Source: Candidatus Beckwithbacteria bacterium (lineage in GTDB: Bacteria; Patescibacteriota; Microgenomatia; UBA1400; UBA1449). From it: a DNA stretch of 64,000 nucleotides. The stretch lies in assembly GCA_012797845.1 (NCBI GenBank), contig JAAZOH010000016.1, positions 7,733-71,732 of the forward strand. The letters run 5' to 3'. The notes beneath the pieces were generated by a model. The model made no database searches, was not told the DNA's origin, and was given only the letters and a program-made list of their open reading frames with translations. Both the position numbers and the translations under genes were made by a program. Of this stretch, positions 1 through 64,000 are shown piece after piece. Position 1 is the first letter of the stretch, and the number at the start of each line of letters is the position of its first letter.

Positions 1-373
1 CAAAAACCGTGACATAGAGCCGCTTGGGATCAAGGCCAATAGTTTGAGTTAAAAACTGCCAAAACCAAGGCAGTTGCTGCGTCTTAAAATAATCACCAAA
101 CGACCAATTACCCAACATTTCAAAGAAAGTGGTATGCCGATTATCACCTACAGCTTCAATATCCTGACTACGAAAACAACGTTGCGAATTAGTAATTCTA
201 ACTCCTAGCGGATGAGTTTGACCAAAAAAATAAGGGATCATCGGCTGCATTCCTGAGCCGGTAAATAGGGTTGTCGGATCGTTTTGAGGAACTAGAGAAG
301 TTGATGGCACGATCACATGTCCCTGGCTTTTAAAAAAATCTAAATAGCTTGATCTGACTTGATCGGCATTCAT
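1..373 (-). CDS. alaS: Alanyl-tRNA synthetase, N-terminal fragment (gene continues beyond window start)
   Basis: Minus-strand translation from ATG at 373 gives MNADQVRSSYLDFFKSQGHVIVPSTSLVPQNDPTTLFTGSGMQPMIPYF... This matches the conserved AlaRS N-terminal motifs (FxxKGH, DPTLLFTxxGM). The ORF is open to position 1. Confidence 0.8.
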   Translation of the reverse strand, partial: MNADQVRSSYLDFFKSQGHVIVPSTSLVPQNDPTTLFTGSGMQPMIPYFFGQTHPLGVRITNSQRCFRSQDIEAVGDNRHTTFFEMLGNWSFGDYFKTQQLPWFWQFLTQTIGLDPKRLYVTVF

Positions 374-393
374 AGCAATATACAAATAGTAAT

Positions 394-484
394 AGTGTCA
401 TTCTGATCACACATTTACGAGAGAAGGGTCTTTTTATTTTAAAAAAGATCCTTCGGCCATACTTCCCTCAGGATGACATAAATA
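394..484 (-). promoter_or_regulatory. Nested palindromic leader element just upstream of alaS: outer stem TGTCATyCTGA/TCAGGATGACA, inner AU-rich hairpin GAAGGGTCTTTTT...AAAAAGATCCTTC
   Basis: Inverted repeats read directly from the sequence. The same motif architecture recurs at 6957-7020 in front of RNase J. Confidence 0.45.
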
Positions 485-591
485 ATGATGAATATATGAT
501 AACACGGAAAATTTATTTACCTCCCCAACTTCCGACCTTTGGATATAGCAATTTCTTTGTTTTTAACAGAACTACTTGGTATTTATTTTGA

Positions 592-834
592 TTACCTTCT
601 TAATTTATCTTCTAATGGTGTGGTTTCTGGAATAATAGGATTTTCACCACTATTTTCTATTTCTTTCCTTAATTCACCTTGTGAATCTCTTAACATATCT
701 CCATTTTCAGAAAGTTCTGTAGATGTACTCATACTACGAGGAAACATGTTCCCTGCCTGCCCTTCTTCTGAACCCTCAGGATAACCTGCTTTTAATCTTA
801 TTACTTTGCTTTCTCCATTATCAATAATTGCCAT
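592..834 (-). CDS. Small hydrophilic hypothetical protein (80 aa)
   Basis: ORF with GGAGGT Shine-Dalgarno 7 nt upstream of the ATG (revcomp of 838-843). Preferred over the overlapping plus-strand ORF 539..784, which lacks an RBS. Confidence 0.3.
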   Translation of the reverse strand: MAIIDNGESKVIRLKAGYPEGSEEGQAGNMFPRSMSTSTELSENGDMLRDSQGELRKEIENSGENPIIPETTPLEDKLRR

Positions 835-937
835 ACTACCTCCTTAATTGACGATTTTATAACTTTATGATAATCATCATAAAGTTATTACTTTAGTTGT
901 ACAAGTTGTAAATTATAAGATTAATCCTGAATTATTA

Positions 938-1363
938 TTATCCCAGTTTTCTCCCTTTACGCATAAAAAACTTTTTTTCTATAGTGGAGGCGGTTTTTTG
1001 CAGCTTTTTCTCCATAGCATCAGCTTGTTTACGAGCTGCTTGAGTTGATTTTTCCAGTTCCTTAAGCTCTTCTTGAAGTTTTTGCTTCACTTCTGGCAGG
1101 TTTTCTTCCACTTGATCTTTAAGCTGTTTAGCTTTAACCACTACTTGCTGGGTCGCTGTGGCCACAGTTTCTTTATTGATATCTAAATCTTCCCACTGCT
1201 TTTTTAGCTCAATCCATAGTTCATCTTTTATTTTCTTGCCTTCATCAGTCCCAAACAGAAAATAGCCAGCTGCGCCCACTACTATTCCTAGAACCATGCC
1301 ATCAAAAAAACCACCACCATGAGGCATCATTGGCTGTTGCTCTGTGTCATTTGCTTTATTCAT
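938..1363 (-). CDS. YtxH-like membrane-anchored coiled-coil protein
   Basis: N-terminal glycine-zipper hydrophobic segment (GMVLGIVVGAAGYFLFG) followed by a long charged coiled-coil, typical of the YtxH/DUF948 stress protein family. Confidence 0.4.
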   Translation of the reverse strand: MNKANDTEQQPMMPHGGGFFDGMVLGIVVGAAGYFLFGTDEGKKIKDELWIELKKQWEDLDINKETVATATQQVVVKAKQLKDQVEENLPEVKQKLQEELKELEKSTQAARKQADAMEKKLQKTASTIEKKFFMRKGRKLG

Positions 1364-1369
1364 AAGTAC

Positions 1370-1654
1370 TTATTCACTTTTTTCACTTTTACCAAAGCGT
1401 TTATCCAGAATTCGGGTGATAGTATTGATAACCGAAGCTCCTTGTTGCATGCCTTGAATCAAATTAGAAAACTTACTAACCGGTCCAGATACTGAAGAAC
1501 TGATGGTTTCCACATCATCCAAAATTCGATTGGTTCGTTTCATGGTTTTACGAGCTTCTTTTAAAACTCGCAGCAATTCAATGCCAACAATAATCAGCAT
1601 GATTGTCAGAGCCGTCACTACGACTGCTAGCAGTATCTGGATAGGGTCTGTCAT
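1370..1654 (-). CDS. DUF948-family small membrane protein
   Basis: Single N-terminal TM (ILLAVVVTALTIMLIIVGIELLRVL) plus a short hydrophilic tail. Adjacent to the YtxH-like gene, as in Firmicutes. Confidence 0.4.
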   Translation of the reverse strand: MTDPIQILLAVVVTALTIMLIIVGIELLRVLKEARKTMKRTNRILDDVETISSSVSGPVSKFSNLIQGMQQGASVINTITRILDKRFGKSEKSE

Positions 1655-1713
1655 ATAGTTCTCCTCTTTTTATTATGTACAATTTTATATCTTCATTGTC
1701 TCGTTTTTACCTC

Positions 1714-2352
1714 CTATTTGTCAACCACATAGACAGGAATAAGAAGTTCGCTTTGTTTACTATTACTATCAATTGCCTTGACAGTAATAGTTTGGTTTCC
1801 AGGTGAAAGTTGTACCGTAGCTTGAAACTCGCCAGTTGGAAAAACTTCTACCACTTGGCTATTAACATAAACACTACTATCAGCCGAAACAAAACCTTTC
1901 ACCGGCACAATTGGACCTTTAACAACTGTGTTTGGTTTTGGCCTAGTCATATCAATACTTGGTGGCAAACTATAGTTACGTAGTTGGAAAAAAATATAGC
2001 CACCAAAACCTAGTAATAAAATTACAATACCCAAAACTACCAACCATTTAGAAGTTACCACCGTTTCTTTATCTAAAGGTTTGGCTAACCCTTTAGGCAT
2101 AATTTTACCTGATTGACTTACTGCAAAATCTCTTCTAAAAATTGCTAAAGCCCGTTGTGGTGATAGGCCTACTACTTTGGCATAAGAAGTAATAAAACCC
2201 TTAGTAAAGGTACTAGCTGGCAGTTTGGTAAAATCATCTGCCTCTAAGGCTTCCAATAAATATGTAGCAATATTAGTTTGTTTACTGACATGCTCAAGAG
2301 TTAGGTTTTTTTTGAGACGCAGAGATTGAAGTAATCGACCAATGCTTTCCAT
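1714..2352 (-). CDS. rodZ: RodZ-like cytoskeleton protein (HTH + TM + C-terminal beta domain)
   Basis: N-terminal XRE-type HTH (LRLKKNLTLEHVSKQTNIATYLLEALE), central TM, C-terminal DUF4115-like region. Confidence 0.5.
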   Translation of the reverse strand: MESIGRLLQSLRLKKNLTLEHVSKQTNIATYLLEALEADDFTKLPASTFTKGFITSYAKVVGLSPQRALAIFRRDFAVSQSGKIMPKGLAKPLDKETVVTSKWLVVLGIVILLLGFGGYIFFQLRNYSLPPSIDMTRPKPNTVVKGPIVPVKGFVSADSSVYVNSQVVEVFPTGEFQATVQLSPGNQTITVKAIDSNSKQSELLIPVYVVDK

Positions 2353-2382
2353 GTTTATCGACCTCTAAATGAAAATTTGCTT

Positions 2383-4560
2383 TTACTGATTTAATTTAGC
2401 TAAAAATTCTTCCGCGTTTTTGATGAGAACTTCCCGAGGTTTAGAACCATCAGGAGCTGAAATAGCTCCAGCCGCATAAAGTTGGTCTAGAATCCGAGCA
2501 GCTCGATTATAGCCAATGGAAAGCTTACGCTGCAGCAGTGAAGCTGAAGCTTTATCATAACCGCAAACAATCCGCACTGCTTCTTCAAAATTTTCATCAA
2601 GATCTTCAGTTCCGCCACCTTCTTCACTGGTTCCCCCACCTTTACTACTTTTACCTTTAAATTTGGAAGTGACTTCTTCAGTGTATTGCACTGGTGCTCC
2701 GCTATTTTTCAAGAAGTCGGTCATATTTTTAATATCACCATCAGTGACATATGCTCCTTGAATTCTTCGAGGCTTGGCTTGATCAGGCGGAATAAAGAGC
2801 ATATCTCCCCGACCTAGCAGTTTTTCAGCTCCTGGCGAATCAAGAATTACCCTCGAATCCATCATAGATGAAACTGAAAAAGCAATCCGGGCTGGGATAT
2901 TGGCTTTGATAAGTCCAGTAATAACATCAACCGAAGGTCGTTGGGTCGCTAAGACTAAATGAATACCAGTAGCCCGAGCCATTTGAGCCAGGCGGTTGAT
3001 ACTATCCTCAACATCGGATGGGGCATAGAGCATAATATCAGCCAGTTCATCAATCACAATCAAAATATAAGGCATAGCCTGAAAACCAGACATTTCATTG
3101 TACGATTCAATATTACGAGCTCCGATTTCAGCAAAGGTTTTATAGCGGCTTTCCATTTCGGCAATAGCCCATTTTAAAGCCGAAACTACTTTTTCCGGCT
3201 CCACAATCACTGGGGTTAGCAAGTGAGGAATCCCATTGTAAGTTGATAACTCAACCCGCTTGGGATCAACCAAAATCATTTTGACATCATTCGGCGTAGA
3301 TCTGAATAAAATGGAGCTTAAAATAGTATTAATACAGACTGATTTACCTGAACCAGTTTGTCCAGCAATCAGCATATGCGGCATTTTTGCAATGTCTAAC
3401 AAAACATGTTTTCCAGATACATCCAGCCCTAAACCAACCAGTAATTTGGCTTTATTGGCTTTCATTTCCCCATCCGCCAAAACAGTTTTTAGAGAGACTA
3501 AGGCTGAACTTAAGTTTGGCACTTCAATCCCGACCAAGGGCCTACCAGGAATAGGGGCTTCGATCCGGATTTGGCCGGTTCGGGCCGCTAAAGCCAGAGC
3601 TAAATCATTAGCCAGCGAAGTAATTTTAGTCAGCTTTGTGCCAGTTGCTAGTTGGATAGCATACTGGGTCACAGTTGGACCAGGGCTAAAATCAACTACT
3701 TTAGCCTGGACTCCAAAGCTTTGTAAAGTTTCCTCAATCACCTGAGCATTGCGCTTAATATCTCCCCGCTCGGCTTTACTATTATTGGCTGATAAAAGTG
3801 ACAGCGGTGGTAATCGCCAAACTTGAGTAGTAGCTCCCGGTACTGGCGGTTTAATTTCTCCTTTACCTTCCTCAGGAGTTGATTTAGTCTCATCAGGAGT
3901 AGTTGGAATAGTTTTTTCTTCTTCTTTATCAAGCAGTGATTCTTGCTCCCAAGATTGTTTATCTGTAGAAGCCTGAGCTAGTTTGTCTTCAAATGATAGT
4001 TCTTCCGCTGGCACGGTAAATAAGTGAACAATATTGAATTTAGATAAAACTGCTTTTAAAAATTTATACATATCAGAAAGAGAAACTTCGAAAAAAACCA
4101 TAAAACCAATAATAAAGCCAAAGAGAAAAATAAAAAACGCTCCTAAATTAGAGATCAAAATAGCTAGACTTTGCCAAAGCTCAACCCCTAAAGATCCAGT
4201 TTGCATCATGCTGACAATAGAAATTGTCAGAATAATACTACCCAAAAATAATGTGGGTCGGGAAAACCAAGCTTGAGGGCGAAACAAAATATTGCCTCCA
4301 AAGATAAGAATAACAGGTACAAAAATCATGCCCCAACCCAGTAAGCTTGAAAAAATTCGTCTAATTGCTTCCAGTAAAGCTCCGTTTTGAAAAAACGATA
4401 AAACAATCAGAATAGCTACAAAATAGAAAACAAGGGCCGCAATTGACCGAACCACTTTAGGATTAAGTTGCAGTTCATTTTGCTGCTGCTTCTTGGATTT
4501 TTTTGAGGATGAGCGTTTTTTGCTACGCTTCTTTTTGGTTTTTTTATTTAGTCCTAGCAT
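2383..4560 (-). CDS. ftsK: DNA translocase FtsK/SpoIIIE
   Basis: N-terminal TM helices, Walker A GQTGSGKS, Walker B LIVIDELAD, C-terminal gamma winged-helix (LLQRKLSIGYNRAARILDQL). Poly-Lys N-terminus. Confidence 0.9.
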   Translation of the reverse strand: MLGLNKKTKKKRSKKRSSSKKSKKQQQNELQLNPKVVRSIAALVFYFVAILIVLSFFQNGALLEAIRRIFSSLLGWGMIFVPVILIFGGNILFRPQAWFSRPTLFLGSIILTISIVSMMQTGSLGVELWQSLAILISNLGAFFIFLFGFIIGFMVFFEVSLSDMYKFLKAVLSKFNIVHLFTVPAEELSFEDKLAQASTDKQSWEQESLLDKEEEKTIPTTPDETKSTPEEGKGEIKPPVPGATTQVWRLPPLSLLSANNSKAERGDIKRNAQVIEETLQSFGVQAKVVDFSPGPTVTQYAIQLATGTKLTKITSLANDLALALAARTGQIRIEAPIPGRPLVGIEVPNLSSALVSLKTVLADGEMKANKAKLLVGLGLDVSGKHVLLDIAKMPHMLIAGQTGSGKSVCINTILSSILFRSTPNDVKMILVDPKRVELSTYNGIPHLLTPVIVEPEKVVSALKWAIAEMESRYKTFAEIGARNIESYNEMSGFQAMPYILIVIDELADIMLYAPSDVEDSINRLAQMARATGIHLVLATQRPSVDVITGLIKANIPARIAFSVSSMMDSRVILDSPGAEKLLGRGDMLFIPPDQAKPRRIQGAYVTDGDIKNMTDFLKNSGAPVQYTEEVTSKFKGKSSKGGGTSEEGGGTEDLDENFEEAVRIVCGYDKASASLLQRKLSIGYNRAARILDQLYAAGAISAPDGSKPREVLIKNAEEFLAKLNQ

Positions 4561-4677
4561 AGGCAGTATTTACCCTTATTTTACACCATAAGATTAACAG
4601 AAATATCTAAAAAGCGAAAGATCGATTCTTTATTTTATTTTAAAAACTCACTTTGGATATGACATAATAAAAGCTAG

Positions 4678-5277
4678 ATGCATAGACTACTTTTTCGCCT
4701 TCTTGCTGGCCAATTTAAATATCCTCGAGGTATTTTAGGTACATATGTTGCTAAAGATATGGCTAAGCTTAATCAAAAGCAAAATCAATGGGTTTTATCT
4801 CTTTTGGATTTACAAAAAGATGATAAGGTTTTAGAAATTGGATTTGGTCCGGGCTTAAATTTACAAAAAATTGCACTTACAAATAAAGTTTGGGGAGTTG
4901 AAATTTCTAAAACCATGCTTCAAATAGCTCAGAAAAAAAATAAAGCTTTGATTGATTCTGGAAAACTTCAACTACAACTAGCTCCAGCTGAACAATTACC
5001 TTTTGTAGCTAATTTTTTTGATACGGTAATCTCTGTTCATGTAATCTACTTCTGGCCAGATTTAGAAAAGGTATTTAGAGAAATTAGAAGAATTTTAAAA
5101 CCTTCTGGTTTGTTTGTTTTATATTTTGTATACCCAACTATTATTTCGGGCTCGCATTTTATTCTAAGAAAGCCTGAAGAAATTATGATTTCTTTGAAAA
5201 AATCTGGTTTTAAAAAAATTACCTTAAAGAGAAAAAGCTTTGGCCATCAAAAAGGATATTGTTTGTTTTGTAGCTAA
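4678..5277 (+). CDS. Class I SAM-dependent methyltransferase
   Basis: Motif I VLEIGFGPGLN and post-I acidic motif; methyltransferase type 11-like. Confidence 0.65.
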   Translation: MHRLLFRLLAGQFKYPRGILGTYVAKDMAKLNQKQNQWVLSLLDLQKDDKVLEIGFGPGLNLQKIALTNKVWGVEISKTMLQIAQKKNKALIDSGKLQLQLAPAEQLPFVANFFDTVISVHVIYFWPDLEKVFREIRRILKPSGLFVLYFVYPTIISGSHFILRKPEEIMISLKKSGFKKITLKRKSFGHQKGYCLFCS

Positions 5278-5288
5278 AAAATCTCAAA

Positions 5289-6965
5289 TTAACTTTTTAC
5301 CAACGTTATCAGCACCAATGGTTCTCGCTGGGTTTCTAAAAACACAAATTTTTCCAGTTCTTCGGTGACTTCATCTCGCTTATCTTTCCAATCTCTGATT
5401 TGCATGCCAGCTAGCAGGTGTTTTTGAGTTTCGTCTGCGATAGCTTCTAAGAGTTCCTGTGATTGTCGGGCAAAGACAAAACCTCGAGTAATGACTTCTG
5501 GTCGGCCTTTAATTTGGTTTTTATTTTGATCAACTGGAATGGCAATGACCATCATACCGCTTTGGGACATTTTTTTGCGGTCAGACAATACTAAAGGTCC
5601 CACATCGCCAATTCCCAAACCATCAACAATAATAGTTTTGAGTTTAATTTTGTTATCAACCCAGATTTTATCTCGGCTAATACCGGCTATCTCTCCATCA
5701 TTAAGTAGTAAAACTTGCTCATCTCGCCAACCCATACCAGTTGCTAGCAACCGGTACTGGGTCATATGCCGGAAAGTTCCCCCGATTGGAATGGTATATT
5801 TCGGCTTTGTTAAAGTTAGCAATAGCCGCAATTCATCAGCTGAAGCATGACCAGACACATGTAAAGTATCTTGGACTTCACGGTAAGACACGGTGGCTCC
5901 TAATTTAGCTAAATTATCCACTGCCCGATACGCATTACGTTCGTTACCTGGAATTGGATCAGCACTAAAGACTACATGATCACCAGTTTTAATAGAAACT
6001 AGCTGATGTTGATTGGTGGCAATTCGCGCTAAAGTGGAACCTATTTGTCCCTGACTGCCAGCCACAATCAAACACAGTTGATTATCTTTAAACTGTTTGA
6101 TCCGACGCTTATTGATAACTACTTTTTCAGGAATTTGTAAAAAGCCAAGCTGTTGAGAAATGCGGATATTTTCTTCAACCGATCGACCGATAAAGGCAAT
6201 TTTGCGGTGATGTTCTACGGCTGCATCAATTGCTTGTTGAATTCGGTGAATATTGGAGGACATCGTGGTCACAATGACTTTACCTTTAACATCTCTGATT
6301 TCCCGACTTAAATTTTCACCCACCTTACTTTCCGACAAAGTGTAACCTTCATTTTCAATCCGTAAACAATCTGATAACAAAGCTAAAACGCCTTTATGGC
6401 CATAGTAGGCAATTTTTTGGACATCAGGTCGATGACCATCAATTGGAGTCCAGTCAAATTTAAAATCACTACCATGATAAATAACTCCTTCTGGAGTCGT
6501 AATAGCTAAGTGCTTGGTATCAGGCACTGAGTGGGTAATGGCAACTGGGTCAATTCCAAAGCTGCCTAATTGTAAAATTTGATCCCGGGGAAAGGTTTGG
6601 ATTTGGGTTTTTAAACCAAATTCTTTAAAATTTTCTTGGGCAAAGCCAGCTGTTAAGGGGCTGGCAAAAACCGGAATATCCATATTAAGCTGTGGCAAAA
6701 TATAGGGCAGTCCGGCAATATGGTCATCATGACCGTGAGTTAAAACGATACCAACAATCGAGTTTTCTTTGCCTTGCAAATAAGAAATGTCGGGGACAAG
6801 TAAATCAGCTCCCAACATTTCTTCTTCTGGAAAGCCAATGCCGCAGTCAACAATCAAGCGCTCTACATTTTGGCCTTCACCATATTCATAGACAAACATG
6901 TTATTGGTCACATGACCAATACCTCCAAGGGGGATAATTCTTAGCATAAGTTTAGTATGTGTCAT
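5289..6965 (-). CDS. rnj: Ribonuclease J (metallo-beta-lactamase/beta-CASP)
   Basis: HGHDDHIAGLPYIL motif, beta-CASP and C-terminal domain. Typical RNase J length of 558 aa. Confidence 0.9.
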   Translation of the reverse strand: MTHTKLMLRIIPLGGIGHVTNNMFVYEYGEGQNVERLIVDCGIGFPEEEMLGADLLVPDISYLQGKENSIVGIVLTHGHDDHIAGLPYILPQLNMDIPVFASPLTAGFAQENFKEFGLKTQIQTFPRDQILQLGSFGIDPVAITHSVPDTKHLAITTPEGVIYHGSDFKFDWTPIDGHRPDVQKIAYYGHKGVLALLSDCLRIENEGYTLSESKVGENLSREIRDVKGKVIVTTMSSNIHRIQQAIDAAVEHHRKIAFIGRSVEENIRISQQLGFLQIPEKVVINKRRIKQFKDNQLCLIVAGSQGQIGSTLARIATNQHQLVSIKTGDHVVFSADPIPGNERNAYRAVDNLAKLGATVSYREVQDTLHVSGHASADELRLLLTLTKPKYTIPIGGTFRHMTQYRLLATGMGWRDEQVLLLNDGEIAGISRDKIWVDNKIKLKTIIVDGLGIGDVGPLVLSDRKKMSQSGMMVIAIPVDQNKNQIKGRPEVITRGFVFARQSQELLEAIADETQKHLLAGMQIRDWKDKRDEVTEELEKFVFLETQREPLVLITLVKS

Positions 6966-7020
6966 CCTGAACGCAGTGAAGGATCTTAAAAGATTCTTCG
7001 CTTTGCTCAGAATGACACAT
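6957..7020 (-). promoter_or_regulatory. Second copy of the nested palindromic leader element; overlaps the rnj start codon
   Basis: ATGTGTCATCCTGAACGCAGTGAAGGATCTTAAAAGATTCTTCGCTTTGCTCAGAATGACACAT. Outer and inner inverted repeats are homologous to those at 394-484. Confidence 0.45.
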
Positions 7021-7102
7021 GATTTATTTAAATTTACTGATTTAGTGTACCATGCAAAACTTAACTTTAACGAGATAAAAATGGAGAAAAAGGTATTGGT
7101 CT

Positions 7103-8188
7103 TTAATAGTCTGGCAAAAAGCCTTTAATATTGGTTTCGTCTAAATGGAAAGTATCTCCTTTGCCAGCTACCACCAAACGGGCTACTCTGTGGACAATTC
7201 GGCGAATAGTTCTTTCTAATGTTCGGATACCGGAATCAAAGCCAAGTGGCCGGACAATTTTTGTCCATAGCTGTTCATCAATATGAACTTGGTCTGGAGT
7301 AAGCCCTGCTTCTTCTATAATTTTTGGCAAAATATATTGTTTACCAATCACAATTTTTTCATCATCAGTATAGGAAGGCATATCAATTACTTCCATTCTG
7401 TCCAGTACTGCCGTAGCTACATTACGGGTATTGTTGGCCGTAGCAATAAATAGCACATCAGATAAATCAAAAGGGTAATCAAGGTAGTGATCAATAAAAC
7501 GGTGATTTTGACCCGGATCTAAAATCTCAACTAGTACCCCCATAATATCGTTGCGGGCTTCTTCAGAAACCCGGTCAATTTCATCAAGCAGAATCACGGG
7601 GTTGCGACTTTGGGCTTGGCGGAGAGCTTTAATAATCTTGCCTGGTTCATTATCAGCATGAAGCCGTGACTGGCCTCGAAGATCAAGAGCCGAGCCCATA
7701 CCACCAAACGGGATCCGGGCATATTTACGACCCATGGCTTCAGATAGTGCTGGTCCAAAAGTAGTTTTCCCAGTTCCGACTAGACCCACTAAAAATAAAA
7801 TTGGTGCCCGGCTGACTTTGTCTTTGTCTCTATTTAATTTCAAAACTGCCATGTACTCCAAAATCCGGTTTTTAACATGATCCATACCGTAGTGGTGTTT
7901 ATCCATAATGTCTTTAGCCCGCTCCAAGTCAAGATTATCTTCAGTTTGATAATTCCAAGGTAGTGATAACACCCATTCTACATAGTGAGAAATTTTTTCA
8001 TATTCTTCACTATAACCACCAAAACGGGCCATTCGTTTGAGCCGTACTAGCATTTCGCGAATTTTATCTTTGAGTTCGTCTGGGATATCAGCTTGTTCGA
8101 CTCTTTCTCGCAGCTGATCAACTTCCTGAAATAGCTCGTCAAAAGCCGCTTGGGTTTGGTTATAAGGAGTTTGGGCAGTTGGTTCCAT
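7103..8188 (-). CDS. Lon-like AAA+ ATPase module lacking the S16 protease domain
   Basis: Aligns with the Lon ATPase region (GxVGTGKT Walker A, LLDEIDRVS Walker B, sensor/lid ending ...HLDETNIKGFLPDY, equivalent to the E. coli Lon residues just before the protease domain). The ORF stops there, followed by a 137-nt non-coding spacer and then rnj. Confidence 0.7.
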   Translation of the reverse strand: MEPTAQTPYNQTQAAFDELFQEVDQLRERVEQADIPDELKDKIREMLVRLKRMARFGGYSEEYEKISHYVEWVLSLPWNYQTEDNLDLERAKDIMDKHHYGMDHVKNRILEYMAVLKLNRDKDKVSRAPILFLVGLVGTGKTTFGPALSEAMGRKYARIPFGGMGSALDLRGQSRLHADNEPGKIIKALRQAQSRNPVILLDEIDRVSEEARNDIMGVLVEILDPGQNHRFIDHYLDYPFDLSDVLFIATANNTRNVATAVLDRMEVIDMPSYTDDEKIVIGKQYILPKIIEEAGLTPDQVHIDEQLWTKIVRPLGFDSGIRTLERTIRRIVHRVARLVVAGKGDTFHLDETNIKGFLPDY

Positions 8189-8193
8189 AGCTA

Positions 8194-8655
8194 CTATTTC
8201 ATTTGTTGTACATTACTTTTCTCACCAATTGTTTTCATAATCCTCTGGCTGCTTTCACTATCGATTCCTGACCATACAGTTTGCGCATCTTCCTGGTCGA
8301 TTACTATATTTCCTACTCCAAATATTTTTTGTAAAAAAGTTTGATTAAAGTCAATGTTGGTAATTTTTGAAAATGGGATAGTGGTTGAAAAAGTACTAAA
8401 AACACCTTTTTTTAAATTCAAGGCACTTGCATCTAAGGCGTATGTCAGATTTTTGTATTCTAGTTTCGCTAAAACATACATAAGCACAATTGGTCCAAAT
8501 AAAAAAAGTAGAGAAATTACTATTCCTATTGCATTTAATTTGTCGGCTGAAAATACTACTAAGGCAAAAAACCCCAAAATCAAACCAATTATAATTCCAA
8601 TAATTAATTTGTTAATAATTCGATATAGTAGTGCTTTACTGTTAAAGTGTTCCAT
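8194..8655 (-). CDS. Membrane protein with bacterial PH (bPH_2/YdbT-like) domain
   Basis: Two N-terminal TM helices followed by a ~80-aa domain with the bPH_2 pattern. Confidence 0.4.
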   Translation of the reverse strand: MEHFNSKALLYRIINKLIIGIIIGLILGFFALVVFSADKLNAIGIVISLLFLFGPIVLMYVLAKLEYKNLTYALDASALNLKKGVFSTFSTTIPFSKITNIDFNQTFLQKIFGVGNIVIDQEDAQTVWSGIDSESSQRIMKTIGEKSNVQQMK

Positions 8656-8721
8656 ATTTTCAAGAAATTTATAATCTCTTTTAGTGTAATTAATTACAGC
8701 TTAAAACTCAATAATAGCCTT

Positions 8722-10194
8722 TTAATGTTCCCAATAGTAATCTCTCCACAGCTCAACCGATAGAGGAATAAATTTTTGAGTTTTATTATCAAAGCCATAG
8801 ATTTCTCGACAGTTAAGTTTATTCCATTCACATGAACCGGCCAGTGTTGCATATATTTCCGGATAACGACAATATACGTTCTCACCTGCTTCATTTTTAC
8901 AAGCTAGCTCAAGCGGTTCTTTTTGGGCCTTTGTCGCCCAAAAGTCAATGGATTTTTGCGGGTTTTCATAAATTCCAAACCATAATCCGGCCTGAAATAG
9001 ACTGGGCTTGGATAGACTACTTATATTTACAATGTATGCCAAACCATGATGGACTAAAAGCAAAATACAAACTCCTATTACTATTTGTTTAACTTGCCGA
9101 TCAACCCATTTTTTATTAAAAATCCAATCCCAGATTAGAGTGAATAAAGTATAAATGCCAACTAAAACTCCAGTGTTACGCCGCATCCCGGGCAAACCGC
9201 TGGGATCACTTGTCATGCTTGATAAAAACAAACTTAAGACCATCACTATAATTGCTGAAAAAATAATGAGACGTTTCTTATCTTTTTGCTGCCAAACCTG
9301 GTAACAAGTGTAAGTAACAAAACCTAAACTGACCAAGGGAAATAGGTAGGAAAAATCACCAGCCGCCACTTCATAGTAATAGCTGGTACCTTTACTCAGT
9401 AAATCCGAAATCAAACCAATAACGTTGTTCCATATATGGGTTAAAGAAAAACTCAGCTGACCTGCTCCCCGAAATAAGCCTCCTCCAGTTTTGGGATCAT
9501 GCCAAAGTACGTTTTTGTTGGTAACTAAACTAATTGCTAATAAAAATGGAATTAAACCACCAATCACTAAAGCTGATAACTGAACCAGTTTTTTTTGCCC
9601 TAATCTGTAAACAATCCAAAAGCCTAAAACAGGAATATAAATAATAAAGGCCGGGTACGAAAGCCAGGTTATCATTGCTATCACTCCAATTCCCAGCAGC
9701 GCTAGCACTGATTGCCACGTTTTTTGAGGCGAGACGTATAAAAGTAGCCAAATTAAAATCGGTAAAACTTGCAGCTCTATTCCAAACTGGGCTTCAAGGC
9801 AGCTGAAAAAAATTAAAGTGGGTGATAAGCCAATTACCAGTAGCGGCAACCAGGCTTTTAGACCTAGTAATTTTTTAAAAACCGCAGCCAAGCTCAAAAG
9901 TGAAAAAAAGGCTATACCCAAACGCAGATACTTGGCAGCAAAAAGGCTGAAGCCAAAGAGTTTATATATACCCAGCAGTGGCAAATACCAACCCAGGTTA
10001 CTAGAAACCCCATCATAGACTAAGCCTTTTTCCAACCAAAAAACGTTGCGGATCGACTCAGCCAACTCTTCATATCTAATTTGATTAAATGAACTAAAGG
10101 TAAAAATAGCTTGCAGTACAAACAGCAGGATCGGTAAAATCCAGTAGCCAATTTCCAAAAGTTCGGGATCAATGTTTGCTTTTTTGCTTTTCAT
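8722..10194 (-). CDS. GT-C fold membrane glycosyltransferase (PMT_2/ArnT-like) with Cys-rich C-terminal domain
   Basis: Around 11 TM helices with an acidic motif in the first loop (RYEELAES). Cys-rich periplasmic C-terminus. Confidence 0.45.
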   Translation of the reverse strand: MKSKKANIDPELLEIGYWILPILLFVLQAIFTFSSFNQIRYEELAESIRNVFWLEKGLVYDGVSSNLGWYLPLLGIYKLFGFSLFAAKYLRLGIAFFSLLSLAAVFKKLLGLKAWLPLLVIGLSPTLIFFSCLEAQFGIELQVLPILIWLLLYVSPQKTWQSVLALLGIGVIAMITWLSYPAFIIYIPVLGFWIVYRLGQKKLVQLSALVIGGLIPFLLAISLVTNKNVLWHDPKTGGGLFRGAGQLSFSLTHIWNNVIGLISDLLSKGTSYYYEVAAGDFSYLFPLVSLGFVTYTCYQVWQQKDKKRLIIFSAIIVMVLSLFLSSMTSDPSGLPGMRRNTGVLVGIYTLFTLIWDWIFNKKWVDRQVKQIVIGVCILLLVHHGLAYIVNISSLSKPSLFQAGLWFGIYENPQKSIDFWATKAQKEPLELACKNEAGENVYCRYPEIYATLAGSCEWNKLNCREIYGFDNKTQKFIPLSVELWRDYYWEH

Positions 10195-12224
10195 TAGTAA
10201 ATTTTTAAATCATTAGTCAGCTCACTGAGCATAATTTCCTGATCTGGTTCTAGTATAGCTGGTAATCTCAGTTGAACATGACGCTCAATTTCCTGGCCAA
10301 ACAAATCATAGGTCGTAAACGCTAAACTCTGGTATTTTTGCTCAAAAGGACTGACTACGTAGCAATCCTGGGAATTTTTTAAAAACAGAACGTAAATTTG
10401 CTTGGGGTAATTTTTGACCGTGGCTAGTTGCAAATTTTTGTTCAAACTTTGCCAATCACAAAGCTTTGGTTGAACTGCCAGTTTATGTAGATCCAAAATT
10501 TGAAGATTATTATTTTCCCAAATTACCAGGTTTTGATATAGGTTTTTATTGGCAGCAATCATGGCTTGTTGCTCTCTGGTTGCCAGCAAATCTTGGTGGA
10601 TAATAACGTAATCAACGGTCAAAGCTTTGAGCTTAGTCAAAGCCGCTTCATCCAAGTTTGCTTCCAAGTTTTCCAGCAGTTTAATATGGTCTGCCGGCAA
10701 ATAGCCGCTGTTGCCGTTGACGGTTTTTTCACCTGTTTGAGTTAGCCAATTTAAGTAATAGTTACTTTCTGAACCCAAGTCATGGATTTTGGTAGGGTAA
10801 TGCAAAACACTCTTGTTGCGTAAAAACTGCAGTTGTTTGTTCGGTAACTGCTTAAGGATATATGAGTTGTCCTGATAGGTTTTAGTGTTCCAGTTCTCCA
10901 AAAGCAGTAAACTAACTACCGCCACGATAAATCCTACTTTCATGACTTTGGCTGGTAAGTACTGCAAAATTATTTTTAGACCATAACCAACTCCTAAAGC
11001 AAACGGTAAGTAAAACAAAAACTGGAAACGGCTAGTAACTCTGATTCCTGAAAGCAAAGGTATAATTTTGCGCAGGTAAAAAAACGGCAGGGGCAGAGCT
11101 GTGCTGGCAAAGCTGTTCCACCACTGACTATACGGCCCAAAGGTCAGGATAAAAGCTAGGCCCAAAACCAGACCAAAAGCTATGTAGGTAGTCTTGCTTT
11201 TAAAGCTAAGCTGTTTAAATTTCCCCAGACTAACTACGAAGGCAATACCAAAAAGTAACATTGGCATAAGGTTTAAAAACATGGTGTGTTCTTCATAGTT
11301 AAAAATACCGTTTTGGTCTTTAGGTGCCCGATACGGGTCCAGCTTTTGAGCTAAGCTGCCGTAGAGCCAGTTTTGGGGATGAGGACTGATCCAATCAATT
11401 AATCTTGCTGAGAAAAAGATGTTTTGCCCTATGGTCCGCTCGATCATTTCCTGGCGGCTAAACTGACCATACGGTTGGTAAATGTAAAAAATTATTGGTA
11501 AAGACAAAAGTATCAGCAAGCTGGTAGTTCCTAGTTTTATTAGGTATTTTTTATCTTTCCATTTTTTCCACAGCAAAGGCGCAATAAATATTGGCAAGAC
11601 TAGCAGGCTAAAACTAAAAAAATATACTGCCGTAAAGCTGCTCAAAATCAAAGTCAGGGTAAAAACTCCTGACCGCTTCCAGCTCGGTTTTTGAATGTAT
11701 TTGTAAGCAGTTAAAAATAGCAAAGGCAGCAAAGCCCTATTGGTAAAATCCAAGTGCTGCGGAAAGTGGGCGTAAAAAAGAGGATTAAAGGTATAAACCA
11801 AACTGGCAATTCCACTGGCAACTTTACTTTTTAAAAAGTACACAAAGGTAACATAGGCTGCCAGCAACGTGCCCACTATAGACACAAATTGCACAAGATT
11901 CATAGCCGTACCTAAGCTGGTAACCAAAGGGTATATGGGCAGCAGGAGCAAACCGTAAAAGAGCCGGTGGTCAGAGTAAGCTAGGGTTAGCGGTTGGGGA
12001 TAAAATTGGTAGCCATTAAAAAAATCAGTCTGGTGAAAAATTTTACCTGTTTTAATAGCGTTTTGCACATACCAGGAAATTGAAGCACTCAAAACGTAAT
12101 CGCCATCATCAGTGTAGTAGCTGAAAATGTGGGTTGAAAAGTTCCAGGTAAAAATGATCGTAACTACAATGGCCAAAACAATTAGAAGTGTGTAATTGGC
12201 AAGTGGCTGAGCTGTCAATTTCAT
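10194..12224 (-). CDS. Large polytopic membrane protein, possible glycosyltransferase (YfhO/PMT-like)
   Basis: 676 aa with more than 12 predicted TM helices and a YYTDDGDY loop motif. Translationally coupled to its neighbours. Confidence 0.35.
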   Translation of the reverse strand: MKLTAQPLANYTLLIVLAIVVTIIFTWNFSTHIFSYYTDDGDYVLSASISWYVQNAIKTGKIFHQTDFFNGYQFYPQPLTLAYSDHRLFYGLLLLPIYPLVTSLGTAMNLVQFVSIVGTLLAAYVTFVYFLKSKVASGIASLVYTFNPLFYAHFPQHLDFTNRALLPLLFLTAYKYIQKPSWKRSGVFTLTLILSSFTAVYFFSFSLLVLPIFIAPLLWKKWKDKKYLIKLGTTSLLILLSLPIIFYIYQPYGQFSRQEMIERTIGQNIFFSARLIDWISPHPQNWLYGSLAQKLDPYRAPKDQNGIFNYEEHTMFLNLMPMLLFGIAFVVSLGKFKQLSFKSKTTYIAFGLVLGLAFILTFGPYSQWWNSFASTALPLPFFYLRKIIPLLSGIRVTSRFQFLFYLPFALGVGYGLKIILQYLPAKVMKVGFIVAVVSLLLLENWNTKTYQDNSYILKQLPNKQLQFLRNKSVLHYPTKIHDLGSESNYYLNWLTQTGEKTVNGNSGYLPADHIKLLENLEANLDEAALTKLKALTVDYVIIHQDLLATREQQAMIAANKNLYQNLVIWENNNLQILDLHKLAVQPKLCDWQSLNKNLQLATVKNYPKQIYVLFLKNSQDCYVVSPFEQKYQSLAFTTYDLFGQEIERHVQLRLPAILEPDQEIMLSELTNDLKIY

Positions 12225-12865
12225 TTTATGATAGTAAGCATGTTATTTAAGCCAAATTGAAAATAGTGGTGCGCAGCTTTTTTTTGATACTCCTTAGGGA
12301 CCAAGTTGAGTAGTGACTTTCTATCAAAGTACTGTTTATGTTCGGCAATCTCTCTTCGGGAAACCAACCCCACCCTGGCTAAAAACTCTAAATAAGGCTG
12401 TAGGGTTTTGGAAGGGGCAGTAAAAATCAGTTTGCCTCCTGGTTTTAGCACCCGAAAACTTTCTGCCAGTAAGTTTTCAGGATTATCAATATGCTCTAAA
12501 AATGCTAGGCCAACTACGTAGTCAAAAGTACTAGTTTTAAACGGCAACTTGCCGTTCAATTTTTGTTTGATAACTTTAACTTGTTTATTAGTATTTTTTA
12601 CTTGTACTAAAGGATCAATTCCCACATATTTACCAATAATATAATTGTGATTTTGTAGCCAAGTAAACAGCTGGCAAGTTGGCCCACAACCTAAATCAAG
12701 TAAAGCTATAGCCTCATCTTGCTTTATTTCATTTGAGGCTTTGCGAAACCGGAAATAACTCAAGATATACTCTGAAATTGGTTTATCCAGCATACACTTA
12801 TTTTTCTTACTGTTGATATTTTGGTAGCAATATTTGCTCAAGACGAGCAGCCACCGTACTATCAT
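12221..12865 (-). CDS. Class I SAM-dependent methyltransferase
   Basis: LDLGCGPT motif I and VLKPGGKLIF motif; overlaps flanking genes (operon). Confidence 0.6.
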   Translation of the reverse strand: MIVRWLLVLSKYCYQNINSKKNKCMLDKPISEYILSYFRFRKASNEIKQDEAIALLDLGCGPTCQLFTWLQNHNYIIGKYVGIDPLVQVKNTNKQVKVIKQKLNGKLPFKTSTFDYVVGLAFLEHIDNPENLLAESFRVLKPGGKLIFTAPSKTLQPYLEFLARVGLVSRREIAEHKQYFDRKSLLNLVPKEYQKKAAHHYFQFGLNNMLTIIK

Positions 12866-14363
12866 ACGCCTTTAAAACTTCCAGTTGGACCTGGCTTTCT
12901 TCGATTTTACCGCGCATGGCCAAAATTTGAATCAAATTAGCCCGAGCCGCCACATCCGAAGAGTTAGTTTCTAACGCTTTAGCAAACTCGTTTTCAGCTC
13001 CTTCCCACAATCTTTTTTGCGCTAAATACTCCCCTAGCTTTTGGTGCAAGTGTTGAGGGTTTTTAAAAACATAGACATAGGCTCTAAGCTGCGGGTAAAA
13101 AGGCAGACTTTGGTACTGGGCAATCTGGGGTTCGAGCTCTTTTTTTGTATACACATAAGTTGGCCCATAATCGCCAGCAATCACCTGTTTGGCTTTAACG
13201 AAACTGAAAAATGAATAGGCAAAAAGCATGTTAGCAATTTGGATGGTAATAAAAATAAAGATGATAAAACTCTGCCATAACTTTGATTTATTAAACTGGA
13301 GGATGTTTTTAAAAGTCAAAGCTAAAAACAAATAAATAAATGGACTTAAGATGACAAAATAGTACATATAAGCAGGTAGTCTCAAAATAAAGTACAAAAC
13401 CGGCACCAAACCAACAATCAGCAGCAGCCAATGCTGTTTTTTATCTTTATAAAGAAGATAAGCTCCCAAAAGAGCCAAAATAAAACTGAGCAAAAATATC
13501 CCACTTATATAGGCAACAACTGGGTACTGCTGTAAAAAGAGCTGATAATCCTGTCCCAGCACATCAGTAAAATTGAGTCCTGTCGCAAACTGCCATGGCC
13601 GAATCAAGTTGGCCAGCTGAAACTGTTTGGGCAGTTTGAGATACTCCCCAAAAGCTAAACAATCCCGACAAAATGGTTGGGAATTTATATTGTAAAAAAA
13701 TAATGGCAAAGCCGGGATAATTCCTAGAGCAAAACCAAGTCCAGCTTGTTGGTAGCCTGGTTTTACTTTGTAGTAGAAAAAAATCCCTCCAATAATTAAT
13801 AGTAAATATAGCCCGGAAAAGTGCAATTGGGTAAGTAATGCCAGGCATAAAAATAACCACAAGTACGCTTTTTTGTTTGGCTTTTTTAAGATTTGAAGTA
13901 AAAAATAGAGAATGGGTAAGACTAAAATGAGAACCAGATCCGGATTCCAGATTTTACGGGAAAATAAAATACTCCATGGTGAGCTGGCCATCCAAACTGA
14001 AGCTACGATTGCCACCAACTTGCCATAATATTTTCTCAGCAGTAAATAAAATAAAACTACTAAAGCCGAGTTAATAAGAGCTATTAAAAAACTGACAAAC
14101 ACCGGGCTACTTGAAAACAAGCTAAGGATCGTAATTATAAAGTAGGATAATGGTGGGTACAGAATCCCAATACTGGAAACTCCGGAATTACTGGCAATAA
14201 ATGGTTTTTGGTAAAAAGAAGCCGCTGAAAGCATGGCCAGGGCTTCGTCGGCTTTAAATTCAATTAGAGATAGGTTAGTCAAGCGAAAAGCTGCTGCCAA
14301 AATGAAAATAAAGCTCGCCCAAAACCATGTATTTTGCCAGAAAGAATCTTTTACTTTTTTCAC
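12807..14363 (-). CDS. GT39/GT83-family (PMT_2/ArnT-like) membrane glycosyltransferase with C-terminal TPR repeats
   Basis: N-terminal polytopic region with FKADEAL acidic loop motif; C-terminal TPR-like helices. Confidence 0.5.
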   Translation of the reverse strand: MKKVKDSFWQNTWFWASFIFILAAAFRLTNLSLIEFKADEALAMLSAASFYQKPFIASNSGVSSIGILYPPLSYFIITILSLFSSSPVFVSFLIALINSALVVLFYLLLRKYYGKLVAIVASVWMASSPWSILFSRKIWNPDLVLILVLPILYFLLQILKKPNKKAYLWLFLCLALLTQLHFSGLYLLLIIGGIFFYYKVKPGYQQAGLGFALGIIPALPLFFYNINSQPFCRDCLAFGEYLKLPKQFQLANLIRPWQFATGLNFTDVLGQDYQLFLQQYPVVAYISGIFLLSFILALLGAYLLYKDKKQHWLLLIVGLVPVLYFILRLPAYMYYFVILSPFIYLFLALTFKNILQFNKSKLWQSFIIFIFITIQIANMLFAYSFFSFVKAKQVIAGDYGPTYVYTKKELEPQIAQYQSLPFYPQLRAYVYVFKNPQHLHQKLGEYLAQKRLWEGAENEFAKALETNSSDVAARANLIQILAMRGKIEESQVQLEVLKAYDSTVAARLEQILLPKYQQ

Positions 14364-14423
14364 TTCTTTATTCTGGCATGAGGAAACAGACAGAGCAAGT
14401 TGAGACTACCTGCTCCGACTAAT

Positions 14424-15362
14424 TTATAGAGAAGTTTTATTATCAAACATTTCTTTTGACTTTTGAAAGTAATGCAACATTTTTTTCTCTTGAGCTTTCG
14501 GATACGGATACTCACATTTTTCAGCTACCACTCTTGCAAGAGATGTAAAAACTTTGACTAGTTTAAAAAATGCATTCCATACATCCTTTGTATTGGCTCC
14601 AGCAAATGTTTCTTTAATATTATTCCAAGTCACATTATCAAGATATTTTGGAAATAATCTTCCATGAACGTTGGTATTAACTGTCCAATTATGTTGACTG
14701 CCTATGTACCATTCAATCATTTTTTCAAAATGACTAAAACGTAAATCAACCTCAAACATATAGTTTGTATAGAATAAATCTTCCCGATATAAATATTTGG
14801 GAATATAGGTAGCATCCCAGAAAAAAGCATTTACCATCTCTAAAAATTCTTGCTGAGTTGGTTTCTGGATAAGATGCTTCGTTTTAGTTGCTTTTGGAAA
14901 ATTTTTTGTAAAACCATCTTTGTCAATAATTACCAAATAACCCAAATCGTAATCAAAAGGAGGTGTGTGGGTATCAGTAGTAATTTGGAAATCAATCCTA
15001 GTTCGGTTTTCAAAAATAACTAATCTGGTTAGCCAATTTTCTCCAAATTCGCTTTCTGGCTTTAAAGGCCATTTAACTAAGATCTTACCAAAAAAAGGTA
15101 ACCAATCATCATTGCGGAAATCATCTAGAGAGTTTACATAAACGACCACATCGTAATCGGAGAATTGATCAACAGTTGCATTTGTGTTATCACTCCGTGA
15201 ACTAGTCAAAACCACCGCTCTGACAACATCATTAAACTTTGCCCATTTTCTAAGTTGATTGACTACTTTATCTGAATTCATGAGAAAAGTATACCAAAAG
15301 TTCAAAAAATAGGAATATAGCTTTGTCGGCATAAAGAAATAGGCTTTAATAGTTTTAAACAA
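14424..15362 (-). CDS. ANT(6)/AadK-family nucleotidyltransferase (aminoglycoside 6-adenylyltransferase-like); true start probably M28 (coordinate 15281)
   Basis: Clear collinear similarity to B. subtilis AadK: RAVVLTSSRSDN ~ RIRLVTLEGSRTN, FSDYDVVVYV ~ FQDYDISYFV, DDWLPFFGKILV ~ DQWLEIFGKRIM, ENWLTRLVIFENRTRIDFQI. Confidence 0.6.
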   Translation of the reverse strand: MFKTIKAYFFMPTKLYSYFLNFWYTFLMNSDKVVNQLRKWAKFNDVVRAVVLTSSRSDNTNATVDQFSDYDVVVYVNSLDDFRNDDWLPFFGKILVKWPLKPESEFGENWLTRLVIFENRTRIDFQITTDTHTPPFDYDLGYLVIIDKDGFTKNFPKATKTKHLIQKPTQQEFLEMVNAFFWDATYIPKYLYREDLFYTNYMFEVDLRFSHFEKMIEWYIGSQHNWTVNTNVHGRLFPKYLDNVTWNNIKETFAGANTKDVWNAFFKLVKVFTSLARVVAEKCEYPYPKAQEKKMLHYFQKSKEMFDNKTSL

Positions 15363-15384
15363 GTAAAGGAAAGTGGATAGAGAA

Positions 15385-15447
15385 CCCCCTTACTCCCTCT
15401 TTTCAAGGGGGACAAAAACAAAAGCCCCGATTGCTCGGGGCTTTTCT
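15385..15447 (-). terminator. Tandem hairpins downstream of pnp (CCCCCTT...AAGGGGG and GCCCCGA-TTGC-TCGGGGC with flanking T-runs on both strands); probably a bidirectional terminator
   Basis: GC-rich stems followed by a U-run on the minus strand (TTTGTTTTTG) and on the plus strand (TTTT). Confidence 0.65.
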
Positions 15448-15520
15448 AGTTACTAGTTACAAACTTTTAGTTACCTGTCCGCAATCGCTAAAGCGATAGC
15501 TTTTGCAGGCGGGCCAAATC

Positions 15521-18016
15521 TTACCGGTCATTCCAATCAGCCATGGTTTTAGGCGTAGAAGTGGTTTTTTCCCGTCTACTACTACTTTGATTTGAGTAGC
15601 GGTTTTGTGAAAAATCACGGCGTTCACCACTTCGTTGATCTCTTCGACCAAAATCACGGCGATTACCACCGGAACGGAATCCGCCCCGATCGCTACCACC
15701 AGATCTAAAACCACCTCGATCACTGCCGCCTGACCTAAAGCCTCCACCAGAACGACCACCACGATCGCCTCGGTCGCCGCCGCCATTACCATTTCGCTGT
15801 TTAGCTTTTTCAATATCTTCTCCAAACAGCATTGATAATCTCACTCTACCCATTTCGTCCATATCATCAACTCGGACTTTGACCTTATCTCCTTCAGCTA
15901 CTACCTGATGAGGATCAGACACATAGTCGGCTGACATTTTAGATACATGGACTAGACCTTCCCGTCCGGGCAAATACTCTACAAAAGCTCCAAAATCAGT
16001 GATCTTAACTACAGTAGCAGCTTCAAAAACTTCACCAACCTGGATTTCGCGGGTAATACCTTCAATCCAGTCGGCGGCTTTTTGGACTGCTTCTGGGTCA
16101 ACGGCAGTAACTACCACTCGACCTTCATCGTTGATATCAACTTCAGCTCCGGTAGTTTCAATGATGTTACGGATGATCTTGCCACCTGAACCAATAACTT
16201 CGCCAATTTGTTCCTTTTTGATGTGTAAAACTTTGATCTTGGGTGCAAATTGAGAAACTTGCTGCCGAGGTTCGGCAATAATTTTAGCCATTTCATCCAG
16301 AATAAAGAGTCTGGCTTTTTTAGCTGCATCCAAAGCTTTGGTCAAAAGCTCGGTAGTTACCCCAGTGACTTTGATATCCATTTGGATAGCGGTAATACCA
16401 TCTCTAGTACCAGTCACTTTAAAATCCATATCACCAATATGATCTTCTAGACCTTGAATATCGGTTAAAACCACATATTCGCCTTCAGTAATTGGTTTAT
16501 TCTCGTCTTTAACCATCAGACCCATAGCAATGCCGGCTACCGGTTTTTTGATAGGTACTCCGGCATCCATTAGAGATAAGGTTGAACCACAGGTCGAAGC
16601 CATGGAGGTTGAACCATTGGAAGATACACATTCTGAAACCACTCGAATCGCATAAGGAAAGTCATCTTCATCTGGTAAAACCGGAATTAAAGCCCGTTCA
16701 GCCAAAGCCCCATGCCCAATTTCCCTACGGGAAGGGGAACCAATCCGGCCAGTTTCACCAACCGAGTAAGGAGGCATATTGTAGTGATGAATGTAGCGTT
16801 TTTGGATTTCCTGATCCATCAACTCAATAGTTTGACCAAAACTGGGTGAACCCAGAGTAGTTAAGGTTAAAGCTTGGGTTTCACCTCGTTTAAACATCCC
16901 GCTACCATGAGTCCGGGGGATCATCCCAACATCAATAGTTAAAGGCCTAATTTGATCCATCTTACGACCATCTAGTCTCACTTGAGTATCAATGATTTTA
17001 TTTCGAGCCGCTTGTTTAAAGAGTTTGTCTAAATAATCTTTTAGCTCATTTTTGCGGCTATCAGGGTAAGTTTCATGAATCGTTTCCGCAATTTCATACA
17101 GAGGTTCTTTATTGATCTTGCCAGCAGCTTCAGATTTAAGCAGCTCTTCAATAACTGGTTTGGCCTGTTTTTGCAGTTCATCAGTAATTGCTTTATCCAA
17201 AGGTTCAGATTCTGCTAGCTCCATTCTGGGTTTGCCTACTTCTTTTACCAGCTCTTCAATAGCTGTAATAATTTCTAGATTTTGGGTTTTAGCAAAATCT
17301 AAAGCTCCTACCATTTGGTCTTCAGAAACTTCTTTAGCCCCAGCTTCAACCATTACGATGGCATCTTTAGAAGAAGACACAATCAGATCCATAGCTGAGC
17401 TTTCCCGTTCTTCATAGGTTGGATATGCCAAGTATTTACCATCTTTATCCATACCAACTCGAATACCGCCAATAGGTCCATTCCAGGGTAGACCGGAAAT
17501 TGATAGGGCAGCTGAAACTGCACAAATACTTAAAACATCAACTTCATTTTGCTCATCAGTAGATAGAGGAGTAATTACTACTTGAACCTCATTACTAAAA
17601 TTATGAGCAAATAAGGGCCGGATGGAGCGGTCAATGACTCGACCAGTTAAAATTGATTCATCAGAAGGTCGGCCTTCGCGTTTAACCCAACGGGAACCTT
17701 TGATTTTTCCACCAGCATAAAGTTTTTCTTGAAACTCAACTTGCAGGGGAAAATAGCCTAAATCTTCACGAGCTCCACCACCTACTACTGTTGCTAGTAC
17801 CATAGAATCACCGATCCGAGCAACCACAGCAGCAGTAGCTTGACCAGCAAAGCGGCCAATTTCAAAGGTAATTTCCTTACCCATAATTGTGGCTTTTTTA
17901 GTCACAAATTCATTTGTTTTGTTCATAACAATTTGCTTATTGTATCTTGGAGAAAATAGTTGAGAAGAAGTAACAATAAACAGTCGTGAAGGTTTATTCT
18001 TATTCCCTCTCAACAT
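15521..18016 (-). CDS. pnp: Polynucleotide phosphorylase with a ~90-aa Arg/Gly-rich (RGG/FRSGG repeat) C-terminal tail; probable true start MNKTNEF at 17926
   Basis: Two RNase PH domains, KH (IGEVIGSGGKIIRNI) and S1 domains. The tail reads GGGDRGDRGGRSGGGFRSGGSDRGGFRSGGSDRGGFRSGG... Confidence 0.9.
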   Translation of the reverse strand: MLRGNKNKPSRLFIVTSSQLFSPRYNKQIVMNKTNEFVTKKATIMGKEITFEIGRFAGQATAAVVARIGDSMVLATVVGGGAREDLGYFPLQVEFQEKLYAGGKIKGSRWVKREGRPSDESILTGRVIDRSIRPLFAHNFSNEVQVVITPLSTDEQNEVDVLSICAVSAALSISGLPWNGPIGGIRVGMDKDGKYLAYPTYEERESSAMDLIVSSSKDAIVMVEAGAKEVSEDQMVGALDFAKTQNLEIITAIEELVKEVGKPRMELAESEPLDKAITDELQKQAKPVIEELLKSEAAGKINKEPLYEIAETIHETYPDSRKNELKDYLDKLFKQAARNKIIDTQVRLDGRKMDQIRPLTIDVGMIPRTHGSGMFKRGETQALTLTTLGSPSFGQTIELMDQEIQKRYIHHYNMPPYSVGETGRIGSPSRREIGHGALAERALIPVLPDEDDFPYAIRVVSECVSSNGSTSMASTCGSTLSLMDAGVPIKKPVAGIAMGLMVKDENKPITEGEYVVLTDIQGLEDHIGDMDFKVTGTRDGITAIQMDIKVTGVTTELLTKALDAAKKARLFILDEMAKIIAEPRQQVSQFAPKIKVLHIKKEQIGEVIGSGGKIIRNIIETTGAEVDINDEGRVVVTAVDPEAVQKAADWIEGITREIQVGEVFEAATVVKITDFGAFVEYLPGREGLVHVSKMSADYVSDPHQVVAEGDKVKVRVDDMDEMGRVRLSMLFGEDIEKAKQRNGNGGGDRGDRGGRSGGGFRSGGSDRGGFRSGGSDRGGFRSGGNRRDFGRRDQRSGERRDFSQNRYSNQSSSRREKTTSTPKTMADWNDR

Positions 18017-18081
18017 TGTCCTTTAAATATATTTTTCCAAGTAAAATAAGGCTTTTTTTAAATAATTAATAACGTACAAAT

Positions 18082-18099
18082 ATCTACTATATGGTAGAT
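18082..18099 (-). promoter_or_regulatory. Hairpin ATCTAC-TATATG-GTAGAT in the rpsO-pnp intergenic leader
   Basis: 6-bp perfect stem in the pnp 5' UTR. The position is analogous to the RNase III-processed pnp leader hairpin of other bacteria. Confidence 0.3.
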
Positions 18100-18154
18100 A
18101 TACATTTTTATAAATTTTGAAATGCAGGTATCAAATAACTATATTTGAAGTCTA

Positions 18155-18424
18155 TTAGTTCTTCAATTTCAATTTTTTCAAAATATCTTTGTAGCGGGCA
18201 TTTTCTTTGACACTAAGGTAGTTTAGGAGTCTGCGCCGCTTACTTACCATAGAAAGTAAACCTTTGCGGGAATGAACATCTTTACGATGCTGTTTCAAAT
18301 GGTCAGTTAGACTTTTGATTTGGTGAGTTAACAGGGCAATCTGAACTTCAGGACTACCGGTATCACCATCTTTGATAGCAAATTTTTTAATGATTTTTTG
18401 TTTTTCGTCAACTGGTAAAGACAT
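18155..18424 (-). CDS. rpsO: 30S ribosomal protein S15
   Basis: 89 aa; [39 protein letters not shown] is the canonical S15 signature. Confidence 0.9.
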
Positions 18425-18515
18425 AAAAATAATTTAAAACTTACACAAATAACCTTACAACTCTTGCTATTTTATCAGGAAAATCTAAAAATGCAATCTC
18501 GATGAAAATAACTAT

Positions 18516-19028
18516 CTAAATCTGTTCTTCCTCCAAACTTGTTATCACATCACTCAAGGCAATTTGATCAGCAAATTTTCCTGATATCCAACACAAGATA
18601 GTATCAGAGCGACTATTGGAGTTTTTCATGAGAATCAGGCAATGAGATAGAAAACTTGACATTTCATGGTCATCAGACAAATTAGCCCATATATTTTCTT
18701 TTAAAGTTGGGTGAGGACTTAAGCAATAAACAAGCTCCTTTTCACCGATAATACCATAAGGATAAAGTCCTTTAGTTTCTTTCACTGGTAAAGGCAAACA
18801 TAGGATTTCTTTTTGACCCTCAATTTCTCTCAAAATAAAAATTATAGAATAAGGAAAACTATCAGTTCCTAATTTTTCAAAAATTTTCTTAATTTCACTA
18901 CTATCTATATCAGATTGCCCCAATAACCATTCTTCAATTTTTTTTAACCTATCAGATAGTTGCTCTAATCCTTCTCCTTGTTCGTTGGAAAAAGCTGCAA
19001 CCATGTCTTTTTTTGCTTCTTGTGACAT
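18516..19028 (-). CDS. Hypothetical protein (170 aa) in the nusA-infB-rpsO-pnp neighbourhood
   Basis: ORF with no recognisable motif. It sits where rbfA/truB usually lie but resembles neither. Confidence 0.35.
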   Translation of the reverse strand: MSQEAKKDMVAAFSNEQGEGLEQLSDRLKKIEEWLLGQSDIDSSEIKKIFEKLGTDSFPYSIIFILREIEGQKEILCLPLPVKETKGLYPYGIIGEKELVYCLSPHPTLKENIWANLSDDHEMSSFLSHCLILMKNSNSRSDTILCWISGKFADQIALSDVITSLEEEQI

Positions 19029-19030
19029 AT

Positions 19031-20059
19031 TTATACCTGTCCACCCCTATAAATCTTAGGTTCAAACCAATCTTGCTGAGGTGTTTCACTGTCTTGATCA
19101 CTTGATTCTTGACTAGCTTGACTGGGTGTTTGATTAGTAGTTTGTGGTTCTGGTACTACCGGCATTTGTGAAGCTGTTTGGTTTTGAACTGGGTTTTGAA
19201 CTTGTGGAAAGGGTGCTTGCACTACTGGTTGAGTAGTTGGAGTACTAAAACTACTTTGTGGAACTTGAACCTGAGCTGGAGCAGGGGAGCTCAAATGATT
19301 TCGCTTTCCCCCAACTCGCATGCACCAGGCAATTGCTGAAAAGGTATTGGCTGTAGCTTTGTAAGTAAAATTATTGGTAGCAGCCTCAATGGCAGCTAGT
19401 AGATTAGTCGCAATATCAGGATTAATCCTAATTTTAGCTGTCCGTAGCAAACTAACCATCAACTCAGCTAGGCTTGAAGCTTCCGGATCATATAGTTTTA
19501 TATTGCCAAGGTTAGGAACCTGACCATTTATACTAAAACTAATACTGTCCCGATCAGCAAATAGAGTTGGTTCTTGAGTAATCAGCTCACCAATTTGGTT
19601 GGTGCTACTCATACCCATAGTGATAATTAGATCAGCATCAATGCCTCGATAAGAAAATTCAACATCTTTTTTCTCAAGTCTTTCTATACCTTCCTTCATT
19701 TCAATGCTCAAATTGAACTTACTATTTTCATTATCAGAAGAAACTTTTTCCACATTGTCATACTCCGTATTTAAAGTAATGACTAAGTTTTTAGAGCCGG
19801 ATTTTTTAGCAATACTACCTACTCCATAAAGCCTTTGATAGGCTACTGTCACGTCCCCGCTGGAAACAATTGAGACTGATTTGCTCTTTTTACTTTCCCC
19901 ATCTAGTTGGTTAAAGCCGTCTTTAAGGCTTAAATACAAAGCCAAACCAGTAGCTACACTATCAACACTTAGCTGCTGAGGTAGAAGAATGAGAATAGAT
20001 TTGGCTTTAGCAATTTTTTGAGCAGTTTGAGAAAAGGGGAGTTGGTTTTGAGCTGACAT
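19031..20059 (-). CDS. DHH/DHHA1-like (NrnA-like) protein with degenerate catalytic motifs and a Q/P-rich C-terminal tail
   Basis: N-terminal ILILLPQQLSVDSVATGLALYL resembles the DHH motif I region but lacks the DHH residues. It lies downstream of infB, as nrnA does in Actinobacteria. The last ~90 aa are PQ-rich low complexity. Confidence 0.3.
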   Translation of the reverse strand: MSAQNQLPFSQTAQKIAKAKSILILLPQQLSVDSVATGLALYLSLKDGFNQLDGESKKSKSVSIVSSGDVTVAYQRLYGVGSIAKKSGSKNLVITLNTEYDNVEKVSSDNENSKFNLSIEMKEGIERLEKKDVEFSYRGIDADLIITMGMSSTNQIGELITQEPTLFADRDSISFSINGQVPNLGNIKLYDPEASSLAELMVSLLRTAKIRINPDIATNLLAAIEAATNNFTYKATANTFSAIAWCMRVGGKRNHLSSPAPAQVQVPQSSFSTPTTQPVVQAPFPQVQNPVQNQTASQMPVVPEPQTTNQTPSQASQESSDQDSETPQQDWFEPKIYRGGQV

Positions 20060-20119
20060 GATCTATAAGATTTGAGCAGGGAGATAATTTAATAGTCCCT
20101 TTATTATACGCAAAACTGG

Positions 20120-21604
20120 CTAGTCGTCAATAATTTTATAGGACACAACTTGGTCACCAATTTTAAAGCTTAAATCAGGACGGAAAACTAAAGCTACCTC
20201 CTGCCCTTTTTTAGCTTCGGTTTCATCTTTGCGTTCAACTTGCAAAGCTCCAATCCGAGGTTCAGCTACAATCTGCTCCCCTCTTATAATCCGAACTTTT
20301 TCCGAACGAACAATTTTACCTTCAAGCACTTTACAGCCAGCAATATGGCTACCTTTGATTTTAAATTCAGCAATCACCTCAGCTTTGCCTAGAACTTCTT
20401 CATTGATAGTCGGTTCTAAAAGCTTCAAAACTCGTGCTTGTAAATCCTCAAGCAAATGATAAATGATGTCAAAGGTTTCGATTTTGACCTTTTCCATTTC
20501 AGCCAGTTTTTTAACTAAAGTAGGAACTTTAACATGAAAGCCGATGAGGCGTGCTTCCGTTGATTGAGCGAGTAGTACATCTGATTCGTTAATATCCCCT
20601 ACTCCGTGACCAACCAATTCAATTTCCTCAGTTAAATTAGCAGTAATAGCTTCCAGTGTTCCGGCCTGGTCGGCTTTAATAATAATCTTAAGTCGTTTCT
20701 GCTCTTCGTTTTTGCTTTCTTCTGGAACAAGTTCTGTGGTTCCAGTTTCTGACTGAGCAGTCTCATGCTCTTGAGATTTGGCAGTGACTAACTCTCCAGT
20801 ATCTAAAACGTGTTTAAAGCCCAAAAGCTGGATTGGCTGGCTAATAGTAGCCTTTTTGACCTGTTCATTATTTGGAGTGATAAGACAGCGAACTTTAGTT
20901 TCTTGATTTTTACAAAAAACTGTTTGACCAACTACAATTTCGCCACTGCGAATAAGCAGATTAGCCACTACACCTTTTTTTGAGTCTAAAAATGAATCTA
21001 AAACTACAGCTTTTAAGTCTTGAGTATCAGGTGAAATCTCTTGAAGCTCCCAAATCAGTTCAATCATTTCCAGTAGTTGATCAATGCCTTGTTTAGCTTT
21101 AGCCGAAATTGGAACTGCCACAATATCGCCACCATACCCTTCGACAAAGATTTCTTGTTCGGCTAACTGGGCTTTGACCATTTCTAGGCTAGCTTCTGGC
21201 AAATCTACCTTATTAATAGCCACAACAAAAGGAATTTGAGCTTTTTTAATATGGGCAATAGCTTCTTTAGTTTGGGGTTTGACCCCATCATTGGCTGCCA
21301 CTACTAAAATAGCAATATCGGCAACTTGGGCTCCACGACTACGCATTTTAGAAAAAGCTTCATGGCCTGGGGTATCAATGAAGGTAATAATGGAACTAGG
21401 ATCATTGGCTCGCAGTTGGGTTTGATAAGCTCCAATATGCTGGGTAATGCCACCGGCTTCAGAAGCAGTCACATTAGATTCCCGGATAGCATCCAAAAGG
21501 GTGGTTTTGCCATGATCAACATGACCTAACACTACCACTACTGGTGGATGTTTTTTTTGAGATTGAGCTGGAGTAGTTTTTTTCTTAGCCAAGACTATGA
21601 TCAT
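20120..21604 (-). CDS. infB: Translation initiation factor IF-2 (short form lacking N-terminal domains)
   Basis: G domain [24 protein letters not shown]. Only 494 aa. Confidence 0.9.
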
Positions 21605-21623
21605 TCCGGACTTGATCCGGAAT
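21603..21623 (-). promoter_or_regulatory. Perfect 8-bp hairpin ATTCCGGA-CTTGA-TCCGGAAT in the nusA-infB spacer
   Basis: Read directly from the sequence; intercistronic position. Confidence 0.3.
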
Positions 21624-21691
21624 CCTGTTATAGCAATATTGGCTGCAAGGATTCTGAAACAAGCTCAAAATGACAGTTTAATTTATCAAAA

Positions 21692-22924
21692 CTATGCTTC
21701 ACTTTCAGTTTTATCTTCTTTTTTGTCTTCTTTAGCTTTTGTTGCTTTAGCTTCAGTTTTTGCTTCTTTTTTGGTCTTTTTTGTTGTTTTTTCCTGCTCA
21801 TCATCTGAACTTTCTTTTTCCTTAGCTTCTTCAGCTTTTTTAGCCTCAGCCATTTTTTTCTTTTCAGATTCGGTCAATGTGCCACCTGGACCTTTGATAT
21901 CAATTTTATAGCCGGTCAGCTTAGCGGCTAGTCGAACGTTTTGACCATCTCGGCCAATAGCTAAAGAGAGTTGGTCTTCAGGCACAGTCACAACTGCTGA
22001 TTTGTCTTTTTCATTAAGTTCAATTTGCAGATTTTCAGCCGGAGCCAAGGCAGCAGTCAAAAATCGGATTGGATCGTCAGAATATTGAATAATATCAATT
22101 TTTTCACGGTTAAGCTCATCAATAACAGTCTGGACTCGAACTCCTTTTTGGCCCACACAGGAACCAACTGGATCAACACCAGATTGAGCTGAAAATACAG
22201 CTAGTTTGGTCCGACCCCCAGCTTCTCGGGCAATAGTACGGATTTCAACAGCTCCAGAAGCTACCTCTGGTACTTCCCGCTCAAAGAGTTTAGCTACCAG
22301 TTCGGAAGCAGCCCTGGAGACAATAATTTGTCGACCTTTCATGGTTTCTCGGATATCTTGGATATAAAACGTCATGCGTTTATTGAGTGTGTAATGTTCA
22401 CCAGGAATTTGTTCTTGAGGAGGCATTTGAGCCTGACCGCGACCAATATCAACAATGACAAATTGGCCATCATGACGTAATACCATACCAGAAACTAGCG
22501 TGCCAATCCGATCTTGATATTCTTTCAAAATAGCATCTTTTTCAGCTTCGCGGATTTTTTGTAAAATAACCTGCTTGGCAGTCTGAGAAGCAATCCGGCC
22601 AAAACCAGGAGGCGTCACTTCTTCTTGTTTGGTTTCATCATAAGCAGCTTCGACTTCAGGAGCTCCTTCTTCTGGCTCTTCTACTGTTTCTTCTTCTGTC
22701 TCAAGTTTTGGATAACGGAAAATTTTAGCTTCGCCATTATCAGGATCGATTTGAGCTTTATAAACATACGCTTCATCTAAACCATAGTCTTTACGATATG
22801 CTGCTAAAATTGCTGATTCAATAGTAGCAATAACAATTGCTGGCTCAATGCCCCTTTCACTACAGATTTGATTTAAAGCTGAAGCAAATTCGGTTCGAGC
22901 AGTCAAAACATTTTGAGTAGCCAT
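21692..22924 (-). CDS. nusA: Transcription termination/antitermination factor NusA with Lys/Glu-rich C-terminal tail
   Basis: N-terminal domain, S1 and two KH domains; ~80-aa K/E/A-rich tail. Confidence 0.9.
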   Translation of the reverse strand: MATQNVLTARTEFASALNQICSERGIEPAIVIATIESAILAAYRKDYGLDEAYVYKAQIDPDNGEAKIFRYPKLETEEETVEEPEEGAPEVEAAYDETKQEEVTPPGFGRIASQTAKQVILQKIREAEKDAILKEYQDRIGTLVSGMVLRHDGQFVIVDIGRGQAQMPPQEQIPGEHYTLNKRMTFYIQDIRETMKGRQIIVSRAASELVAKLFEREVPEVASGAVEIRTIAREAGGRTKLAVFSAQSGVDPVGSCVGQKGVRVQTVIDELNREKIDIIQYSDDPIRFLTAALAPAENLQIELNEKDKSAVVTVPEDQLSLAIGRDGQNVRLAAKLTGYKIDIKGPGGTLTESEKKKMAEAKKAEEAKEKESSDDEQEKTTKKTKKEAKTEAKATKAKEDKKEDKTESEA

Positions 22925-22964
22925 AATTTTTGTAGAGACAATTTTTAGATTGTATCTACCCTAG

Positions 22965-22992
22965 ATATACAAAAAGGTGGACAGCTCCACCT
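22965..22992 (-). terminator. Rho-independent terminator (AGGTGGAGCTGTCCACCT + TTTTTGTATA on minus strand) between the MiaB-like gene and nusA
   Basis: 7-bp GC-rich stem with 4-nt loop followed by a U-run. Confidence 0.6.
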
Positions 22993-23037
22993 TAAACAAA
23001 TAACTTCGTAACAATAAGGAAATTATAGCAGTATCTT

Positions 23038-24291
23038 TCAGCTTAAGCAAATTTTAAAGATTTGATTTCTTTTCAAGTTAGGATTTGAAATTTGGAATTT
23101 TATATAGTTATCACTCCATCCCACCCATTCTCCTTGTTTATTTTTCGCTTCAATTAAAACTCCCAATGTCTGGTTGATAAATTGTTTTCTAAAATTTTCT
23201 TCTAATTGCTTGCTTAAATCCCGTAATTTTTTGGCTCTAGCTAGCTTAGTTTTTTTAAAAACCTCTCCCCATTTTTTTTCCTTTTGCCCAGCTAAGGTTC
23301 CTGGTCGGTTTGAATAAGGAAAAACGTGGATTTTACTAAAACCAATTTCTTGTATGTTTTGTAAGCTTTCCATAAAATCTTGATCTGTTTCACCAGGAAA
23401 ACCCACAATCACATCAGTAGTAATACTAACACCTGGAATAGCTTTTTTAACCTGAGCAACTGTTTTTTTAAATTGTTTAATAGTGTAATGCCGGTTCATT
23501 CGCTTAAGCGTTTGATCACAGGCTGATTGTAAGGAAATGTGGAAGTGCCGGCACAGCCGGCCATTTTTAACATTACTAACTACATTTTGACTATAAAGGT
23601 CTAAAAAGTCTTTAGTAAAAACTTCCGGGTAAACTGAACCTAACCTAATTCGCTCAACTGAAGTCTCGGTTAAAACTTGTTTGAGCAGATCTGTCAGTAT
23701 TGCTTTGCCATCTTGGTATTGGGAAATATCAATTCCGGTTAAAACTACTTCTTTAACGCTTTGCTTCTGGGCAGTTTTGATTTGTCGAACTACCTGAGAA
23801 ACCGGTACGCTTTGGCTGCGGCCGCGCAAATAGGGAATCAAACAGTAACTACAAAATTTGTTGCAACCGGTTTGGATTTTGATAAAAGCCCGACCCGAAG
23901 CCTCATACATTAAACTGTCTGTAATTTTTTGAATTGCTGGATAATTTTCCTTTGATAAAAATGACAAAATAAGATCAACTGTTTTATCTTTATTTTTATT
24001 AGTAATAAGTAGGTCAATTGGTAAATCAATTATTTTCTTATGAAATTTTTAGTTATCTACCCAGCAACCACAAGCTACTATAAAAGCTTTTGGATATAGT
24101 TTTTTTGCCTTGCGTACATATTGTCTAATTTGCTGCTCAGCCCGAGCTGTGACTGCACAGGTATTTACAATTACTAAATCTGGTATTTCATTTTTAGCTA
24201 ATGAAAAACCTTGCTCCTGAAGCTGCCTGGCAATTTCTGTACTTTCCGCAATATTAAGCCGACACCCAAAAGTTTTGATAATAAATTTCAT
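23038..24291 (-). pseudogene. MiaB/RimO-family radical-SAM methylthiotransferase interrupted by one in-frame TAA (N-terminal MTTase domain 24049..24291; radical SAM + TRAM 23038..24048)
   Basis: The 80-aa ORF has the MTTase N-domain motifs (TFGCRLN, NTCAVT, ACGCW). The downstream ORF is in the SAME frame, open from 24048, and carries CNKFCSYC radical-SAM and TRAM domains. A single TAA at 24049-24051 separates them. Confidence 0.6.
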
Positions 24292-24329
24292 GGGGAAATT
24301 GTAACAAAAGCCAGGTTATAATACTGCTT

Positions 24330-25010
24330 ATGAAACAGCTCATGTTATTTGATATCGACCAAACCATTTTTGATGGCTACACTATTTTTCCTCTTACCAA
24401 GGCTCAATTTCAGGACAAATTTATTGATTTTAAAACCATGGAGCTTTTTACTCAAGATCTGGCCGAATATAAAGTAGGGCTGTATGATTATGAAAAGTTT
24501 GTAGCTGTGCTTTTAGATCATTGGGCTAAGGGTTTAGCTGGTCAATCGTATCAGGCAGTCTTTGATCATAGCTTTAGTTTTTTTAAAAAACATAAAAAAC
24601 ATTTCTTTAGTTATTTTAGTAAAGTTGTCAAAAATTGTAGCCAAACTCACGATATCTTTTTAGTAACTGGTGAACCTGACTTTCTGGCTGCCAGCATTGC
24701 TAAAATGTTTAATGTTAAAGGTTACTTAGCTTCCCAATTTGAGCTTAATCAACAAGGTCTCTTTACTGGTAAAGTCAGTCAGTATCTAGCTACTAAAAAA
24801 GATAAAAAAGAGGCTTTAGATGGATTGTTTCAGAAATACTCTTTCAAAAACTCATATGCTTTCGGTGATTCCGAAGCTGATATTCAAATGCTGTCTTTGG
24901 TTGAACATCCTATTTGCGTCAATCCTGGTGCTGATTTGGAAAAAATAGCTCTTAAAAAAGCCTGGTCAGTGATTGATCCGGAAACATTTGATGTTTCGAT
25001 ATTAAAATAA
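24330..25010 (+). CDS. HAD-superfamily hydrolase, subfamily IB (PSPase-like)
   Basis: Motif I FDIDQT at the N-terminus, motif III K, motif IV GDSEAD. Confidence 0.65.
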   Translation: MKQLMLFDIDQTIFDGYTIFPLTKAQFQDKFIDFKTMELFTQDLAEYKVGLYDYEKFVAVLLDHWAKGLAGQSYQAVFDHSFSFFKKHKKHFFSYFSKVVKNCSQTHDIFLVTGEPDFLAASIAKMFNVKGYLASQFELNQQGLFTGKVSQYLATKKDKKEALDGLFQKYSFKNSYAFGDSEADIQMLSLVEHPICVNPGADLEKIALKKAWSVIDPETFDVSILK

Positions 25011-26018
25011 ATGTCTTGATAAGTATTCCACTCCCTTACCGGGTTTTAAAGTTACCACTTTCTTTACTCCTTGGAGTTTATTCAAACGTTGTTTAATTTT
25101 AGAAACATTTTTTTCCAAAGCTAAAATTTTGATTTGTGGTCCTGCATCAATCGTAAAATAAGCTTCTAAGCCTTCGTCCCGCCAATTTTGAACTTGATGT
25201 ATTAGCTCGACTGTTTCGGGTAGCCAATAAATAATAGACGGTTTGGTAGTTAACATTAATGCGTGTAGTTTTAGTGCATTATGTTCAGAAATTTCTCCCA
25301 TTTTAGTAAAATTTTTAGCTTTGATAGCTTGTTTTATTTCCTTTAAATCCTGTTCAACAGTTGCAAGCCAACAAGGATAAAACGGACAGGTAGCTACGGT
25401 TTGTTTCATGCCAGCTCGAGTTTTAAGCTCTTTTTTCTTGGTACTAACTACTACCGTTAACATACACAACTGAGGCCAATAGTTCTCATCATAAAGTTGA
25501 ACTGCATAACTATCACTGCCATCTGCTTTTGAGCCTTTTTGCCACTCCACAAAACCACCCAAAATACTTCGACAAGAAGATCCTGAACCTTGACGGCTTA
25601 AAATTGAGAGCTGTTTAGAGTTTAAATTTAACCCAGCTGCTTTAGCTGAAGCGGCTGCCAGTGCTGCAGCTCCTGAAGCTGAAGAAGCCAGTCCGGCTTG
25701 AGTTTCAACTTCGTTTTGGGAAACTACCTTGGCTTTTAATTTGATTTTTGCTAGTTTACGAGCTAGATTTAGTTGACCAATCACTCGATCATATTCTTCT
25801 CCTTCTTTAAATTCCTGACCATCAAGTGTAAAAATGTCTCGTTTATAGCTAGAGTTAAATTCAACAGTTGTGGTTGAACCGTACTGGTCCCAAGTAATCG
25901 CTAAGTTACTATTTTGAGGCAGGATTAAGGTTTCATCTCGTTTACCCCAATACTTAACCAAAGCCATGCTAATATTGGCATGAGCAGTGGCTTTTAGATG
26001 TTTTTTCATAGTTTGCAT
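25002..26018 (-). CDS. mvaD: Diphosphomevalonate decarboxylase
   Basis: ALVKYWGKRD N-terminal signature, GHMP-kinase-like ATP loop (GLASSASGAAALAAA). Confidence 0.85.
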   Translation of the reverse strand: MQTMKKHLKATAHANISMALVKYWGKRDETLILPQNSNLAITWDQYGSTTTVEFNSSYKRDIFTLDGQEFKEGEEYDRVIGQLNLARKLAKIKLKAKVVSQNEVETQAGLASSASGAAALAAASAKAAGLNLNSKQLSILSRQGSGSSCRSILGGFVEWQKGSKADGSDSYAVQLYDENYWPQLCMLTVVVSTKKKELKTRAGMKQTVATCPFYPCWLATVEQDLKEIKQAIKAKNFTKMGEISEHNALKLHALMLTTKPSIIYWLPETVELIHQVQNWRDEGLEAYFTIDAGPQIKILALEKNVSKIKQRLNKLQGVKKVVTLKPGKGVEYLSRHLF

Positions 26019-26024
26019 ATGTAA

Positions 26025-27008
26025 TTAATTACTTTTCTCATCAATACTAACTCCTTTGGCTCCAGTTTCGACTGGTACCAATGTTCCTCCTGCTTCTACT
26101 AAACGTTGCTCAATTACATGTTTATGGCCATTGGCAGACATAACAATTAAGCAATCTCCTCCACCTGATCCAGAGAGTTTAGCTCCTTCAGCCCCATGCA
26201 AAATTGAGGTCACACAAAGTTTGTGCAAAATGTCGGTACTTACTCCTAGATCATGAAGAATTTTTTGGTTTTTATTAAATAGCTCTCCTAATTCTTCCCA
26301 CCGTTTGGTTTCAATTAAATCTCTAGCTTTTTTTACCAGTTTAGTAATAAGATCAAAACGACTGTTAACATAATTGGGTTTAAGAGTCCGCATTTTGGCT
26401 AATTTTTTAACAATGGTAGCCGTGTCAGCTTTAACACCAGAATAAACTACAATAAGAGGAAGTTTTTTAATTTCTAAAGGTTCGATAACTTTACCACCAG
26501 TTTCAAAATATAAAGTCCCACCCCAAATGGCTGCAGCTACATCAAAACCAGACCCTACACCCTGCACTTCAAGTACAGCTTGGTATGCAATTTCAAAAAT
26601 TTCTTGATTGCTTAATTTTAGATTGAAAAGTTCGGAAATACCTTTGGCCGTACAGACACTCACTGCTGAAGAGCTACCTAAACCATATTTAGATGAAAAG
26701 CCATTTCTAGTCCGAATTGAAAGCCCAGAATTAAGTTTGTATTTTTCGTATAAAATTTGCAATACTGCTTCAATAAATTGAACTCCTCGAGGCAGTTTCT
26801 TAGACGGTTTAAAATCAGTGATAGAACGCTTGTAGTTTTTGATTTCCACTTCTGGAGCATTAATAGTCAAAGTTGGAACTTTAGTGGTTTTAATTTGTAC
26901 ATGAACCCGAGAATCGACTGCTGTTACTAAACAAGGTCGATCATAAACCACACTATGTTCGCCCAGCAGCATTAATTTCCCTGGAGCCGAAACGGTAATT
27001 TTAGCCAT
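26025..27008 (-). CDS. GHMP kinase, mevalonate/phosphomevalonate kinase-like (candidate phosphomevalonate kinase)
   Basis: APGKLMLLGEHSVVY N-terminal motif, GLGSSSA P-loop, C-terminal SGSGGGDC resembling bacterial PMK SGAGGGDC. Confidence 0.55.
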   Translation of the reverse strand: MAKITVSAPGKLMLLGEHSVVYDRPCLVTAVDSRVHVQIKTTKVPTLTINAPEVEIKNYKRSITDFKPSKKLPRGVQFIEAVLQILYEKYKLNSGLSIRTRNGFSSKYGLGSSSAVSVCTAKGISELFNLKLSNQEIFEIAYQAVLEVQGVGSGFDVAAAIWGGTLYFETGGKVIEPLEIKKLPLIVVYSGVKADTATIVKKLAKMRTLKPNYVNSRFDLITKLVKKARDLIETKRWEELGELFNKNQKILHDLGVSTDILHKLCVTSILHGAEGAKLSGSGGGDCLIVMSANGHKHVIEQRLVEAGGTLVPVETGAKGVSIDEKSN

Positions 27009-27017
27009 AAAATCTCC

Positions 27018-28109
27018 TTAGTGTTTGGTAATAGGGTTTGCCCTTTCGATGCGCAAACCTTCACTACCAAGCGTGGTAGTAAAAGTTGCTAGTTTATGTT
27101 TTTGACAAATTTCTGTAATTTTTGTTTTATCCTTGTGGTAAGCCAGTACAATACCTGAACCTTTTTTGGCTCCGCCGCCGCCACAAATCTTGGCAGCTCC
27201 TCCTGCTTTTTGGATTTGGGCAATAAGTGTTTGAGCTGTTAGCGAGACCACCCCAATTTTTTCTAAATTAATTTCACCCTGGTTGATGAGTTTTTTGACC
27301 GTCACTTCATCTCCATCATGCAAAGCAGTAAGAAGCTGACGACTCACTTCTTCTTGATCTTTTAAAAATTTGGTAAATAAAGCAGGTTTTTTCTGGGAAA
27401 ATAATTTAACCTTATGAACCATTTCTCCAGTTGATTCCGCTGGCTTACCTGTATGTATCAAAATAAAATTTTGAGCTAGTTTTTTAGGGATAGCAAAGTT
27501 AATTGGAGTGATAGTTTTTAAAATCGAGATTTCCTTGCGGTACCACAAAAGTCCTCCAAAACAGGTGATGGCTGTATCAGCTCCAGACGGATTGCCATGC
27601 ATATGTTTTTCAATTGTATGGGCAATAGAGCTAATCACCGTTTTATCAAGCGGTAAACCAAGAGTTGCAGTCAAGGCTCCAGTAGTAGCCACAGCCAAAG
27701 CTGCCGAAGAACCCAAACCAGAACCAGTCTCTAAATCAGAATCAATAGTGAGAGTAAAACCGTTTTTGAGCTGTTTGCGGTAAAATGCAAACGTTTCAAT
27801 GATGGCAATTTTGACATAAGTCAGCTCCGTACTACGACTAAAATCAAGGTATTTAATTTGATTGTCCTGCTCAAATTGTTTTAAGTTTTTTCGAGCTTTT
27901 TGAGTTGAAACTACCATTTGATTAATTGAAGTCTCCTCAGAAAGATTGAGTTTTTTATCTATTAAAACAATCTTATTGTCATTAGTGGGTGTGATTGTAA
28001 CTTGGAGCCTTTTATCAATGGCCGCTAACAAAGCCGGTTTGCCATACACCACACTATGTTCACCCATCAGAATAATTTTGCCTGGTACCGAAACAGTTAT
28101 GCTTTTCAT
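27018..28109 (-). CDS. mvk: Mevalonate kinase (GHMP kinase); start set at the ATG overlapping the upstream stop (ATGA); the ORF track extends to 28175
   Basis: VPGKIILMGEHSVVYGKPAL, GLGSSAALAVA P-loop, C-terminal ICGGGGAKKGSG. Confidence 0.65.
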   Translation of the reverse strand: MKSITVSVPGKIILMGEHSVVYGKPALLAAIDKRLQVTITPTNDNKIVLIDKKLNLSEETSINQMVVSTQKARKNLKQFEQDNQIKYLDFSRSTELTYVKIAIIETFAFYRKQLKNGFTLTIDSDLETGSGLGSSAALAVATTGALTATLGLPLDKTVISSIAHTIEKHMHGNPSGADTAITCFGGLLWYRKEISILKTITPINFAIPKKLAQNFILIHTGKPAESTGEMVHKVKLFSQKKPALFTKFLKDQEEVSRQLLTALHDGDEVTVKKLINQGEINLEKIGVVSLTAQTLIAQIQKAGGAAKICGGGGAKKGSGIVLAYHKDKTKITEICQKHKLATFTTTLGSEGLRIERANPITKH

Positions 28110-29173
28110 ATTGTTAGTAAGGTTTCTAATAATGTAGGATTTGCTTGTAATTTTTGAATAGCTAGTTCTGCCCAAAAGGCAATATCTTGGTGTTTTTGGC
28201 TAAATTGCAAAAGCTGATCCCAAGAAAGCCATTGATAATTACTAAGCTCATTTTTATCTGGAACAATTGCACCAGAATATTTGGCTATCATCAAATAATT
28301 ATGTTCATTTTCCGCTAAAGCTTTTGTCCATTGTTTTTGGTAGTTATAAGTTAGTAAAGGCGTAAAATTGGCAATGGTAATGCCAAGTTCCTGTTTGACA
28401 CGGCGCTGGCAAGCTTTAGTAATATCTTCTCCAAACCAAGGATGTGAAGAAAAACTCATATCCCAATACTGCGGCCACAGTGGTTTAAACTCTGATCTTT
28501 TGGTGAGTAAAATTTGCTGGTGATCATTGACAATAATGGCAGTAAAAGCCCGGTGATGCTGACCTACTCCCTGGTGAGCTGCATATTTTTCAATCTGGCC
28601 TAATTCCTGATCATGCTCATCAACCAAAATCAGTAACTCCTGAAGCTTGGCAAGAATTGTTTTATCTTCTAAAGCTTTAGCCAAACAGGGGGTTACTTTT
28701 ATATCTCCTTGTTGGTATTTTTTCAAAATATCGCTCAAAAAGTACCACTGCCCTCCAGCCACTTCATCTGTATTAAAATTAAAATCACCCTCAAAATTAG
28801 CTTTGTAAACAGTGACTAGCTCTGCTTCACGCTGCGTTTGATAAGAGACTGTACCGATTTGTACAAATTGATCTTTAGGGACAATAACTCCCAATTCTTC
28901 TTGAGTTTCCCGATCCACAGTATCTAGGTAATTCGAGCCAGCATCAACATGGCCTGAAGCCGAAAAAACCCAATAACCAGGGTACAGATCTTTACTTAAG
29001 CTTCGATGTTGTAAAAATATCTGGCCTTTTTGATTAAGAAGAAAAACTACAGCTGCCCGATGTCTTAACTTGGGATTTTGATGACACTCTCCCCTAGTAG
29101 CTTGACCAATCACTTGGTCATGTTGGTCAACAAGGTCAAATAGTTCTGATTGTTTGTCAGTAGTTTGAATCAT
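28106..29173 (-). CDS. Tandem-duplicated Nudix protein, isopentenyl-diphosphate isomerase type 1-like
   Basis: Two IDI-like Nudix halves (HRAAVVFLLNQKGQIFLQHRSLSKDLYPGYW... and HRAFTAIIVNDHQQILLTKRSEFKPLWPQYW...). The catalytic Cys position is Ser in both (SASGH / SFSSH). Confidence 0.55.
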   Translation of the reverse strand: MIQTTDKQSELFDLVDQHDQVIGQATRGECHQNPKLRHRAAVVFLLNQKGQIFLQHRSLSKDLYPGYWVFSASGHVDAGSNYLDTVDRETQEELGVIVPKDQFVQIGTVSYQTQREAELVTVYKANFEGDFNFNTDEVAGGQWYFLSDILKKYQQGDIKVTPCLAKALEDKTILAKLQELLILVDEHDQELGQIEKYAAHQGVGQHHRAFTAIIVNDHQQILLTKRSEFKPLWPQYWDMSFSSHPWFGEDITKACQRRVKQELGITIANFTPLLTYNYQKQWTKALAENEHNYLMIAKYSGAIVPDKNELSNYQWLSWDQLLQFSQKHQDIAFWAELAIQKLQANPTLLETLLTI

Positions 29174-29448
29174 AGTAATTCTTGGGCTAGTTGAAATTTA
29201 ATGCCGTATGGTATCAAATCTTTGGGGCCTACGCTTGATAAGATGCGAACTACTCCGACTACTTGGTCTCCGATTTTGGGTTCTAATAGAGTCGCTGCAA
29301 TAGGCGCTGTTATTTTCTTGCTACCCAAGTCAACAATCCCAATCCATTGTTTATTAGCTTGATTATGAGTAATGCTCATAATAATGCCTTTTTTACCTAA
29401 GAGTTCATGTTGCTGCTTTGCTTTACGCCAATATAGTGCTGGTTCCAT
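29170..29448 (-). CDS. DUF35-like OB-fold protein (thiolase/HMGCS scaffold homologue) lacking the N-terminal zinc ribbon
   Basis: 92 aa with the GKKGIIMSITH...WIGIVDL...IGDQVVGVV pattern of DUF35 OB folds. Directly downstream of the thiolase and HMG-CoA synthase genes, as in the archaeal operon. Confidence 0.45.
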   Translation of the reverse strand: MEPALYWRKAKQQHELLGKKGIIMSITHNQANKQWIGIVDLGSKKITAPIAATLLEPKIGDQVVGVVRILSSVGPKDLIPYGIKFQLAQELL

Positions 29449-29453
29449 AGGTT

Positions 29454-30608
29454 TTAACGGATTAAAACATGGACCACAGCTGTGCCCCCTGTTCCTCCCA
29501 CATTATGAGTAACTGCCACCAGGGCTTCATCAACTTGGCGTTGGCCAGCTACTTGACGCAGTTGAGTAGTAGCTTCTACGATTTGTTTTACACCAGTTGC
29601 TCCCAAGGGGTGGCCACAGGCTTTCAAGCCACCAGAAGTATTGATAGGTTGTTTTCCTCCTAACCAGGTTTCTTGCTTGGTGATATGGCCATACGCTTCG
29701 CCTTGTCTATAAAGCCCTAAATCTTCCATGGCTACAATTTCGGCAATGGTAAAACAATCATGAACTTCAACACAATTAATATCAGCAGCAGTAATACCAG
29801 CCTGGGCGTAGGCAGTTTTGGCAGCTTGTTTACTGGCTGATAAGCTGGTTAAACTTTGGCGGCTGGCCAGCGATAAGCTGTCTTGGGCTTGAGCTGAACC
29901 ATTGATATAGACTCCATTTTTGAGCTGTTTTTTCTTAGCCCAGGAAGGAGCCGCCAAAAATACGGCTGCTGCCCCATCGCTAATAGGCGAACAGTCCAAA
30001 ACTTTGAGCGGGTCAGCTACTTTTGAACTTTTAATCACTTGCTCTAAACTAATTTGATTTTGAAAATGAGCCTTTTGGTTTAAATAACCATGGTAGTGAT
30101 TTTTGACGGCTACTTGAGCCAAATCAGCTTCGCTAGCCCCAAATTTGGCAATATAAGCCTGAGCTATCAAAGCATAAAGTCCTGGAAAATTAAGACCTGC
30201 TAAGTACTCATCTTGATCCGCCGCTGCCATGATGGCTTGGCTAATCTGCTCACTATCAGCATCCGTCATTTTCTCTACTCCTATTACTAAAGCATTGGCA
30301 ATAGCTCCACTAGCAATGGCCTGAACAGCTTGGAAAACCGCCATTCCTCCCGAAGCACAAGCTCCTTCAACCCGAGTCACCGGAGCACTAATACCAAGCT
30401 CCTGAGCTAGCTGCGCTCCTAAATGTTTTTGCCCAAAGCCATTACCACCCAGCATGTTACCTATATACACAGCTTCAACTGAAGCAGTTGTAGCTCCAGC
30501 ATCAGCCAAACACCCTATAGCTGCCTCATGCATCAGATCAGTTAAACTTTGATCCCACAGTTCCCCAAATTGCGTTTGGTAGGCTCCACAGACTGCGACT
30601 TTGTTCAT
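29454..30608 (-). CDS. Acetoacetyl-CoA thiolase, archaeal/SCP2-type
   Basis: EGACASGGMAV catalytic Cys region, C-terminal GHPLGATG and NVGGTGG motifs. 384 aa. Confidence 0.8.
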   Translation of the reverse strand: MNKVAVCGAYQTQFGELWDQSLTDLMHEAAIGCLADAGATTASVEAVYIGNMLGGNGFGQKHLGAQLAQELGISAPVTRVEGACASGGMAVFQAVQAIASGAIANALVIGVEKMTDADSEQISQAIMAAADQDEYLAGLNFPGLYALIAQAYIAKFGASEADLAQVAVKNHYHGYLNQKAHFQNQISLEQVIKSSKVADPLKVLDCSPISDGAAAVFLAAPSWAKKKQLKNGVYINGSAQAQDSLSLASRQSLTSLSASKQAAKTAYAQAGITAADINCVEVHDCFTIAEIVAMEDLGLYRQGEAYGHITKQETWLGGKQPINTSGGLKACGHPLGATGVKQIVEATTQLRQVAGQRQVDEALVAVTHNVGGTGGTAVVHVLIR

Positions 30609-31660
30609 AGATTTCTTTCTAGTATGCCCATTGCTTGTAAATACTGGTCATAACTTAGTTGCTTAGTTTGGTTAATTTGTTTTGTAAAAGCTTCTTGTTC
30701 CTGCTTGGTTCCATTTTTAAGAACGTTAAACCAGATGATATCTGAACCTGCTCCTGAACCATAGGAGGCCAGCAGAATGTTTTGGCCTTTTTTGGCAAAA
30801 GCTAATGTCCGGCACAGACCCAGTAGCGATGAGGCTGAATAAGGATTGCCAATATCTTTGACCGTAAAACCAGCCTCAAGCTGTTTGGAGTTGATTTTGA
30901 GTTTTTGGGCTAATTTCAGAGGAAATTTACCATTGGGCATATGAAAAACAATGTGATCAAAGTCGTCTAGTTTGGCTTTAGTTTTTTGCAAAAAATAAGC
31001 CAAGTTGCTTTCGATATGGTGGAAATAGCCTGGTTCACCACTAAAACGACCGGCATGTTGGGGAAAAATCTGCTCTGGACGGCGCCAAAAATCAGGCGTG
31101 TCAGTGGCATAAGAAGAGGTCGCTACCACTTTGGCTCGACCTGGTCGGCAGCCAATAATGAGGGCTACAGCGGCACTGGCAGCCGCGTATTCTAAAACGT
31201 CACTGGGTTGGCTTTGGGCTTTATCGCTGCCGATAATCAGGGCAGCTTTAATCATTTGAGCTTCGACTAAACCACTGCCAATTTGTAAACCACTGGTTCC
31301 AGCTTTGCAGGCAAATTCCAAGTCTGCACAAAAGTAATGAGGTGATAATCCTAACCAGGAAGCCACAATACTACCCGAAGGTTTGACCGCATAAGGATGG
31401 GATTCACTACCCATCAACACTGCTCCAATTTGATTTTTGGCATAATTTGAGCCAGCTAAAGCCCGACCAGCTGCCATGATAGCCATCGTAATGGCATCTT
31501 CATCCCAGTTTGCTATCGACTTTTGATAAAGTCCTAAAGAGCTACTAATACTAGCTCCATCTTCCTGATAAGTTTGAGCAATAGTATCGACTGTAATTCG
31601 GCCCGAAGGAATATAGCTGGCAATTGTATCTAGATAAACGTGTTGTAATTTCTTAATCAT
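30605..31660 (-). CDS. mvaS: HMG-CoA synthase, short archaeal-type
   Basis: 351 aa, catalytic Cys in FCADLEFACKAGTSGL, GSGAGSD C-terminal motif. 4-nt overlap with thiolase. Confidence 0.8.
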   Translation of the reverse strand: MIKKLQHVYLDTIASYIPSGRITVDTIAQTYQEDGASISSSLGLYQKSIANWDEDAITMAIMAAGRALAGSNYAKNQIGAVLMGSESHPYAVKPSGSIVASWLGLSPHYFCADLEFACKAGTSGLQIGSGLVEAQMIKAALIIGSDKAQSQPSDVLEYAAASAAVALIIGCRPGRAKVVATSSYATDTPDFWRRPEQIFPQHAGRFSGEPGYFHHIESNLAYFLQKTKAKLDDFDHIVFHMPNGKFPLKLAQKLKINSKQLEAGFTVKDIGNPYSASSLLGLCRTLAFAKKGQNILLASYGSGAGSDIIWFNVLKNGTKQEQEAFTKQINQTKQLSYDQYLQAMGILERNL

Positions 31661-32801
31661 GTTTCCCTCTGCCTAAACTTTGGTGAGCACAAGCCAGTTG
31701 GTTACTAGCTAAAGCTGCAGTCAAAGATAATTCTCCTGCCAAAACCACAGCCCCAATAATTTCAGCCAAATATGAAGCACTACCTGTAAAAGGCTTATCA
31801 ATTCCTAAAATAGTCAAGGCCTCCTGCTGAGTGGGCAAATGAGTTCCTCCACCCACGGTACCCACCATAAGACTGGGCAGGTAAACTGAAAAATAAAGCT
31901 TATCTCCATCTAGTTCCGCACTGGTTACACCCAGACTACCTTCAACTATATGAGCTAAATCCTGACCAGTTGCCAGATAGGTAGCCGCAACGATATTGGC
32001 AAAATGGCCGTTATAGCCTAAAGAGCCGTGCAGAGCCGAACCCAAAAGCTGTTTTGATTGCACAGTTTCCACTATGTTTTGTGGTGAGGTTTTTAAAACT
32101 GTTTCGACAATTTCTTTGGCAATAATAGTTTCAGCCCAGACTTTTTTGCCTCGACCTGATAAAAATGTTGACCAAGCTGGTTTTTTATCAACACAAGCAT
32201 TGCCTGATAAAATTGTGGTCACTTCAAATTTTTTGCTGATAAAATCTAACATTGCCTGAGTGGCCATGGTAACCATATTCATACCCATAGCTTCGGCCGT
32301 ATCAAAACTAAAACGCAGATACAGATGTTTGCCAGCCAGCTGGTATTGCCAGTTTTGTAAGGCAAGATGTGACTCGGTTTCATGAGCCAAGGTTTTCAGT
32401 TCTTCCCAATGCGTATCAATAAAAGCAATAATTTGTCTACCTTGAGCAATGTTGGTGAGTTTGAGGTGAGGACCTCTGGAAGCCCCCACATTTTCATGAA
32501 AACTGGTAATACCACCAGACAAACGAGTCGCTTTTAAACCTCGATTAATACTGGCAAGCAAAGCTCCTTCGGTAGTTGCCAAAGGAATATCCAGCTCTTT
32601 TTGCCCAAACTGATCTGAGTTTAAAAGGAGTGGACCAGCTATTCCCATCGGTACTTGAGCAATACCAATCATTTGCTCGCAGTTGCGATTTTGAGCTAAG
32701 TTTAAGTCAATAACTGCTCCGCCAATGTGGGGTAGTTTTTTTGATAACTTAGTTTCTAGACTAGCTCGTCTATCTTGAGGATTTATAGTAGTACGGTTCA
32801 T
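31653..32801 (-). CDS. hmgA: HMG-CoA reductase, class I catalytic domain
   Basis: VPMGIAGPL, TTEGALLAS, EAMGMNMV, GNACVDKKP, GTVGGGT motifs. Confidence 0.85.
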   Translation of the reverse strand: MNRTTINPQDRRASLETKLSKKLPHIGGAVIDLNLAQNRNCEQMIGIAQVPMGIAGPLLLNSDQFGQKELDIPLATTEGALLASINRGLKATRLSGGITSFHENVGASRGPHLKLTNIAQGRQIIAFIDTHWEELKTLAHETESHLALQNWQYQLAGKHLYLRFSFDTAEAMGMNMVTMATQAMLDFISKKFEVTTILSGNACVDKKPAWSTFLSGRGKKVWAETIIAKEIVETVLKTSPQNIVETVQSKQLLGSALHGSLGYNGHFANIVAATYLATGQDLAHIVEGSLGVTSAELDGDKLYFSVYLPSLMVGTVGGGTHLPTQQEALTILGIDKPFTGSASYLAEIIGAVVLAGELSLTAALASNQLACAHQSLGRGKHD

Positions 32802-33175
32802 TTACTTTTTTTGATCTTAATAACTTGCCATAGCCAAAATCCTAAATAGAGAAAGCTCAGAAAAGACAGGAGTAAAACCAGACTAATCGAGGCTTTAGTT
32901 AAAAAACCCCATTGCCCTGGCGGTGCATCAATGAGTCTGCGACCAAGCCAAATAGTTGCTAAACCACCAGCAAACACATAGGCTGGAAAACCAAAAATTA
33001 AAATAATTTGCGAAAAATCCTGTTCCCGAAACATAGCTCGCACCGTCTGGAACGGATGTGTAACTAGTCCCAACCAGTTGCGGACAAAAAGATAGCCTTC
33101 TTTAATAGAAAGTAAAATGGAGTATTTAACTATCCTGGTCGAAGTAGCTTGACTGGTAAAGATAAGCTTTAGCAA
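32798..33175 (-). CDS. Small membrane protein, candidate anti-sigma factor
   Basis: Three hydrophobic segments; overlaps the 3' end of the ECF sigma gene. Confidence 0.3.
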   Translation of the reverse strand: MLKLIFTSQATSTRIVKYSILLSIKEGYLFVRNWLGLVTHPFQTVRAMFREQDFSQIILIFGFPAYVFAGGLATIWLGRRLIDAPPGQWGFLTKASISLVLLLSFLSFLYLGFWLWQVIKIKKSK

Positions 33176-33692
33176 AGGCTAAACGGGCTCGAGACAATCT
33201 CGATTCTGCAGCTTTATAACTGATCTGTAGCTGGGCAGCAATAGCATGCACGCTCAAACCTTCCATATATCTTAGTCGTAAAATCTTAGCATTTCCTTCG
33301 CTCAGTTTTTTAAAGGTGGCAAAAATCTTAAGTTTTGCCTCTTTTTCTTCTAAAGCCAGTTGTGGTCCCAAAGCTTTATCAACAATTTGCTCTAAAAATG
33401 GGAATTTGGAAAACAGCAAAGTTTTAATCTTTTTACGCCGGTAGTAATCAACCAACTCGTGATGGGCAATAGCTCTGACCCAGGTTTTGAAACTGCTTTG
33501 ACCTTTATAGGTAGGCAAGCTATCAAAAACAGCTAAGATAGTATCTTGAATTATTTCTTCTCTATCTCGGCTGTTGCTGATTTTATGATCAAAATACGTA
33601 GCTAAATACGGTTTTAATTTTCGGTAAAATTGCAGCACAGAGCGTGGTTTTTCCAAAATGACATTGGTAAGTTGCTGCTCATTAAATTCCAT
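33126..33692 (-). CDS. ECF-type RNA polymerase sigma-70 family factor
   Basis: Region 2 (IIQDTILAVFDSL...FKTWVRAIAHHELVDYYRRKK) and region 4 HTH (LRYMEGLSVHAIAAQLQISYKAAESRLSRARLAF). Confidence 0.7.
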   Translation of the reverse strand: MEFNEQQLTNVILEKPRSVLQFYRKLKPYLATYFDHKISNSRDREEIIQDTILAVFDSLPTYKGQSSFKTWVRAIAHHELVDYYRRKKIKTLLFSKFPFLEQIVDKALGPQLALEEKEAKLKIFATFKKLSEGNAKILRLRYMEGLSVHAIAAQLQISYKAAESRLSRARLAFAKAYLYQSSYFDQDS

Positions 33693-33693
33693 A

Positions 33694-34740
33694 TTATTTA
33701 TTTCTACTTAGCATAAATTCTAACAAATTTTTCAGCGTATCCTGATGCTTTTTATTATCTGTGAGTTCTGGGATGAGTTTCAACCCTTCTTCAAAATAGT
33801 CTTGAGCTTGAGACTGAGCCGCTTCTACTACTTTATATGTTCGCATGAATTGTTTAATAGTAGCAATATTTTGGTCGTTACGAACTTTTTTTGCAAATAA
33901 TCTTTCAAAAGTTTTTTTATCAGCCTCTTTAAGTTTTTGGTATAAAATTTCAATAAGAACCGTCCACTTAGCTTCTCTAATATCACCACTATTAGTTTTA
34001 CCAGTTTGGCTTTCATCACCAAAACTACCAATAATATCATCCTGGATTTGGAAAATCCGACCTAAGCATTGACCATATTGCTCTAATGTTGCCAGCCACT
34101 TTTTGTCTTGTTGTCCCGCTAGTATTGCCCCCAACATCAGCGGTAAAACTCCCGAATAGCTGACCGTTTTAAAATCATGGATATATTGGGCCGAGCTTTG
34201 CTTGGCAGCAAGTGATATATATGGTGTACTCATATCCCAACCTTGCCCCCAACCGACTTCTACAGCCTTTTTGAAAAAATAGTTTAAAGCTTTGATTTTT
34301 ACATCTGGTTCAAAATTGGTGTGTTCTAAAGCTAAGGGAGCTAAGTAAAAACCAATGTTGGCCGTATTAAAAGCCATGCTATAACCATAATGCAAAGGTT
34401 TATCTTGGGCCCACTGTATATGAATAGTCGGCTGACCACGTCTTACCTCATCATTATCATAAACATCATCAGCAATCAGTCCTGCGGTCTGGAGTAGCTC
34501 CACCATCATCGAAGCTTTATAGATACAAGCTTGACGTTTACCTCCTGATAAATGATACGCTAAAACAACTAATGCTCCTCGAAACTGCTTGCCTTTAGGA
34601 TAAAGCTCTACAAATTTTTCTAAAATTTGCTCTGGAATAACTCCTGTTTGTTTAGCTTGTTTTTGCCAAGAGCTAAAAAAATTTTGCCAATATGGTTTAA
34701 CTTTACTTTGATAGTCTTGCAGAAAATCTTCAATTTGCAT
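33694..34740 (-). CDS. trans-Isoprenyl (polyprenyl) diphosphate synthase
   Basis: First DDxxD (LIADDVYDND) and second (FQIQDDIIGSFGD) aspartate-rich motifs. Confidence 0.8.
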   Translation of the reverse strand: MQIEDFLQDYQSKVKPYWQNFFSSWQKQAKQTGVIPEQILEKFVELYPKGKQFRGALVVLAYHLSGGKRQACIYKASMMVELLQTAGLIADDVYDNDEVRRGQPTIHIQWAQDKPLHYGYSMAFNTANIGFYLAPLALEHTNFEPDVKIKALNYFFKKAVEVGWGQGWDMSTPYISLAAKQSSAQYIHDFKTVSYSGVLPLMLGAILAGQQDKKWLATLEQYGQCLGRIFQIQDDIIGSFGDESQTGKTNSGDIREAKWTVLIEILYQKLKEADKKTFERLFAKKVRNDQNIATIKQFMRTYKVVEAAQSQAQDYFEEGLKLIPELTDNKKHQDTLKNLLEFMLSRNK

Positions 34741-34759
34741 ATGCTGATTGTATCAGGCC

Positions 34760-34768
34760 TGGTATAAT
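34760..34768 (+). promoter_or_regulatory. Extended -10 (TGGTATAAT) candidate promoter for the pilin-like gene array
   Basis: TGnTATAAT consensus 36 nt upstream of the first pilin-like ATG; no good -35. Confidence 0.3.
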
Positions 34769-34803
34769 TGGTATAGTAAAATTGTTTAAAATAACTTTAT
34801 TAT

Positions 34804-35133
34804 ATGTTTCAAGTAAATATCGGTGAAAAGTTTATTTTAGGTGAAGGAGGGGTAGGCATAGGAACCAGCAATAGTGGCTATGACACCCTGGGTATAGTGA
34901 TATCAAATTTAGTTCCTAATATTTTAGTTATTGCTAATATTATTTTGTTTTTCTTTATTTTATTTGGTGGATTTACTATCATTACAAATGCCGGCAATCC
35001 TGACAAGCAAGCTGAAGGAACCAAAACATTAACTTGGGCTTTTGTTGGTTTTTTGATTATTTTTGGAGCTTATTGGATTATGCAAATTCTTAAAATCATT
35101 ACTGGCTTTGATTTACTTAATAGCCAATTGTAA
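34804..35133 (+). CDS. VirB2/TrbC-like pilin family protein, paralogue 1
   Basis: Two hydrophobic helices flanking the conserved loop GGFTIITNAGNPDKQAEGTKTLTWAFVGF. All 7 paralogues share GG(F/I)xW(I/T)TSxGDxxK...A(K/R)xx(I/T)xxAxxGL. Confidence 0.5.
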   Translation: MFQVNIGEKFILGEGGVGIGTSNSGYDTLGIVISNLVPNILVIANIILFFFILFGGFTIITNAGNPDKQAEGTKTLTWAFVGFLIIFGAYWIMQILKIITGFDLLNSQL

Positions 35134-35142
35134 AATATACGT

Positions 35143-35505
35143 ATGTTACTTTCACCATTAATCGGTCAATTTACTCCGCCTCCTCAATTTAAAGGACTTT
35201 TAAACCCGAATGGATACGCAGCTGATCCAAGTGGTTTGATCATGCTTATTAGTAATTTGGTTAAATTTTTTATCATTCTGGGTGGTTTAGCTGCATTTGT
35301 CAATTTTCTATTGGCTGGTTTTCAATATATTACCCAAGGAGACAAACCGGATGAACTTTCCCGAATTCATACTAAAATGTATATGTCGATTATTGGCTTA
35401 GTAGTCATGGTAAGCGCAGTAGTATTAACTGGAATTATCAGCTTTATTTTATATGGCGATCCAAGTTTTATTTTAAACCCACAGGTATATGGACCAAATC
35501 CATAA
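35143..35505 (+). CDS. VirB2/TrbC-like pilin family protein, paralogue 2 (divergent)
   Basis: Same two-helix topology; loop AGFQYITQGDKPDELSRIHTKMYMSIIGL. Confidence 0.45.
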   Translation: MLLSPLIGQFTPPPQFKGLLNPNGYAADPSGLIMLISNLVKFFIILGGLAAFVNFLLAGFQYITQGDKPDELSRIHTKMYMSIIGLVVMVSAVVLTGIISFILYGDPSFILNPQVYGPNP

Positions 35506-35511
35506 AAAGGT

Positions 35512-35961
35512 ATGAAATATCTAAAACAAATTTCAATATTTTTTGTTTTACCAATACTATTATTTTTATTGAGCACAACTGCTTTAGCTCAGTACGCCAC
35601 TCCTTTAAATCCTGGCAAGGGTCTTGATGGTGGCATTGGTCCTTATAATGTCCCCATTGGTTCGGGTGATATAGCTTATCTATCAAAATTGGAGTCAATT
35701 TTTTCCATAGTAGTCAGTTTTATGACTATTTTGACTGGCTTATTTTTTATTATTCATTTTGTAATTGGTGGGTTTACCTGGTCTACAGCTGGTGGAGATA
35801 GTCAAAAAGTAGAAACAGCTAAAACTAAAATGACTAATGCTGCTATTGGGTTGATTATTGTAATTGCCTCTTATTCGATTATTTATATTATTGGCAAAGT
35901 ACTTGGTTTGGATATACTTAATGTTGGCAGTTTGATTTATACATATTTACGTCCTAGTTAA
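35512..35961 (+). CDS. VirB2/TrbC-like pilin family protein, paralogue 3
   Basis: Signal peptide ending ALAQ, then GGFTWSTAGGDSQKVETAKTKMTNAAIGLII. Confidence 0.5.
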   Translation: MKYLKQISIFFVLPILLFLLSTTALAQYATPLNPGKGLDGGIGPYNVPIGSGDIAYLSKLESIFSIVVSFMTILTGLFFIIHFVIGGFTWSTAGGDSQKVETAKTKMTNAAIGLIIVIASYSIIYIIGKVLGLDILNVGSLIYTYLRPS

Positions 35962-35966
35962 TATTT

Positions 35967-36326
35967 ATGGCTTTTTTGCAATTTATCCAGATTCCTGGTC
36001 TTTCAGGTATTAAAAATAGCGTTATCAATTCCAGTGAAGGAACGTATAGCGGAGTTGATAATTCAAGTCCTTTAGCTGCCCTGATTGCTAGATTGTGGTT
36101 AGTAGCTGTTATCCTAGGCTCACTGGCTGTAATATTATTTCTAGTCATGGGAGCCATAGATTGGATTTCGAGCGATGGAGATCCTGAAAAAATTAAAAAG
36201 GCTCGTAATAAAATCGTTGATGCTGTTGTTGGTTTGGGAATATTAGTAGCTTCGTTTGCTATTGTGAAATTTTTAGAATGGATATTTGGATTTGATATAT
36301 TAAATATTTCTTGGCCAACTCCATGA
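35967..36326 (+). CDS. VirB2/TrbC-like pilin family protein, paralogue 4
   Basis: MGAIDWISSDGDPEKIKKARNKIVDAVVGLGIL. Confidence 0.5.
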   Translation: MAFLQFIQIPGLSGIKNSVINSSEGTYSGVDNSSPLAALIARLWLVAVILGSLAVILFLVMGAIDWISSDGDPEKIKKARNKIVDAVVGLGILVASFAIVKFLEWIFGFDILNISWPTP

Positions 36327-36784
36327 AAATTAAAACCCTAATCATTTCATGTATTGCTGCTTTTTTTGCCTTTCTTTTTCAAAGTGAGCTGGTTTTTGCT
36401 CAGGTAAACACCGATATTGGTTCAGCTGTATCCCAACATGGATTTTTTAAAGATAATATCGGTACTTTTATTACACAAATCATTAATACTGGTCTTATTT
36501 TAGGTGCTATTCTTTGTCTGTTTTATCTTATTATTGGAGCTATTGAATGGATTACCTCTGAAGGTGATCAAAATAAAAATGAATCAGCTCGAAAAAGAAT
36601 TACTGCTGCAGTAGTCGGTTTAGGGGTTATGGCTTGTATTTATGCCTTATGGGTCTTAGTATTGTATTTCTTTGGTATTGATAAGATTTCTAATTTTAAT
36701 ATTGGCAGTAATCTAAAACACAATTTTTCAAATGTAAGTTCACTATTGAATCATGATGGGATTAGTTATCCTGGTTCTTGCTAA
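36323..36784 (+). CDS. VirB2/TrbC-like pilin family protein, paralogue 5 (start at the ATG overlapping the upstream stop; ORF track gives TTG at 36311)
   Basis: Signal peptide ending VFAQ, then IGAIEWITSEGDQNKNESARKRITAAVVGLGVM. Confidence 0.5.
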   Translation: MKIKTLIISCIAAFFAFLFQSELVFAQVNTDIGSAVSQHGFFKDNIGTFITQIINTGLILGAILCLFYLIIGAIEWITSEGDQNKNESARKRITAAVVGLGVMACIYALWVLVLYFFGIDKISNFNIGSNLKHNFSNVSSLLNHDGISYPGSC

Positions 36785-36920
36785 TCTCTGATAACTTTTA
36801 GGAGTTAGTGTGAATAAATATCTCTCTTGACTTAGCAAAATCTTAAAGTCATAGTATAATAATAGTAAGATAGAATATAAAAAGTATTATTAATATTTTA
36901 ATAAATAATTTACAATTCTT

Positions 36921-37331
36921 TTGAAAGGCGGTGACAGTATGAAACAAGTTACACAAAAAATCATTCAAGCAGCATTGACAGCTGGTGCTGTTATTTTCAC
37001 TACTGTCAGCCCAATACTGGCTCAGGGGAACATAACCATCGAGGAGCCCACTGGTGGAGTTAAAGATTTTGGAAAACTCTTATCTGCTGGTATTCAAACT
37101 GCTATTATTCTTGCAGCCATTCTAACCTTTGCTTTCTTGATTTGGGGAGGTATTCAATGGATTACATCCGGAGGCGATAAAGCTGCTTATGAAGCTGCAA
37201 GAGGTCGAATTACTGCAGCTTTAGTAGGGCTTGCTATTGTAGCCGCAGCTTGGGCTGTTATGAAACTAGTTGGTTATTTCTTTGGAGTTAACGTTTTTGA
37301 TTTTGAAATTCCAACTGCATCAGGAAGTTAG
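36921..37331 (+). CDS. VirB2/TrbC-like pilin family protein, paralogue 6; candidate major subunit (own RBS GGCGGTGA and own terminator)
   Basis: Signal peptide ending ILAQ, then WGGIQWITSGGDKAAYEAARGRITAALVGLAIV. Preceded by a 137-nt AT-rich spacer and followed by a strong terminator. Confidence 0.55.
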   Translation: MKGGDSMKQVTQKIIQAALTAGAVIFTTVSPILAQGNITIEEPTGGVKDFGKLLSAGIQTAIILAAILTFAFLIWGGIQWITSGGDKAAYEAARGRITAALVGLAIVAAAWAVMKLVGYFFGVNVFDFEIPTASGS

Positions 37332-37353
37332 TTTATTCTAAATGCATAAATTT

Positions 37354-37385
37354 AAAAACCCGGCTTTGCCGGGTTTTTTGTTGCG
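37354..37385 (+). terminator. Rho-independent terminator AAAAACCCGGC-TTTG-GCCGGGTTTTTTG
   Basis: Perfect 6-bp GC stem (CCCGGC/GCCGGG) with T6 tail, immediately after pilin paralogue 6. Confidence 0.75.
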
Positions 37386-37418
37386 TTAATATAACTATCA
37401 TGAGAAAATAGTGAATAT

Positions 37419-37844
37419 ATGAAATTGAGCAAAACTCTACTAGCTTCTCCTTTTTTTATTACTTACTTTTTACTGTTCACTGCTAGTGAGGCTTTTGCTC
37501 AATCTAATTGGTATAGCTCCCAAGATGGTAGTAAACCAGCTACCTTTAAAGATTTAGAAATTGTCTTTAGTAATATTTTAGGTTTATTTATTCCTTTGGC
37601 TGGAGCCGCTGTTTTTATTATGATCATTATTGGTGGATTTACCTATATGACTTCTGGCGGCAATCCCGAAGCAAATGCTAAAGCAGGAACCACTTTAACC
37701 TGGGCAGTAGTCGGACTTTTATTTCTTTTAGGTGGTTGGTTTATCCTCCGTTTTATTAGCAACTTTACTGGTGTTGATGTGACTATCTTTACTATTCCTG
37801 CTCCCGCTTCAACCCCTAATCCTTATAGTCAGATGGGTTTTTAG
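37419..37844 (+). CDS. VirB2/TrbC-like pilin family protein, paralogue 7
   Basis: Signal peptide ending AFAQ, then IGGFTYMTSGGNPEANAKAGTTLTWAVVGLLFL (closest to paralogue 1). Confidence 0.5.
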   Translation: MKLSKTLLASPFFITYFLLFTASEAFAQSNWYSSQDGSKPATFKDLEIVFSNILGLFIPLAGAAVFIMIIIGGFTYMTSGGNPEANAKAGTTLTWAVVGLLFLLGGWFILRFISNFTGVDVTIFTIPAPASTPNPYSQMGF

Positions 37845-37902
37845 TTTTTTATCTTAGATACTTCCCTCTACTCTAAGCTTTCTCTCTTGTTATAATGTAG
37901 AT

Positions 37903-40900
37903 ATGTTACCTTTCCACAAATTACTGGTATTTAACCCATGCCTACACCCTAGTCGGAAACTTCTTGTAATCCTTTTTTTTATTGCAATTTTATTAACTTA
38001 TCTACAAATCATTTATCCTCAATTAGCAAGAGCTATTGATCCAAATGTGGATTTTTTCAACACACATGAATTTACTCAAGTTACTAATGCATCTTTATCA
38101 CTCTATGATCACCCAGGGACAAGCGAAGGTCATCCCCTAGACAGTCAGGCTCCTCAACTTACAGGTCTTCTTGAAGGAAATACTTCCCCATCAGTTACTT
38201 CTGTATACCAAACTACTCCTATTACTGGAGTTGACTATGACAGTTCCTGGGCTAATAATCGTCTTCCAGGGGTTGGAGCTACAGTAGCTGGTTTTAGTAG
38301 TCAAAGCGGACAATCGGTTCAAGTGCCACCATCAGGCTACGATATTGGTGAGGGACGAACTGCTACTATTCTTTATTATGATAATAATAGTGTAACTATT
38401 AATTACGGCAATGTTGGAGAGTTCCAGACAGGATATACTATTCATATTTCTGGAATCCAAGCTAATTCAGAATTATTGGCTTCATATCAACAAGCTGTAG
38501 CTGAGGGGAAATTACTTGCAGTATCTGCTTTTCAAGAGCTAGGAACTGCTCTAAGCTCAGAAGTGCTAGTTGCAATTAGAGACACTGGAGCTCTAATGGA
38601 TCCTCGTTGGCTTGGGGATTGGTGGCAGTACGTTTATGATCCACTTGATCCATTAAATCCAAAACTTCTTGACCCAACAAAGCCTCCTTTACCAAAATTA
38701 GACAATCAATGTACTGTAGGTGATTCTTTACCACCTGATGGCATACTGCGCCCAAATCCTTGTCAAAACTGTACATTATTAGTACCAGATCCTACTAACT
38801 CTTGCGCTACTCAACCAGTTTTACAAAAAACAGGTACCTGGGGCTGTGGTGAACAGGCTTATCGTTGCGAAGGCGAAAATGATGAAGGTGGACTTGATCA
38901 TGATGGTGATTATGTTTTTCTTAAAGATTGGGCAGCAGTGTTTAAAATTAATACTAAAAATACTACGAAGGTTCCTTTTGCTGGTTATCGTAATATCGAA
39001 AAAAAAGATGAAAGATCGACTAATCTTAACAATTATTTACGTGATTATTTTGAAGGCACATTACTTTATGATCGAATTGATGAAAAAAATCCAATCAGTT
39101 TTTCAAATGCTGAGGATATACGAAATTTAAATCTAGAAGCTGGTGTTTTTAGAAAATTAGCTCCTACCTATGTTCAGGACGAACTAAGAAAAGCTATGAT
39201 TAAAAAGAGATATAACTATGAAATTACTAACTGCCAGCAAGGTCCAAATAAAGATACTTGTGCGGATGGAAAAAGCACTAGATATTACAAAACAATGAAT
39301 GAATGGCTGGCTAAAGCAAAACCTTGGCCAGATGGATATTATCCACCAACTTCACCAGATTACCAAGAATGCAATACTATTACTGAGTATTGGGCTGTTT
39401 TTAATTGTGTTAATCAGGCTGATCAAACATACGCTAATGCATATAAAAATTGGTCTGATACTCCTTGGGGTTTACTTTGGTCTTATATTCCTCTTTTTAC
39501 AAGAGAAGACGCTCCAGGCTCAGTTACTTTGACTATTGAACATAAACCAGGGGAACTAGAAACTGCCGGGGTTGGATCAAATAAAGGAAAGTATGCTGCT
39601 GAATTCCCTATGGCTTTCCCTCATTTAGCTGGCTTATATGAAGCTTCTCTTAACTTAAATAAATTACTATTACCAACTATGTTGCAAGATAAGATAGCTA
39701 GTAATAACAGCTCCTCTTCTTTGGTTAGTAAACCTAGCCAAAATATACTTCTAGCTCAGGCCCAAACTTTGGATGACACTATTGGATCAGAGATGTATTT
39801 AGCACAAGCTAGTTCAGATAATACTACTGAACCTGTACCAGAAACCTGGTACCAAACTTCAACTGGTTTGCGACCCAATGAAGATGGTACTACTAGTTGG
39901 TTTTTTGATCTAACTAAAAATAATAATTTTGCTGATGAAGGTAGTTATGATATGGTCCATATGGAGTTTTTTGTTTATGTTAATGGTGAACAAGTAGCAG
40001 CGTATCATGATAGTCCTAGTGTCGAACAAGGGCTTCATTACTCTGAACATATTCCAGATTCTATACAGTTGACACCTGGCGAACAACTCGAAGTTTCTGT
40101 TTTTATTAACAATGGAGCTCAAGCTATCAATGCTATTAAAGAAGATATAGTAGGCAAAACTTTTATTTCAAATTGTACTGTCCAGACTGATGGCAGTATT
40201 GCTTGTGACGGGGTATTGATGAAAATACCAGAACCTCAACAAACCAATTGTCGTAAAAATGGTTCGAGTATAGATAAAAATTGTTCTGGAAATGATCCGA
40301 TTTCTGATTATAATCCAAACGATGAAGTTTGCTGTAATGCTACTGCCAAAGCTACTATAGAAGATTATAAAATTTTTGTGAGTGAAGGTACTTACAAAGG
40401 TGCTTGTGTATGCCCAGCTAGCAACCCGGATTGTGACCTAGATGGAGGAGGTTCAGAATTAATGACTCGACAAGTTGAAGTTAGGCTAAAAATTCCTTAT
40501 TTAGAAAAAATCTATGCTTTAACAACAGGCTCTGAAGCAGGGGTTTTTAATATCTTCCGACCTCAAAATTTTTCAGAATATCCAGACAATGATGCTTTAT
40601 CTGGTATTACCTATGAGCTTGTATCAGGAGATGGAGTTAGTATTGTTCCTGATAGCGGCAATCTTTATTACCCTTATTTAGGTGGAATCCAGGAAACCAA
40701 AAAGTGTCTATCTGAACAGTTTTTGGTTCCTAGAGAACTCCAAAATGGGCAGGAGCAGTGTGGTTTTTGGTCATGGAATCGATATTTAGGAAGTACATCA
40801 GCCTTAGATTTATTGACCAAAGGCTGCACGTCTATGGAAGGCACAATTGATTATCGAAATTCTACTGGTTTTAATAAAGAATCTATAAGAGCTAATGGTT

Positions 40901-41292
40901 TGACTAGAATTAATGCTAATGGCTATTGGAGTTCTGATGAATTTACTAAGAATTTTGATATGGTTTACGATTCTGCGATAGCAGCTGGCTGGAATCCTGC
41001 GTTCGTAGTTGCTCTATGGATCGAGGAATCAGGAGGTTCAGCAGTTACTGCTTGGGATTTAGGATGCAAATATGGCAAAACTAGTACTGGTAGCATGTTA
41101 ATGCCTAAAAATAATATTGCCCTACAGCTTGAATGTTTATTTGAAAAAGACTATGCTACTTTGCCTTGGGAAGAATTTGCACTCACTTATGCCGAAGGTG
41201 CCAGAGAAGGTCGGCAGGATCCGGACAAATTTTGTAATAATCCTAATTTTCCAGGAGGGATTATCAGCGTCTATGAAGCACTAGTTAAATAG
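37903..41292 (+). CDS. Large (1129 aa) Cys-rich secreted/surface protein; C-terminal ~150 aa have a lytic-transglycosylase-like Glu motif (VVALWIEESGGSAVTAWDLG)
   Basis: N-terminal signal/anchor (LLVILFFIAILLTYLQIIYPQLARA), more than 25 Cys in the CxxC/C-x-C spacing typical of extracellular domains. The C-terminal motif is only suggestive. Confidence 0.5.
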   Translation: MLPFHKLLVFNPCLHPSRKLLVILFFIAILLTYLQIIYPQLARAIDPNVDFFNTHEFTQVTNASLSLYDHPGTSEGHPLDSQAPQLTGLLEGNTSPSVTSVYQTTPITGVDYDSSWANNRLPGVGATVAGFSSQSGQSVQVPPSGYDIGEGRTATILYYDNNSVTINYGNVGEFQTGYTIHISGIQANSELLASYQQAVAEGKLLAVSAFQELGTALSSEVLVAIRDTGALMDPRWLGDWWQYVYDPLDPLNPKLLDPTKPPLPKLDNQCTVGDSLPPDGILRPNPCQNCTLLVPDPTNSCATQPVLQKTGTWGCGEQAYRCEGENDEGGLDHDGDYVFLKDWAAVFKINTKNTTKVPFAGYRNIEKKDERSTNLNNYLRDYFEGTLLYDRIDEKNPISFSNAEDIRNLNLEAGVFRKLAPTYVQDELRKAMIKKRYNYEITNCQQGPNKDTCADGKSTRYYKTMNEWLAKAKPWPDGYYPPTSPDYQECNTITEYWAVFNCVNQADQTYANAYKNWSDTPWGLLWSYIPLFTREDAPGSVTLTIEHKPGELETAGVGSNKGKYAAEFPMAFPHLAGLYEASLNLNKLLLPTMLQDKIASNNSSSSLVSKPSQNILLAQAQTLDDTIGSEMYLAQASSDNTTEPVPETWYQTSTGLRPNEDGTTSWFFDLTKNNNFADEGSYDMVHMEFFVYVNGEQVAAYHDSPSVEQGLHYSEHIPDSIQLTPGEQLEVSVFINNGAQAINAIKEDIVGKTFISNCTVQTDGSIACDGVLMKIPEPQQTNCRKNGSSIDKNCSGNDPISDYNPNDEVCCNATAKATIEDYKIFVSEGTYKGACVCPASNPDCDLDGGGSELMTRQVEVRLKIPYLEKIYALTTGSEAGVFNIFRPQNFSEYPDNDALSGITYELVSGDGVSIVPDSGNLYYPYLGGIQETKKCLSEQFLVPRELQNGQEQCGFWSWNRYLGSTSALDLLTKGCTSMEGTIDYRNSTGFNKESIRANGLTRINANGYWSSDEFTKNFDMVYDSAIAAGWNPAFVVALWIEESGGSAVTAWDLGCKYGKTSTGSMLMPKNNIALQLECLFEKDYATLPWEEFALTYAEGAREGRQDPDKFCNNPNFPGGIISVYEALVK

Positions 41293-41352
41293 TAGTTCTG
41301 GTTGTTTGTAAGCATTGGCTGTTGTATCATATATCTAACCTTGTAAGCTTAT

Positions 41353-43254
41353 ATGTCTTTATCTTTCTCAGAAAAAATACTATCTTTATTTTTTTCTATT
41401 ATTGTCGGTATAGGATTATTAGTTTCTGTTGCTCCTGCTATAGCAAGAGCTCAAGAAGGACAAGCTTGTAGTGATACCAGTCCTTGTCCTAGTGGTTATG
41501 AATGTGCTGGAGATAATACTTGCACATATGAAGGTAATCCTTACAAGGATATGTCTCACATGGAACATACTGGAGCTCCTTGTACTCCAAACTCTGACGG
41601 GACAACAGGAACCAGTTGTCCTACTGGATATTACTGTGCATTAGTTGATGGGGAAGGTAAATGTGAAAGTAGTTATTACGCCTCTTATGATCAAGAAACT
41701 GCTGCTTCTTTACAAAATAATGCTGCTTCCCAATGGAACAACTATTGGCTTGATCAGAATAAATTAAGTTATGACACAGAAGCTTTTGGGAGTACAAGCA
41801 TAGGTGATTCCCAATTTGCAAGACGACAATACAGACTAACTATCAATGCAATTACATCAGAAATTGTTGGGCCAGAACCTGAAGTAACATTAGCTTTTGG
41901 TTTACCAGAGGATTCTGGAGCTATTGGAGCTTTTACAAAAGGTGTTACTTTTATGGCTTCTAAACCGCCAGTCAAAACTAGTGCCTATTTAGCTGATCTG
42001 GGCAGACAAATGAATTTAGTCACTCCAGCTTATGCTCAGGGTACTGGTTTTCAGGCTTTAGAACCAGTGTTGGAATTATGGAAGGCTTTTCGTAATATCT
42101 CTTACGTGGGGTTTGTTCTCATATTTGTAGTTATTGGGTTTATGATTATGTTTAGAGCTAAAATTGGTCAACAAGCAGCGCTCACTATTCAACAAGCTCT
42201 ACCCCAAATTGTCATTACCTTGCTTTTAGTTACATTTTCATATGCTATTGCTGCTTTTATGATTGATTTAATTTTCTTTCTGATTTACTTAGCAGTGGGA
42301 GCTTTTGAAGCTTTTGGGATTTTAAATGCACCTAGTTCATCAAACTATGTTAATGTTGTTGAAAATATCTTTTTTGAGAAAAACATTTTGACTATTGCAC
42401 TTCAAGACTTACTATCTTGGGGGACTGATCAAGCTGCAGGAAGTGCCTCATATGCTTTAGGAGACATGATCCAACAAGCTTTTCCAGGTATTATTGGTTC
42501 AGGCCTAGCTTTCATTAGTGCTCCCTTAGGCTATCTTATAATAGCAGTAGCAATTTTAATTGCTGTTTTTAAGCTTTTCTTCCAGTTACTTATGGCCTAC
42601 ATTGGTTTGGTATTTAGTGTTATTTTTGCTCCTATGATCTTACTCTTCAATGCTATTCCTGGTAGTGATAGTTTTGGTAAATGGATTAAAGGTTTGCTAG
42701 CTAATGCTTTAGTTTTCCCAGTTACTGCCGTAATGATTCTGATAGCTGGAGCATTGACTAATAGTCAAAAATTTGGAATTGCTGACGATATTGGCTATCA
42801 ATTTAGTGGTACTACTAAAGTCTTAGGAGTACCTTTTATTAGTGGTGGTTTTGACACTAATGCTATCCAAGCTCTCATTGGTATTGGGGTCTTGATGATG
42901 CTACCTAAAGTAGTTGAGCTAGTCCAAAAATCCCTTGGTGTTGAGGGTGGTTTGGCTGGCATGATGGGTTCTATTGCCGAACCTTTGTCTGGAGGAGCTG
43001 GCCGAGTCTTTGGAACTGCTGGTATGCTAGGTGGAGCTGGGTATCGAGCTGCTACTACTGGCAGCGAAATCGGTAGAGCAGAAGCCATGTATGGACCAAA
43101 TGTTTATGAAAGAGGTTTAAGTAATACACTTAGACATATGCTGGGAATGGGTATGAAAGTTAAACCTGGATTTGTAAATCAACGATGGAATTCGGGAAGT
43201 GGTACTACAGATACCGGAAATGGAACAGGTACGAGAACAGGAACTACTAGTTAA
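41353..43254 (+). CDS. Polytopic membrane protein with Cys-rich N-terminal ectodomain and Gly-rich C-terminus; VirB6/TrbL-like candidate
   Basis: Signal peptide (AIARAQE), ectodomain with ~10 Cys, then 6 or more TM helices (FVLIFVVIGFMIMF, IVITLLLVTFSYAIAAFMIDLIFFLIYLAV, LIIAVAILIAVFKLFFQLLMAYIGLVFSVIFAPMILLF...). Confidence 0.4.
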   Translation: MSLSFSEKILSLFFSIIVGIGLLVSVAPAIARAQEGQACSDTSPCPSGYECAGDNTCTYEGNPYKDMSHMEHTGAPCTPNSDGTTGTSCPTGYYCALVDGEGKCESSYYASYDQETAASLQNNAASQWNNYWLDQNKLSYDTEAFGSTSIGDSQFARRQYRLTINAITSEIVGPEPEVTLAFGLPEDSGAIGAFTKGVTFMASKPPVKTSAYLADLGRQMNLVTPAYAQGTGFQALEPVLELWKAFRNISYVGFVLIFVVIGFMIMFRAKIGQQAALTIQQALPQIVITLLLVTFSYAIAAFMIDLIFFLIYLAVGAFEAFGILNAPSSSNYVNVVENIFFEKNILTIALQDLLSWGTDQAAGSASYALGDMIQQAFPGIIGSGLAFISAPLGYLIIAVAILIAVFKLFFQLLMAYIGLVFSVIFAPMILLFNAIPGSDSFGKWIKGLLANALVFPVTAVMILIAGALTNSQKFGIADDIGYQFSGTTKVLGVPFISGGFDTNAIQALIGIGVLMMLPKVVELVQKSLGVEGGLAGMMGSIAEPLSGGAGRVFGTAGMLGGAGYRAATTGSEIGRAEAMYGPNVYERGLSNTLRHMLGMGMKVKPGFVNQRWNSGSGTTDTGNGTGTRTGTTS

Positions 43255-43320
43255 TCTTTCTAGATTTCAAACAAACACATTCTATACTTTATATTTTTAT
43301 ATCCTTGAATTTTAAGTATT

Positions 43321-46275
43321 TTATTTATCTGCAGGTTTATTAAGTACTGAAACTTTAAACCATTTACGCAAGAAGTCAATCAGACCAAGTCCCAATTCAA
43401 AATTTCCTTCAAATCTGATATGTCGCAAGTATTTTCCTTCATTCGGCAACATGCCAATATCATTATTGTCCAAGATTTTATCTATCAAAGGTAGGACTCT
43501 TTGTTCAAATTCTTCAGCATTAGCTACCATACCGTCTTTTTCAAAAGCTTTAGCCATGGTCTCAAAATAACGACCACCCACCACCCGAGCCCCGTGATAT
43601 TGCCTACCAGGACAATAGCCTCTGTCTCCATTTTCATCCACATAATTCTTGGGGATATATTTAATCTTCCTAATTGGAGTATTGCTTGGACCAATAATAA
43701 GGTTTCCATCTTTATTGTCATTAACTCTAACTTCTCGATATCCATAACGTTTTTGCAAAACCTCCCACCGTTTTTTAGCAGCTTCAAGCGCCTGCTCTTC
43801 GCTTAAATTAGGGTCTCTTTCTCTATTTATCTCTACAAGTTCTTTAAGAAAATCTTCTTTACTATAATGTTGTTCGACAAAATTCCCACCTTCTCTTTTC
43901 AAATCTGCCACCCAACATTCTGTTCGTATTCCCATCTGGTAGGCTTGAGCAATCATTTCTTCTTGAGCAAATTCTTCCATCCATTTATTGTTTCTAAAAC
44001 CCATTACCCCTTTAGCTTTCAGCTCTCCTGTAGCTTGACTGGTTTTTTTGGCTGCATTTTCAATAACAGCCAGTTTGAGATCTTTCTCACTTTCAATCTT
44101 TCCGGTTAAACCCTCATTATCCATAACTTGGTTATGATAGCCATTAACTACCTCGTATGAATCATTTGCTGCTGCTGTGTAACTAGCATGAGATTCTAGG
44201 ACTTTGTGTTGAAGGGACTCATTCCAGGCTAAAGAATCAAAAAATAGCAGATGTCTTTGCTGCAATTGTTTTATCTGCCTTAAACCTTCAAAGCCTTTGG
44301 TTCTATTGGCATCAAATACTACTGTTTCTTCAATTCGTTGTAACTTGGCAAAAGCTGGGCCAAAGTCAATATGGGCTATAGCGTCTTTTTCATCCTGCGT
44401 CCAGGATTCAAAACCAGCAATTACTTCCTGAAGTGATTTAAAATCTGCACGTTGGACAAAATTGCTTTCATTACCTTTTACTATTACTTTTCCATGCTCA
44501 TCTTTCTTTGTTCTGCGAAGAATTAACCACTTATCTGCTAATTCTTCCCAGTTATCTTCACTAAAATCTAAACTAGTTCCATTTCCTCGCCATTGAGTTG
44601 ATTCACCTTTTACTCCTGATTTGCCATCTTTCCCCATTCCAAAAGCAATCAAACTTTCTATTTCTTCTAAGTGGGGCATAATACCTTGGCGGGTTAATTT
44701 TTGTAGAAGCACTTCTTTTGCACTTGGTTTACCCCGTCTCGCAGCTTCTTTATCAGCTGCCTTATATGCTTCTGTTTCCCAGTTAATATAAGTCATCTCA
44801 GGCAACATCATCGCTCCGGAAGCTCCTTCGCTAGACATTGGTCCCCAACCAATCAATCTTTGCACTCGACGTAGCATCTCTGGCGAATTCTTATAAACCC
44901 GTTCAAATCCCGCTGGAATCACACCTTTTCTAGAAGCTGAATAGGTCTCTCGAGCTCCCATTAAGGGATCGTGTCGATAGTTTTCAAACTGGATATTCCA
45001 TAAATTCCAAGCAGATTCATATACTCCCCAAAGTGCCCCTGTCATTAATCCTCTTAGGTCCTGGCGTTTTTCAGGCGCCAACTCTTTAACTGAAATTCTT
45101 TTACCAAAACCAAAGTCGTACAAATTGGTATCAATGATAACCGCATCCTTAGGTAGACCTTCTCCTTGATCATTTACTAATCGATGTTCAAACAAATCGT
45201 CAAAAATTGCTGCTCTGACTTTATTGTAACCGATATCCTTAGGATGACCATTTTCATCAAGCAGTGAACCTTTCCAATTTTCACCCGGACTTTCAGTCAA
45301 GATCCTATAGGCTGTGTCCGGGTCATCAAGTAAATCTTTATAGTGGTCAATTCTGATAGTGCCTCGATATGTTTGTTCCCGACCATTCCTATCTACAGCT
45401 GTAACCTCTACCTCAGGTGCTATCTCATGCAAACCTTCAAAAAGCTTAATGCCAGGATTACCTAAAATTGAAGACATCGCTTTGATATCTTTTTGGGTCA
45501 TTGCTTGTCCAGCTTTTCGGATAAAATCACCTGCCAACCACATTGAGCCCTGTTCTGAGCTCAGTTGGTTGGAGCTTAGGATCATCTGTAAGGCTTGATG
45601 CTCGATATGAGAACCTGATTTTAAAACTTCCAGATGTAGCAGGGATAAAACTTGCCCAATTCGTTTTTGTTGTTTTGTCGGATCTATAGTTCCATCTGGA
45701 TTCCTAGGATTGGGCAAATAATCACTTAATGCTTTATCAAGTTCATCGTATTTTTCTTGTAGTTCACCTGTGACAGCTTTTAGTTGGTCAAGTCGCATTT
45801 TTTTCCACAAATCAGTCTGAAACCCTCCCATACCATTCTCCCCATTACCTAGTTCAATTAATTTTTGAAGCTGTTCTAAACTTTGCGCTTGTCGCATTTG
45901 CTCTGTTTCTTCTTCGCTAAGATTGATTGTTCCTTCTTCTCGTTCCAACTCTGTAAGTCTTTTTTCAATTGCTCGAATAGCTGGTTTATTTTCTACTCCT
46001 TCTACATTGATTAGTTTTAAATTGAGAGCAACTGCTAATTGAAAAATGATTAAACGACGACGTAATTCTTTTTGTGGAGTGTGTTCTTGAACTAAAAACT
46101 GATAATACATATCAGCTTGCATTTGTTCATCTCTGTTTAAAATAGTATTTTCTTCTTCTTGTTGATTTTGGCGTAGTTCATTTTGGGGATTACGTTCCTG
46201 GTCCTGATCACGACGTGGACGCCGTTCTCGTCTGTTTCTTCTTTGGTTGCGTTCATTTTCTGGATCTGAAGGCAT
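43321..46275 (-). CDS. 984-aa soluble protein of unknown function with an Arg-rich basic N-terminus (RRNRRERRPRRD) and long coiled-coil segments
   Basis: Long uninterrupted ORF; no catalytic motif recognised by eye. Confidence 0.45.
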   Translation of the reverse strand: MPSDPENERNQRRNRRERRPRRDQDQERNPQNELRQNQQEEENTILNRDEQMQADMYYQFLVQEHTPQKELRRRLIIFQLAVALNLKLINVEGVENKPAIRAIEKRLTELEREEGTINLSEEETEQMRQAQSLEQLQKLIELGNGENGMGGFQTDLWKKMRLDQLKAVTGELQEKYDELDKALSDYLPNPRNPDGTIDPTKQQKRIGQVLSLLHLEVLKSGSHIEHQALQMILSSNQLSSEQGSMWLAGDFIRKAGQAMTQKDIKAMSSILGNPGIKLFEGLHEIAPEVEVTAVDRNGREQTYRGTIRIDHYKDLLDDPDTAYRILTESPGENWKGSLLDENGHPKDIGYNKVRAAIFDDLFEHRLVNDQGEGLPKDAVIIDTNLYDFGFGKRISVKELAPEKRQDLRGLMTGALWGVYESAWNLWNIQFENYRHDPLMGARETYSASRKGVIPAGFERVYKNSPEMLRRVQRLIGWGPMSSEGASGAMMLPEMTYINWETEAYKAADKEAARRGKPSAKEVLLQKLTRQGIMPHLEEIESLIAFGMGKDGKSGVKGESTQWRGNGTSLDFSEDNWEELADKWLILRRTKKDEHGKVIVKGNESNFVQRADFKSLQEVIAGFESWTQDEKDAIAHIDFGPAFAKLQRIEETVVFDANRTKGFEGLRQIKQLQQRHLLFFDSLAWNESLQHKVLESHASYTAAANDSYEVVNGYHNQVMDNEGLTGKIESEKDLKLAVIENAAKKTSQATGELKAKGVMGFRNNKWMEEFAQEEMIAQAYQMGIRTECWVADLKREGGNFVEQHYSKEDFLKELVEINRERDPNLSEEQALEAAKKRWEVLQKRYGYREVRVNDNKDGNLIIGPSNTPIRKIKYIPKNYVDENGDRGYCPGRQYHGARVVGGRYFETMAKAFEKDGMVANAEEFEQRVLPLIDKILDNNDIGMLPNEGKYLRHIRFEGNFELGLGLIDFLRKWFKVSVLNKPADK

Positions 46276-46327
46276 ATATGATTAGTAGTTTTTTATTAGC
46301 TGTATTATACCAAATTTTATAGGATAA

Positions 46328-46356
46328 TTTAAATCTCTTGACACCATAAAGTGTTT
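46328..46356 (+). promoter_or_regulatory. Candidate sigma70-like promoter TTGACA-17-TATTGT
   Basis: Perfect -35 with 17-nt spacer and 4/6 -10, located ~125 nt upstream of the 46480 ORF. Confidence 0.3.
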
Positions 46357-46479
46357 GCGTTATTGTGGTTCTATTCTATCTTATCAAAGGCATTCTGAGA
46401 AGTTAGAATTTTTAAAAATAAAACAGGTGAATGAGGTAAAAATCCTCAGCTGTGCCGCAACCGTGAAAATCCCTTTTGT

Positions 46480-47835
46480 TTGATTAAAAATCAAAGCATT
46501 ATTAGGGAGGCAGCCGGAACCCTGTTATCTGAGGCTCCATTTTACAGGCGAGCTACCTGTAGAAGCCGTACCGCATTGTCATTTGCCATTGAGCAGTCTC
46601 CAACAATTACTCAAGAAAAAATACGTATCCCTCCTGAATTGATCATTGGCTTATTTCCAAGATTTTCTTCTGATCAACTACTAACACAAGATCGGCGTGA
46701 CCCATTTTTAACTCCAGAGCTTGTAGCTTATTTTAATCAAAGTCGCAATCAATTTGTGATAGAGCAAGATATTGGTCAAACCAGTTTAGAACAGGAAGCA
46801 CAGCTGGTGGCTCAGTTACGAGAACATGTTTTAGGTCAACCATTACTTACCAAGTGTACGATCTGTTTTCGAGATAACCAGCTTTTTTTTAATAACCATG
46901 CTGAATCTTTTGTTCACCAAACACTCACCAGCATTCATCCAAATAGTATTTTCAAAAGAATAGAGCCGTACTGGCTACGAAAATTTGGCTATATCCCTAC
47001 TAGTCAACAATTGGAATTCGTTACTAGCAATCCTGATATATTCAGAAGCTTAATATCTGATGATGTATATTATCAAACTAAACTAGGGCTTGAATGGGCT
47101 GAGTTTACCGGTATTTTAAGACTACAGCAACAGTTGGCCACTATTGGAGATGGTCAACGGATTGTTGAGTTTAGTCCTGGCTCAGCCAAACTAAGACCTA
47201 CTCCAATTATTCATCATTGGGTCCGAATATATGAAAAACAAGGAGAACAAATTATAGCAACCTATGTTCGCAGTGATGTTTCCGATGAGGAATTTATCAA
47301 AGCATATGTTCAATTTGCTCAACCAAATCCCATATATACAACGGTTCAGGATATTGTCAGTCACCCGATTGTAACTACTGCTAATCCTGAACAAATCTTA
47401 GCAGCTCTTCATATCAATCAAGACTCCCAATTTTTAGAGCTGTATGATCGGGCCTTGGCTGACCTTAAAGTTCAAACTACCTTACGGACAACATTAGAAT
47501 TGATGAAGCAAAAAGTTGGCCTTCCTCAGATTATTAGCTCCAAAGCTCAGCTTGAACAAGAAGTACTTAAAACCTTTAATAAATTATTCAGACAATACCT
47601 TGAAGAGCATGGCTCTTCTACAACCGAACTAAAGAATAATTTTATTAAGAGTGCTTTAAAATTTTTAGGTCGTGGTGGTGGCTGTGGTCTGGCTGGGCTC
47701 TTAGAATCATTTGTGCCTGGTTTCCCTTGTCCTCGCTGTGGGGGTTGGATTAAAATGGGCAGTGGCGATGCTTGCCCTAGCTGCGGCTATACTAAAAATG
47801 AACACGCAGCAGTTAGTGGGGAGAGGTGCGGGTAA
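46480..47835 (+). CDS. 451-aa protein of unknown function with C-terminal double CxxC zinc-ribbon (CPRCG...CPSCG)
   Basis: ORF begins with TTG. C-terminal GGGCGLAGLLESFVPGFPCPRCGGWIKMGSGDACPSCGY. Confidence 0.45.
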   Translation: MIKNQSIIREAAGTLLSEAPFYRRATCRSRTALSFAIEQSPTITQEKIRIPPELIIGLFPRFSSDQLLTQDRRDPFLTPELVAYFNQSRNQFVIEQDIGQTSLEQEAQLVAQLREHVLGQPLLTKCTICFRDNQLFFNNHAESFVHQTLTSIHPNSIFKRIEPYWLRKFGYIPTSQQLEFVTSNPDIFRSLISDDVYYQTKLGLEWAEFTGILRLQQQLATIGDGQRIVEFSPGSAKLRPTPIIHHWVRIYEKQGEQIIATYVRSDVSDEEFIKAYVQFAQPNPIYTTVQDIVSHPIVTTANPEQILAALHINQDSQFLELYDRALADLKVQTTLRTTLELMKQKVGLPQIISSKAQLEQEVLKTFNKLFRQYLEEHGSSTTELKNNFIKSALKFLGRGGGCGLAGLLESFVPGFPCPRCGGWIKMGSGDACPSCGYTKNEHAAVSGERCG

Positions 47836-47895
47836 TTGTTTTTAAATTAGATTTTAAATGAGATAGCTCTAGCTTTTAATATAAAAATGTTTTTT

Positions 47896-50800
47896 TTAAC
47901 TTTTTTCATTCTTATAGTCTATTAAATCTCTTTTTAATTTTTCAATGTCTGTAATTTTTACTTCTCTAACTAACATATTATCAGAGTTTCTTCTTTCAAT
48001 AACTGTAAAATTTATTCCTAGAAAATTATTCAATATTCTTTTAACAATTGGAGAGTCGGGTGTATAACCATACACTCCTATAATAGCATTAATATCATCT
48101 TCTAAATGTTCAATACTAAGAGAATCTACATCTTCTGACAAAAGATTTTCAGTAGCTAACCAATTAATATCTCTAATATTATCCCTCGATGCAAAATCAC
48201 TCCATTGATGTACAATGGCAGAATTGCGTCTTCTTCTATCTCGATCTGGATCGGCACCATTATAAGAAGTATAGTAACTCAAACCTCTTCTTGGATTTGT
48301 TATTATCGAAGCTCCTCCAATATATCCTATAGGATAAGTTTTATTTGTGAGTGTTCCATCTGCTTTTTTTCTAGCCTCTTTGATCATATTGCCTAATTCT
48401 ACATCCTGAGCCACATCTGTTTCGGTATTATAACCACCCACAGCAGCATAAATAGAAGATTTTATGGCAAAATTAGCACCAGAAGAACCAACTATTTTTC
48501 TCTGTTTATCATGTCTGGCTACAGCTTCAAGAAATTGATAAAAACGATTAGCAACATGAAAACCGGGGTATTTGATATAAGCTTCTGGATTCCATTCAAT
48601 TTTTCCAAGAGCTCCATCTTGATGTTTTTTAGATGGGTTGTCAAAATTATTAATAATTGAACTAACATAGCTCCTAGAAATAAGTTCTGCATCCGCATCA
48701 TTTGCAACTAATAGGAGATCATTATTTAATGGGTTATCCCGTTTTTGCGAACGTAATAATGCCATGTCTGATACATATTTAGAAATAACCCCCATATTAG
48801 GCCTTTTTTCTGGAAATATTTTCTCGATTACTCTAATTTTTACCTCTGGATGATCTCTTTTGAATCTTTCTACTTCATCCTTAGTTTTGTCTGGAGTAGA
48901 ACTTGACGGTCTATTTAAAAATAATATTATTTCAAAATCATTAGGATTTAATTCATCCCCAGCTAGATCTGTTTGATCTGCATATTGAAGAAGAGTATTA
49001 TATATGTTTTCCCCTTCTTGATGCGAGGCTGCAGCAATACAAATAGCCACTCTACACGAATTACTCATTGGTTCATTTATTGCCGAATCCATATTATTAA
49101 GCTCTTCCAGATAACTTCTTTCTTGTTGTCTAAAATACCATCCTATTTCTTGGTTGGGATTCAGGATAATTTCTGGATTCCTACTTAACCTAGGAGAACG
49201 TCTTGATTTATAAAAATCCTTTCTTTCTTGACTAACTTCATAACCTTGATAATAAATTAACAAGTCTTTTCTCAGCAAATCTTCTAGTGGATATCTCCAT
49301 TCTAATGGTGTCGGGATAAGTGGAGCAGATTCAAAAGGTGGAGTTAGTTCAAATGCAGTTGGCAGTTTGGCTTCCAAATTAAATACTTCTTGAACTGCTG
49401 ATTCACCATGAGGTATCGCAGTCAAAATGGTTTCACCTGGAGTTTCTGCTGTAGTTCTGATAGTTTCCAATCCCTTACCAACTACGGTTGATAAAATTGT
49501 TCTCCTCCCATCAGCTTGACGGTGGGCAATTTCCAAAAAAGCTGCTTCTAAAGAAACTTTATTATCAACTACTTTAATAAGTTGACTTAGATCTGTTCCG
49601 GGAGGAACTATAAGATGGCCATCTGGAGACATTTGAGCTACTATCACTTCTTTGGCTCCTTTAAATGGAGTAAATAAAACTTCAAAATTTTGATAGATTC
49701 GACTCCCATCAGGCTTGGTGATAATATCCCCAGCCAATCGCGCGTATTCTGGATCAATTGAGCTATCCCAATTTAGTCCTCCTTCGGGTACTAAATTAGA
49801 TACCATTTTGGACATATCCACCTCTGCTGAACCATCTTTAAGAGCATGAAAGTAGGTTAAGAGTTCTTTACCATCTGCTCCAACCAATTTTCCTGCTTCG
49901 TTATAGTGCATTGGAGTATTATTGAAATGCCATAATAATTTTTTAGCTTTATCAATAGTTTGTCCAAGTCCTCTAAAATGGTCTAAAACTGGAGCATCTT
50001 TACTTACAATCTGACCTGATCCCGGAGTTTGATCCAAGTGAGTAGTAAAATCAACTCGATCTAATACCTGATGGGCTTGTCCAAGATCAATACCTGGATT
50101 ATCTTTTGGCAAAAAAGTAAGGGATCCATCACCAGCAATAGTCCCATGAAGAGAAATCCGTGGACCGTGCCAAGCTGTTCCTGGTTGAATAATAACATCA
50201 TGACCATTAACGGTCATAGTTAGCCCTGCTTTCATTCCTTCTGCTGAACCAAAAGTTTTAGTACCTCCAGCTGTAACTACTTCTTTGACTTTTTCTAAAA
50301 GCGATGGAGTATTTACAGTAGTTTTTTCAATCACTCCTACTCCAAAACCACGATTTTTCAAAATATCATGAAGAGAAGAAAGCTTTGATTGATCTCCAGT
50401 AAACTGCAGGGATTCACCTGTTAGTTTACTTACGCCAATATTATCACCACTGTAGGCATCGGCTACAAAAACCTGCTGCCCATGGTTGAGATCAAGATTG
50501 AGCCGTAAACCTTCATGTTCAAAAACCGTAGACTGACCCTGAGCCGCAGCTTCCCGAACTTGTTCTTGAAGTGAATGAGAGACTGTTTCAGTTTTACCCC
50601 AACTACCAATAATATCTTTGACGGAGACCGGTAAATTTTCTGGATTACCGGAAATGATCAGCTTGCCATTTGGTTGTGAAAATATTTTTGGTAAACCAGT
50701 CAAAGGTTGATTGGTAGTAGTATCAACTAAAGTGAGTGAGTGATCAGGGTTTATCAGTGCTTTGACATGTTCACCAAAGTTCATTTCTCCACCACTACCA

Positions 50801-53253
50801 CTTTGTTGATATAACTCAGCTAAACTAGCAATATTAGGTCCTTGGGGCCGATCACCAATATGTAACCAGCTTTCTACTGCCGTTTGACCTGTTCCACCAA
50901 GATGAATACCAGCACTATCCAAACCTCTAGCAGCTAAAGCAATTCCCTCCTGAGAGAGAATACCACCAACTAAAGCTGTAGCTCCTCCAAATGCTCCAGC
51001 TTTAACCGCTTGCCCAAGTCGATAGCTATTGAAAGCTTTATCTTTTTCTTCCTTAGTTTCTGAATATCTTTGCATCAGTTCTTGTTCTGCTATATCCAGC
51101 TCTCTAGTAATTTGAGCTGTAGCTTCAGCTCTTTTTTGTTCAAGAGTTTTATTGGGATCGATATCTTGAGCTATACGCGCTTCAATCAATTGTTGTTTAG
51201 CTTCAACTACCACTTTAACCAGTTCAAGTCGCTGTGAAGCTGTTGAGTAGCGACCAACTTCTGGAGTATTAGTATCAAAAGAAATTAAATCAGTTTTAGT
51301 TTCAATGCCAAAGTTGATCCTGGCATTAATTTCAGCAGCTTTTTTAAGCAGAGCCTCTCGATGTTCTTGCTCACTTAAATCTTGACTAATTAAAGCATCC
51401 ATTTGACCTAATAAGCCTTTAGCAGTAACCCGAACCTTATCCTCATCAAGCATATTACTAAATTCATTAAGCCTATCTCTTCGAGGAGTAGGTGTGTCTC
51501 CAGGGTAAAATCCAGCTGCGCTTTCTAGTTCTTGCATTTCTCTGTCGTTTTTAAGATCGGTCCAACGCCGTAATCCAGCAAACACTGCTCCAGTTGTAGC
51601 TCCTATAGCCAGTCCAATTCCAGGTACTTTAGCTGCCAAACCTGAAGCGCTACTACCTGCTCTTAATACTGAACGCACCCCACCACTAGCTAATCCTGAT
51701 ATAACTCCAATTGCTAAAGGATTAGCTAGCCAACCTCTAAATTTACCTGACTTAGTCCAATTCATGTAGCGTTCAATTTTACTAAAGTCAGCATCAGTAC
51801 TTGTTGCCATAAAAGCTCGACCAAATTGAATAGTCAACATATCATCAAGTCGACCTAAAACATCATGACCAGCTTCTTGCCATCCCTTGACTTCCTCAGC
51901 TATGTCTTTAATATTGGCCGCTATAAAATCAGAGTTTTTAACATAATCAGGAATATCATCTATAGCTTTAATACTTTCAACTAGTTCTTCAACTTTTTGA
52001 TCAAGTTCTTCAGGTCTAATGTTTCCTTGAGCATATTCAGAAATCAAGCCTTGTATACCTTGTTGGACTTCATTACTTAGATTAACTTCTGCCGTTTCTC
52101 CAGAAAAAGTTTTTACCTCATCTCTTCCTATCATCCCAAATCGTTCTAATGTAGACCGAGACTGAGTTTCAGCCAACCTTTTACCTTGATTAATTTCTCT
52201 AGCTGCCCCAGTCACATCATCAAGTTCTAAAAATTGATGGCCAGCTGTAATTTGAGCTGCCATTAATTCTTGAGTTTTTTTAGTTACAAAATAACGCTCA
52301 AATAATTTGAATCTGATATTGGGTATTGATTTAAGAGCAGCTAAAGGCATTTCATACCACTTTTTAGCTCTTTCGCCCCGCATTTTGTTATGTGTCCAGC
52401 GTAGCGCTGCTTCATAAGCTTGGCGTTTAGCATCATGACTGGTATCAACCAGAGACACTACTAATTTTTCCGGAGGAACAACTGGTTCAGTTACTGTTGG
52501 TGGAACTGGAATGGTTACGGCAGCAGAATCATCTTCATCTCCATTTTCTTCTGGTTCATCTGAATCTCTGCTCGACTCAGGTGGCTCTACAACAATGGGA
52601 GATTCTGGATCTGGGTTATCAGATCTAACTGGTCTTGGTTCAGTTGGAGGATACACCATCCAACGGGAAAGTAAAATTTTATGAGCTTCTATTTTACTTG
52701 GACCAGTAAAATTACCATCTAAACCTCTTTCTACTACTCCCATAGGATCATTAAGTTCCTCCATTTCTTCCAGTTCTTTGACTGCCCGTGCTTCAATTAA
52801 GCTATGTTGCCATGCTTCAGGTAAACTTCCATAACTTTTAAGTTGTTTTTTACCACCACTTGTTAAAGTTCGATAAATCGTATGTAGCCATTCCAATCTT
52901 TCTGGGTTTGGAGTTGCTTTTATCGACTCTCTTTGAATTTCGTTTAAAGTAGTTAATAAAATTTGAGTAACTTGAATTCCTTCGTTATATCGCTTTTTTC
53001 TACCATCATTAGTTTGAACTTCAATCCGCACACCACTAGTTCTTCTTTGTTTAAGCTGCTCACCTCTTTTTTTATTCAATGCTATTTCATATTTAACTTC
53101 ACTAGTCTGTTCACTTGTTGGTAGCTCTTCCAATAATTGTCTACCTTTCTCCAACGCCCAAAAGACTTCTTCTCTTGTAGGCTGATACTCTTGATTACTT
53201 TCAACAGCTCGATTGATTTCAGCATGCTGGTTAGGAGATAAGATTTCAACCAT
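47896..53253 (-). CDS. Giant (1785 aa) multidomain protein with Gly/Ala-rich hydrophobic segments, long coiled coils, and a C-terminal GT-A fold glycosyltransferase-like domain with DxD motif
   Basis: The C-terminal 390 aa read CRVAICIAAASHQEGENIYNTLLQYADQ...FEIILFLNRP ... LLLVANDADAELI ... AAVGGYNTETDVAQDVELG. This is the GT-A/GT2 pattern (Rossmann beta1, DxD, second acidic motif). Mid-protein segments GVISGLASGGVRSVLRAGSSASGLAAKVPGIGLAIGATTGAVFAGL and AGAFGGATALVGGILSQEGIALAARGL are glycine-zipper-like. Confidence 0.6.
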   Translation of the reverse strand: MVEILSPNQHAEINRAVESNQEYQPTREEVFWALEKGRQLLEELPTSEQTSEVKYEIALNKKRGEQLKQRRTSGVRIEVQTNDGRKKRYNEGIQVTQILLTTLNEIQRESIKATPNPERLEWLHTIYRTLTSGGKKQLKSYGSLPEAWQHSLIEARAVKELEEMEELNDPMGVVERGLDGNFTGPSKIEAHKILLSRWMVYPPTEPRPVRSDNPDPESPIVVEPPESSRDSDEPEENGDEDDSAAVTIPVPPTVTEPVVPPEKLVVSLVDTSHDAKRQAYEAALRWTHNKMRGERAKKWYEMPLAALKSIPNIRFKLFERYFVTKKTQELMAAQITAGHQFLELDDVTGAAREINQGKRLAETQSRSTLERFGMIGRDEVKTFSGETAEVNLSNEVQQGIQGLISEYAQGNIRPEELDQKVEELVESIKAIDDIPDYVKNSDFIAANIKDIAEEVKGWQEAGHDVLGRLDDMLTIQFGRAFMATSTDADFSKIERYMNWTKSGKFRGWLANPLAIGVISGLASGGVRSVLRAGSSASGLAAKVPGIGLAIGATTGAVFAGLRRWTDLKNDREMQELESAAGFYPGDTPTPRRDRLNEFSNMLDEDKVRVTAKGLLGQMDALISQDLSEQEHREALLKKAAEINARINFGIETKTDLISFDTNTPEVGRYSTASQRLELVKVVVEAKQQLIEARIAQDIDPNKTLEQKRAEATAQITRELDIAEQELMQRYSETKEEKDKAFNSYRLGQAVKAGAFGGATALVGGILSQEGIALAARGLDSAGIHLGGTGQTAVESWLHIGDRPQGPNIASLAELYQQSGSGGEMNFGEHVKALINPDHSLTLVDTTTNQPLTGLPKIFSQPNGKLIISGNPENLPVSVKDIIGSWGKTETVSHSLQEQVREAAAQGQSTVFEHEGLRLNLDLNHGQQVFVADAYSGDNIGVSKLTGESLQFTGDQSKLSSLHDILKNRGFGVGVIEKTTVNTPSLLEKVKEVVTAGGTKTFGSAEGMKAGLTMTVNGHDVIIQPGTAWHGPRISLHGTIAGDGSLTFLPKDNPGIDLGQAHQVLDRVDFTTHLDQTPGSGQIVSKDAPVLDHFRGLGQTIDKAKKLLWHFNNTPMHYNEAGKLVGADGKELLTYFHALKDGSAEVDMSKMVSNLVPEGGLNWDSSIDPEYARLAGDIITKPDGSRIYQNFEVLFTPFKGAKEVIVAQMSPDGHLIVPPGTDLSQLIKVVDNKVSLEAAFLEIAHRQADGRRTILSTVVGKGLETIRTTAETPGETILTAIPHGESAVQEVFNLEAKLPTAFELTPPFESAPLIPTPLEWRYPLEDLLRKDLLIYYQGYEVSQERKDFYKSRRSPRLSRNPEIILNPNQEIGWYFRQQERSYLEELNNMDSAINEPMSNSCRVAICIAAASHQEGENIYNTLLQYADQTDLAGDELNPNDFEIILFLNRPSSSTPDKTKDEVERFKRDHPEVKIRVIEKIFPEKRPNMGVISKYVSDMALLRSQKRDNPLNNDLLLVANDADAELISRSYVSSIINNFDNPSKKHQDGALGKIEWNPEAYIKYPGFHVANRFYQFLEAVARHDKQRKIVGSSGANFAIKSSIYAAVGGYNTETDVAQDVELGNMIKEARKKADGTLTNKTYPIGYIGGASIITNPRRGLSYYTSYNGADPDRDRRRRNSAIVHQWSDFASRDNIRDINWLATENLLSEDVDSLSIEHLEDDINAIIGVYGYTPDSPIVKRILNNFLGINFTVIERRNSDNMLVREVKITDIEKLKRDLIDYKNEKS
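47899..49065 (-). other. GT-A (DxD) glycosyltransferase-like domain at the C-terminus of the 1785-aa protein
   Basis: Motifs listed above; coordinates approximate (last ~388 codons). Confidence 0.45.
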
Positions 53254-53256
53254 ATC

Positions 53257-53667
53257 TTAGTTTGCTGAAGAATTTTGTGACATAGACTGAGGCTCAGATT
53301 TTGTTTCTTGGATATCACTTAAAAAGAAATTGCGAAAATCCATAAAACTCTGGGCAAATACCTCTTTAGCATTGGGGATTTTTTCAGTGATAAACTGTTC
53401 CATTTCCTGTTTACCTTTACCGGATTGAACTAGTTCAATAAATTGATCAACTTGCTCTGGCTGCATGTTTTCGATAGCATCAGCTATGATTTTTTTCTCA
53501 AGTCTGGCATATAAATCTCCAATCATGGCAGCTTTAAGATCATCAGTCAAAACCATACCCGCATCCTCGAGTAATTGATTAAGAAAAGCCTCAATATCTG
53601 ATGGGATTTGTTCTACAGGTGAACTAGCTTGGGTATGACTAGTATTTTGATCGTTAGTATCATTCAT
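53257..53667 (-). CDS. Small acidic protein (136 aa) immediately upstream of and translationally adjacent to the 1785-aa gene; chaperone/adaptor candidate
   Basis: A 3-nt gap to the giant gene and acidic composition. Function is inferred only from size, charge and position. Confidence 0.4.
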   Translation of the reverse strand: MNDTNDQNTSHTQASSPVEQIPSDIEAFLNQLLEDAGMVLTDDLKAAMIGDLYARLEKKIIADAIENMQPEQVDQFIELVQSGKGKQEMEQFITEKIPNAKEVFAQSFMDFRNFFLSDIQETKSEPQSMSQNSSAN

Positions 53668-53715
53668 AAAAAGCCTCCTTTATACTAGAATAGTATAAAG
53701 ATAAAAATAAAGTCA

Positions 53716-54459
53716 ATGACTTCTGTTATCAAAATTATTTCCAGTATATTGCAAAACATTGGTTTGATATCAATGTATTGGTTAGTGTTTTTATGTCTTA
53801 TACAACTATTACTTTTATATCTACTCACAAGATATTATTTAGGAAGTTTATACCGATTTTTTTTATTAATTACTAAGTCATCGAATTGGGCTATGAGGTT
53901 TTCAGCTGTTTTTTTATTACCAGGTACTGTTATCCACGAACTATCTCACTATTTAGTAGCAGAAATTCTTCAAGTTCGTACAGGAAACATTAATTTATAT
54001 CCTGCTAAAAATGAGGAGGGTAAATTACGCCTTGGCAGTGTAGCTATTGCTCAAACCGATCCATTTCGGAAAATTTTAATTGGTACTGCGCCATTATGGA
54101 CAGGCTTGGGTATAATAGCTGCTCTAATATATATCATTGTAGATAAAATACCGCCACTTTTTTTCTTGATTCTGATTTTCACTGCTATTTTTTTAATTGC
54201 TAGTACTATGTTCTCTTCCAAAAAAGATCTGACCGATATGTTTGTCCCTACTTTTTTACTTTTTATTATTTGGCTGTTTTTATACCTGACTAAAACTGCT
54301 TTACCTGAAGCAGTTATCACTTTTTTTTCTCATATACTCATTAGCCTCAACTTAGGCTTATTGGTTACGCTTGCCATTTATCTTATATTTTTATGTTTGC
54401 TTTATATGGCAACTCGTTTATTCAGTCTGATTTTAAAAAGAAAAATTATTACCAAATAA
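53716..54459 (+). CDS. Polytopic membrane protein with HExxH zinc-binding motif (HELSHYLVAE); putative membrane metallopeptidase (DUF3267-like)
   Basis: HExxH embedded after the second TM helix; 5-6 TM helices. Confidence 0.45.
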   Translation: MTSVIKIISSILQNIGLISMYWLVFLCLIQLLLLYLLTRYYLGSLYRFFLLITKSSNWAMRFSAVFLLPGTVIHELSHYLVAEILQVRTGNINLYPAKNEEGKLRLGSVAIAQTDPFRKILIGTAPLWTGLGIIAALIYIIVDKIPPLFFLILIFTAIFLIASTMFSSKKDLTDMFVPTFLLFIIWLFLYLTKTALPEAVITFFSHILISLNLGLLVTLAIYLIFLCLLYMATRLFSLILKRKIITK

Positions 54460-54505
54460 ATCACATGCAAATGACTACCTCTACTTCTCTTGATACAATA
54501 AGTCT

Positions 54506-57241
54506 ATGGTAGACTCTTCTCCACAATTGCAATTACGTGATCAGGCTCAAGCTCGAGCTTTAATTACCCTACTACTCTCTGATCAGAAAGAACCTTTTAC
54601 TATCAATACTCAGCCGTATTCTAGACAGCAATGCTTAGAGGCTTTGCAGGCATATTTAACATCAACCTTAGAAAGACAATGGACTATAGATCAACTTGAT
54701 AATGCCACTGAACTTTCAAAGATTGAAGCCGAATTAGAGGCTTCTTATGAAGAAGAAATTGAAGCTCCAAGTCTGCCTCAAAATTTACAAGAATTGATTC
54801 ATTTTCAAAAAGAAGCAGCTGAACGCAGACAAACTTTGGCAGCCCATAAAGATCTTGACTTAGCTCACATCTCAGTTAAACAAAATGTGGCTTTAGCTCA
54901 AAAATATCGAGAACTACTCGAAAAAGCTAAAGCTTTTAGTCAGGATTCCAGTAATTTAAAAACTGAGGTTGAAACACAAACGATTCAAGAGCGATTGGGC
55001 CGTCAATCAGAAATTGGTAAAGAACTACAAGACAGTTCACTTGCCTATGGTACGCAAATTGCCTTAGAAGAAATCGGTGAACAACTAGTTCGATCAACTG
55101 ATCCAAAGCAAGCCACCATAAATGATCAAGCTGTAAGTTCCAAAATAGCCCTAGATCCTAGAATGGGAACACAAGCAACTAATCCGGTTTTGTATCAAGA
55201 AATACGCAAAACTATTAATCGGCTCAATGAAAACCCTCAACAAAAAAAGCAATTTAGAGATGCCTATATACTTCATAAAGCGGCTCTAGCTGCTACCACC
55301 CCAACCTATACTCAGCTTATCGATGTGTTTGAAGGCGAGGGCCATATGTCAAGAGCTCAAGCTCGACATGCTATGAGTTATTTTACGACTCTAATTGAAA
55401 GTGGTGTGGTCTATAATCAAGCTTTTTTTGAAGCCGGTGAGAGAGCCAGTTCTGGTTTTCAAAGACTAGTTTCGCAAAAATATTACCGTAACCCTAGTTT
55501 ATACAGCCATCTCTTTAGAGGTTTAGAGCAATATCAGCAATACCGCCCAGGCGTACGTAACAATCAAGGTATTATCAATTCTCAAACTGAGCTAACTAGT
55601 CAAGTTGGCAAAGGTGAAAGTACTATCACTTTAGATCAGCTCACAGAAATGATTAATAGGGGATTAGCTCCAGGAGAAGAAGTTTCTCCCACCCAAGTTT
55701 TAGTCCATTTTATGGGTGGCCAAGATGTATTTTATGCAAGTAGTCAAACATTGATTGACAGCCTAGATTCTAATGAAGAACAAAAGAAGCTTCGTTCTTT
55801 CTTATTAGATCAGCAAACTGACTTTACCAATAGTTCTCATAGAATTAGCCAATCAATTACTCATCAAGGTGGTTTTATATCTCAATTTTCTTCCAGTTTC
55901 AAACCGGTCGAACGCCATCAATTTTCGGCTTTTTCACTACTCACTGTTACTGCTTCCAGTATGGCTACAACTGGTTTTGCTTTTGCTACCCACACTGATA
56001 CCAGCAGTTTTAATCTTTTTAGAAATACTAATAATTTTTTAAACAACTCTTTATCTGGTAGATTAGTCAACTATGGCATGGGTAAGGTAGGTGAATGGGC
56101 TCTTGGAGCCGCAGCTTCCACTGGTCTTAAAAAAACTTTTGGTAAGTTAGCAGTTGGTGGCTTAACTAAATTGGCAGGAGCTTTGGGAGTTAATATCATA
56201 CCAGTTGTTGGTCAAGCTGTGTCCGCAGTCATGCTAGCCAAACAAATAGTCGACATTGCCGAACAGCTTCCGGTTGTAGGAAAGGCAGTAGGTTTCGGAA
56301 AGAGATTTTGGTGGGTCTTACCTGCAACTTTACTAGCTGGATTAATTGCTCTTATTGCTAAATTACTCAACTTAATTCTTTCTATTGCTGGGACTGTTGG
56401 ACCTCCAATGCTTATTTTAGGATTAGCAACTGCTAATCCTCTTTTAATAATTCCTGGTCTTGCTTTGACTGTGATTGGTCACTGGCCTACTATTAGTAAG
56501 TTTTTTAGTAATCTTTTTCAGGGTGCTAATAATCTTGGTACTAAGGTTTTAAATCTCTTTGGGGCAGGGGCTTCTGAAGCTGCTAGTGGCGGCATGTTCC
56601 CTGCTTTTGTTCATGCCCCGCTTATAGCTGTGGGGGCAGTTGGTATAACCACAACTTTTTTGTATATCAACCTTATTTCAGCATTTCGATTACCTCCATT
56701 TGATACATTACAAGATGTCTATAATAAAATTGATAATTTAACCCAGTTTGAGCCAGGTATGCCTGAATGTTGGCCAGTTAGCGGGTATGTCACCCAAGGT
56801 ATGAATACTGGAGATAGCCATACTGGAGTGGTGCTTAATTCTATCGATATTGGCGGTAACGATGGAGCAGATGTTCACGCAACTCACAATGGAGTAGTAG
56901 TAGAAGCCGGATGGAATAGTACTGGCTATGGAAAACTGGTTCGGATTGAGGGTACAACTGGAGGACTTCCTTTTACAACCTATTATGCTCATCTTGAAAC
57001 TATCACTGTAAACGAAGGAGCTACAGTTAAAAAAGGCCAAGTTATCGGCACAGTTGATAGTACCGGTAATTCTGAAGGCCCACATTTACATTATGAATTG
57101 CGAGGTTTGGGTTCAATAGCGGATACTATTTTACTGTCCGGATGCATCGATGAAGCAAGTGCTGATAGAATTGAAAACGGAAAGTGTATTGGCCAAGCAA
57201 GCTGTAATTTTACTATTAGTCAAATTGTCCAACCAGAATGA
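54506..57241 (+). CDS. 911-aa protein: N-terminal coiled-coil region, central hydrophobic segments, C-terminal M23 (LytM/lysostaphin-type) peptidase domain
   Basis: M23 signature HTGVVLNSIDIGG (HxxxD) ... YYAHLE ... GPHLHYELR (HxH) in the last ~160 aa. Confidence 0.7.
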   Translation: MVDSSPQLQLRDQAQARALITLLLSDQKEPFTINTQPYSRQQCLEALQAYLTSTLERQWTIDQLDNATELSKIEAELEASYEEEIEAPSLPQNLQELIHFQKEAAERRQTLAAHKDLDLAHISVKQNVALAQKYRELLEKAKAFSQDSSNLKTEVETQTIQERLGRQSEIGKELQDSSLAYGTQIALEEIGEQLVRSTDPKQATINDQAVSSKIALDPRMGTQATNPVLYQEIRKTINRLNENPQQKKQFRDAYILHKAALAATTPTYTQLIDVFEGEGHMSRAQARHAMSYFTTLIESGVVYNQAFFEAGERASSGFQRLVSQKYYRNPSLYSHLFRGLEQYQQYRPGVRNNQGIINSQTELTSQVGKGESTITLDQLTEMINRGLAPGEEVSPTQVLVHFMGGQDVFYASSQTLIDSLDSNEEQKKLRSFLLDQQTDFTNSSHRISQSITHQGGFISQFSSSFKPVERHQFSAFSLLTVTASSMATTGFAFATHTDTSSFNLFRNTNNFLNNSLSGRLVNYGMGKVGEWALGAAASTGLKKTFGKLAVGGLTKLAGALGVNIIPVVGQAVSAVMLAKQIVDIAEQLPVVGKAVGFGKRFWWVLPATLLAGLIALIAKLLNLILSIAGTVGPPMLILGLATANPLLIIPGLALTVIGHWPTISKFFSNLFQGANNLGTKVLNLFGAGASEAASGGMFPAFVHAPLIAVGAVGITTTFLYINLISAFRLPPFDTLQDVYNKIDNLTQFEPGMPECWPVSGYVTQGMNTGDSHTGVVLNSIDIGGNDGADVHATHNGVVVEAGWNSTGYGKLVRIEGTTGGLPFTTYYAHLETITVNEGATVKKGQVIGTVDSTGNSEGPHLHYELRGLGSIADTILLSGCIDEASADRIENGKCIGQASCNFTISQIVQPE
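56758..57238 (+). other. M23 peptidase domain
   Basis: HxxxD and HxH zinc-ligand motifs with the conserved spacing. Confidence 0.65.
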
Positions 57242-58248
57242 AAAAAAAATATATCTTTATACTTATAATAGCTCTTGTAATTATAGTTATTGTTGGGATT
57301 ATATTAGCTTGGCAAAAACAAACTAATCAAATTGCAGTTAATACCCTTCCTAAACCTTCAGTTAAACCTACTACCACTCAACTTAATCTTACATATCAAT
57401 ATGTAGGTGAACTGCCAACATTTAACAAGCAAATTACAATTTACAGTACTGGGAAAGACGAAGCATTTTCATCACAGGAAATTCAGGAATATGGTCAAAA
57501 ATTTGGTTTTACCAACAGTTCAAAGCAGTTACAAGATATTTCTGGTATTGTGTATTCTTTCAAACAAAATGATTTGTCATTGAGCATATTTTCAAACCCA
57601 CCTTCATTATCATACCGTAATTTTACTTCTCCAGGTTCAAACAAGCTTAGTCAAAAAGATTTGGTTGCTAAAGCCCAGGAGTTCTTGGATACCGCTCAAA
57701 TAATAGGTAAACAGGTTATGTTAAGCACTCCCTATTTACAACCAATTGCTGGTAGTCAAACTGGAGAAGGTCTTTTAAAAACAACGATGGATCAAGCTAG
57801 TTATGTAGAAATAAACTATAATTTAGTTCTTGATAAGCTGCCAATTATCCCTAAAGACCGTCAAAGTTATCCAATTACATTGCTACTCAATTTGGATGGA
57901 AGTATTCGCAAGGCTAGTCTAACAATTTTTACTAAAGAACTTTCTTCTCTTGGTAAAGTCACACCTGCAGAACCAGCAGCTGCCCTTCAGGCTATTAATG
58001 CTGGTGGTGGTTTACTAAGTAAATTTAGCAACCCCAACCAAGCTTATACTGAAATTGATAGCAATATGATTTCTACAGCTACTCTTAGGTCGTTGGAATT
58101 GGTTTATTTGTATGATTATGATACAAATACTCTCCAACCCTACTATCGTTTTTCCGGAACTGCAAATACCACAAGTGCTGAATTGATTGAAATTGAAGTG
58201 TTAATTACTGCCTTACCACAGGAGGTCTTTCAACAAGAAAACAATTAG
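57238..58248 (+). CDS. Bitopic membrane protein (336 aa), unknown function; start overlaps upstream stop (ATGA)
   Basis: N-terminal TM (IFILIIALVIIVIVGIILAW) followed by a Ser/Thr/Asn-rich extracytoplasmic domain. Confidence 0.45.
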   Translation: MKKKYIFILIIALVIIVIVGIILAWQKQTNQIAVNTLPKPSVKPTTTQLNLTYQYVGELPTFNKQITIYSTGKDEAFSSQEIQEYGQKFGFTNSSKQLQDISGIVYSFKQNDLSLSIFSNPPSLSYRNFTSPGSNKLSQKDLVAKAQEFLDTAQIIGKQVMLSTPYLQPIAGSQTGEGLLKTTMDQASYVEINYNLVLDKLPIIPKDRQSYPITLLLNLDGSIRKASLTIFTKELSSLGKVTPAEPAAALQAINAGGGLLSKFSNPNQAYTEIDSNMISTATLRSLELVYLYDYDTNTLQPYYRFSGTANTTSAELIEIEVLITALPQEVFQQENN

Positions 58249-58320
58249 TGGAATCGGAAGGACTCGAACCTTCAACCACCAAGGTATAAGCTTGGAGCTC
58301 TACCATTGAGCTACGATTCC
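58249..58320 (-). tRNA. tRNA with anticodon UAU (tRNA-Ile2-like, reads AUA)
   Basis: Cloverleaf folded by hand: acceptor GGAATCG/CGATTCC, D-arm GCTC-AATGGTA-GAGC, anticodon arm CCAAG-CTTATAC-CTTGG, T-arm GAAGG-TTCGAGT-CCTTC. 72 nt, CCA not encoded. Confidence 0.7.
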
Positions 58321-58386
58321 AATTAGCAACAGGGGAATTATACCAAGGAAGTGGCTCTATTGTGAAATAGCACAGAAGTAAAGAGA

Positions 58387-60717
58387 TTATAATCTGGCCC
58401 GCTGGGCAATTTCTGCTCCTACTAAATCCGCATCTTTACCATATTTAAGTCGGGATAACTGAGTAATCATTTCAGCTAGTTGTTTGTTGCGCATTTTATT
58501 GTAGACCTCCATATTTTTAGTTAGATCTAGAGTAAACGGAGGAACAGGCTCATTATTAACAATAGTTTTAATAATTAAATTGTATCGTTCAATATTGATA
58601 AGATCTGTTTCGGTAAAGGTAGGCTGAAATTCATGCTGGAGATAATTGGCATCAGTTACCCCAACTCGGAAAGAAGCAATCGTACCCACATTACCAAAAA
58701 TAGCATTTTTTACCTCATCTTCTATTTGACCAATAAATTGATTAGCTACTACTAGGTTCAGATGGTATTTCCGAGCTTCAGATAAGATCTGGGCAAAGTC
58801 GGGGGTAGCAAAATTTTGAAACTCATCAACATAGAGATAAAAATCTGGCCGTTGTTCTTCAGGTACATCTTGCCTGCTCATCGCTGCGATCAGAATTTTT
58901 GGCACCAAAACCAAGCCTAAAAAATTAGAATTTTCTTCGCCGATCCGGCCTTTAGCTAAGTTGATAAGAAGGATTTTACGCTCATCCATGACCTTGCGAA
59001 AATCAAAAGCTGAATGGCTTTGGCCAATAATATTTCGCATCATTTTATCCGTCACGAAGCGGCCGAATTTAGAGGCAATGTAGTCTAAAACTTCAGATTT
59101 ATGAAAGTCAGAGGTTTGGGCAATCTGGTCAGTCCAGTATCGCCTGACCATTGGATCTTTGACTTTGGGCAGCAGTTCTTGGACATATTTTGGATCGGTT
59201 AAAATACGCACTACTTCTACAAAAGAAGCTCCATCTTCTACCATGACAGTCAACATAGCATTACGGATAGCATGTTCAAATCGAGGCCCAATAATACCTG
59301 TTTTATGCGGGTCATAGAGTTTATACATTAGACCAATAATAGCTGAAGCAATAAAGTGTTGTTGTTGCTCAGTTTTAGCTTCCATAATGTTCATACCCAA
59401 AGGCCGATCTAAATCTGCAGGATTAAAGTAAATCACGTCTTCTGCTCGCTCCGGGGGAATCATTTCCAATAGCTTTTCAACTGTATCATGAGGGTCAATA
59501 AAACAAACTCCACGACCAGCTCTAATATCTTGCAAAATAAGATCAGTCAACATTTCTGATTTCCCAGTCCCAGTTTTTCCAATGATGTACATATGACGTT
59601 GTCTATCTATATCTTGAATATAGACTGGTCTTGAGCTACCCCGAGCTATATTTTTCCCAAGATAAGTGCCTGAACTAGCAATTCCGGCTGGAGCTGGCAT
59701 CCGCTTAGCTGAAAGCCAATAGATGTGTGGAGTTTCTACGCTTTTGTTTGGTAAGTGGAAAAGGGTAGCTAATTCTTCTGAAGATAAAACTGATTTACCA
59801 TCAAAAAGTGGCTGGTAGCGGTAAATAAAATCAATCATAAAAAAGTATTTAAATAAGTGCCATTTGGGAGTTCTTAAAGTATTTAAATCAGAAGCAAACT
59901 GTTTGAATGTCCCTACAATATTTTTTAAATGCATTTTAGCCCTAGGCATATCTGGAGCTGAAACCACAACTCTAATAGTGGTTTCAAAGCCAGGTTTAGA
60001 ACACTTATTTTCAATAGCATCATAAGTCTTTGGATCAATATTGTACTTAGCTTTTTCTGGATCAGATTCATTCTTTTTGGTTCGCGATATATAACCTTTA
60101 CCCATATGACTCCATTTCGGTCCAGTAGGTGCAATAATAATTTGTACAACTGCTCCTTCATCATCTCCCATCTTAGCCAACGCTGAAGTGATAGAAGACA
60201 ATGGGTCTGTTGGTAAGTCTTTATAAACTTTAAGGGGATTGTAATTGCTTGATTTGAGATAAAGATTATCAAAAGCCACTTTACCTTTTTCTGTAAAAAT
60301 ATTATATTCATCTATTTCACGAATATCGGCTCCGGGATATGCTCCATAAAGCTGTTTTTCCACCAAGTCTTGCAAATGACTAGGCACGGCTACATAAAAT
60401 TTAATCTCTTCTTTTTTGGCTACAATTTCAAAAGACAAATGGTCTTGGGCAGACAACCAGGCTTTAAAACCAATTTTAAAAATTGAATGCAATGAAGCAA
60501 ACATTTGTTCAGCTGCGTCAATTTTGGTTTCATTTTCCCGAGGTACACGTATCTGTAATAAAACCATGTCCAATGATACTTCTTCTCTTTTTCTGAATTT
60601 TAAAAGTAGAATCAGCACATACCCTACTCCAGCTATGCCTCCAATTGCTAGTAAACCAATAATAAGTACTACTGCAAAATACTGAATTTGAGATAAGAAA
60701 GTTGCAAGATCTGCCAT
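58387..60717 (-). CDS. Membrane-anchored VirB4/TraC-like (FtsK/HerA-superfamily) secretion ATPase
   Basis: N-terminal TM hairpin (FAVVLIIGLLAIGGIAGVGYVLILLL), Walker A YIIGKTGTGKSE near residue ~385, Walker B LYVDEFQNFAT. Size (776 aa) and motif placement are VirB4-like. Confidence 0.55.
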   Translation of the reverse strand: MADLATFLSQIQYFAVVLIIGLLAIGGIAGVGYVLILLLKFRKREEVSLDMVLLQIRVPRENETKIDAAEQMFASLHSIFKIGFKAWLSAQDHLSFEIVAKKEEIKFYVAVPSHLQDLVEKQLYGAYPGADIREIDEYNIFTEKGKVAFDNLYLKSSNYNPLKVYKDLPTDPLSSITSALAKMGDDEGAVVQIIIAPTGPKWSHMGKGYISRTKKNESDPEKAKYNIDPKTYDAIENKCSKPGFETTIRVVVSAPDMPRAKMHLKNIVGTFKQFASDLNTLRTPKWHLFKYFFMIDFIYRYQPLFDGKSVLSSEELATLFHLPNKSVETPHIYWLSAKRMPAPAGIASSGTYLGKNIARGSSRPVYIQDIDRQRHMYIIGKTGTGKSEMLTDLILQDIRAGRGVCFIDPHDTVEKLLEMIPPERAEDVIYFNPADLDRPLGMNIMEAKTEQQQHFIASAIIGLMYKLYDPHKTGIIGPRFEHAIRNAMLTVMVEDGASFVEVVRILTDPKYVQELLPKVKDPMVRRYWTDQIAQTSDFHKSEVLDYIASKFGRFVTDKMMRNIIGQSHSAFDFRKVMDERKILLINLAKGRIGEENSNFLGLVLVPKILIAAMSRQDVPEEQRPDFYLYVDEFQNFATPDFAQILSEARKYHLNLVVANQFIGQIEDEVKNAIFGNVGTIASFRVGVTDANYLQHEFQPTFTETDLINIERYNLIIKTIVNNEPVPPFTLDLTKNMEVYNKMRNKQLAEMITQLSRLKYGKDADLVGAEIAQRARL

Positions 60718-60754
60718 AACAAACTAATACCCAAGTTTTAGAATCATCATATTA

Positions 60755-60773
60755 GGTACTATTTTATAGTACC
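60755..60773. promoter_or_regulatory. Perfect palindrome GGTACTAT-TTT-ATAGTACC 38 nt upstream of the VirB4-like gene start; operator candidate
   Basis: 8-bp inverted repeat with 3-nt spacer, read directly from the sequence. Confidence 0.3.
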
Positions 60774-60801
60774 ATTCTTGGTAAGAAAGAAGAATTGCTA
60801 T

Positions 60802-61407
60802 TTATTCCTGCTTAAAAAATACTCGTCCCGGATAGAGCAAAATATTACGATGACACCACTCTGCCAACCACCGCACTGAATCAGCTACTTTATGATGAAA
60901 AGCTTTTTCTATTTCTTCTTCTGATACTGGTAAAGTAATATTGGGTTTAGAAATTTGAGTAGCTTGAACCAGCAAGTCTCCATATTCATCTTCCACCGGC
61001 TTTGGTAAAGTAATGGTTTGAGGATTGGGAGTAGGTTTGACAAATTCGGCTATTTCCCCACTCGGTTCAAAATCAGCTTGAACTTCCCGGATTGGAACCC
61101 GCTCTGGGCTAGGGGTGCCAACCTGTTCATCTTGACGTTCTTTGTCCCGGGTTTGTGTAATTTGATTGGTTGTATCATCTGAAGCATCATCAGAAAACTG
61201 GCTAGTTTGTTGGCCAAGTAATGATTGTAAGCTTGGTCGCACTTGAGTAGTGCTTTGCTTTTGTTGTGCTTGTTGTTGTATTGTATGAAGTTTGTCTTCT
61301 TCGCTTTGCTTAGTCTGGGCTTCTAGTGTGGCAATCTCATCCTGAAGTTGATGAGTAATTTGAACCACTTGTTGATCATCTGGAATTTGAGCAGTTGGAT
61401 CATCCAT
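60802..61407 (-). CDS. Gln/Thr-rich low-complexity protein (201 aa), unknown function
   Basis: ORF upstream of and co-oriented with the VirB4-like gene. The N-terminal half is Q-rich; the C-terminal 60 aa are globular. Confidence 0.35.
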   Translation of the reverse strand: MDDPTAQIPDDQQVVQITHQLQDEIATLEAQTKQSEEDKLHTIQQQAQQKQSTTQVRPSLQSLLGQQTSQFSDDASDDTTNQITQTRDKERQDEQVGTPSPERVPIREVQADFEPSGEIAEFVKPTPNPQTITLPKPVEDEYGDLLVQATQISKPNITLPVSEEEIEKAFHHKVADSVRWLAEWCHRNILLYPGRVFFKQE

Positions 61408-61419
61408 ACTTTTATGATA

Positions 61420-61992
61420 TCAAAAATCTAAACCTTCTAAAGCTGGAATTCCCTGATCATAGGGATGTTTTACTTTTTTCATGTCTGTCACCAAATCAGC
61501 CAACGTAATAATATCTGAATGAGCATTGCGACCAGTGAGAACCAGGTGAGTTTTTTTTCGTAAGCCAATCAATTCTTTAACGCTTTTTAAGCTAATCAGC
61601 TTTTCATACAAAGCATTGTTAATCTCATCACAAATCAGCACGTCATATTTTTGCATCTTTAAAATTTCTTGAGCTTTTGTCAACGCTGCATCAGCCGCTA
61701 GTTTATGTTCTTCTTCACTAACCTTGTCAACAATGACAGCACCTGTTTTTAACCTTTTAGTTCTTAATTTTAAGTTCTTAGTTTTTAGATGAAAGCCCTT
61801 GCCCAATAAAAATACATCAATAGGTAAAAGTTTGACTATATTACTCTCACAAGTCTGCCAGGAAGCTTGTTTATACCAAGCTACCCAAGCAACTTTTAAG
61901 TTGGCACAACAGGCTCGTAAAGCTACCCCTAAAGCAGCTGAGGTTTTGCCTTTACCATCACCAGTAAAAATATATAGGAGACCTTGCTTCAT
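61420..61992 (-). CDS. ATP:cob(I)alamin adenosyltransferase, CobA/BtuR family
   Basis: P-loop FTGDGKGKTSAALGVALRA and conserved C-terminal VKHPYDQGI ... GLDF, aligning with BtuR. Confidence 0.65.
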   Translation of the reverse strand: MKQGLLYIFTGDGKGKTSAALGVALRACCANLKVAWVAWYKQASWQTCESNIVKLLPIDVFLLGKGFHLKTKNLKLRTKRLKTGAVIVDKVSEEEHKLAADAALTKAQEILKMQKYDVLICDEINNALYEKLISLKSVKELIGLRKKTHLVLTGRNAHSDIITLADLVTDMKKVKHPYDQGIPALEGLDF

Positions 61993-62004
61993 ATAAGATA
62001 TGAT

Positions 62005-62673
62005 TTAATCTTTATATCCAGTTTCTTGCAAAACTTTATCTTGCCAAGCTGATTGTAACACTACCCCAAACTGCTCAAGAAAATCAGCAGTCTTGGCAAG
62101 TGGCAAACCAACCACGCTAGTATAACTACCTTCAATAGTGTCAAAAAGTTCATCTTTCATATCCTGGATACTATATGAACCAGCATGGTCTAGTAAAAAT
62201 TCTTGAGCCGACCACTTGTCAATAAATTTTTTAGAAAGATTTTTAAAGGTCATATGGCTCAACTCAAAATCAGTTCCAAAATGACTTGAAGTACTTTGTA
62301 ACACGCATAAACCGGTATACACCTGATGAGTTTTACCGCTGAGAAATGATAAGGTTTGAGCAATTTCAGCTTTATCTTTTGGCTTGCCAATGATTTGCCA
62401 GGTCTCATTAATAACTGTAGCACTGGGTAAAACTTGACTGGTATCGGCAATAGCCACAATTGTATCAGCGGCAATAATAATAGAGTTAGGCACTTTTTCA
62501 CCGCCAGCTTTAGCCTTAGCTAAGCTAAGTTTTACAACCAATTCTTCTGGGTTTCTAGCTAGTTTAGCAAAAGCAGTTTCATTGATTTGACTAGGTTTGA
62601 TTTCAAAATCTTTTATGAGCCAAGATAGTAATTTTTGGCGGCGTTTTGAAGCTGAAGCTAAGATAATATTCAT
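62005..62673 (-). CDS. maf: Maf-family nucleoside triphosphate pyrophosphatase
   Basis: ILASASKRRQKLL N-terminal motif and the conserved acidic core. Confidence 0.75.
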   Translation of the reverse strand: MNIILASASKRRQKLLSWLIKDFEIKPSQINETAFAKLARNPEELVVKLSLAKAKAGGEKVPNSIIIAADTIVAIADTSQVLPSATVINETWQIIGKPKDKAEIAQTLSFLSGKTHQVYTGLCVLQSTSSHFGTDFELSHMTFKNLSKKFIDKWSAQEFLLDHAGSYSIQDMKDELFDTIEGSYTSVVGLPLAKTADFLEQFGVVLQSAWQDKVLQETGYKD

Positions 62674-64000
62674 AATGTAAAGATATACATATAATCCTGA
62701 TTTTTTAACTTAAGAGTTTTGATATATCGACTAGGCCAGTCAATTTGTTTTGCTAATGTGGCTAAAATCTGATCCGGTTTTTCCAAACTATTACTTATAA
62801 CATAGATTGCATCTAAATGGTCATAGTCATTGGCAGGAGCAACTTGAGTGTTAGCTATATCAAAAAAATAACGGTACGGCAGGGCCATATATTCCCCATC
62901 TGGTTTTATAGAAATAAGGTTATATTTTTGACCACTACTTTGCATGTCAATTTCCCAAGCTAAATTTTTAAAATCCTGAATTTGCCAGGTCAGTGGTTTT
63001 AAAAAGTTGTAAGCTGGCCATTGTAAAAAGATAAAGCCTACTACTATTGACAAAACATATATAGATTTTACTTTTTTAAAGTAGCAATCAACTACCAAGC
63101 CAATTAGTAGAAACGGCAAAAAGTACATAAAGCTAAAGTAGTGTTGGGCAGTTTTCGGCAGCAAGCTCAAACCTAAAACTCCAAAGAGATAGTAAAAAAC
63201 ACTTAAATACCAAATTTTGGTTTTGGAAGACTTAGCTGCCAAAATAAGCAGGCCAGCCGAAACCAGGGAACTTAGCCAGTTAGTTTGGGTAAAGCCCAGC
63301 AGGCCAGCCAGGCTTTGGCTAAAAACTCGGAACAGGTGACCGGCAAAACCCTGCATACCCAAGCTAACCGTTGTCCCGGAAAATTGCAGCAGCAGCTGTA
63401 TGTTCGGTAGACCGTTAATTAACTCAGAATAAATAAACGACGATAAAACGAGCAAAAAAAGACCTAAACTTTGCAAGCCTGGTTTGAGTAATTTATAAAG
63501 TTTTTTGTCCTTCTTAATAGCTAACCATAACACAACAGCTATAGCTGGAATTATAAAAATAGAACTATAATGCAGTTGTAAACAAATACCCAAAAGCAAT
63601 CCTATCCAAGGCAAGACTTTGAAGTTTTTGTTTTGAAGAAGTTGCCATAGGCAGTAAAACAGTAGCAAAGCAAATAGTGGCAAAATATTGGGTTGCCAGG
63701 CAAAACGGGCATGATTTAGGATCGGTGCTGAAAAAGCATATAGACTTGTAATCAGCAAAGTGGTGGTTTTATTAAAAATTTTTTGGCTAAAAAAATATAA
63801 AAAACCAATTGTGACCAGGCTTAACACAATTGTAAAATAGGTCATTCCTAATGGATTAAAATTTGCTAACCAAAGAGCTGGTGCCATCAGGTAGTAGTAA
63901 AACGGACCAAGGTGGATATTTCCTAAAGAACTAGTTGGACCAAGTAAGGGGAAATGGCCTTGAAAAAGATACCAGATAGCATAGCTGTCCCTAGCTTCAT
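62670..64000 (-). CDS. GT-C fold (PMT_2/ArnT-like) membrane glycosyltransferase, N-terminus beyond window end
   Basis: The reading frame is open to position 64000 upstream of the annotated ATG (...EARDSYAIWYLFQGHFPLLGPTSSLGNIHLGPFYYYLMAPALW...). It is polytopic and paralogous to the 8.7-14.4 kb genes. Confidence 0.45.
   Translation of the reverse strand, partial: EARDSYAIWYLFQGHFPLLGPTSSLGNIHLGPFYYYLMAPALWLANFNPLGMTYFTIVLSLVTIGFLYFFSQKIFNKTTTLLITSLYAFSAPILNHARFAWQPNILPLFALLLFYCLWQLLQNKNFKVLPWIGLLLGICLQLHYSSIFIIPAIAVVLWLAIKKDKKLYKLLKPGLQSLGLFLLVLSSFIYSELINGLPNIQLLLQFSGTTVSLGMQGFAGHLFRVFSQSLAGLLGFTQTNWLSSLVSAGLLILAAKSSKTKIWYLSVFYYLFGVLGLSLLPKTAQHYFSFMYFLPFLLIGLVVDCYFKKVKSIYVLSIVVGFIFLQWPAYNFLKPLTWQIQDFKNLAWEIDMQSSGQKYNLISIKPDGEYMALPYRYFFDIANTQVAPANDYDHLDAIYVISNSLEKPDQILATLAKQIDWPSRYIKTLKLKNQDYMYIFTL

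Follow-up and report, generated by a model that had tools for sequence, protein, structure and literature searches.

Patescibacteria, which live attached to other cells, account for much of the bacterial diversity that has not been cultured. For these bacteria, Quinonero-Coronel et al. (2025) described 441 VirB2 arrays, which comprise 2–11 genes, average 25% identity and are commonest in Microgenomatia (PMC12102498). An array there means two or more pilin genes standing in tandem or with one gene between them, with an identity of ~25% and a maximum of 54%, and it lies near virB4 in 1135 of 1948 assemblies, so that this neighbourhood is not obligatory (PMC12102498). Wang et al. (2023) found the pilin series to be essential in the Saccharibacterium Southlakia epibionticum, living on a single host (PMC10633639). 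T4SSs of monoderms normally lack pili (PMC12102498, PMC10633639), and a T4SS pilus has yet to be seen in a Patescibacterium, a 2025 review speaking only of an 'intriguing possibility' (PMC12857230). As an explanation for the multiplicity of pilin genes, variation has been offered for the Bartonella Trw and Anaplasma VirB2 arrays, as cited in PMC12102498, and tentatively for the arrays of Patescibacteria (PMC12102498).

Here, we analysed a pilin array in a 64,000-nucleotide (64-kb) stretch of DNA, hereafter the window, from the metagenome-assembled genome (MAG) of an ultrasmall member of Candidatus Beckwithbacteria (class Microgenomatia). As the earlier note had stated, seven co-directional ORFs occupy exactly positions 34804–37844 of the plus strand. 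All seven score above the gathering threshold of PF18895 (T4SS_pilin), with 30.2–35.5 bits against 26.6 and E-values of 1e-8 to 5e-7:

34804..35133, plus strand: pilin 1, 109 aa, no signal peptide, PF18895 at 35.0 bits
35143..35505, plus strand: pilin 2, 120 aa, no signal peptide, PF18895 at 35.4 bits
35512..35961, plus strand: pilin 3, 149 aa, leader ending ALAQ, PF18895 at 34.6 bits
35967..36326, plus strand: pilin 4, 119 aa, no signal peptide, PF18895 at 32.6 bits
36311..36784, plus strand: pilin 5, 157 aa if read from TTG 36311, leader ending VFAQ, PF18895 at 33.5 bits
36921..37331, plus strand: pilin 6, 136 aa as an ORF, leader ending ILAQ, PF18895 at 30.2 bits
37419..37844, plus strand: pilin 7, 141 aa, leader ending AFAQ, PF18895 at 35.5 bits

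Pilin 5 probably starts at ATG 36323 rather than at TTG 36311, giving 153 aa in agreement with the gene call, and pilin 6 probably at ATG 36939; the resulting 130-aa protein is 100% identical to NCBI GYA49_02390 (Ca. Beckwithbacteria). Reading the sequence also bore out the claim of four signal peptides, on ORFs 3, 5, 6 and 7 (ALAQ, VFAQ, ILAQ and AFAQ, respectively), and no leader was seen in this way in ORFs 1, 2 and 4, for all three of which a longer ORF is impossible.

Judged by profile scores, the assignment of the seven ORFs to PF18895 is far beyond chance. The same label is present as a precomputed annotation on all seven gene calls, a Pfam scan of the pilins placed no other family over its threshold, and a profile built from them retrieved 82,956 family representatives among 1.84 billion proteins. 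The pilins had been called VirB2/TrbC-like; this stands in so far as PF18895 is a family of two-helix hairpins, but not for the canonical family PF04956 (TrbC/VirB2), whose cut-off of 27.9 bits was not reached by the best match (pilin 7, 20.3 bits, E 6.5e-4), the other pilins scoring 13 bits or less or not matching at all. Similarly, the loop motif proposed for all seven ORFs was recovered as the alignment consensus GGFxWITSGGDPxKxxxAxxxxTxAxVGLxI, but it is degenerate, the G of VGL being the sole invariant column. The suggested hairpin topology is supported by an AlphaFold2 model of pilin 6, in which a separate leader helix (residues 2–27) precedes two helices (44–76 and 81–115) joined by a 4-residue loop, at high confidence (pLDDT 95–98). 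Each of the seven pilins has 2–4 hydrophobic segments by hydropathy. Within orthogroups, both terminal tails vary, and conserved residues lie mainly in the hairpin and its loop. By sequence, none of the seven matched the PDB; profile and fold searches against solved conjugative pilins likewise gave no match, a bare helical hairpin being a shape that a fold search does not discriminate.

Seven pilins in a row had been considered unusual, which holds against classical T4SSs but not within Microgenomatia, where seven is the modal size (published range, 2–11 genes; PMC12102498). To compare arrays, 80 related loci were collected by a genome scan seeded with an alignment of pilins 4–6, since an alignment of all seven was too divergent to serve as a seed. 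Their taxon labels are overwhelmingly Patescibacteria and, where finer labels are given, Microgenomatia lineages; 48 of the 80 contain seven genes. In the window, the other pilins share 20–28% global identity with pilin 1 (alignment of seven), and local BLAST identities among the paralogues range from 22 to 49%, the closest pair being pilins 5 and 6 (49%). Reciprocal-best orthologues, by contrast, are 36–57% identical, and within the 48 seven-gene arrays pilins 1–7 find their best match at their own position in 40, 47, 47, 35, 11, 48 and 45 cases, respectively; pilin 5 mostly finds its best match in the protein at position 6 instead (37 of 48). Same-rank, collinear reciprocal-best orthologues of the window pilins occur in Beckwith-, Collier-, Woese-, Gottesman- and Chisholmbacteria. 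Because each paralogue has such a collinear orthologue, the divergence is old and maintained rather than ongoing, and the idea that the pilins are diversifying finds no support, same-rank orthologues being closer than paralogues across candidate lineages. Both the paralogues (~25% amino-acid identity) and the nearest orthologues (~50–75%) are saturated at synonymous sites. Nor were recombination tracts or phase-variable repeats found: searches of the array for DNA repeats, inverted repeats, recombination tracts and phase-variable runs returned only short, chance-level matches. Thus, the array lacks the marks of recent amplification of the Bartonella/Anaplasma type, since paralogues are not closer than orthologues and repeats are absent. 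Taken together, the sequence comparisons suggest that the seven pilins constitute an ancient fixed set, an ancestral heptad, which argues against recent or antigenic diversification.

Natural fusions in the family include two-domain proteins combining 3-like and 4-like pilins, pilin hairpins at the C-terminus of large ectodomains (800–900 aa), and single polypeptides with 2–17 tandem hairpins. Such proteins point to hairpins that function next to one another and have their termini on the outside.

Among the seven positions, position 6 is the most conserved, with 57% mean pairwise identity versus 36–44% elsewhere; selecting loci via pilins 4–6 could inflate this value, a concern that is lessened, yet not removed, by position 6 also ranking highest among the non-window sequences. 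The array carries the following putative transcription signals:

34760..34768, plus strand: extended −10 promoter-like element TGgTATAAT, candidate promoter P1 for pilins 1–5, 36 nt upstream of the pilin 1 start codon
36832..36860, plus strand: sigma-70-like promoter TTAGCA-17-TATAAT upstream of pilin 6, 10 of 12 consensus matches
37356..37379, plus strand: predicted intrinsic terminator downstream of pilin 6, AAACCCGGC-TTT-GCCGGGTTT and then a T run

In 53% of 49 arrays, the 90 nt preceding position 6 contain a promoter-like site with at least 10 of 12 matches, compared with 0–8% for the other positions under the same criterion and 2–3% for shuffled sequences. A terminator-like hairpin follows position 6 in the window and in 22 of the 48 other arrays (46%), and no other position in any of the 48. 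Both kinds of call are consensus matches, and they are missing from about half of the arrays. Genes 1–5 are probably co-transcribed, because they are separated by only 9, 6, 5 and −16 nt; across related arrays, the median intergenic gaps are 4, 1, 3, 2, 62 and 70 nt. Having a predicted promoter and terminator of its own, position 6 is a candidate for the abundant major subunit.

The genes surrounding the array include several with links to T4SSs or possible roles in the same apparatus:

33126..33692, minus strand: ECF-type sigma factor (Pfam Sigma70_r2, Sigma70_r4_2 and Sigma70_ECF)
37903..41292, plus strand: large secreted or anchored modular protein, 1129 aa, one N-terminal TM segment or leader, directly after the array
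41353..43254, plus strand: divergent VirB6/TrbL-like polytopic membrane protein, 633 aa, signal peptide, ~6 TM segments
54506..57241, plus strand: membrane-anchored M23 peptidase, 911 aa, Peptidase_M23 at 91.7 bits
58387..60717, minus strand: VirD4/TraD-like coupling ATPase, 776 aa, two N-terminal TM segments, Walker A motif GKTGTGKS

The VirB6-like gene starts 3.5 kb past the end of the array, and its homologues follow the array in 58 of the 80 loci. Its AlphaFold2 model has a pLDDT of 75, with a membrane core mostly at ~90 or above, and in a Foldseek search of the PDB its top seven matches were TrwI/VirB6 chains of the R388 T4SS (E 1.3e-3, probability 1.0), followed by DotA; moreover, a homologue of this protein (P0148) carries PF04610 TrbL. 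The coupling ATPase matches TrwB_AAD_bind (31.7 bits, cut-off 20.5) and TraG-D_C (23.6 bits, cut-off 22), its NCBIfam TraD and VirD4-like matches falling below threshold. The M23 peptidase may act as a cell-wall hydrolase of the apparatus, to which the array would then be linked, and VirB1-like proteins with M23 domains have been reported from Patescibacteria (PMC12102498). In 41 of the 80 loci, an ECF sigma homologue is found upstream of the array, and we infer a putative regulatory link from the sigma factor to the array. Homologues of the 1129-aa protein directly follow position 7 in 24 loci (jackhmmer); the protein matched no Pfam or NCBIfam family, and a genome scan with it returned no relative. 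A lysozyme or VirB1-like C-terminus, guessed from a WIEESGG motif, found no PDB or Pfam support, and jackhmmer found no homology to the 'giant pilins' of other loci. No VirB4-like protein was present among the scanned ORFs of the window; going by PMC12102498, virB4 would be expected near dnaA/dnaN. Three large ORFans matched no defence families. The idea that a 247-aa HExxH membrane protein is the pilin protease was speculation, and this protein matched no family.

We propose, with a probability of roughly 0.55, that the array is a conserved Microgenomatia heptad of VirB2-like T4SS pilins that act as non-redundant partners of one surface structure. We infer filament formation, the division into major and minor subunits, the topology and the function in host interaction as follows. 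Each pilin would form a hairpin in the membrane and expose both of its ends on the cell's exterior, its conserved TSGGD..K..AR loop facing the cytoplasm in the membrane form and the lumen in the filament. A monoderm-type T4SS would assemble the single structure, using the adjacent VirB6-like protein as its platform, with position 6 as the abundant major subunit by virtue of its own predicted strong promoter and terminator. Positions 1–5, as one tightly packed operon, and position 7, which shortly precedes the genes for the large secreted protein and the VirB6-like protein on the same strand, would supply specialised subunits of lower abundance. The structure may, as in Saccharibacteria, serve contact or exchange with a host cell. 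In a bolder version, put forward tentatively and in our view somewhat unlikely, position 6 would join six ancient, non-redundant minor subunits in a VirB2-type filament that is obligately multi-subunit and that a monoderm assembles on a divergent VirB6. If true, it would be the first heteromeric conjugative-type pilus, and the hairpin–hairpin and giant-ectodomain fusions would be lineage variations on the same theme.

Speaking against this proposal are the absence of VirB4 from the 64-kb window and the polyproteins of up to 17 hairpins, for which a filament may be a less suitable setting than an assembly within the membrane. The hairpins might instead be integral-membrane parts of a translocon, or a hetero-oligomeric channel or ring, the name 'pilin' reflecting nothing beyond remote VirB2 ancestry. 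The lack of any pilus sighting in Patescibacteria (PMC12857230), the normally pilus-free T4SSs of monoderms, the three of seven pilins without a cleavable leader, and the 2–17 tandem hairpins per polypeptide, whose covalent linkage is easier to picture in a membrane bundle, all point this way. However, VirB2 pilins are also membrane hairpins before their extraction, C-terminal hairpins on 800–900-aa ectodomains resemble display on an external structure, one highly conserved member with strong expression predicted from its promoter is typical of a polymerising major subunit, and the adjacency of VirB6 agrees with its proposed role as a pilus-assembly platform; we regard a membrane-embedded role as unlikely. 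It is far harder to maintain that the ORFs belong to an unrelated small membrane family, such as holins or bacteriocin immunity proteins, mislabelled through a weak profile match. Short two-TM proteins are indeed prone to composition-driven matches, and the PDB sequence search was empty, but all seven score over the curated PF18895 cut-off, Pfam showed neither a holin nor an immunity family even at E-values up to 1, the PHROGs search returned no holin or other phage family, the conserved polar loop motif is not compositional, and synteny with the VirB6-like gene is conserved, which leaves this explanation with hardly any probability.

The earlier note had offered antigenic or host-range variation, a heteropolymeric filament, or major and minor subunits; the last two fit best, and variation is disfavoured by the ancient positional orthology. 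Under variation, the genes would encode alternative homopolymeric pilins, different ones for different hosts, as suggested in the literature (PMC12102498) and as the high divergence between paralogues, the variable and probably surface-exposed tails within orthogroups, and three apparent transcription units that could permit differential use might indicate. Yet the paralogues are ancient and keep their positions across candidate orders, unlike a lineage-specific amplification, and the array has no repeats, recombination tracts or phase-variable runs. Furthermore, the packing of genes 1–5 within 0–10 nt implies that they are probably co-expressed rather than switched, and S. epibionticum, on one host, is reported to require its pilin series as a whole (PMC10633639). 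We consider variation improbable and favour a fixed major-plus-minor or heteromeric assembly, because the paralogues form a fixed ancient set, because one member is highly conserved with strong expression predicted, and because a VirB6-like gene not recognised before is linked to the set. In the one genetically tested species, the attached lifestyle requires the T4SS together with its pilin series (PMC10633639). The window does not represent a novel type of system, but comparing the arrays sharpens the question of what so many pilins do and marks pilin 6 as the first subunit to look for in filaments or transcriptomes.

Compared with the VirB2/TrbC/TraA pilins (PF04956; T-pilus structures 8cue and 8exh), the window pilins share a leader, two long hydrophobic helices, a short polar loop and a VirB6 partner. 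However, those systems have one pilin gene each, whereas the window has seven, three of them without a leader. To our knowledge, heteropolymeric VirB2-type pili have no precedent. Type IV pili and type II secretion pseudopili combine an abundant major subunit with conserved, low-abundance, non-redundant paralogues encoded together; this is a functional analogy only, as their fold and assembly machinery are unrelated to those of the window pilins. Bartonella (trwL copies of Trw) and Anaplasma phagocytophilum likewise have several VirB2-type genes in a row in one T4SS, but, as cited in PMC12102498, these are diderm intracellular pathogens with canonical TrbC/VirB2 pilins whose amplification is read as surface variation. 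The window array, in contrast, belongs to a monoderm and a different Pfam family, with ancient paralogues in conserved order.

Closest of all are the VirB2 arrays of Patescibacteria (PMC12102498, PMC10633639), which, like the window array, belong to PF18895, are tandem and chromosomal, have ~25% identity and lack a relaxase context. With seven genes in tandem, 20–28% global and at most 49% local identity, and an origin in Ca. Beckwithbacteria, the array falls within their published definition; such arrays have already been described, and the window is one instance, with nothing fundamentally different. Unlike the arrays near virB4, that of the window is not next to virB4, and VirB6, called 'scarce' in Microgenomatia (PMC12102498), is here represented by a VirB6-like gene directly linked to the array. 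In PMC12102498 and PMC10633639 we did not find the modal size of seven, the positional orthogroups, the position 6 promoter/terminator unit or the array-linked VirB6-like gene, which the present comparison adds to the picture of these arrays.

The seven plus-strand ORFs at 34804-37844 (pilins 1-7) were confirmed, and their proposed kinship with VirB2/TrbC-like pilins was supported: in a Pfam search all seven scored 30.2-35.5 bits, above the curated cut-off (26.6 bits) of PF18895 'Type IV secretion system pilin', and no other family exceeded its threshold for any of them, the canonical TrbC/VirB2 family (PF04956) giving only sub-threshold matches (best, pilin 7, 20.3 bits, E 6.5e-4). Global identities within the alignment of the seven are 20-28%, and the conserved loop motif described in the earlier note emerges from it as a consensus, flanked by two hydrophobic helices, albeit with a single invariant column. 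The four signal peptides it reported are present, with A-x-A-Q leader ends in ORFs 3, 5, 6 and 7 and none in 1, 2 and 4; the true starts of pilins 5 and 6 are likely ATG 36323 and ATG 36939. AlphaFold2, run on 67 sequences, modelled pilin 6 as a leader helix plus a two-helix hairpin, the latter predicted confidently and closed by a loop of four residues, in agreement with the topology described in the earlier note. Because comparisons with solved conjugative pilins were uninformative in both sequence and fold, the label 'pilin' rests on Pfam family, topology and gene context.

With pilins 4-6 as the seed, a scan of genomes yielded 80 loci, overwhelmingly labelled Patescibacteria, the finer labels being Microgenomatia lineages (Beckwith-, Chisholm-, Collier-, Woese- and Gottesmanbacteria). 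When every ORF of these loci was searched with an HMM made from the seven window pilins, a tandem pilin array was found in nearly all of them, with a modal contiguous length of exactly seven (48 of the 80). The best match of each window pilin lay at its own rank in 40, 47, 47, 35, 11, 48 and 45 of the 48 seven-gene arrays (pilins 1-7, respectively), pilin 5 usually matching position 6, its closest paralogue. As same-rank matches are mostly reciprocal-best, with identities of 36-57% versus 22-49% between paralogues, the heptad is older than the split of these lineages, its order having been conserved.

Among orthologues from outside the window, position 6 is the most conserved (mean pairwise identity 57% versus 36-44% elsewhere). 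Median intergenic gaps are 4, 1, 3 and 2 nt inside positions 1-5, and 62 and 70 nt on either side of position 6. A sigma-70-like promoter (match at ≥10/12) precedes position 6 in 53% of arrays versus 0-8% at other positions (2-3% in shuffles). Position 6 is also the only one followed by a GC-rich hairpin with a T-run, seen in the window (37356-37379) and in 22 of 48 arrays. Such sequence signals suggest that position 6 is a strongly expressed monocistronic unit and a candidate major subunit, flanked by a probable operon of positions 1-5 and a separate unit comprising position 7 and the downstream genes.

With 82,956 representatives at E ≤0.001, the pilin family is very large. Some members carry 2-17 hairpins in tandem, some are fused 3-like+4-like pairs (putatively P0250 and P0251), and others have a hairpin C-terminal to an ectodomain of ~900 aa. 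Among the putative fusions, P0241 (552 aa) carries 6 hairpins and P0253 (1775 aa) 17; in some multi-hairpin polypeptides the repeats are near-identical, reflecting recent internal duplication, while others unite different orthogroups in array order; some of these polypeptides may be artefacts of gene calling or of the genetic code. Secreted 'giant pilins' (~320-980 aa) have the T4SS_pilin hairpin as their final ~70 residues, and those of the Woesebacteria-like loci (L046 and the loci with similar ORFs) lie directly 3' of the array; the window's 1129-aa protein (37903-41292, +) lacks this terminal hairpin.

Giant pilin ORF: L046 10728-13535, with similar ORFs in L051, L052, L053, L055, L056 and L069
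Mid-size giant pilins: L012 10381-11448, L080 5397-6548, L066 6535-7653, L072 6126-7520, L061 6205-7884

An assembly of fixed composition, major-plus-minor or heteromeric, is the preferred reading, with a probability of roughly 0.55. The putative fusions suggest that hairpins would act alongside one another, their termini on the outside, an arrangement which fits a heteromeric assembly; a purely membrane role, kept alive by the multi-hairpin and ectodomain fusions, nevertheless seems rather doubtful. The earlier note took the divergence of the paralogues to suggest diversification; however, an ancient heptad in conserved order, together with the absence of DNA repeats from the array, argues against recent or ongoing diversification, and antigenic variation seems quite improbable.

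Homologues of the 633-aa polytopic membrane protein (41353-43254, +) lie 3' of the array in 58 of the 80 loci. In the AlphaFold2 model of this protein most of the membrane core reaches pLDDT ~90 or above. Among the model's PDB matches, TrwI/VirB6 chains from the R388 T4SS take the first seven places (E 1.3e-3, probability 1.0; TM-scores low, 0.3-0.4), with DotA next. PF04610 TrbL is present in one homologue, and two locus homologues match TrbL weakly. VirB6, proposed as the platform for VirB2 polymerisation (PMC12857230), is described as 'scarce' in Microgenomatia (PMC12102498); this protein family is a good candidate and may represent the VirB6 reported as scarce or missing there.

Pilin 6 and the 633-aa protein are identical to GYA49_02390 and GYA49_02405, respectively, of one Candidatus Beckwithbacteria MAG, and the window DNA also occurs in metagenome run ERR1876141. 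Downstream of the array follow the 1129-aa secreted protein and the 633-aa protein, then three large ORFans and, beyond these, an M23 peptidase and a VirD4-like coupling ATPase; no VirB4 was found among the window ORFs scanned. The minus strand upstream of the array encodes a polyprenyl synthase and an ECF sigma factor, as well as mevalonate-pathway genes.

14424-15362 (-), strong match to Adenyl_transf (streptomycin / aminoglycoside 6-adenylyltransferase; Pfam E 3e-65), on a Patescibacteria chromosome
25002-34740 (-), mevalonate-pathway cluster, then polyprenyl synthase, directly upstream of the array
32798-33175 (-), small two-TM protein, downstream of the ECF sigma factor gene
33126-33692 (-), ECF sigma factor, adjoining the array in 41 of 80 loci
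43321-46275 (-), 46480-47835 (+), 47896-53253 (-), three large ORFans (984, 451 and 1785 aa), between the VirB6-like gene and the M23 peptidase
53716-54459 (+), 247-aa polytopic membrane protein with a HELSH (HExxH-like) motif, no family match
58248-58320 (-), tRNA-Ile, anticodon TAT (UAU), uncommon in bacteria, where AUA is usually decoded by a lysidine-modified CAU tRNA

The mevalonate cluster (thiolase, HMG-CoA synthase-like protein, HMG-CoA reductase, two GHMP kinases, diphosphomevalonate decarboxylase and a double NUDIX protein) and the polyprenyl synthase keep a partly syntenic arrangement in related loci. Given its retention beside the array, the ECF sigma factor may regulate the pilins, and the small two-TM protein could be its anti-sigma factor; the sequence upstream of pilin 1 showed no ECF-type promoter motif. 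Just 5' of the first pilin gene, Collierbacteria-like loci (e.g. L026, L017, L030, L032 and L021) share the conserved motif GATTTTACTGTAAAATA, core 7-mers of which occur in 14-19 of 49 arrays versus <1 expected; the window has TGgTATAAT instead. The three ORFans, with no match in Pfam, NCBIfam or PADLOC and no homologue among the 80 loci, look like a variable island. Homologues of the 247-aa protein lie downstream of the array in four Beckwithbacteria-like loci (L022 10467-11249, L003 17788-18483, L012 18454-19311 and L009 12874-13524), in L022 immediately flanked by the large protein and the VirB6-like gene. The 247-aa protein is possibly a membrane metalloprotease; a part in pilin maturation is pure speculation.

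The seven-pilin feature is real and was correctly identified, but its kind has already been described; the added value is moderate. In 383 Patescibacteria assemblies, notably of Microgenomatia and Saccharimonadia, Quinonero-Coronel et al. (2025, PMC12102498) reported 441 VirB2 arrays, each with 2-11 pilin genes and with within-array identity averaging 25%; with such arrays in print, the earlier note correctly rediscovered a known phenomenon. In the Saccharibacterium Southlakia epibionticum a pilin series of this sort is reported to be essential (Wang et al. 2023, PMC10633639). A 2025 review describes six sequence-divergent VirB2-like pilins in S. epibionticum and treats a pilus as no more than a possibility so far (PMC12857230). 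The array survey likens the arrays to those of Bartonella and Anaplasma and proposes adaptation to different hosts (PMC12102498).

Follow-up and report, generated by a model that had tools for sequence, protein, structure and literature searches.

A giant protein of Candidatus Beckwithbacteria with a divergent GT2-like glycosyltransferase domain and a recurrent DUF5663 partner

What does an ultra-small bacterium of the CPR/Patescibacteria do with a 1785-residue protein that ends in a glycosyltransferase (GT) domain? The question is raised by a 64-kb window of Candidatus Beckwithbacteria DNA (the whole stretch analysed). A large part of bacterial diversity belongs to the CPR/Patescibacteria, whose lineage-specific genes mostly lack an assigned function. 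The first-pass annotation proposed a translocated glycosylating effector or toxin placed inside a secretion-like locus. An open reading frame check finds the gene as annotated, at 47896..53253 on the minus strand with an ATG start, and its 1785-aa product is identical to the NCBI entry ‘hypothetical protein GYA49_02420’ of Candidatus Beckwithbacteria bacterium. The window is chromosomal, carrying pnp, ftsK, rnj, infB, nusA, and mevalonate-pathway genes.

The giant protein lacks a signal peptide and opens with an acidic, proline-rich extension (residues 1-254, 52492..53253 on the minus strand, as for all segments below) that contains 9% Pro, bears a net charge of -15, and is missing in the shorter homologs P0004-P0006. 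Behind it, a profile search of family representatives delimits a conserved N-module of ~520 aa (residues 255-800, 50854..52491). Composition and homolog comparison then define a variable G/S/T/N-rich spacer (residues 801-1344, 49222..50853), whose length differs greatly among homologs and in which domain searches recognised no domain. The last segment is a GT-A, GT2-like domain with a small C-terminal alpha/beta subdomain (residues 1345-1765, 47959..49221). When the whole protein and three pieces of it were scanned, residues 1-1344 held no Pfam or NCBIfam domain; profile searches of Pfam and PDB gave no relative of the N-module, and the full-length protein had no phmmer match among PDB sequences.

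The C-terminal domain can be assigned by its structure. An AlphaFold2 model built on a 16-sequence alignment reached a pLDDT of 85.3 and a pTM of 0.85 (a 3-sequence alignment gave a pLDDT of 47.8), and all 33 of its Foldseek matches in the PDB at E<=1e-3 are GT-A enzymes, the best being the GT2 enzyme PcManGT (E 1.6e-8). By structure comparison the domain is a Rossmann-like alpha/beta/alpha sandwich with a central mixed beta-sheet. The GT-A assignment of the first-pass annotation is thereby upheld, and the four motifs that it quoted are all present and canonically placed in the model. VAICIAAASH (residues 1402-1411) contains beta1 (1402-1409), FEIILFLNRP (1440-1449) is beta2, VANDADAEL (1516-1524) covers the end of beta4 (1514-1519) and then D1519-A-D1521, and TETDVAQDVELG (1610-1621) reaches the N-terminus of helix 1616-1627, which bears D1617. 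The DxD motif (48691..48699), located by alignment and model and putatively binding metal and nucleotide sugar, directly follows strand 1514-1519, at the C-terminal end of beta4. The opposite outcome, a domain with no GT-A match or a DxD lying in disorder, is contradicted by this canonical layout.

The active site is strongly conserved. Across 145 homologous segments, D1519, D1521, D1617, and N1447 are each 100% conserved, as the earlier annotation had asked of the DxD, E1413 and R1655/R1656 are 99% conserved, and the middle position of the DxD (A1520 in the window protein) is 97% conserved. D1617 (48403..48405), placed by alignment and model in an (E/Q)D family motif, is preceded by E in 87% of homologs and by Q in the window protein. 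It is a candidate catalytic base: it sits at a helix N-terminus, the position of the base in GT2 enzymes, and we infer that it is the equivalent of the GT2 base, to which it aligns in a non-significant HMM sub-alignment. Residues ~1345-1765 thus constitute a GT-A glycosyltransferase domain that is GT2-like but divergent and keeps all of its active-site residues (E1413, N1447, D1519-x-D1521, D1617, and R1655-R1656). Judged from sequence and model, the domain would be active, metal-dependent, and nucleotide-sugar-using; it is probably inverting, since it is GT2-like, and probably not processive, as its alignment contains no QxxRW motif. A pseudo-enzyme reading was dropped because the catalytic residues are 99-100% conserved.

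The closest structures are PcManGT (PDB 6YV7), the Escherichia coli K4 chondroitin polymerase K4CP (2Z86), GlfT2 (4FIX), TarP (6H1J), and SpsA (1H7L). Other fold neighbours include hyaluronan, chitin, and cellulose synthases and TarS, which are GT2-type, mostly inverting enzymes of envelope, polysaccharide, or teichoic-acid synthesis. The giant's domain shares with GT2 enzymes the order beta1, beta2, beta3, beta4-DxD and, further on, an acidic (E/Q)D motif, but it is 10-19% identical to any of them and adds N-terminal helices as well as the C-terminal alpha/beta subdomain. Where GT2 enzymes have an Asp at the end of beta2, the giant family has an invariant Asn (N1447, in an N-x-P motif). Its setting differs too: it closes a protein of 1785 aa that has a novel N-module and a DUF5663 partner. 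A profile search against PDB sequences again placed PcManGT on top, in register from beta1 to beta3 although with a weak E-value of 0.063. The window protein falls below all Pfam and NCBIfam thresholds and has no match to the Pfam GT2 models PF00535, PF13641, and PF13632 even at E<=10. Among 24 diverse homologs, by contrast, 10 match PF00535 (best E-value 1.4e-6), eight match PF13632 (2.8e-5), and six match PF13641 (1.1e-8). The relation to GT2 therefore rests on intermediates and structure rather than on a direct model match.

Glycosylating toxins offer a second comparison. TcdA/TcdB (GT44), Lgt1-3 (GT88), and SetA also pair a GT-A fold and its DxD with a large multidomain protein containing hydrophobic segments, and the Legionella glycosylating effectors associate with a type IV secretion system (T4SS). 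However, they are not among the fold neighbours of the giant's domain: Lgt1 appears only at a Foldseek E-value of ~0.1, and TcdA/B are absent from the matches listed. The toxins are retaining enzymes, and the GT domain of the large clostridial toxins is N-terminal, whereas that of the giant is C-terminal and GT2-like. Pfam and NCBIfam scans detected none of the toxin delivery modules (cysteine protease, CROP, and others) in the giant protein, and its linkage to T4SS genes is not conserved.

Upstream of the spacer, the two glycine-zipper-like hydrophobic regions of the first-pass annotation were recovered as Gly/Ala-rich stretches with [GAS]xxx[GAS] motifs. One is a double, hairpin-like segment (residues 508-562, 51568..51732) with Kyte-Doolittle maxima of 1.39 and 1.58; the other, found by hydrophobicity and alignment, contains a conserved Q-E (residues 749-776, 50926..51009). 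Both are moderate, with 19-residue maxima of 1.3-1.6. The gap of ~200-240 aa between first and second segments is kept across the family, and in the window protein residues 566-745 are highly charged (42% EKRQD). The long coiled coils that had also been claimed went unconfirmed in a crude, weak heptad scan, in which one window reached the threshold while shuffled sequences averaged 3.5. A two-helix hairpin at residues 508-562 combined with a single span at 749-776 would put the GT domain on the outside of the cell, away from any nucleotide sugar. Helices as weak as these (Kyte-Doolittle 1.2-1.6) may also fail to anchor the protein in a membrane. A signal peptide is lacking in 126 of 128 giants, none of the giants examined has a hydrophobic segment downstream of the GT domain, and all 16 stand-alone forms shorter than 600 aa are devoid of any hydrophobic segment.

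Word-index homolog searches were insensitive for this protein, returning 2, 4, and 11 matches, and it was an exhaustive profile search (E<=1e-3) that exposed a GT-domain family of at least 1312 clusters at 50% identity. Organism labels are CPR/Patescibacteria wherever the source names one, and the titled loci span several CPR classes; of two metagenome scans, one gave no locus and the other a single short one. Nothing was found in the literature on DUF5663 and the giant GT family. With the window protein as jackhmmer query, the N-module was found in 115 of 153 family representatives, nearly full length in 109. The shared architecture consists of an optional N-extension, the N-module (~520 aa, containing three Gly/Ala-rich helices of weak hydrophobicity), a variable spacer, and the GT domain, and the window protein displays the corresponding series of double hydrophobic segment, second segment ~200-240 aa on, spacer, and GT. 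A polymorphic-toxin architecture was considered and dropped, as the N-module and GT are constant while the middle varies, and the partner gene lies upstream rather than being a downstream immunity gene.

Some members of the family carry extra C-terminal enzymes, namely a second GT, a PknB/StkP-like Ser/Thr kinase, or a PP2C phosphatase. A Hanks kinase is fused behind the GT in 21 of the 153 members, and the best PDB relatives of these kinases are the bacterial cytoplasmic PknB (Staphylococcus aureus) and StkP (Streptococcus pneumoniae). One member has both kinase and PP2C phosphatase, the usual endogenous regulatory pair. The fusions recall the PknB/PstP and StkP/PhpP systems of monoderm bacteria, and both groups are membrane-associated multidomain proteins (by prediction for the giants). 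In PknB and StkP, however, an N-terminal kinase precedes one transmembrane helix and extracellular PASTA domains, whereas the kinase of the giant family is C-terminal, behind the GT, and the window protein itself has no kinase. The GT domain also exists in soluble stand-alone paralogs.

The giant gene has a constant companion. Directly upstream on the same strand, separated by a 3-nt gap (junction TAA-GAT-ATG), lies a DUF5663 gene (53257..53667, minus strand; Pfam PF18908, 8.9e-7) encoding a small, acidic, helical protein of 136 aa. It is preceded by a Shine-Dalgarno sequence, AAGGAGG (53680-53674), and a sigma-70-like promoter match (53716-53687), which together occupy 53674..53716 on the minus strand and are consensus matches only. 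No comparable ribosome-binding site precedes the giant ORF, which suggests a single operon; as far as the sequence tells, the giant is apparently co-transcribed with DUF5663 and translationally coupled to it. DUF5663 adjoins the giant in 18 of 20 independent loci (the window and 17 of the 19 others) and is the only neighbour that recurs across them. Exceptions to the upstream position are locus L014, where it is directly downstream, L020, where it is absent, and L011 and L018, whose contigs have no upstream sequence. A DUF5663 profile search of the PDB gave one weak match, the chaperone trigger factor (E 0.019), which serves as a lead only.

The placement ‘inside a secretion-like locus’ holds only loosely. 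The giant gene has a T4CP-like ATPase and an M23 peptidase less than 5 kb away and five VirB2-like pilin genes (PF18895) at 10 kb. These pilins belong to a separate transcription unit, however, the DUF5663-giant pair being a unit of its own between convergent and divergent genes, and no VirB4 was recognised within the 64-kb window. The window has counterparts of components described for an MPF-FATA-like T4SS of Patescibacteria (Quinonero-Coronel et al., 2025; PMC12102498): VirB2-like pilins, a homolog of T4CP, and an M23 peptidase that may be the analogue of VirB1. That work mentions no glycosyltransferase, giant protein, or DUF5663 component, and most giant-DUF5663 pairs lie at a distance from T4SS genes. 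Among the 20 independent loci, T4SS pilins or a T4CP occur within 10 kb in four (the window, L012, L014, and L015), leaving 16 with no T4SS gene at that distance. Pilins adjoin the pair in the window, L012, and L015; in L014, a Saccharibacteria contig representing a second CPR class, an ortholog of the T4CP-like ATPase (8e-133) is directly beside it. The four loci, from at least two CPR classes, exceed a chance expectation roughly estimated at a few per cent.

Elsewhere the pair keeps housekeeping company. Two Saccharibacteria-like genomes preserve the order infB-DUF5663-giant-x-DUF5663-fmt-def-priA, with giants that are 44% identical. There the giant and DUF5663 outpace every housekeeping gene around them in divergence (40-46% against 57-80% identity), a pattern more typical of surface or host-interaction proteins.

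Taken together, sequence and model lead us to read the giant as an inverting glycosyltransferase that is tethered to the membrane, faces the cytoplasm, and acts together with DUF5663 inside the producing cell itself. Such a protein would be a conserved, lineage-specific cell-biology module rather than a toxin, and we give this reading about an even chance. The GT domain would transfer a sugar from a nucleotide sugar, the use of which implies that it works in a cytoplasm, most likely that of the bacterium itself. Hairpin or monotopic helices of the N-module would keep the enzyme on the inner membrane face, with DUF5663 as a stoichiometric partner, whether chaperone, adaptor, or acceptor. Other candidate acceptors are a protein, a glycopolymer of the envelope, and a polyprenyl-phosphate carrier that would feed the GT-C (PMT_2) enzymes of the genome. 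A cytoplasmic location is suggested by the near-universal absence of signal peptides, by stand-alone forms without hydrophobic segments, and by the fusions to an ATP-dependent kinase and PP2C. The 1312 clusters, the housekeeping synteny, the recurrence of DUF5663, and the absence of phage relatives argue for a core rather than an accessory gene.

In the effector alternative of the first-pass annotation, here adapted to a bacterial host, the giant would be exported without a Sec signal, possibly via the T4SS/T4CP, with DUF5663 as chaperone or adaptor, helices that enter a host membrane, and C-terminal enzymes that modify host targets. This is unlikely but retains a minor share of the probability. 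A missing signal peptide, hydrophobic helices of moderate strength, and a modular enzymatic ‘payload’ behind a conserved N-module would suit an effector, as would the small acidic partner directly upstream with its trace of trigger factor similarity, the fast evolution of both proteins, and the pilin or T4CP genes beside four of the loci. Yet nothing specific supports a translocated toxin: the fold neighbours are GT2 envelope and biosynthetic enzymes instead of GT44, GT88, or other toxin-type ones, most loci are remote from T4SS genes, and in the window the pair is transcribed on its own with no VirB4 recognised. Soluble paralogs, kinases nearest to bacterial PknB/StkP with an opposing PP2C in one member, and conserved housekeeping synteny also speak against it. 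A broader version, in which the pair delivers cytoplasm-acting enzymes into a host bacterium throughout the CPR, appears somewhat more doubtful. DUF5663 would again be chaperone or adaptor, the Gly-zipper helices of the N-module would insert, and the payload (GT with or without kinase and PP2C) would modify host proteins or envelope precursors, possibly via a relaxase-less CPR T4SS/T4CP. If true, the episymbiotic lifestyle would be supported by a glycosylating effector passed from bacterium to bacterium.

Were the spacer and GT-like domain outside the cell, the GT-A fold could instead serve as a carbohydrate-binding or non-canonical host-recognition module of an adhesin-like protein. The odd number (three) of hydrophobic segments before the spacer and the highly variable, G/S/T/N-rich, fast-evolving spacer fit such a role, and giant membrane proteins thought to mediate host attachment have been reported in CPR bacteria (PMC8080830). 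It is nevertheless very improbable, given that a catalytic set (DxD, D1617, RR) conserved at 99-100% argues for catalysis requiring metal and NDP-sugar, that relatives carry an ATP-dependent kinase and PP2C behind the GT, that stand-alone homologs have no export signal, and that Pfam scans of eight full-length giant homologs detected neither an adhesin-type nor any other envelope domain. Membership of a phage or mobile element, for instance as a tape-measure-like or conjugation protein with an enzymatic domain, is effectively refuted. The long, charged, probably helical regions and Gly-rich hydrophobic segments superficially recall tape-measure proteins, and pilin, M23 peptidase, and T4CP-like genes are nearby. 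Phage origin is rejected because a PHROGs scan gave no match; pattern searches of 2.9 million viral contigs found no relative, and both the chromosomal window and the synteny in other genomes are at odds with a mobile element.

What had been a hypothetical protein is now a defined family with a fixed architecture, an intact active site, and a DUF5663 partner. If the enzyme acts in the CPR cell, as under the own-cell reading preferred here, it would belong to an unrecognised pathway of envelope or protein glycosylation; if it acts in a host, it would represent a new class of inter-bacterial effector. Genetics and Tn-seq are available in a single CPR group, the Saccharibacteria (PMC12102498 and work cited there), and since they harbour members of the giant family, essentiality, localisation, and a DxD-dependent phenotype are directly testable. 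One further gene may or may not belong to the DUF5663-giant system. Divergent to the pair lies a gene for a polytopic membrane protein of 247 aa with a conserved HELxH motif (53716..54459, plus strand), which also adjoins the pair in the two closest relatives, L009 and L012.

The open reading frame at 47896-53253 (minus strand) begins with ATG and encodes a giant protein of 1785 aa, as the first-pass annotation had it; NCBI lists the identical protein as 'hypothetical protein GYA49_02420 [Candidatus Beckwithbacteria bacterium]'. It lies in chromosomal CPR/Patescibacteria DNA of ~38% GC, among genes that include pnp, ftsK, rnj, infB, nusA, mevalonate-pathway genes, and two GT-C (PMT_2) genes. 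Conservation and structure prediction together show that the giant ends in a predicted, intact GT2-like catalytic domain (residues 1345-1765) within a conserved multidomain protein.

Pfam and NCBIfam scans of the whole giant or of three pieces return no match, even at E<=10, and neither does phmmer against PDB sequences. A word-index homolog search with the last 404 aa finds only two relatives, whose alignment with the giant displays the GT2-like motifs CRVAxCIxA..QE, NRP, NDAD, GGYN, and (Q/E)DxE. Searching 1.84 billion cluster representatives exhaustively with a profile expands the family to 1312 proteins at E<=1e-3 (501 at E<=1e-30). Across 145 aligned domain segments, N1447, D1617, and both aspartates of the DxD (D1519 and D1521), the conservation of which the first-pass annotation had proposed to check, are 100% conserved; E1413, Q1427, R1655, and R1656 reach 99%. 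Among 24 mutually diverse members, ten match PF00535 (Glycos_transf_2; best 1.4e-6), eight PF13632, and six PF13641 (best 1.1e-8), while the window member matches none of the three. Against PDB sequences, the family profile ranks the GT2 mannosyltransferase PcManGT (6yv7) top at only E 0.063, in register across beta1-beta3.

AlphaFold2 modeled the domain poorly from a 3-sequence alignment (pLDDT 47.8), and 16 sequences yielded pLDDT 85.3 and pTM 0.85. The 33 PDB matches of the latter model at E<=1e-3 in Foldseek are all GT-A enzymes, headed by PcManGT (1.6e-8) and followed by chitin, hyaluronan, and cellulose synthases, K4CP, WrtF, and mannosylglycerate synthase. Modeled strands beta1 to beta4 span 1402-1409, 1440-1449, 1473-1480, and 1514-1519; D1519-A-D1521 directly follows beta4, and D1617 caps helix 1616-1627. 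The four motifs quoted at first pass are found at residues 1402-1411, 1440-1449, 1516-1524, and 1610-1621. The strand and DxD layout, the Foldseek matches, and active-site conservation therefore confirm the earlier assignment of a C-terminal GT-A domain; neither a lack of GT-A matches nor a DxD in disorder, named beforehand as counting against it, was found. GT2 enzymes are inverting. The invariant D1617, in its (E/Q)D motif, is placed where a GT2 catalytic base would be expected and presumably corresponds to it. The catalytic fold itself is ordinary.

The same annotation had read the giant as a translocated glycosylating toxin, which the comparisons do not support. In Foldseek, Legionella Lgt1 ranks 46-48 against the domain model, with E~0.1 at best. 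Closest to the domain are GT2 enzymes that act in envelope polysaccharide, teichoic-acid, or lipid-carrier glycosylation. No toxin family occurs among the 20 Pfam families matched at E<=1 by any of 24 scanned homologs, and Pfam and NCBIfam scans of residues 1-1344 reveal no recognizable delivery domain. Specific evidence for a toxin is thus absent.

Upstream of the catalytic domain, residues 255-800 form a homologous N-module present in 115 of 153 family representatives, with no Pfam or PDB relative in profile searches. It contains the two hydrophobic segments noticed at first pass, Gly/Ala-rich regions at 508-562 (a double segment) and 749-776, with Kyte-Doolittle (KD) maxima of only 1.3-1.6; the ~200-240 aa separating these clusters is a distance conserved in the family. 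The long coiled coils also described remain unconfirmed, since a crude heptad scan gave no enrichment. Signal peptides are wanting in the giants (a strongly hydrophobic segment within the first 40 residues in only 2/128), and after the GT domain a KD >= 1.6 segment occurs in 0/128 and a weak one (KD >= 1.2) in 8/128. Stand-alone forms below 600 aa (n=16) have zero hydrophobic segments. The spacer at 801-1344 is highly variable in length among homologs and holds no known domain in scanned giants.

The C-terminal end of family members is modular. In 21 of 153 representatives (P0085, P0114, and 19 others, none in the window), a Hanks-type Ser/Thr kinase, most similar in the PDB to bacterial PknB and StkP, follows ~100 aa after the GT domain; one such member, P0114, has a PP2C phosphatase in addition. 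Others, including P0011 and P0012, carry a tandem second GT domain, and locus L020 has two adjacent GT genes.

The giant's partner gene is a DUF5663 gene at 53257-53667 (minus strand; 136 aa; PF18908, 8.9e-7); a 3-nt gap separates its end from the giant's ATG. This TAA-GAT-ATG junction, with a strong AAGGAGG ahead of DUF5663 only, suggests that both genes form a single operon with translational coupling. Its neighbors are a convergently transcribed gene at 46480-47835 and a divergently transcribed one at 53716-54459, both on the plus strand. Twenty independent giant-homolog loci were compared: the window, those of P0004, P0005, and P0006, and 16 from GTDB. DUF5663 adjoins the giant in 18 of the 20, directly upstream in the window and 16 others and directly downstream in L014; L011 and L018 have neither DUF5663 nor upstream contig sequence, and DUF5663 is absent from L020. 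All-against-all comparison of neighboring ORFs found no other widely recurrent neighbor. The DUF5663 family has a conserved F-R-x-x-Y-L motif near its C-terminus, and its profile's best PDB matches, all weak, are the trigger factor C-terminal chaperone module from three species (E 0.019-0.48).

Two Saccharibacteria-like genomes conserve the order infB-DUF5663-giant-x-DUF5663-fmt-def-priA, in which the giant (44% identity) and DUF5663 (40-46%) are more diverged than every neighbor (57-80%). Stand-alone GT homologs occupy unrelated housekeeping contexts. No relative emerged from 2.9 million viral contigs with the patterns searched, nor any PHROG match, and the searchable literature yielded no description of the family. 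New here are a large GT2-like clade, CPR-labeled wherever the organism is named and overlooked by curated models in the case of this member, its constant fusion to an uncharacterized ~520-aa N-module, its DUF5663 partner, and its GT-kinase(-PP2C) variants, making the family a concrete, testable piece of CPR dark matter.

Secretion-like genes lie nearby. At 35143-37844 (plus strand) are five VirB2-like T4SS pilin paralogs in tandem (PF18895, E 1e-8 to 5e-7), and a 776-aa T4CP/VirD4-like ATPase (TrwB_AAD_bind, TraG-D_C; PF26449 DUF8128) lies at 58387-60717 (minus strand); no VirB4 was recognized in the window. Of the 20 loci, only three (the window, L012, and L015) have pilins adjacent to the giant, and an ortholog of the ATPase (8e-133) sits directly beside the pair only in L014, a Saccharibacteria contig (4797-7595), the only cross-class hint linking the pair to secretion. 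A study of CPR T4SSs mentions no glycosyltransferase, giant protein, or DUF5663 component (Quinonero-Coronel et al., 2025; PMC12102498).

We give roughly even odds to an enzyme that would draw on a nucleotide sugar in the cytoplasm of the bacterium itself, with the N-module holding it at the membrane and DUF5663 as a stoichiometric partner. Arguing for this are the soluble stand-alone paralogs without export signals, the fusion on the same side of ATP-/metal-dependent PknB-like kinase and PP2C domains, broad vertical conservation across CPR-labeled loci, and housekeeping synteny. Export into a host bacterium, the main rival, seems unlikely; it would fit the missing signal peptide, weakly hydrophobic helices, a small acidic partner upstream, fast evolution, and occasional T4SS/T4CP adjacency. 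Topology is the crux, as three single spans would place the GT domain outside the cell.

For the cytoplasmic enzyme, the acceptor could be a protein, as the kinase/PP2C fusions suggest, an envelope polymer, or polyprenyl phosphate, which could supply the window-encoded PMT_2 enzymes. Polyprenyl phosphate is compatible with the DPMS-like top match, which does not discriminate between acceptors. Genes for thiolase, HMG-CoA reductase, polyprenyl synthetase, and two PMT_2-type GT-C glycosyltransferases (29454-34740, 12807-14363, and 62670-63887, minus strand) imply polyprenyl-phosphate-sugar-dependent surface glycosylation in this genome.

The divergent gene at 53716-54459 encodes a 247-aa polytopic membrane protein with conserved LPGTxIHELxH (HExxH) and TMFSSKKD motifs and no Pfam or NCBIfam match. 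This protein is probably a zinc metalloprotease of the intramembrane type, and in L009 and L012, the two closest relatives, its gene again lies divergently beside the DUF5663-giant pair. A 911-aa M23 peptidase follows at 54506-57241. The convergent 451-aa protein (46480-47835), which matches no family and lacks homologs in all related loci, terminates in a zinc-ribbon-like, Cys-rich tail (CPRCGGWIKMGSGDACPSCGY). ORFs of 1129 aa (37903-41292) and 633 aa (41353-43254), on the plus strand after the pilins, 984 aa (43321-46275, minus strand), and 336 aa (57238-58248, plus strand) look like lineage-specific orphans, with no Pfam or NCBIfam match and no homolog in 19 related loci; PHROGs scans of the 984- and 1129-aa ORFs were empty.

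In three Saccharibacteria-type loci (L018 3360-3680, L019 5727-6026, and L021 4236-4589, minus strand), the giant gene is followed immediately by a convergent member of a family of short ORFs (100-187 aa), which L017 carries at another position; this could be a genuine short gene or an ORF-calling artefact. Contigs L011, L015, L022, and L023 carry a giant GT gene under the labels Planctomycetales, Gammaproteobacteria, and Babeliales, one Gammaproteobacteria-labeled case being a single 716-kb contig. DUF5663 is present in the last three as well, with PF18895-like pilins in L015; these four MAGs are probably mislabeled taxonomically.

Follow-up and report, generated by a model that had tools for sequence, protein, structure and literature searches.

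The question raised by this locus is what a long protein ending in an M23 peptidase domain does in an ultra-small (CPR) bacterium: whether it opens the producer's own wall for a type IV secretion system (T4SS) or pilus, breaches the wall of a host, serves ordinary growth, or has no enzymatic role at all. The gene lies on the chromosome of Candidatus Beckwithbacteria (Microgenomatia, Patescibacteria), within a 64-kb stretch of DNA that was analyzed as a whole (the window). Patescibacteria account for a large share of uncultivated bacteria. In the Microgenomatia, parts of the VirB1 and VirB6 types are difficult to detect (PMC12102498). We give an even chance to the reading that the protein is a membrane-anchored peptidoglycan endopeptidase, acting as the wall-remodelling subunit of a monoderm-type T4SS/pilus machinery and as a functional analogue of PrgK-class hydrolases. 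This family offers a concrete candidate for the wall-remodelling part that is missing in the Microgenomatia.

Extent of the gene and database annotation

The open reading frame runs without interruption from ATG to stop at positions 54506 to 57241 (plus strand) and encodes 911 aa. An earlier note, made from the sequence alone, had described an M23 protein here, and both the reading frame and its C-terminal M23/LytM domain proved genuine. The NCBI gene call for this locus (NMC35881.1) comprises only 426 aa, corresponding to aa 486 to 911. We prefer the 911-aa frame because its N-terminal part is conserved at the protein level: the relative P0005 aligns with query aa 1 to 159 (E = 2e-6), P0009 with aa 10 to 134, and P0003 with aa 231 to 760. 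The analysis thus corrects a database annotation that cuts the gene to 426 aa. Most likely, the full-length protein consists of three parts, namely, a helical N-terminal region, a membrane region, and an outward-facing M23 domain with a cysteine-containing tail.

The M23 domain and its probable zinc site

The M23/LytM domain (aa 756 to 870; 56771 to 57115, plus strand) was identified by Pfam, by matches to PDB sequences, in an AF2 model, and by Foldseek. Peptidase_M23 (PF01551) matched aa 778 to 869 with E = 3.4e-26 and a score of 91.7 bits (cutoff, 28.7), and 38 M23 chains were matched in the PDB sequence search at E ≤ 1e-3. The AF2 model of aa 724 to 911 reached a mean pLDDT of 85.6, with a core above 90. 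Its best Foldseek matches in the PDB were Csd1/Csd2, StM23, LytM, lysostaphin, and EnvC, with a probability of 1.00 for Csd1, LytM, lysostaphin, and StM23, and the modeled domain has the M23 beta-sheet fold.

The candidate zinc and catalytic residues (all plus strand) are H772 (56819 to 56821), D781 (56846 to 56848), H829 (56990 to 56992), H860 (57083 to 57085), and H862 (57089 to 57091). The earlier note had read an HxxxD...HxH signature. Its second half is present as H860-L-H862, but HxxxD is absent: the query reads S-H772-T-G-V-V-L-N-S-I-D781, and the canonical His position is occupied by L777 in alignments with PDB entry 9gy1 and generic M23 proteins. The sequence does fit the more general motif H(x)nD, n being 8 (H772-x8-D781). 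An additional catalytic histidine, H829, lies in YYAHL and, with H860-L-H862, conforms to the M23 motif. Across the family, D781, H829, H860, and H862 show little or no variation. The first histidine is found nine residues before the Asp in 4 members including the query, in the context SH[TR]G or NHTG, and five residues before it in 5 members; no sequence has both positions occupied or neither.

The displaced histidine has a counterpart in phage phi29 gp13 (PDB 3CSQ), a tail-tip wall-degrading enzyme. MAFFT aligned H772 with His188 of gp13 (motif SH188KG...D195), and both proteins combine noncanonical His-Asp spacing with a QGxNxxxSHxG lead-in, which reads QGMNTGDSHTG in the query and QGENGSFSHKG...ID195 in gp13. 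Overall identity is 25%; 6 residues separate His and Asp in gp13, compared with 8 in the query, and the query model matched the gp13 fold at Foldseek rank 50. Unlike the query, gp13 is soluble and part of the virion, has a lysozyme domain at its N terminus, and is without a membrane region. The M23 motif has been described as H(x)nD with variable n, with the active enzymes LasA (n = 12) and gp13, an M23B enzyme in which this motif is long, as examples (PMC9662197). In the M23 domain model, confidence is lowest in the loop to which H772 belongs (block pLDDT, 67). A nearly invariant histidine in ATH794xG was considered as a substitute ligand and rejected, because a generic M23 protein (P0058) shows this motif together with the canonical H-x-G-V-D.

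Loss of zinc ligands on careful alignment had been named in the earlier note as grounds for abandoning an enzymatic role. The alignment gave a divided answer: the histidine at the canonical position is lost, while the four other residues are kept and H772 offers an alternative. Judged from these alignments, the zinc site is probably intact despite the missing HxxxD; zinc would be bound via H772, D781, and H862, with catalysis by H829 and H860.

A LytM domain without catalytic activity, which binds peptidoglycan or a partner and regulates or scaffolds in the manner of EnvC, NlpD, DipM, SpoIIQ, or the PrgK LytM domain, would also explain the leucine at position 777. The activators ActS, NlpD, DipM, and EnvC are among the better NCBIfam matches, although none comes near its cutoff, and PrgK has a degenerate, metal-free LytM domain (PMC11323569). 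The NCBIfam SpoIIQ model matched the query with E = 1.9e-7 and 31 bits, far below the family cutoff of 250. Bacillus subtilis SpoIIQ, part of the SpoIIIA-SpoIIQ channel, is a membrane-anchored degenerate LytM protein in a secretion-like apparatus between two cells; it is without the canonical HxxxD histidine, which we take to be exactly the one that the query also misses. SpoIIQ, unlike the query, is anchored once, at its N terminus, and has no long region in the cytoplasm, and the query keeps its alternative histidine. The PrgK LytM domain is without both HxxxD and HxH, whereas in the query only the canonical-position histidine is missing and the whole family keeps the remaining four catalytic or ligand positions. 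Moreover, every member has the relocated histidine at one of two mutually exclusive positions, that of the query is paired with the histidine of gp13 in the alignment, active enzymes are on record with differing H(x)nD spacings (PMC9662197), and a relative with a CHAP-like end keeps Cys and His. We therefore regard a purely noncatalytic domain as quite improbable.

Four cysteines, C755 and the tail residues C880, C894, and C900 (tail, aa 871 to 911; 57116 to 57238, plus strand), are invariant in the query and its three close relatives (alignment A4). All four follow the last hydrophobic helix, compared with one cysteine in the 513-aa N-terminal part. This pattern suggests disulfides and an extracytoplasmic location, and two disulfides would hold the M23 domain in shape.

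N-terminal region, membrane region, and topology

The N-terminal region (aa 1 to 513; 54506 to 56044, plus strand) is hydrophilic, rich in Q, L, S, and E, and has one Cys and no signal peptide; its approximately 510 residues are probably cytoplasmic. AF2 predicted it to be all-helical with low confidence (pLDDT, 47.5), and Foldseek found nothing in the PDB similar to this model at E ≤ 0.001. It evolves fast, with 15 to 20% identity among relatives. The coiled coils that had been proposed for the region ahead of the M23 domain were not borne out, as a crude heptad-register test gave 0.45, below the shuffled-sequence median of 0.525. The proposed cluster of hydrophobic helices was confirmed; the stretches quoted for it are present, with Kyte-Doolittle peaks at aa 559 to 577, 609 to 627, 636 to 654, and 706 to 724.

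By hydropathy, a Gly/Ala-rich membrane region extends over aa 514 to 727 (56045 to 56686, plus strand), with hydrophobic segments at about aa 559 to 577, 601 to 627, 631 to 659, and 698 to 727. The first of these holds a conserved N-x-I-P-x-x-G-Q and is possibly re-entrant, and K/R-rich stretches lie just ahead of segments 1 and 2. Directly after the last hydrophobic helix follows A726-F-R-L-P-P731 (56681 to 56698, plus strand). This A-F-x-L-P-P motif is invariant in 10/10 family sequences, including the CHAP variant described below. Beyond the last helix, the sequence that follows has a net acidic character in the query, P0010, P0011, P0009, P0006, and P0005 and is neutral in P0003.

Crude hydropathy gave four hydrophobic segments in most members, and a literal count with the N terminus inside would place the M23 domain inside. 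Hydropathy, the distribution of K and R, and the cysteine pattern point the other way, to an M23 domain outside the cell. In the arrangement that we infer, the helical N-terminal region would remain in the cytoplasm, and a re-entrant or interfacial segment would be followed by three spans, the first outward (601 to 627), the second inward (631 to 659), and the third outward (698 to 727), leaving the C terminus outside. The A-F-x-L-P-P motif would then form the junction at the outer face.

A rare family with an exchangeable hydrolase end

The family is extremely rare: with the N-terminal and membrane regions of the query, 11 matches at E ≤ 1e-3 were found among 1.84 billion representative proteins, and about 10 of these count as relatives. 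P0004 (2693 aa, 12 matched stretches) was rejected as a vWA-like repeat protein with a spurious match. Other searches yielded no further members. Word-index protein searches with the full protein and the membrane-region alignment yielded nothing beyond one unrelated M23 protein or the fragment of the query itself, because low-complexity words filled the candidate list. An exact look-up of the NCBI fragment (P0002) gave no record. A word-index search with the C-terminal part returned generic M23 proteins only, and the protein searched against genome contigs matched only one unrelated Clostridia M23 locus. An alignment-based scan of metagenome contigs found no relative, and none of the 120 metagenome loci with the degenerate DNA pattern for M-x-A-F-x-L-P-P-[FY]-[DE] encoded a relative by tblastn.

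One relative, P0005, shares with the query both the N-terminal region and the membrane region (E = 2e-13 for the latter). Its C terminus is CHAP-like instead of M23; the match is weak (E = 0.0074), with Cys and His in place. The P0005 gene is located directly upstream of PrgI/VirB3-like and VirB4 genes (P-loop_TraG, 6e-33), beside dnaN/dnaA, and the same arrangement has been described for Patescibacteria T4SS (PMC12102498).

Gene neighborhood and a possible link to a type IV system

The M23 gene is flanked by two conserved partners. The upstream gene (53716 to 54459, plus strand) encodes a polytopic membrane protein of 247 aa (p247) with invariant H74-E-x-S-H78, E83, and D115, and is syntenic in 4 other loci. 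From these residues, p247 is possibly a membrane zinc protease. Its assignment as an M50-type protease was not retained, as Pfam M50/M50B gave only nonsignificant matches (E, 0.4 to 0.8) and the PDB gave none. The downstream gene (57238 to 58248, plus strand) encodes a 336-aa protein (p336) with an N-terminal anchor and an outer domain of about 310 aa without a recognized fold. The M23 stop codon overlaps its start codon in ATGA (57238 to 57241). The p336 gene has syntenic counterparts in 5 other loci (27 to 39% identity), with about 338 aa in relatives, and p336 gave no signal as a VirB8/PrgL analogue. The order p247-M23 protein-p336 is kept in L001, L006, and L007 and, up to the contig end, in L004; the L002 contig breaks off immediately upstream of the M23 gene. 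Promoter-like sites across the operon occurred at chance level in a scan against shuffles, and terminator-like sites were somewhat commoner than in shuffles (8 versus 3.1; standard deviation, 1.8), with none marking an operon boundary.

Further components in the window recall a T4SS. Seven VirB2-like pilin genes (34804 to 37844, plus strand) each matched PF18895 with E between 1e-8 and 5e-7; they lie 17 kb from the M23 gene, and genes in between could not be annotated. A 633-aa polytopic membrane protein (41353 to 43254, plus strand) is conserved in L001 (46% identity) and L006 (44%), and a homologue of it matched TrbL/VirB6 (PF04610) at E = 0.004, which makes it a weak VirB6 candidate. Downstream of p336 lies a convergent gene (58387 to 60717, minus strand) for a 776-aa P-loop ATPase of the T4SS coupling-protein type (T4CP-like), whose homologues carry DUF8128. 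VirB4, VirB3, and VirB8 were not recognizable in the window. An SLT/lysozyme-like end on a 1129-aa protein (ALWIEESGG) was also considered and found no support in the PDB sequence search, Pfam, or NCBIfam. The connection to a type IV system proposed in the earlier note is therefore plausible, given the pilins, the ATPase, and the position of P0005 beside VirB3-like and VirB4 genes, but it is weakened by a window without VirB4.

The same neighborhood can be read differently. The T4CP-like ATPase is codirectional with the housekeeping genes CobA and Maf, and CobA, Maf, and, in relatives, ribonucleotide reductase flank all five M23 loci in the same order. Patescibacteria T4CP-like ATPases mostly do not adjoin virB4 and may be exapted (PMC12102498), and of the M23 sequences that have been deposited, nearly 70% are listed as single-domain proteins whose N-terminal sequence is long (PMC9662197). 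The vicinity of the ATPase may reflect inherited gene order, not function, and the protein could be a housekeeping endopeptidase for growth or division, unrelated to secretion, with its T4SS-like neighbors an accident of conserved gene order. Such a role is contradicted by the placement of P0005 immediately before virB3/virB4, by a rarity unlike that of a core division factor, and by the rapid sequence divergence, and we consider it unlikely. Likewise, an origin as a phage tape-measure or tail protein was rejected; PHROG matches were confined to the C-terminal part (the best start at aa ≥696, mostly 735 to 793), and the flanks are chromosomal housekeeping genes that are syntenic across loci.

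Which wall would be cut

In the reading that we prefer, a wall-remodelling subunit of the producer's own T4SS/pilus machinery, the M23 domain would cut peptidoglycan peptide cross-links beside the apparatus, so that a channel or pilus could pass. The earlier note had also raised the possibility of a weapon, in which the M23 domain would breach the peptidoglycan of a host or prey at the contact site, either tethered or after release, perhaps through cleavage at A-F-x-L-P-P by the coencoded HExxH membrane protein, with the translationally coupled 336-aa protein as partner or protector. The first-ligand motif matches that of phi29 gp13, which we take to be a tail enzyme piercing the wall of another cell. 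The M23 protein, p247, and p336 diverge fast (27 to 44% identity; 30 to 42% for the M23 proteins of syntenic loci) compared with the neighboring ATPase (72 to 80% across loci), as would be expected for proteins that face a partner organism. The exchange of M23 for CHAP in the hydrolase domain, and the invariant junction motif together with a conserved HExxH protein encoded immediately upstream, would likewise suit host contact. Southlakia, the one genetically tractable Patescibacteria member, requires its T4SS for epibiotic growth (PMC10633639). However, several strongly hydrophobic helices argue for insertion in the producer's own membrane, the Pfam hints to a protease function of p247 are nonsignificant, and the PHROG tape-measure families match the M23 part only. 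We regard a host-directed role as rather unlikely.

A more specific version, in which p247, the M23 protein, and p336 together form a processing-and-delivery module that breaches the host cell wall, appears very unlikely. The polytopic protein would be inserted beside the pilus or T4SS and cut at A-F-x-L-P-P by p247 as metalloprotease, the gp13-like M23 domain would be used in phage-tail fashion on the host cell wall, and the Gly-zipper-rich membrane region may help to form a conduit. If true, this would be a Patescibacteria wall-penetration device without a described equivalent. The gp13-type zinc motif, the invariant junction motif, the exchangeable hydrolase end, and the two conserved partner genes are testable features of the family.

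Comparison with known wall hydrolases of type IV systems

The earlier note had presented M23 as an unusual substitute for the CHAP or SLT domains of Gram-positive systems. This does not hold, as PrgK, pHT77, pVAPA, and Patescibacteria VirB1 homologues already have M23/LytM domains. The significance of the present protein is limited accordingly; it is a rare variant of an already known kind of protein.

PrgK of the Enterococcus faecalis plasmid pCF10 comprises an N-domain inside the cell, a transmembrane helix, and a LytM/MUR/CHAP part on the outside (PMC11323569). It resembles the query in length (871 versus 911 aa) and in the succession of an intracellular N-domain, a membrane anchor, and an outward wall hydrolase that includes an M23/LytM fold, and in its monoderm-type T4SS ("DELTA" class) PrgK is followed by the small anchored PrgL (PMC11323569). 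However, PrgK has one transmembrane helix, a lysine-rich N-domain, a degenerate metal-free LytM domain, and MUR and CHAP domains, whereas the query has three to four hydrophobic segments, a Q/E/L-rich N-terminal region of double the length, and only one M23 domain, in which the catalytic set is full. Pfam matched no SLT, CHAP, or NlpC/P60 domain in the query, and p336 has no similarity to PrgL. An hhalign comparison of the family alignment with PrgK, the sole prototype compared, gave a probability of 0.18, with a nonsignificant alignment over LytM and no homology elsewhere.

The VirB1-type hydrolases of Patescibacteria come from the same phylum and the same kind of system. Some of these homologues carry added Peptidase_M23 or LysM domains (PMC12102498), and wall-hydrolase genes (peptidase, lysozyme) next to virB4 in the T4SS cluster of Ca. 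Southlakia epibionticum are essential (PMC10633639). They are recognized by TrsG, CD419, or VirB1 profiles (SLT, NlpC/P60, CHAP), with M23 as an extra, whereas the query has no such domain. In Microgenomatia, VirB1-type homologues rarely adjoin virB4, and the query window is without virB4.

Conjugative plasmids also carry M23 genes among or beside their transfer genes. In Prescottella equi pVAPA the M23 gene (546 aa) is located one gene upstream of a coupling protein with a TraM-recognition domain, and in Bacillus thuringiensis pHT77 (305 aa) it lies downstream of a T2SS/T4P/T4SS-family ATPase. Both proteins are much shorter than the query, fall outside the 11-match family, and align only in the M23 part, at 35 to 38% identity. 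Overall, the C-terminal region (aa 724 to 911) found matches in 394 plasmids, 118 of which are typed as conjugative.

The M23 reading frame

The gene at positions 54506 to 57241 (+), singled out in the earlier note, is one unbroken ORF from ATG to stop, encoding 911 aa. Its last 4 bases are shared with the ATG of the next gene (57238 to 58248 +), and a gap of 46 nt separates it from the end of the preceding gene. The 911-aa sequence is present, in identical form, in a public protein collection. The NCBI gene call for the identical sequence (NMC35881.1, 'M23 family metallopeptidase [Candidatus Beckwithbacteria bacterium]', 426 aa) begins at Met486 and corresponds exactly to aa 486 to 911; the conserved N-terminal 485 residues (54506 to 55960 +) are left out.

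An exhaustive HMMER search with aa 1 to 760 against 1.84 billion representative proteins returned 11 matches at E ≤ 1e-3, among which the repeat protein P0004 was spurious. Several matches were full-length proteins of 896 to 1052 aa, with alignments extending into the N-terminal part. The relatives P0003 and P0009 aligned to aa 231 to 760 (E = 2.5e-21) and aa 10 to 134, respectively, and P0005, a relative with a CHAP-like end, aligned to aa 1 to 159 by BLASTP (E = 2e-6). Judged from these alignments, the 911-aa ORF is real. As full-length relatives align over the N-terminal part, the 426-aa NCBI call is a truncation.

M23 domain and predicted zinc site

Within the C-terminal M23 domain, Pfam PF01551 matched aa 778 to 869 with 91.7 bits (cutoff, 28.7), and many M23 and LytM families of NCBIfam were matched, all below threshold. 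The domain was matched by 38 PDB sequences, headed by Helicobacter Csd1 (E = 4.5e-16). An AlphaFold2 model of aa 724 to 911, built from 34 sequences, had a mean pLDDT of 85.6 and a core above 90, and Foldseek with this model gave a probability of 1.00 for Csd1/Csd2, StM23, LytM, lysostaphin, DipM, and EnvC.

The HxxxD...HxH signature proposed for this domain held only in its second half. A literal HxxxD motif is absent from the protein, which reads S-H772-T-G-V-V-L-N-S-I-D781, with L777 occupying the canonical histidine position. D781, H829 (within YYAHL), H860, and H862 are canonical and kept across the family. The first histidine lies 9 residues ahead of the aspartate in four family sequences, including this one (SH[TR]G or NHTG), and 5 residues ahead in five (H-x-N-[AS]-[IV]-D). 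These positions are mutually exclusive, as no sequence has both and none has neither. According to a review of the M23 family (PMC9662197), the spacing n in its H(x)nD motif varies, the examples given being LasA (n = 12) and phage phi29 gp13. H772 aligned to His188 of gp13, and the two proteins have a lead-in in common (QGMNTGDSHTG...ID here, QGENGSFSHKG..ID195 in gp13). His188 and Asp195 are reported as zinc ligands in the gp13 structure paper, which agrees with the residue numbering counted here. The H772 loop is the lowest-confidence part of the domain model (block pLDDT, 67). Checked by alignment for zinc-ligand loss, the domain has thus lost the canonical histidine but kept the other catalytic residues, with H772 matching a gp13 counterpart, and the predicted zinc site is probably intact. 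A LytM domain without catalytic function, as in PrgK of pCF10, where it is degenerate and metal free (PMC11323569), is less likely because these residues are conserved.

N-terminal region and predicted membrane topology

The region ahead of the domain had been described as coiled coils with hydrophobic helices. Residues 1 to 513 are hydrophilic and rich in Q, L, S, and E, with one cysteine and no signal peptide. AlphaFold2 predicted helices throughout the N-terminal region at a mean pLDDT of only 47.5, and Foldseek with that model gave no match at E ≤ 0.001. Coiled coils are unsupported, because a crude heptad-register test scored 0.45, below the shuffled-sequence median maximum of 0.525. The hydrophobic helices were confirmed: the Gly/Ala-rich residues 514 to 727 contain four hydrophobic peaks (559 to 577, 609 to 627, 636 to 654, and 706 to 724).

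In the seven full-length family members, Lys/Arg clusters precede segments 1 and 2, and a long, weakly basic loop parts segments 3 and 4. Beyond the last segment, six of these proteins, the Beckwithbacteria one among them, continue with a net acidic stretch, which is neutral in P0003. C755, C880, C894, and C900 are invariant in this protein and its three closest relatives. We infer a topology with the N-terminal region inside and the M23 domain outside, in which segment 1 (with a conserved N-x-I-P-x-x-G-Q) is re-entrant or interfacial and the remaining three are true spans; counting four plain spans would reverse it, placing M23 inside. Directly after the last hydrophobic helix stands A-F-x-L-P-P (56681 to 56698 +), invariant in all 10 family sequences, including the CHAP variant. 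We know of no sorting or cleavage signal resembling it.

Conserved gene order

Beckwithbacteria belong to the class Microgenomatia of the Patescibacteria (PMC12102498 supplement). The window has a G+C content of ~38% and, outside the region of interest, carries ordinary chromosomal genes, among them those for FtsK, RNase J, PNPase, IF-2, NusA, CobA, and Maf and a block of the mevalonate pathway. Five further loci (L001, L002, L004, L006, and L007) hold an M23-type relative. In all five, it is followed by an anchored protein of ~338 aa, and an ATPase of ~777 aa, a ~197-aa protein, and CobA lie convergent to this pair. Maf comes next, although in L001 the match is limited to its first ~50 residues. 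Identity between loci was 46 to 61% for CobA, 41 to 45% for Maf over its length, and 72 to 80% for the ATPase, which is unusually high for its neighborhood (five loci). The M23 protein reached only 30 to 42% in its C-terminal half and 15 to 20% in its N-terminal region.

Immediately upstream of the M23 gene, p247 (53716 to 54459 +) encodes a polytopic membrane protein of 247 aa. Its ~230-aa counterparts stand in the same place in L001, L006, and L007, and a partial one lies at the end of the L004 contig; the L002 contig stops just upstream of the M23 gene. H-E-x-S-H, E83, and D115 are invariant in the four homologues. Pfam M50/M50B hints were all nonsignificant and the PDB gave no match, and p247 may be an uncharacterized membrane metalloprotease.

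A divergently oriented DUF5663 gene (136 aa; 53257 to 53667 -; E = 8.9e-7) lies just upstream of the unit formed by p247, the M23 gene, and its downstream partner. Two very large proteins of 984 aa (43321 to 46275 -) and 1785 aa (47896 to 53253 -) had no Pfam, NCBIfam, or PHROG match and no counterpart in the syntenic L001 and L006, where other genes are found; their genes are a variable island within the conserved cluster. On visual inspection, the 1785-aa protein has an end resembling a glycosyltransferase.

Type IV secretion-like genes in the window and beside P0005

The convergent ATPase (776 aa; 58387 to 60717 -) is a P-loop protein resembling type IV coupling proteins (TrwB_AAD_bind, E = 9.6e-8; SXT TraD, E = 1.7e-11). 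Its homologues carry DUF8128, and it matches the phage family phrog_5156 (E = 3.4e-93). Coupling-protein homologues of Patescibacteria, whose type IV secretion system (T4SS) is akin to the monoderm MPF-FATA class (Quinonero-Coronel et al., PMC12102498), are mostly distant from virB4, and no recognizable VirB4 was found within the 64-kb window. Seven divergent PF18895 VirB2-like pilin genes form a tandem array (34804 to 37844 +; each E between 1e-8 and 5e-7), in agreement with the arrays described for Microgenomatia and Saccharimonadia, where such arrays are particularly frequent (PMC12102498). VirB6 homologues are scarce in Microgenomatia (PMC12102498). A conserved 633-aa polytopic protein (41353 to 43254 +) has an N-terminal part rich in Cys, numerous membrane helices, and a tail rich in Gly and Thr. 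In L001 and L006, proteins encoded near the M23 gene are 44 to 46% identical to it. A weak match of one homologue to TrbL/VirB6 (E = 0.004) makes the protein a candidate for a divergent VirB6, hard to find in this class.

Between the pilins and this gene, a 1129-aa Cys-rich protein (37903 to 41292 +) starts with a hydrophobic segment near its N terminus and matched no family; 95 of its residues align to the beginning of L006 (51% identity). The impression of a lysozyme-like ALWIEESGG at its end was unsupported when checked.

P0005 (917 aa) has the N terminus and the membrane region, including A-F-x-L-P-P, in common with the M23 protein, and a CHAP-like domain (QCVGF...GHLGI; Pfam CHAP weak, E = 0.0074) replaces M23. 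Directly downstream lie genes for a Big_5 protein, a PrgI/VirB3-like protein, a 361-aa protein, and VirB4 (P-loop_TraG, 6.1e-33), and the group adjoins dnaN, dnaA, and rnpA, an arrangement typical for Patescibacteria T4SS (PMC12102498). A pure housekeeping role of the M23 protein is less likely, since the family is rare and P0005 is placed in this way.

Proposed function

PrgK of pCF10 combines an intracellular N-terminal domain, one transmembrane helix, and outer LytM, MUR, and CHAP domains (PMC11323569). Profile comparison of the family alignment with PrgK (871 aa) gave no homology (probability, 0.18); the likeness would be one of working mode, without membership by sequence. In Patescibacteria, Peptidase_M23 or LysM domains are added on some VirB1 homologues (PMC12102498). 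Epibiotic growth of Southlakia requires a T4SS cluster (PMC10633639), and peptidase and lysozyme homologues adjoining virB4 were reported essential (PMC12102498). Plasmids, too, often carry M23 genes: aa 724 to 911 matched 394 plasmid records at E ≤ 1e-8, and 118 of these are typed conjugative. pHT77 carries a 305-aa M23 gene inside its transfer region, and pVAPA a 546-aa one between an SCO6880-family protein and, one gene on, a coupling protein with a TraM-recognition domain. PHROG tape-measure and tail families matched the M23 part only.

We put at about even the chance that the protein is a membrane-anchored, probably active endopeptidase serving the type IV secretion/pilus machinery of its lineage in a PrgK-like manner, where it would cut peptidoglycan cross-links locally. 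The interpretation in the earlier note is partly supported: a type IV role is the best-supported reading, and the wall that is cut may be that of the producer or of a host. The protein may be host directed, as its fast evolution, gp13-like motif, exchangeable hydrolase end, invariant junction motif, and conserved HExxH partner would suggest; however, it is strongly membrane anchored, and there is no evidence of release. The protein should be of practical use to workers on Patescibacteria envelopes.

Other genes of the window

A block at 27018 to 34740 (-) holds mevalonate-pathway genes (GHMP kinase, thiolase, HMG-CoA synthase-like, and HMG-CoA reductase), here in a Patescibacteria genome, together with an ECF-type sigma factor and a polyprenyl synthetase. 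The gene at 14424 to 15362 (-) strongly matches the streptomycin adenylyltransferase family PF04439 (E = 3.2e-65) and is aminoglycoside nucleotidyltransferase-like, in an uncultivated ultra-small bacterium.
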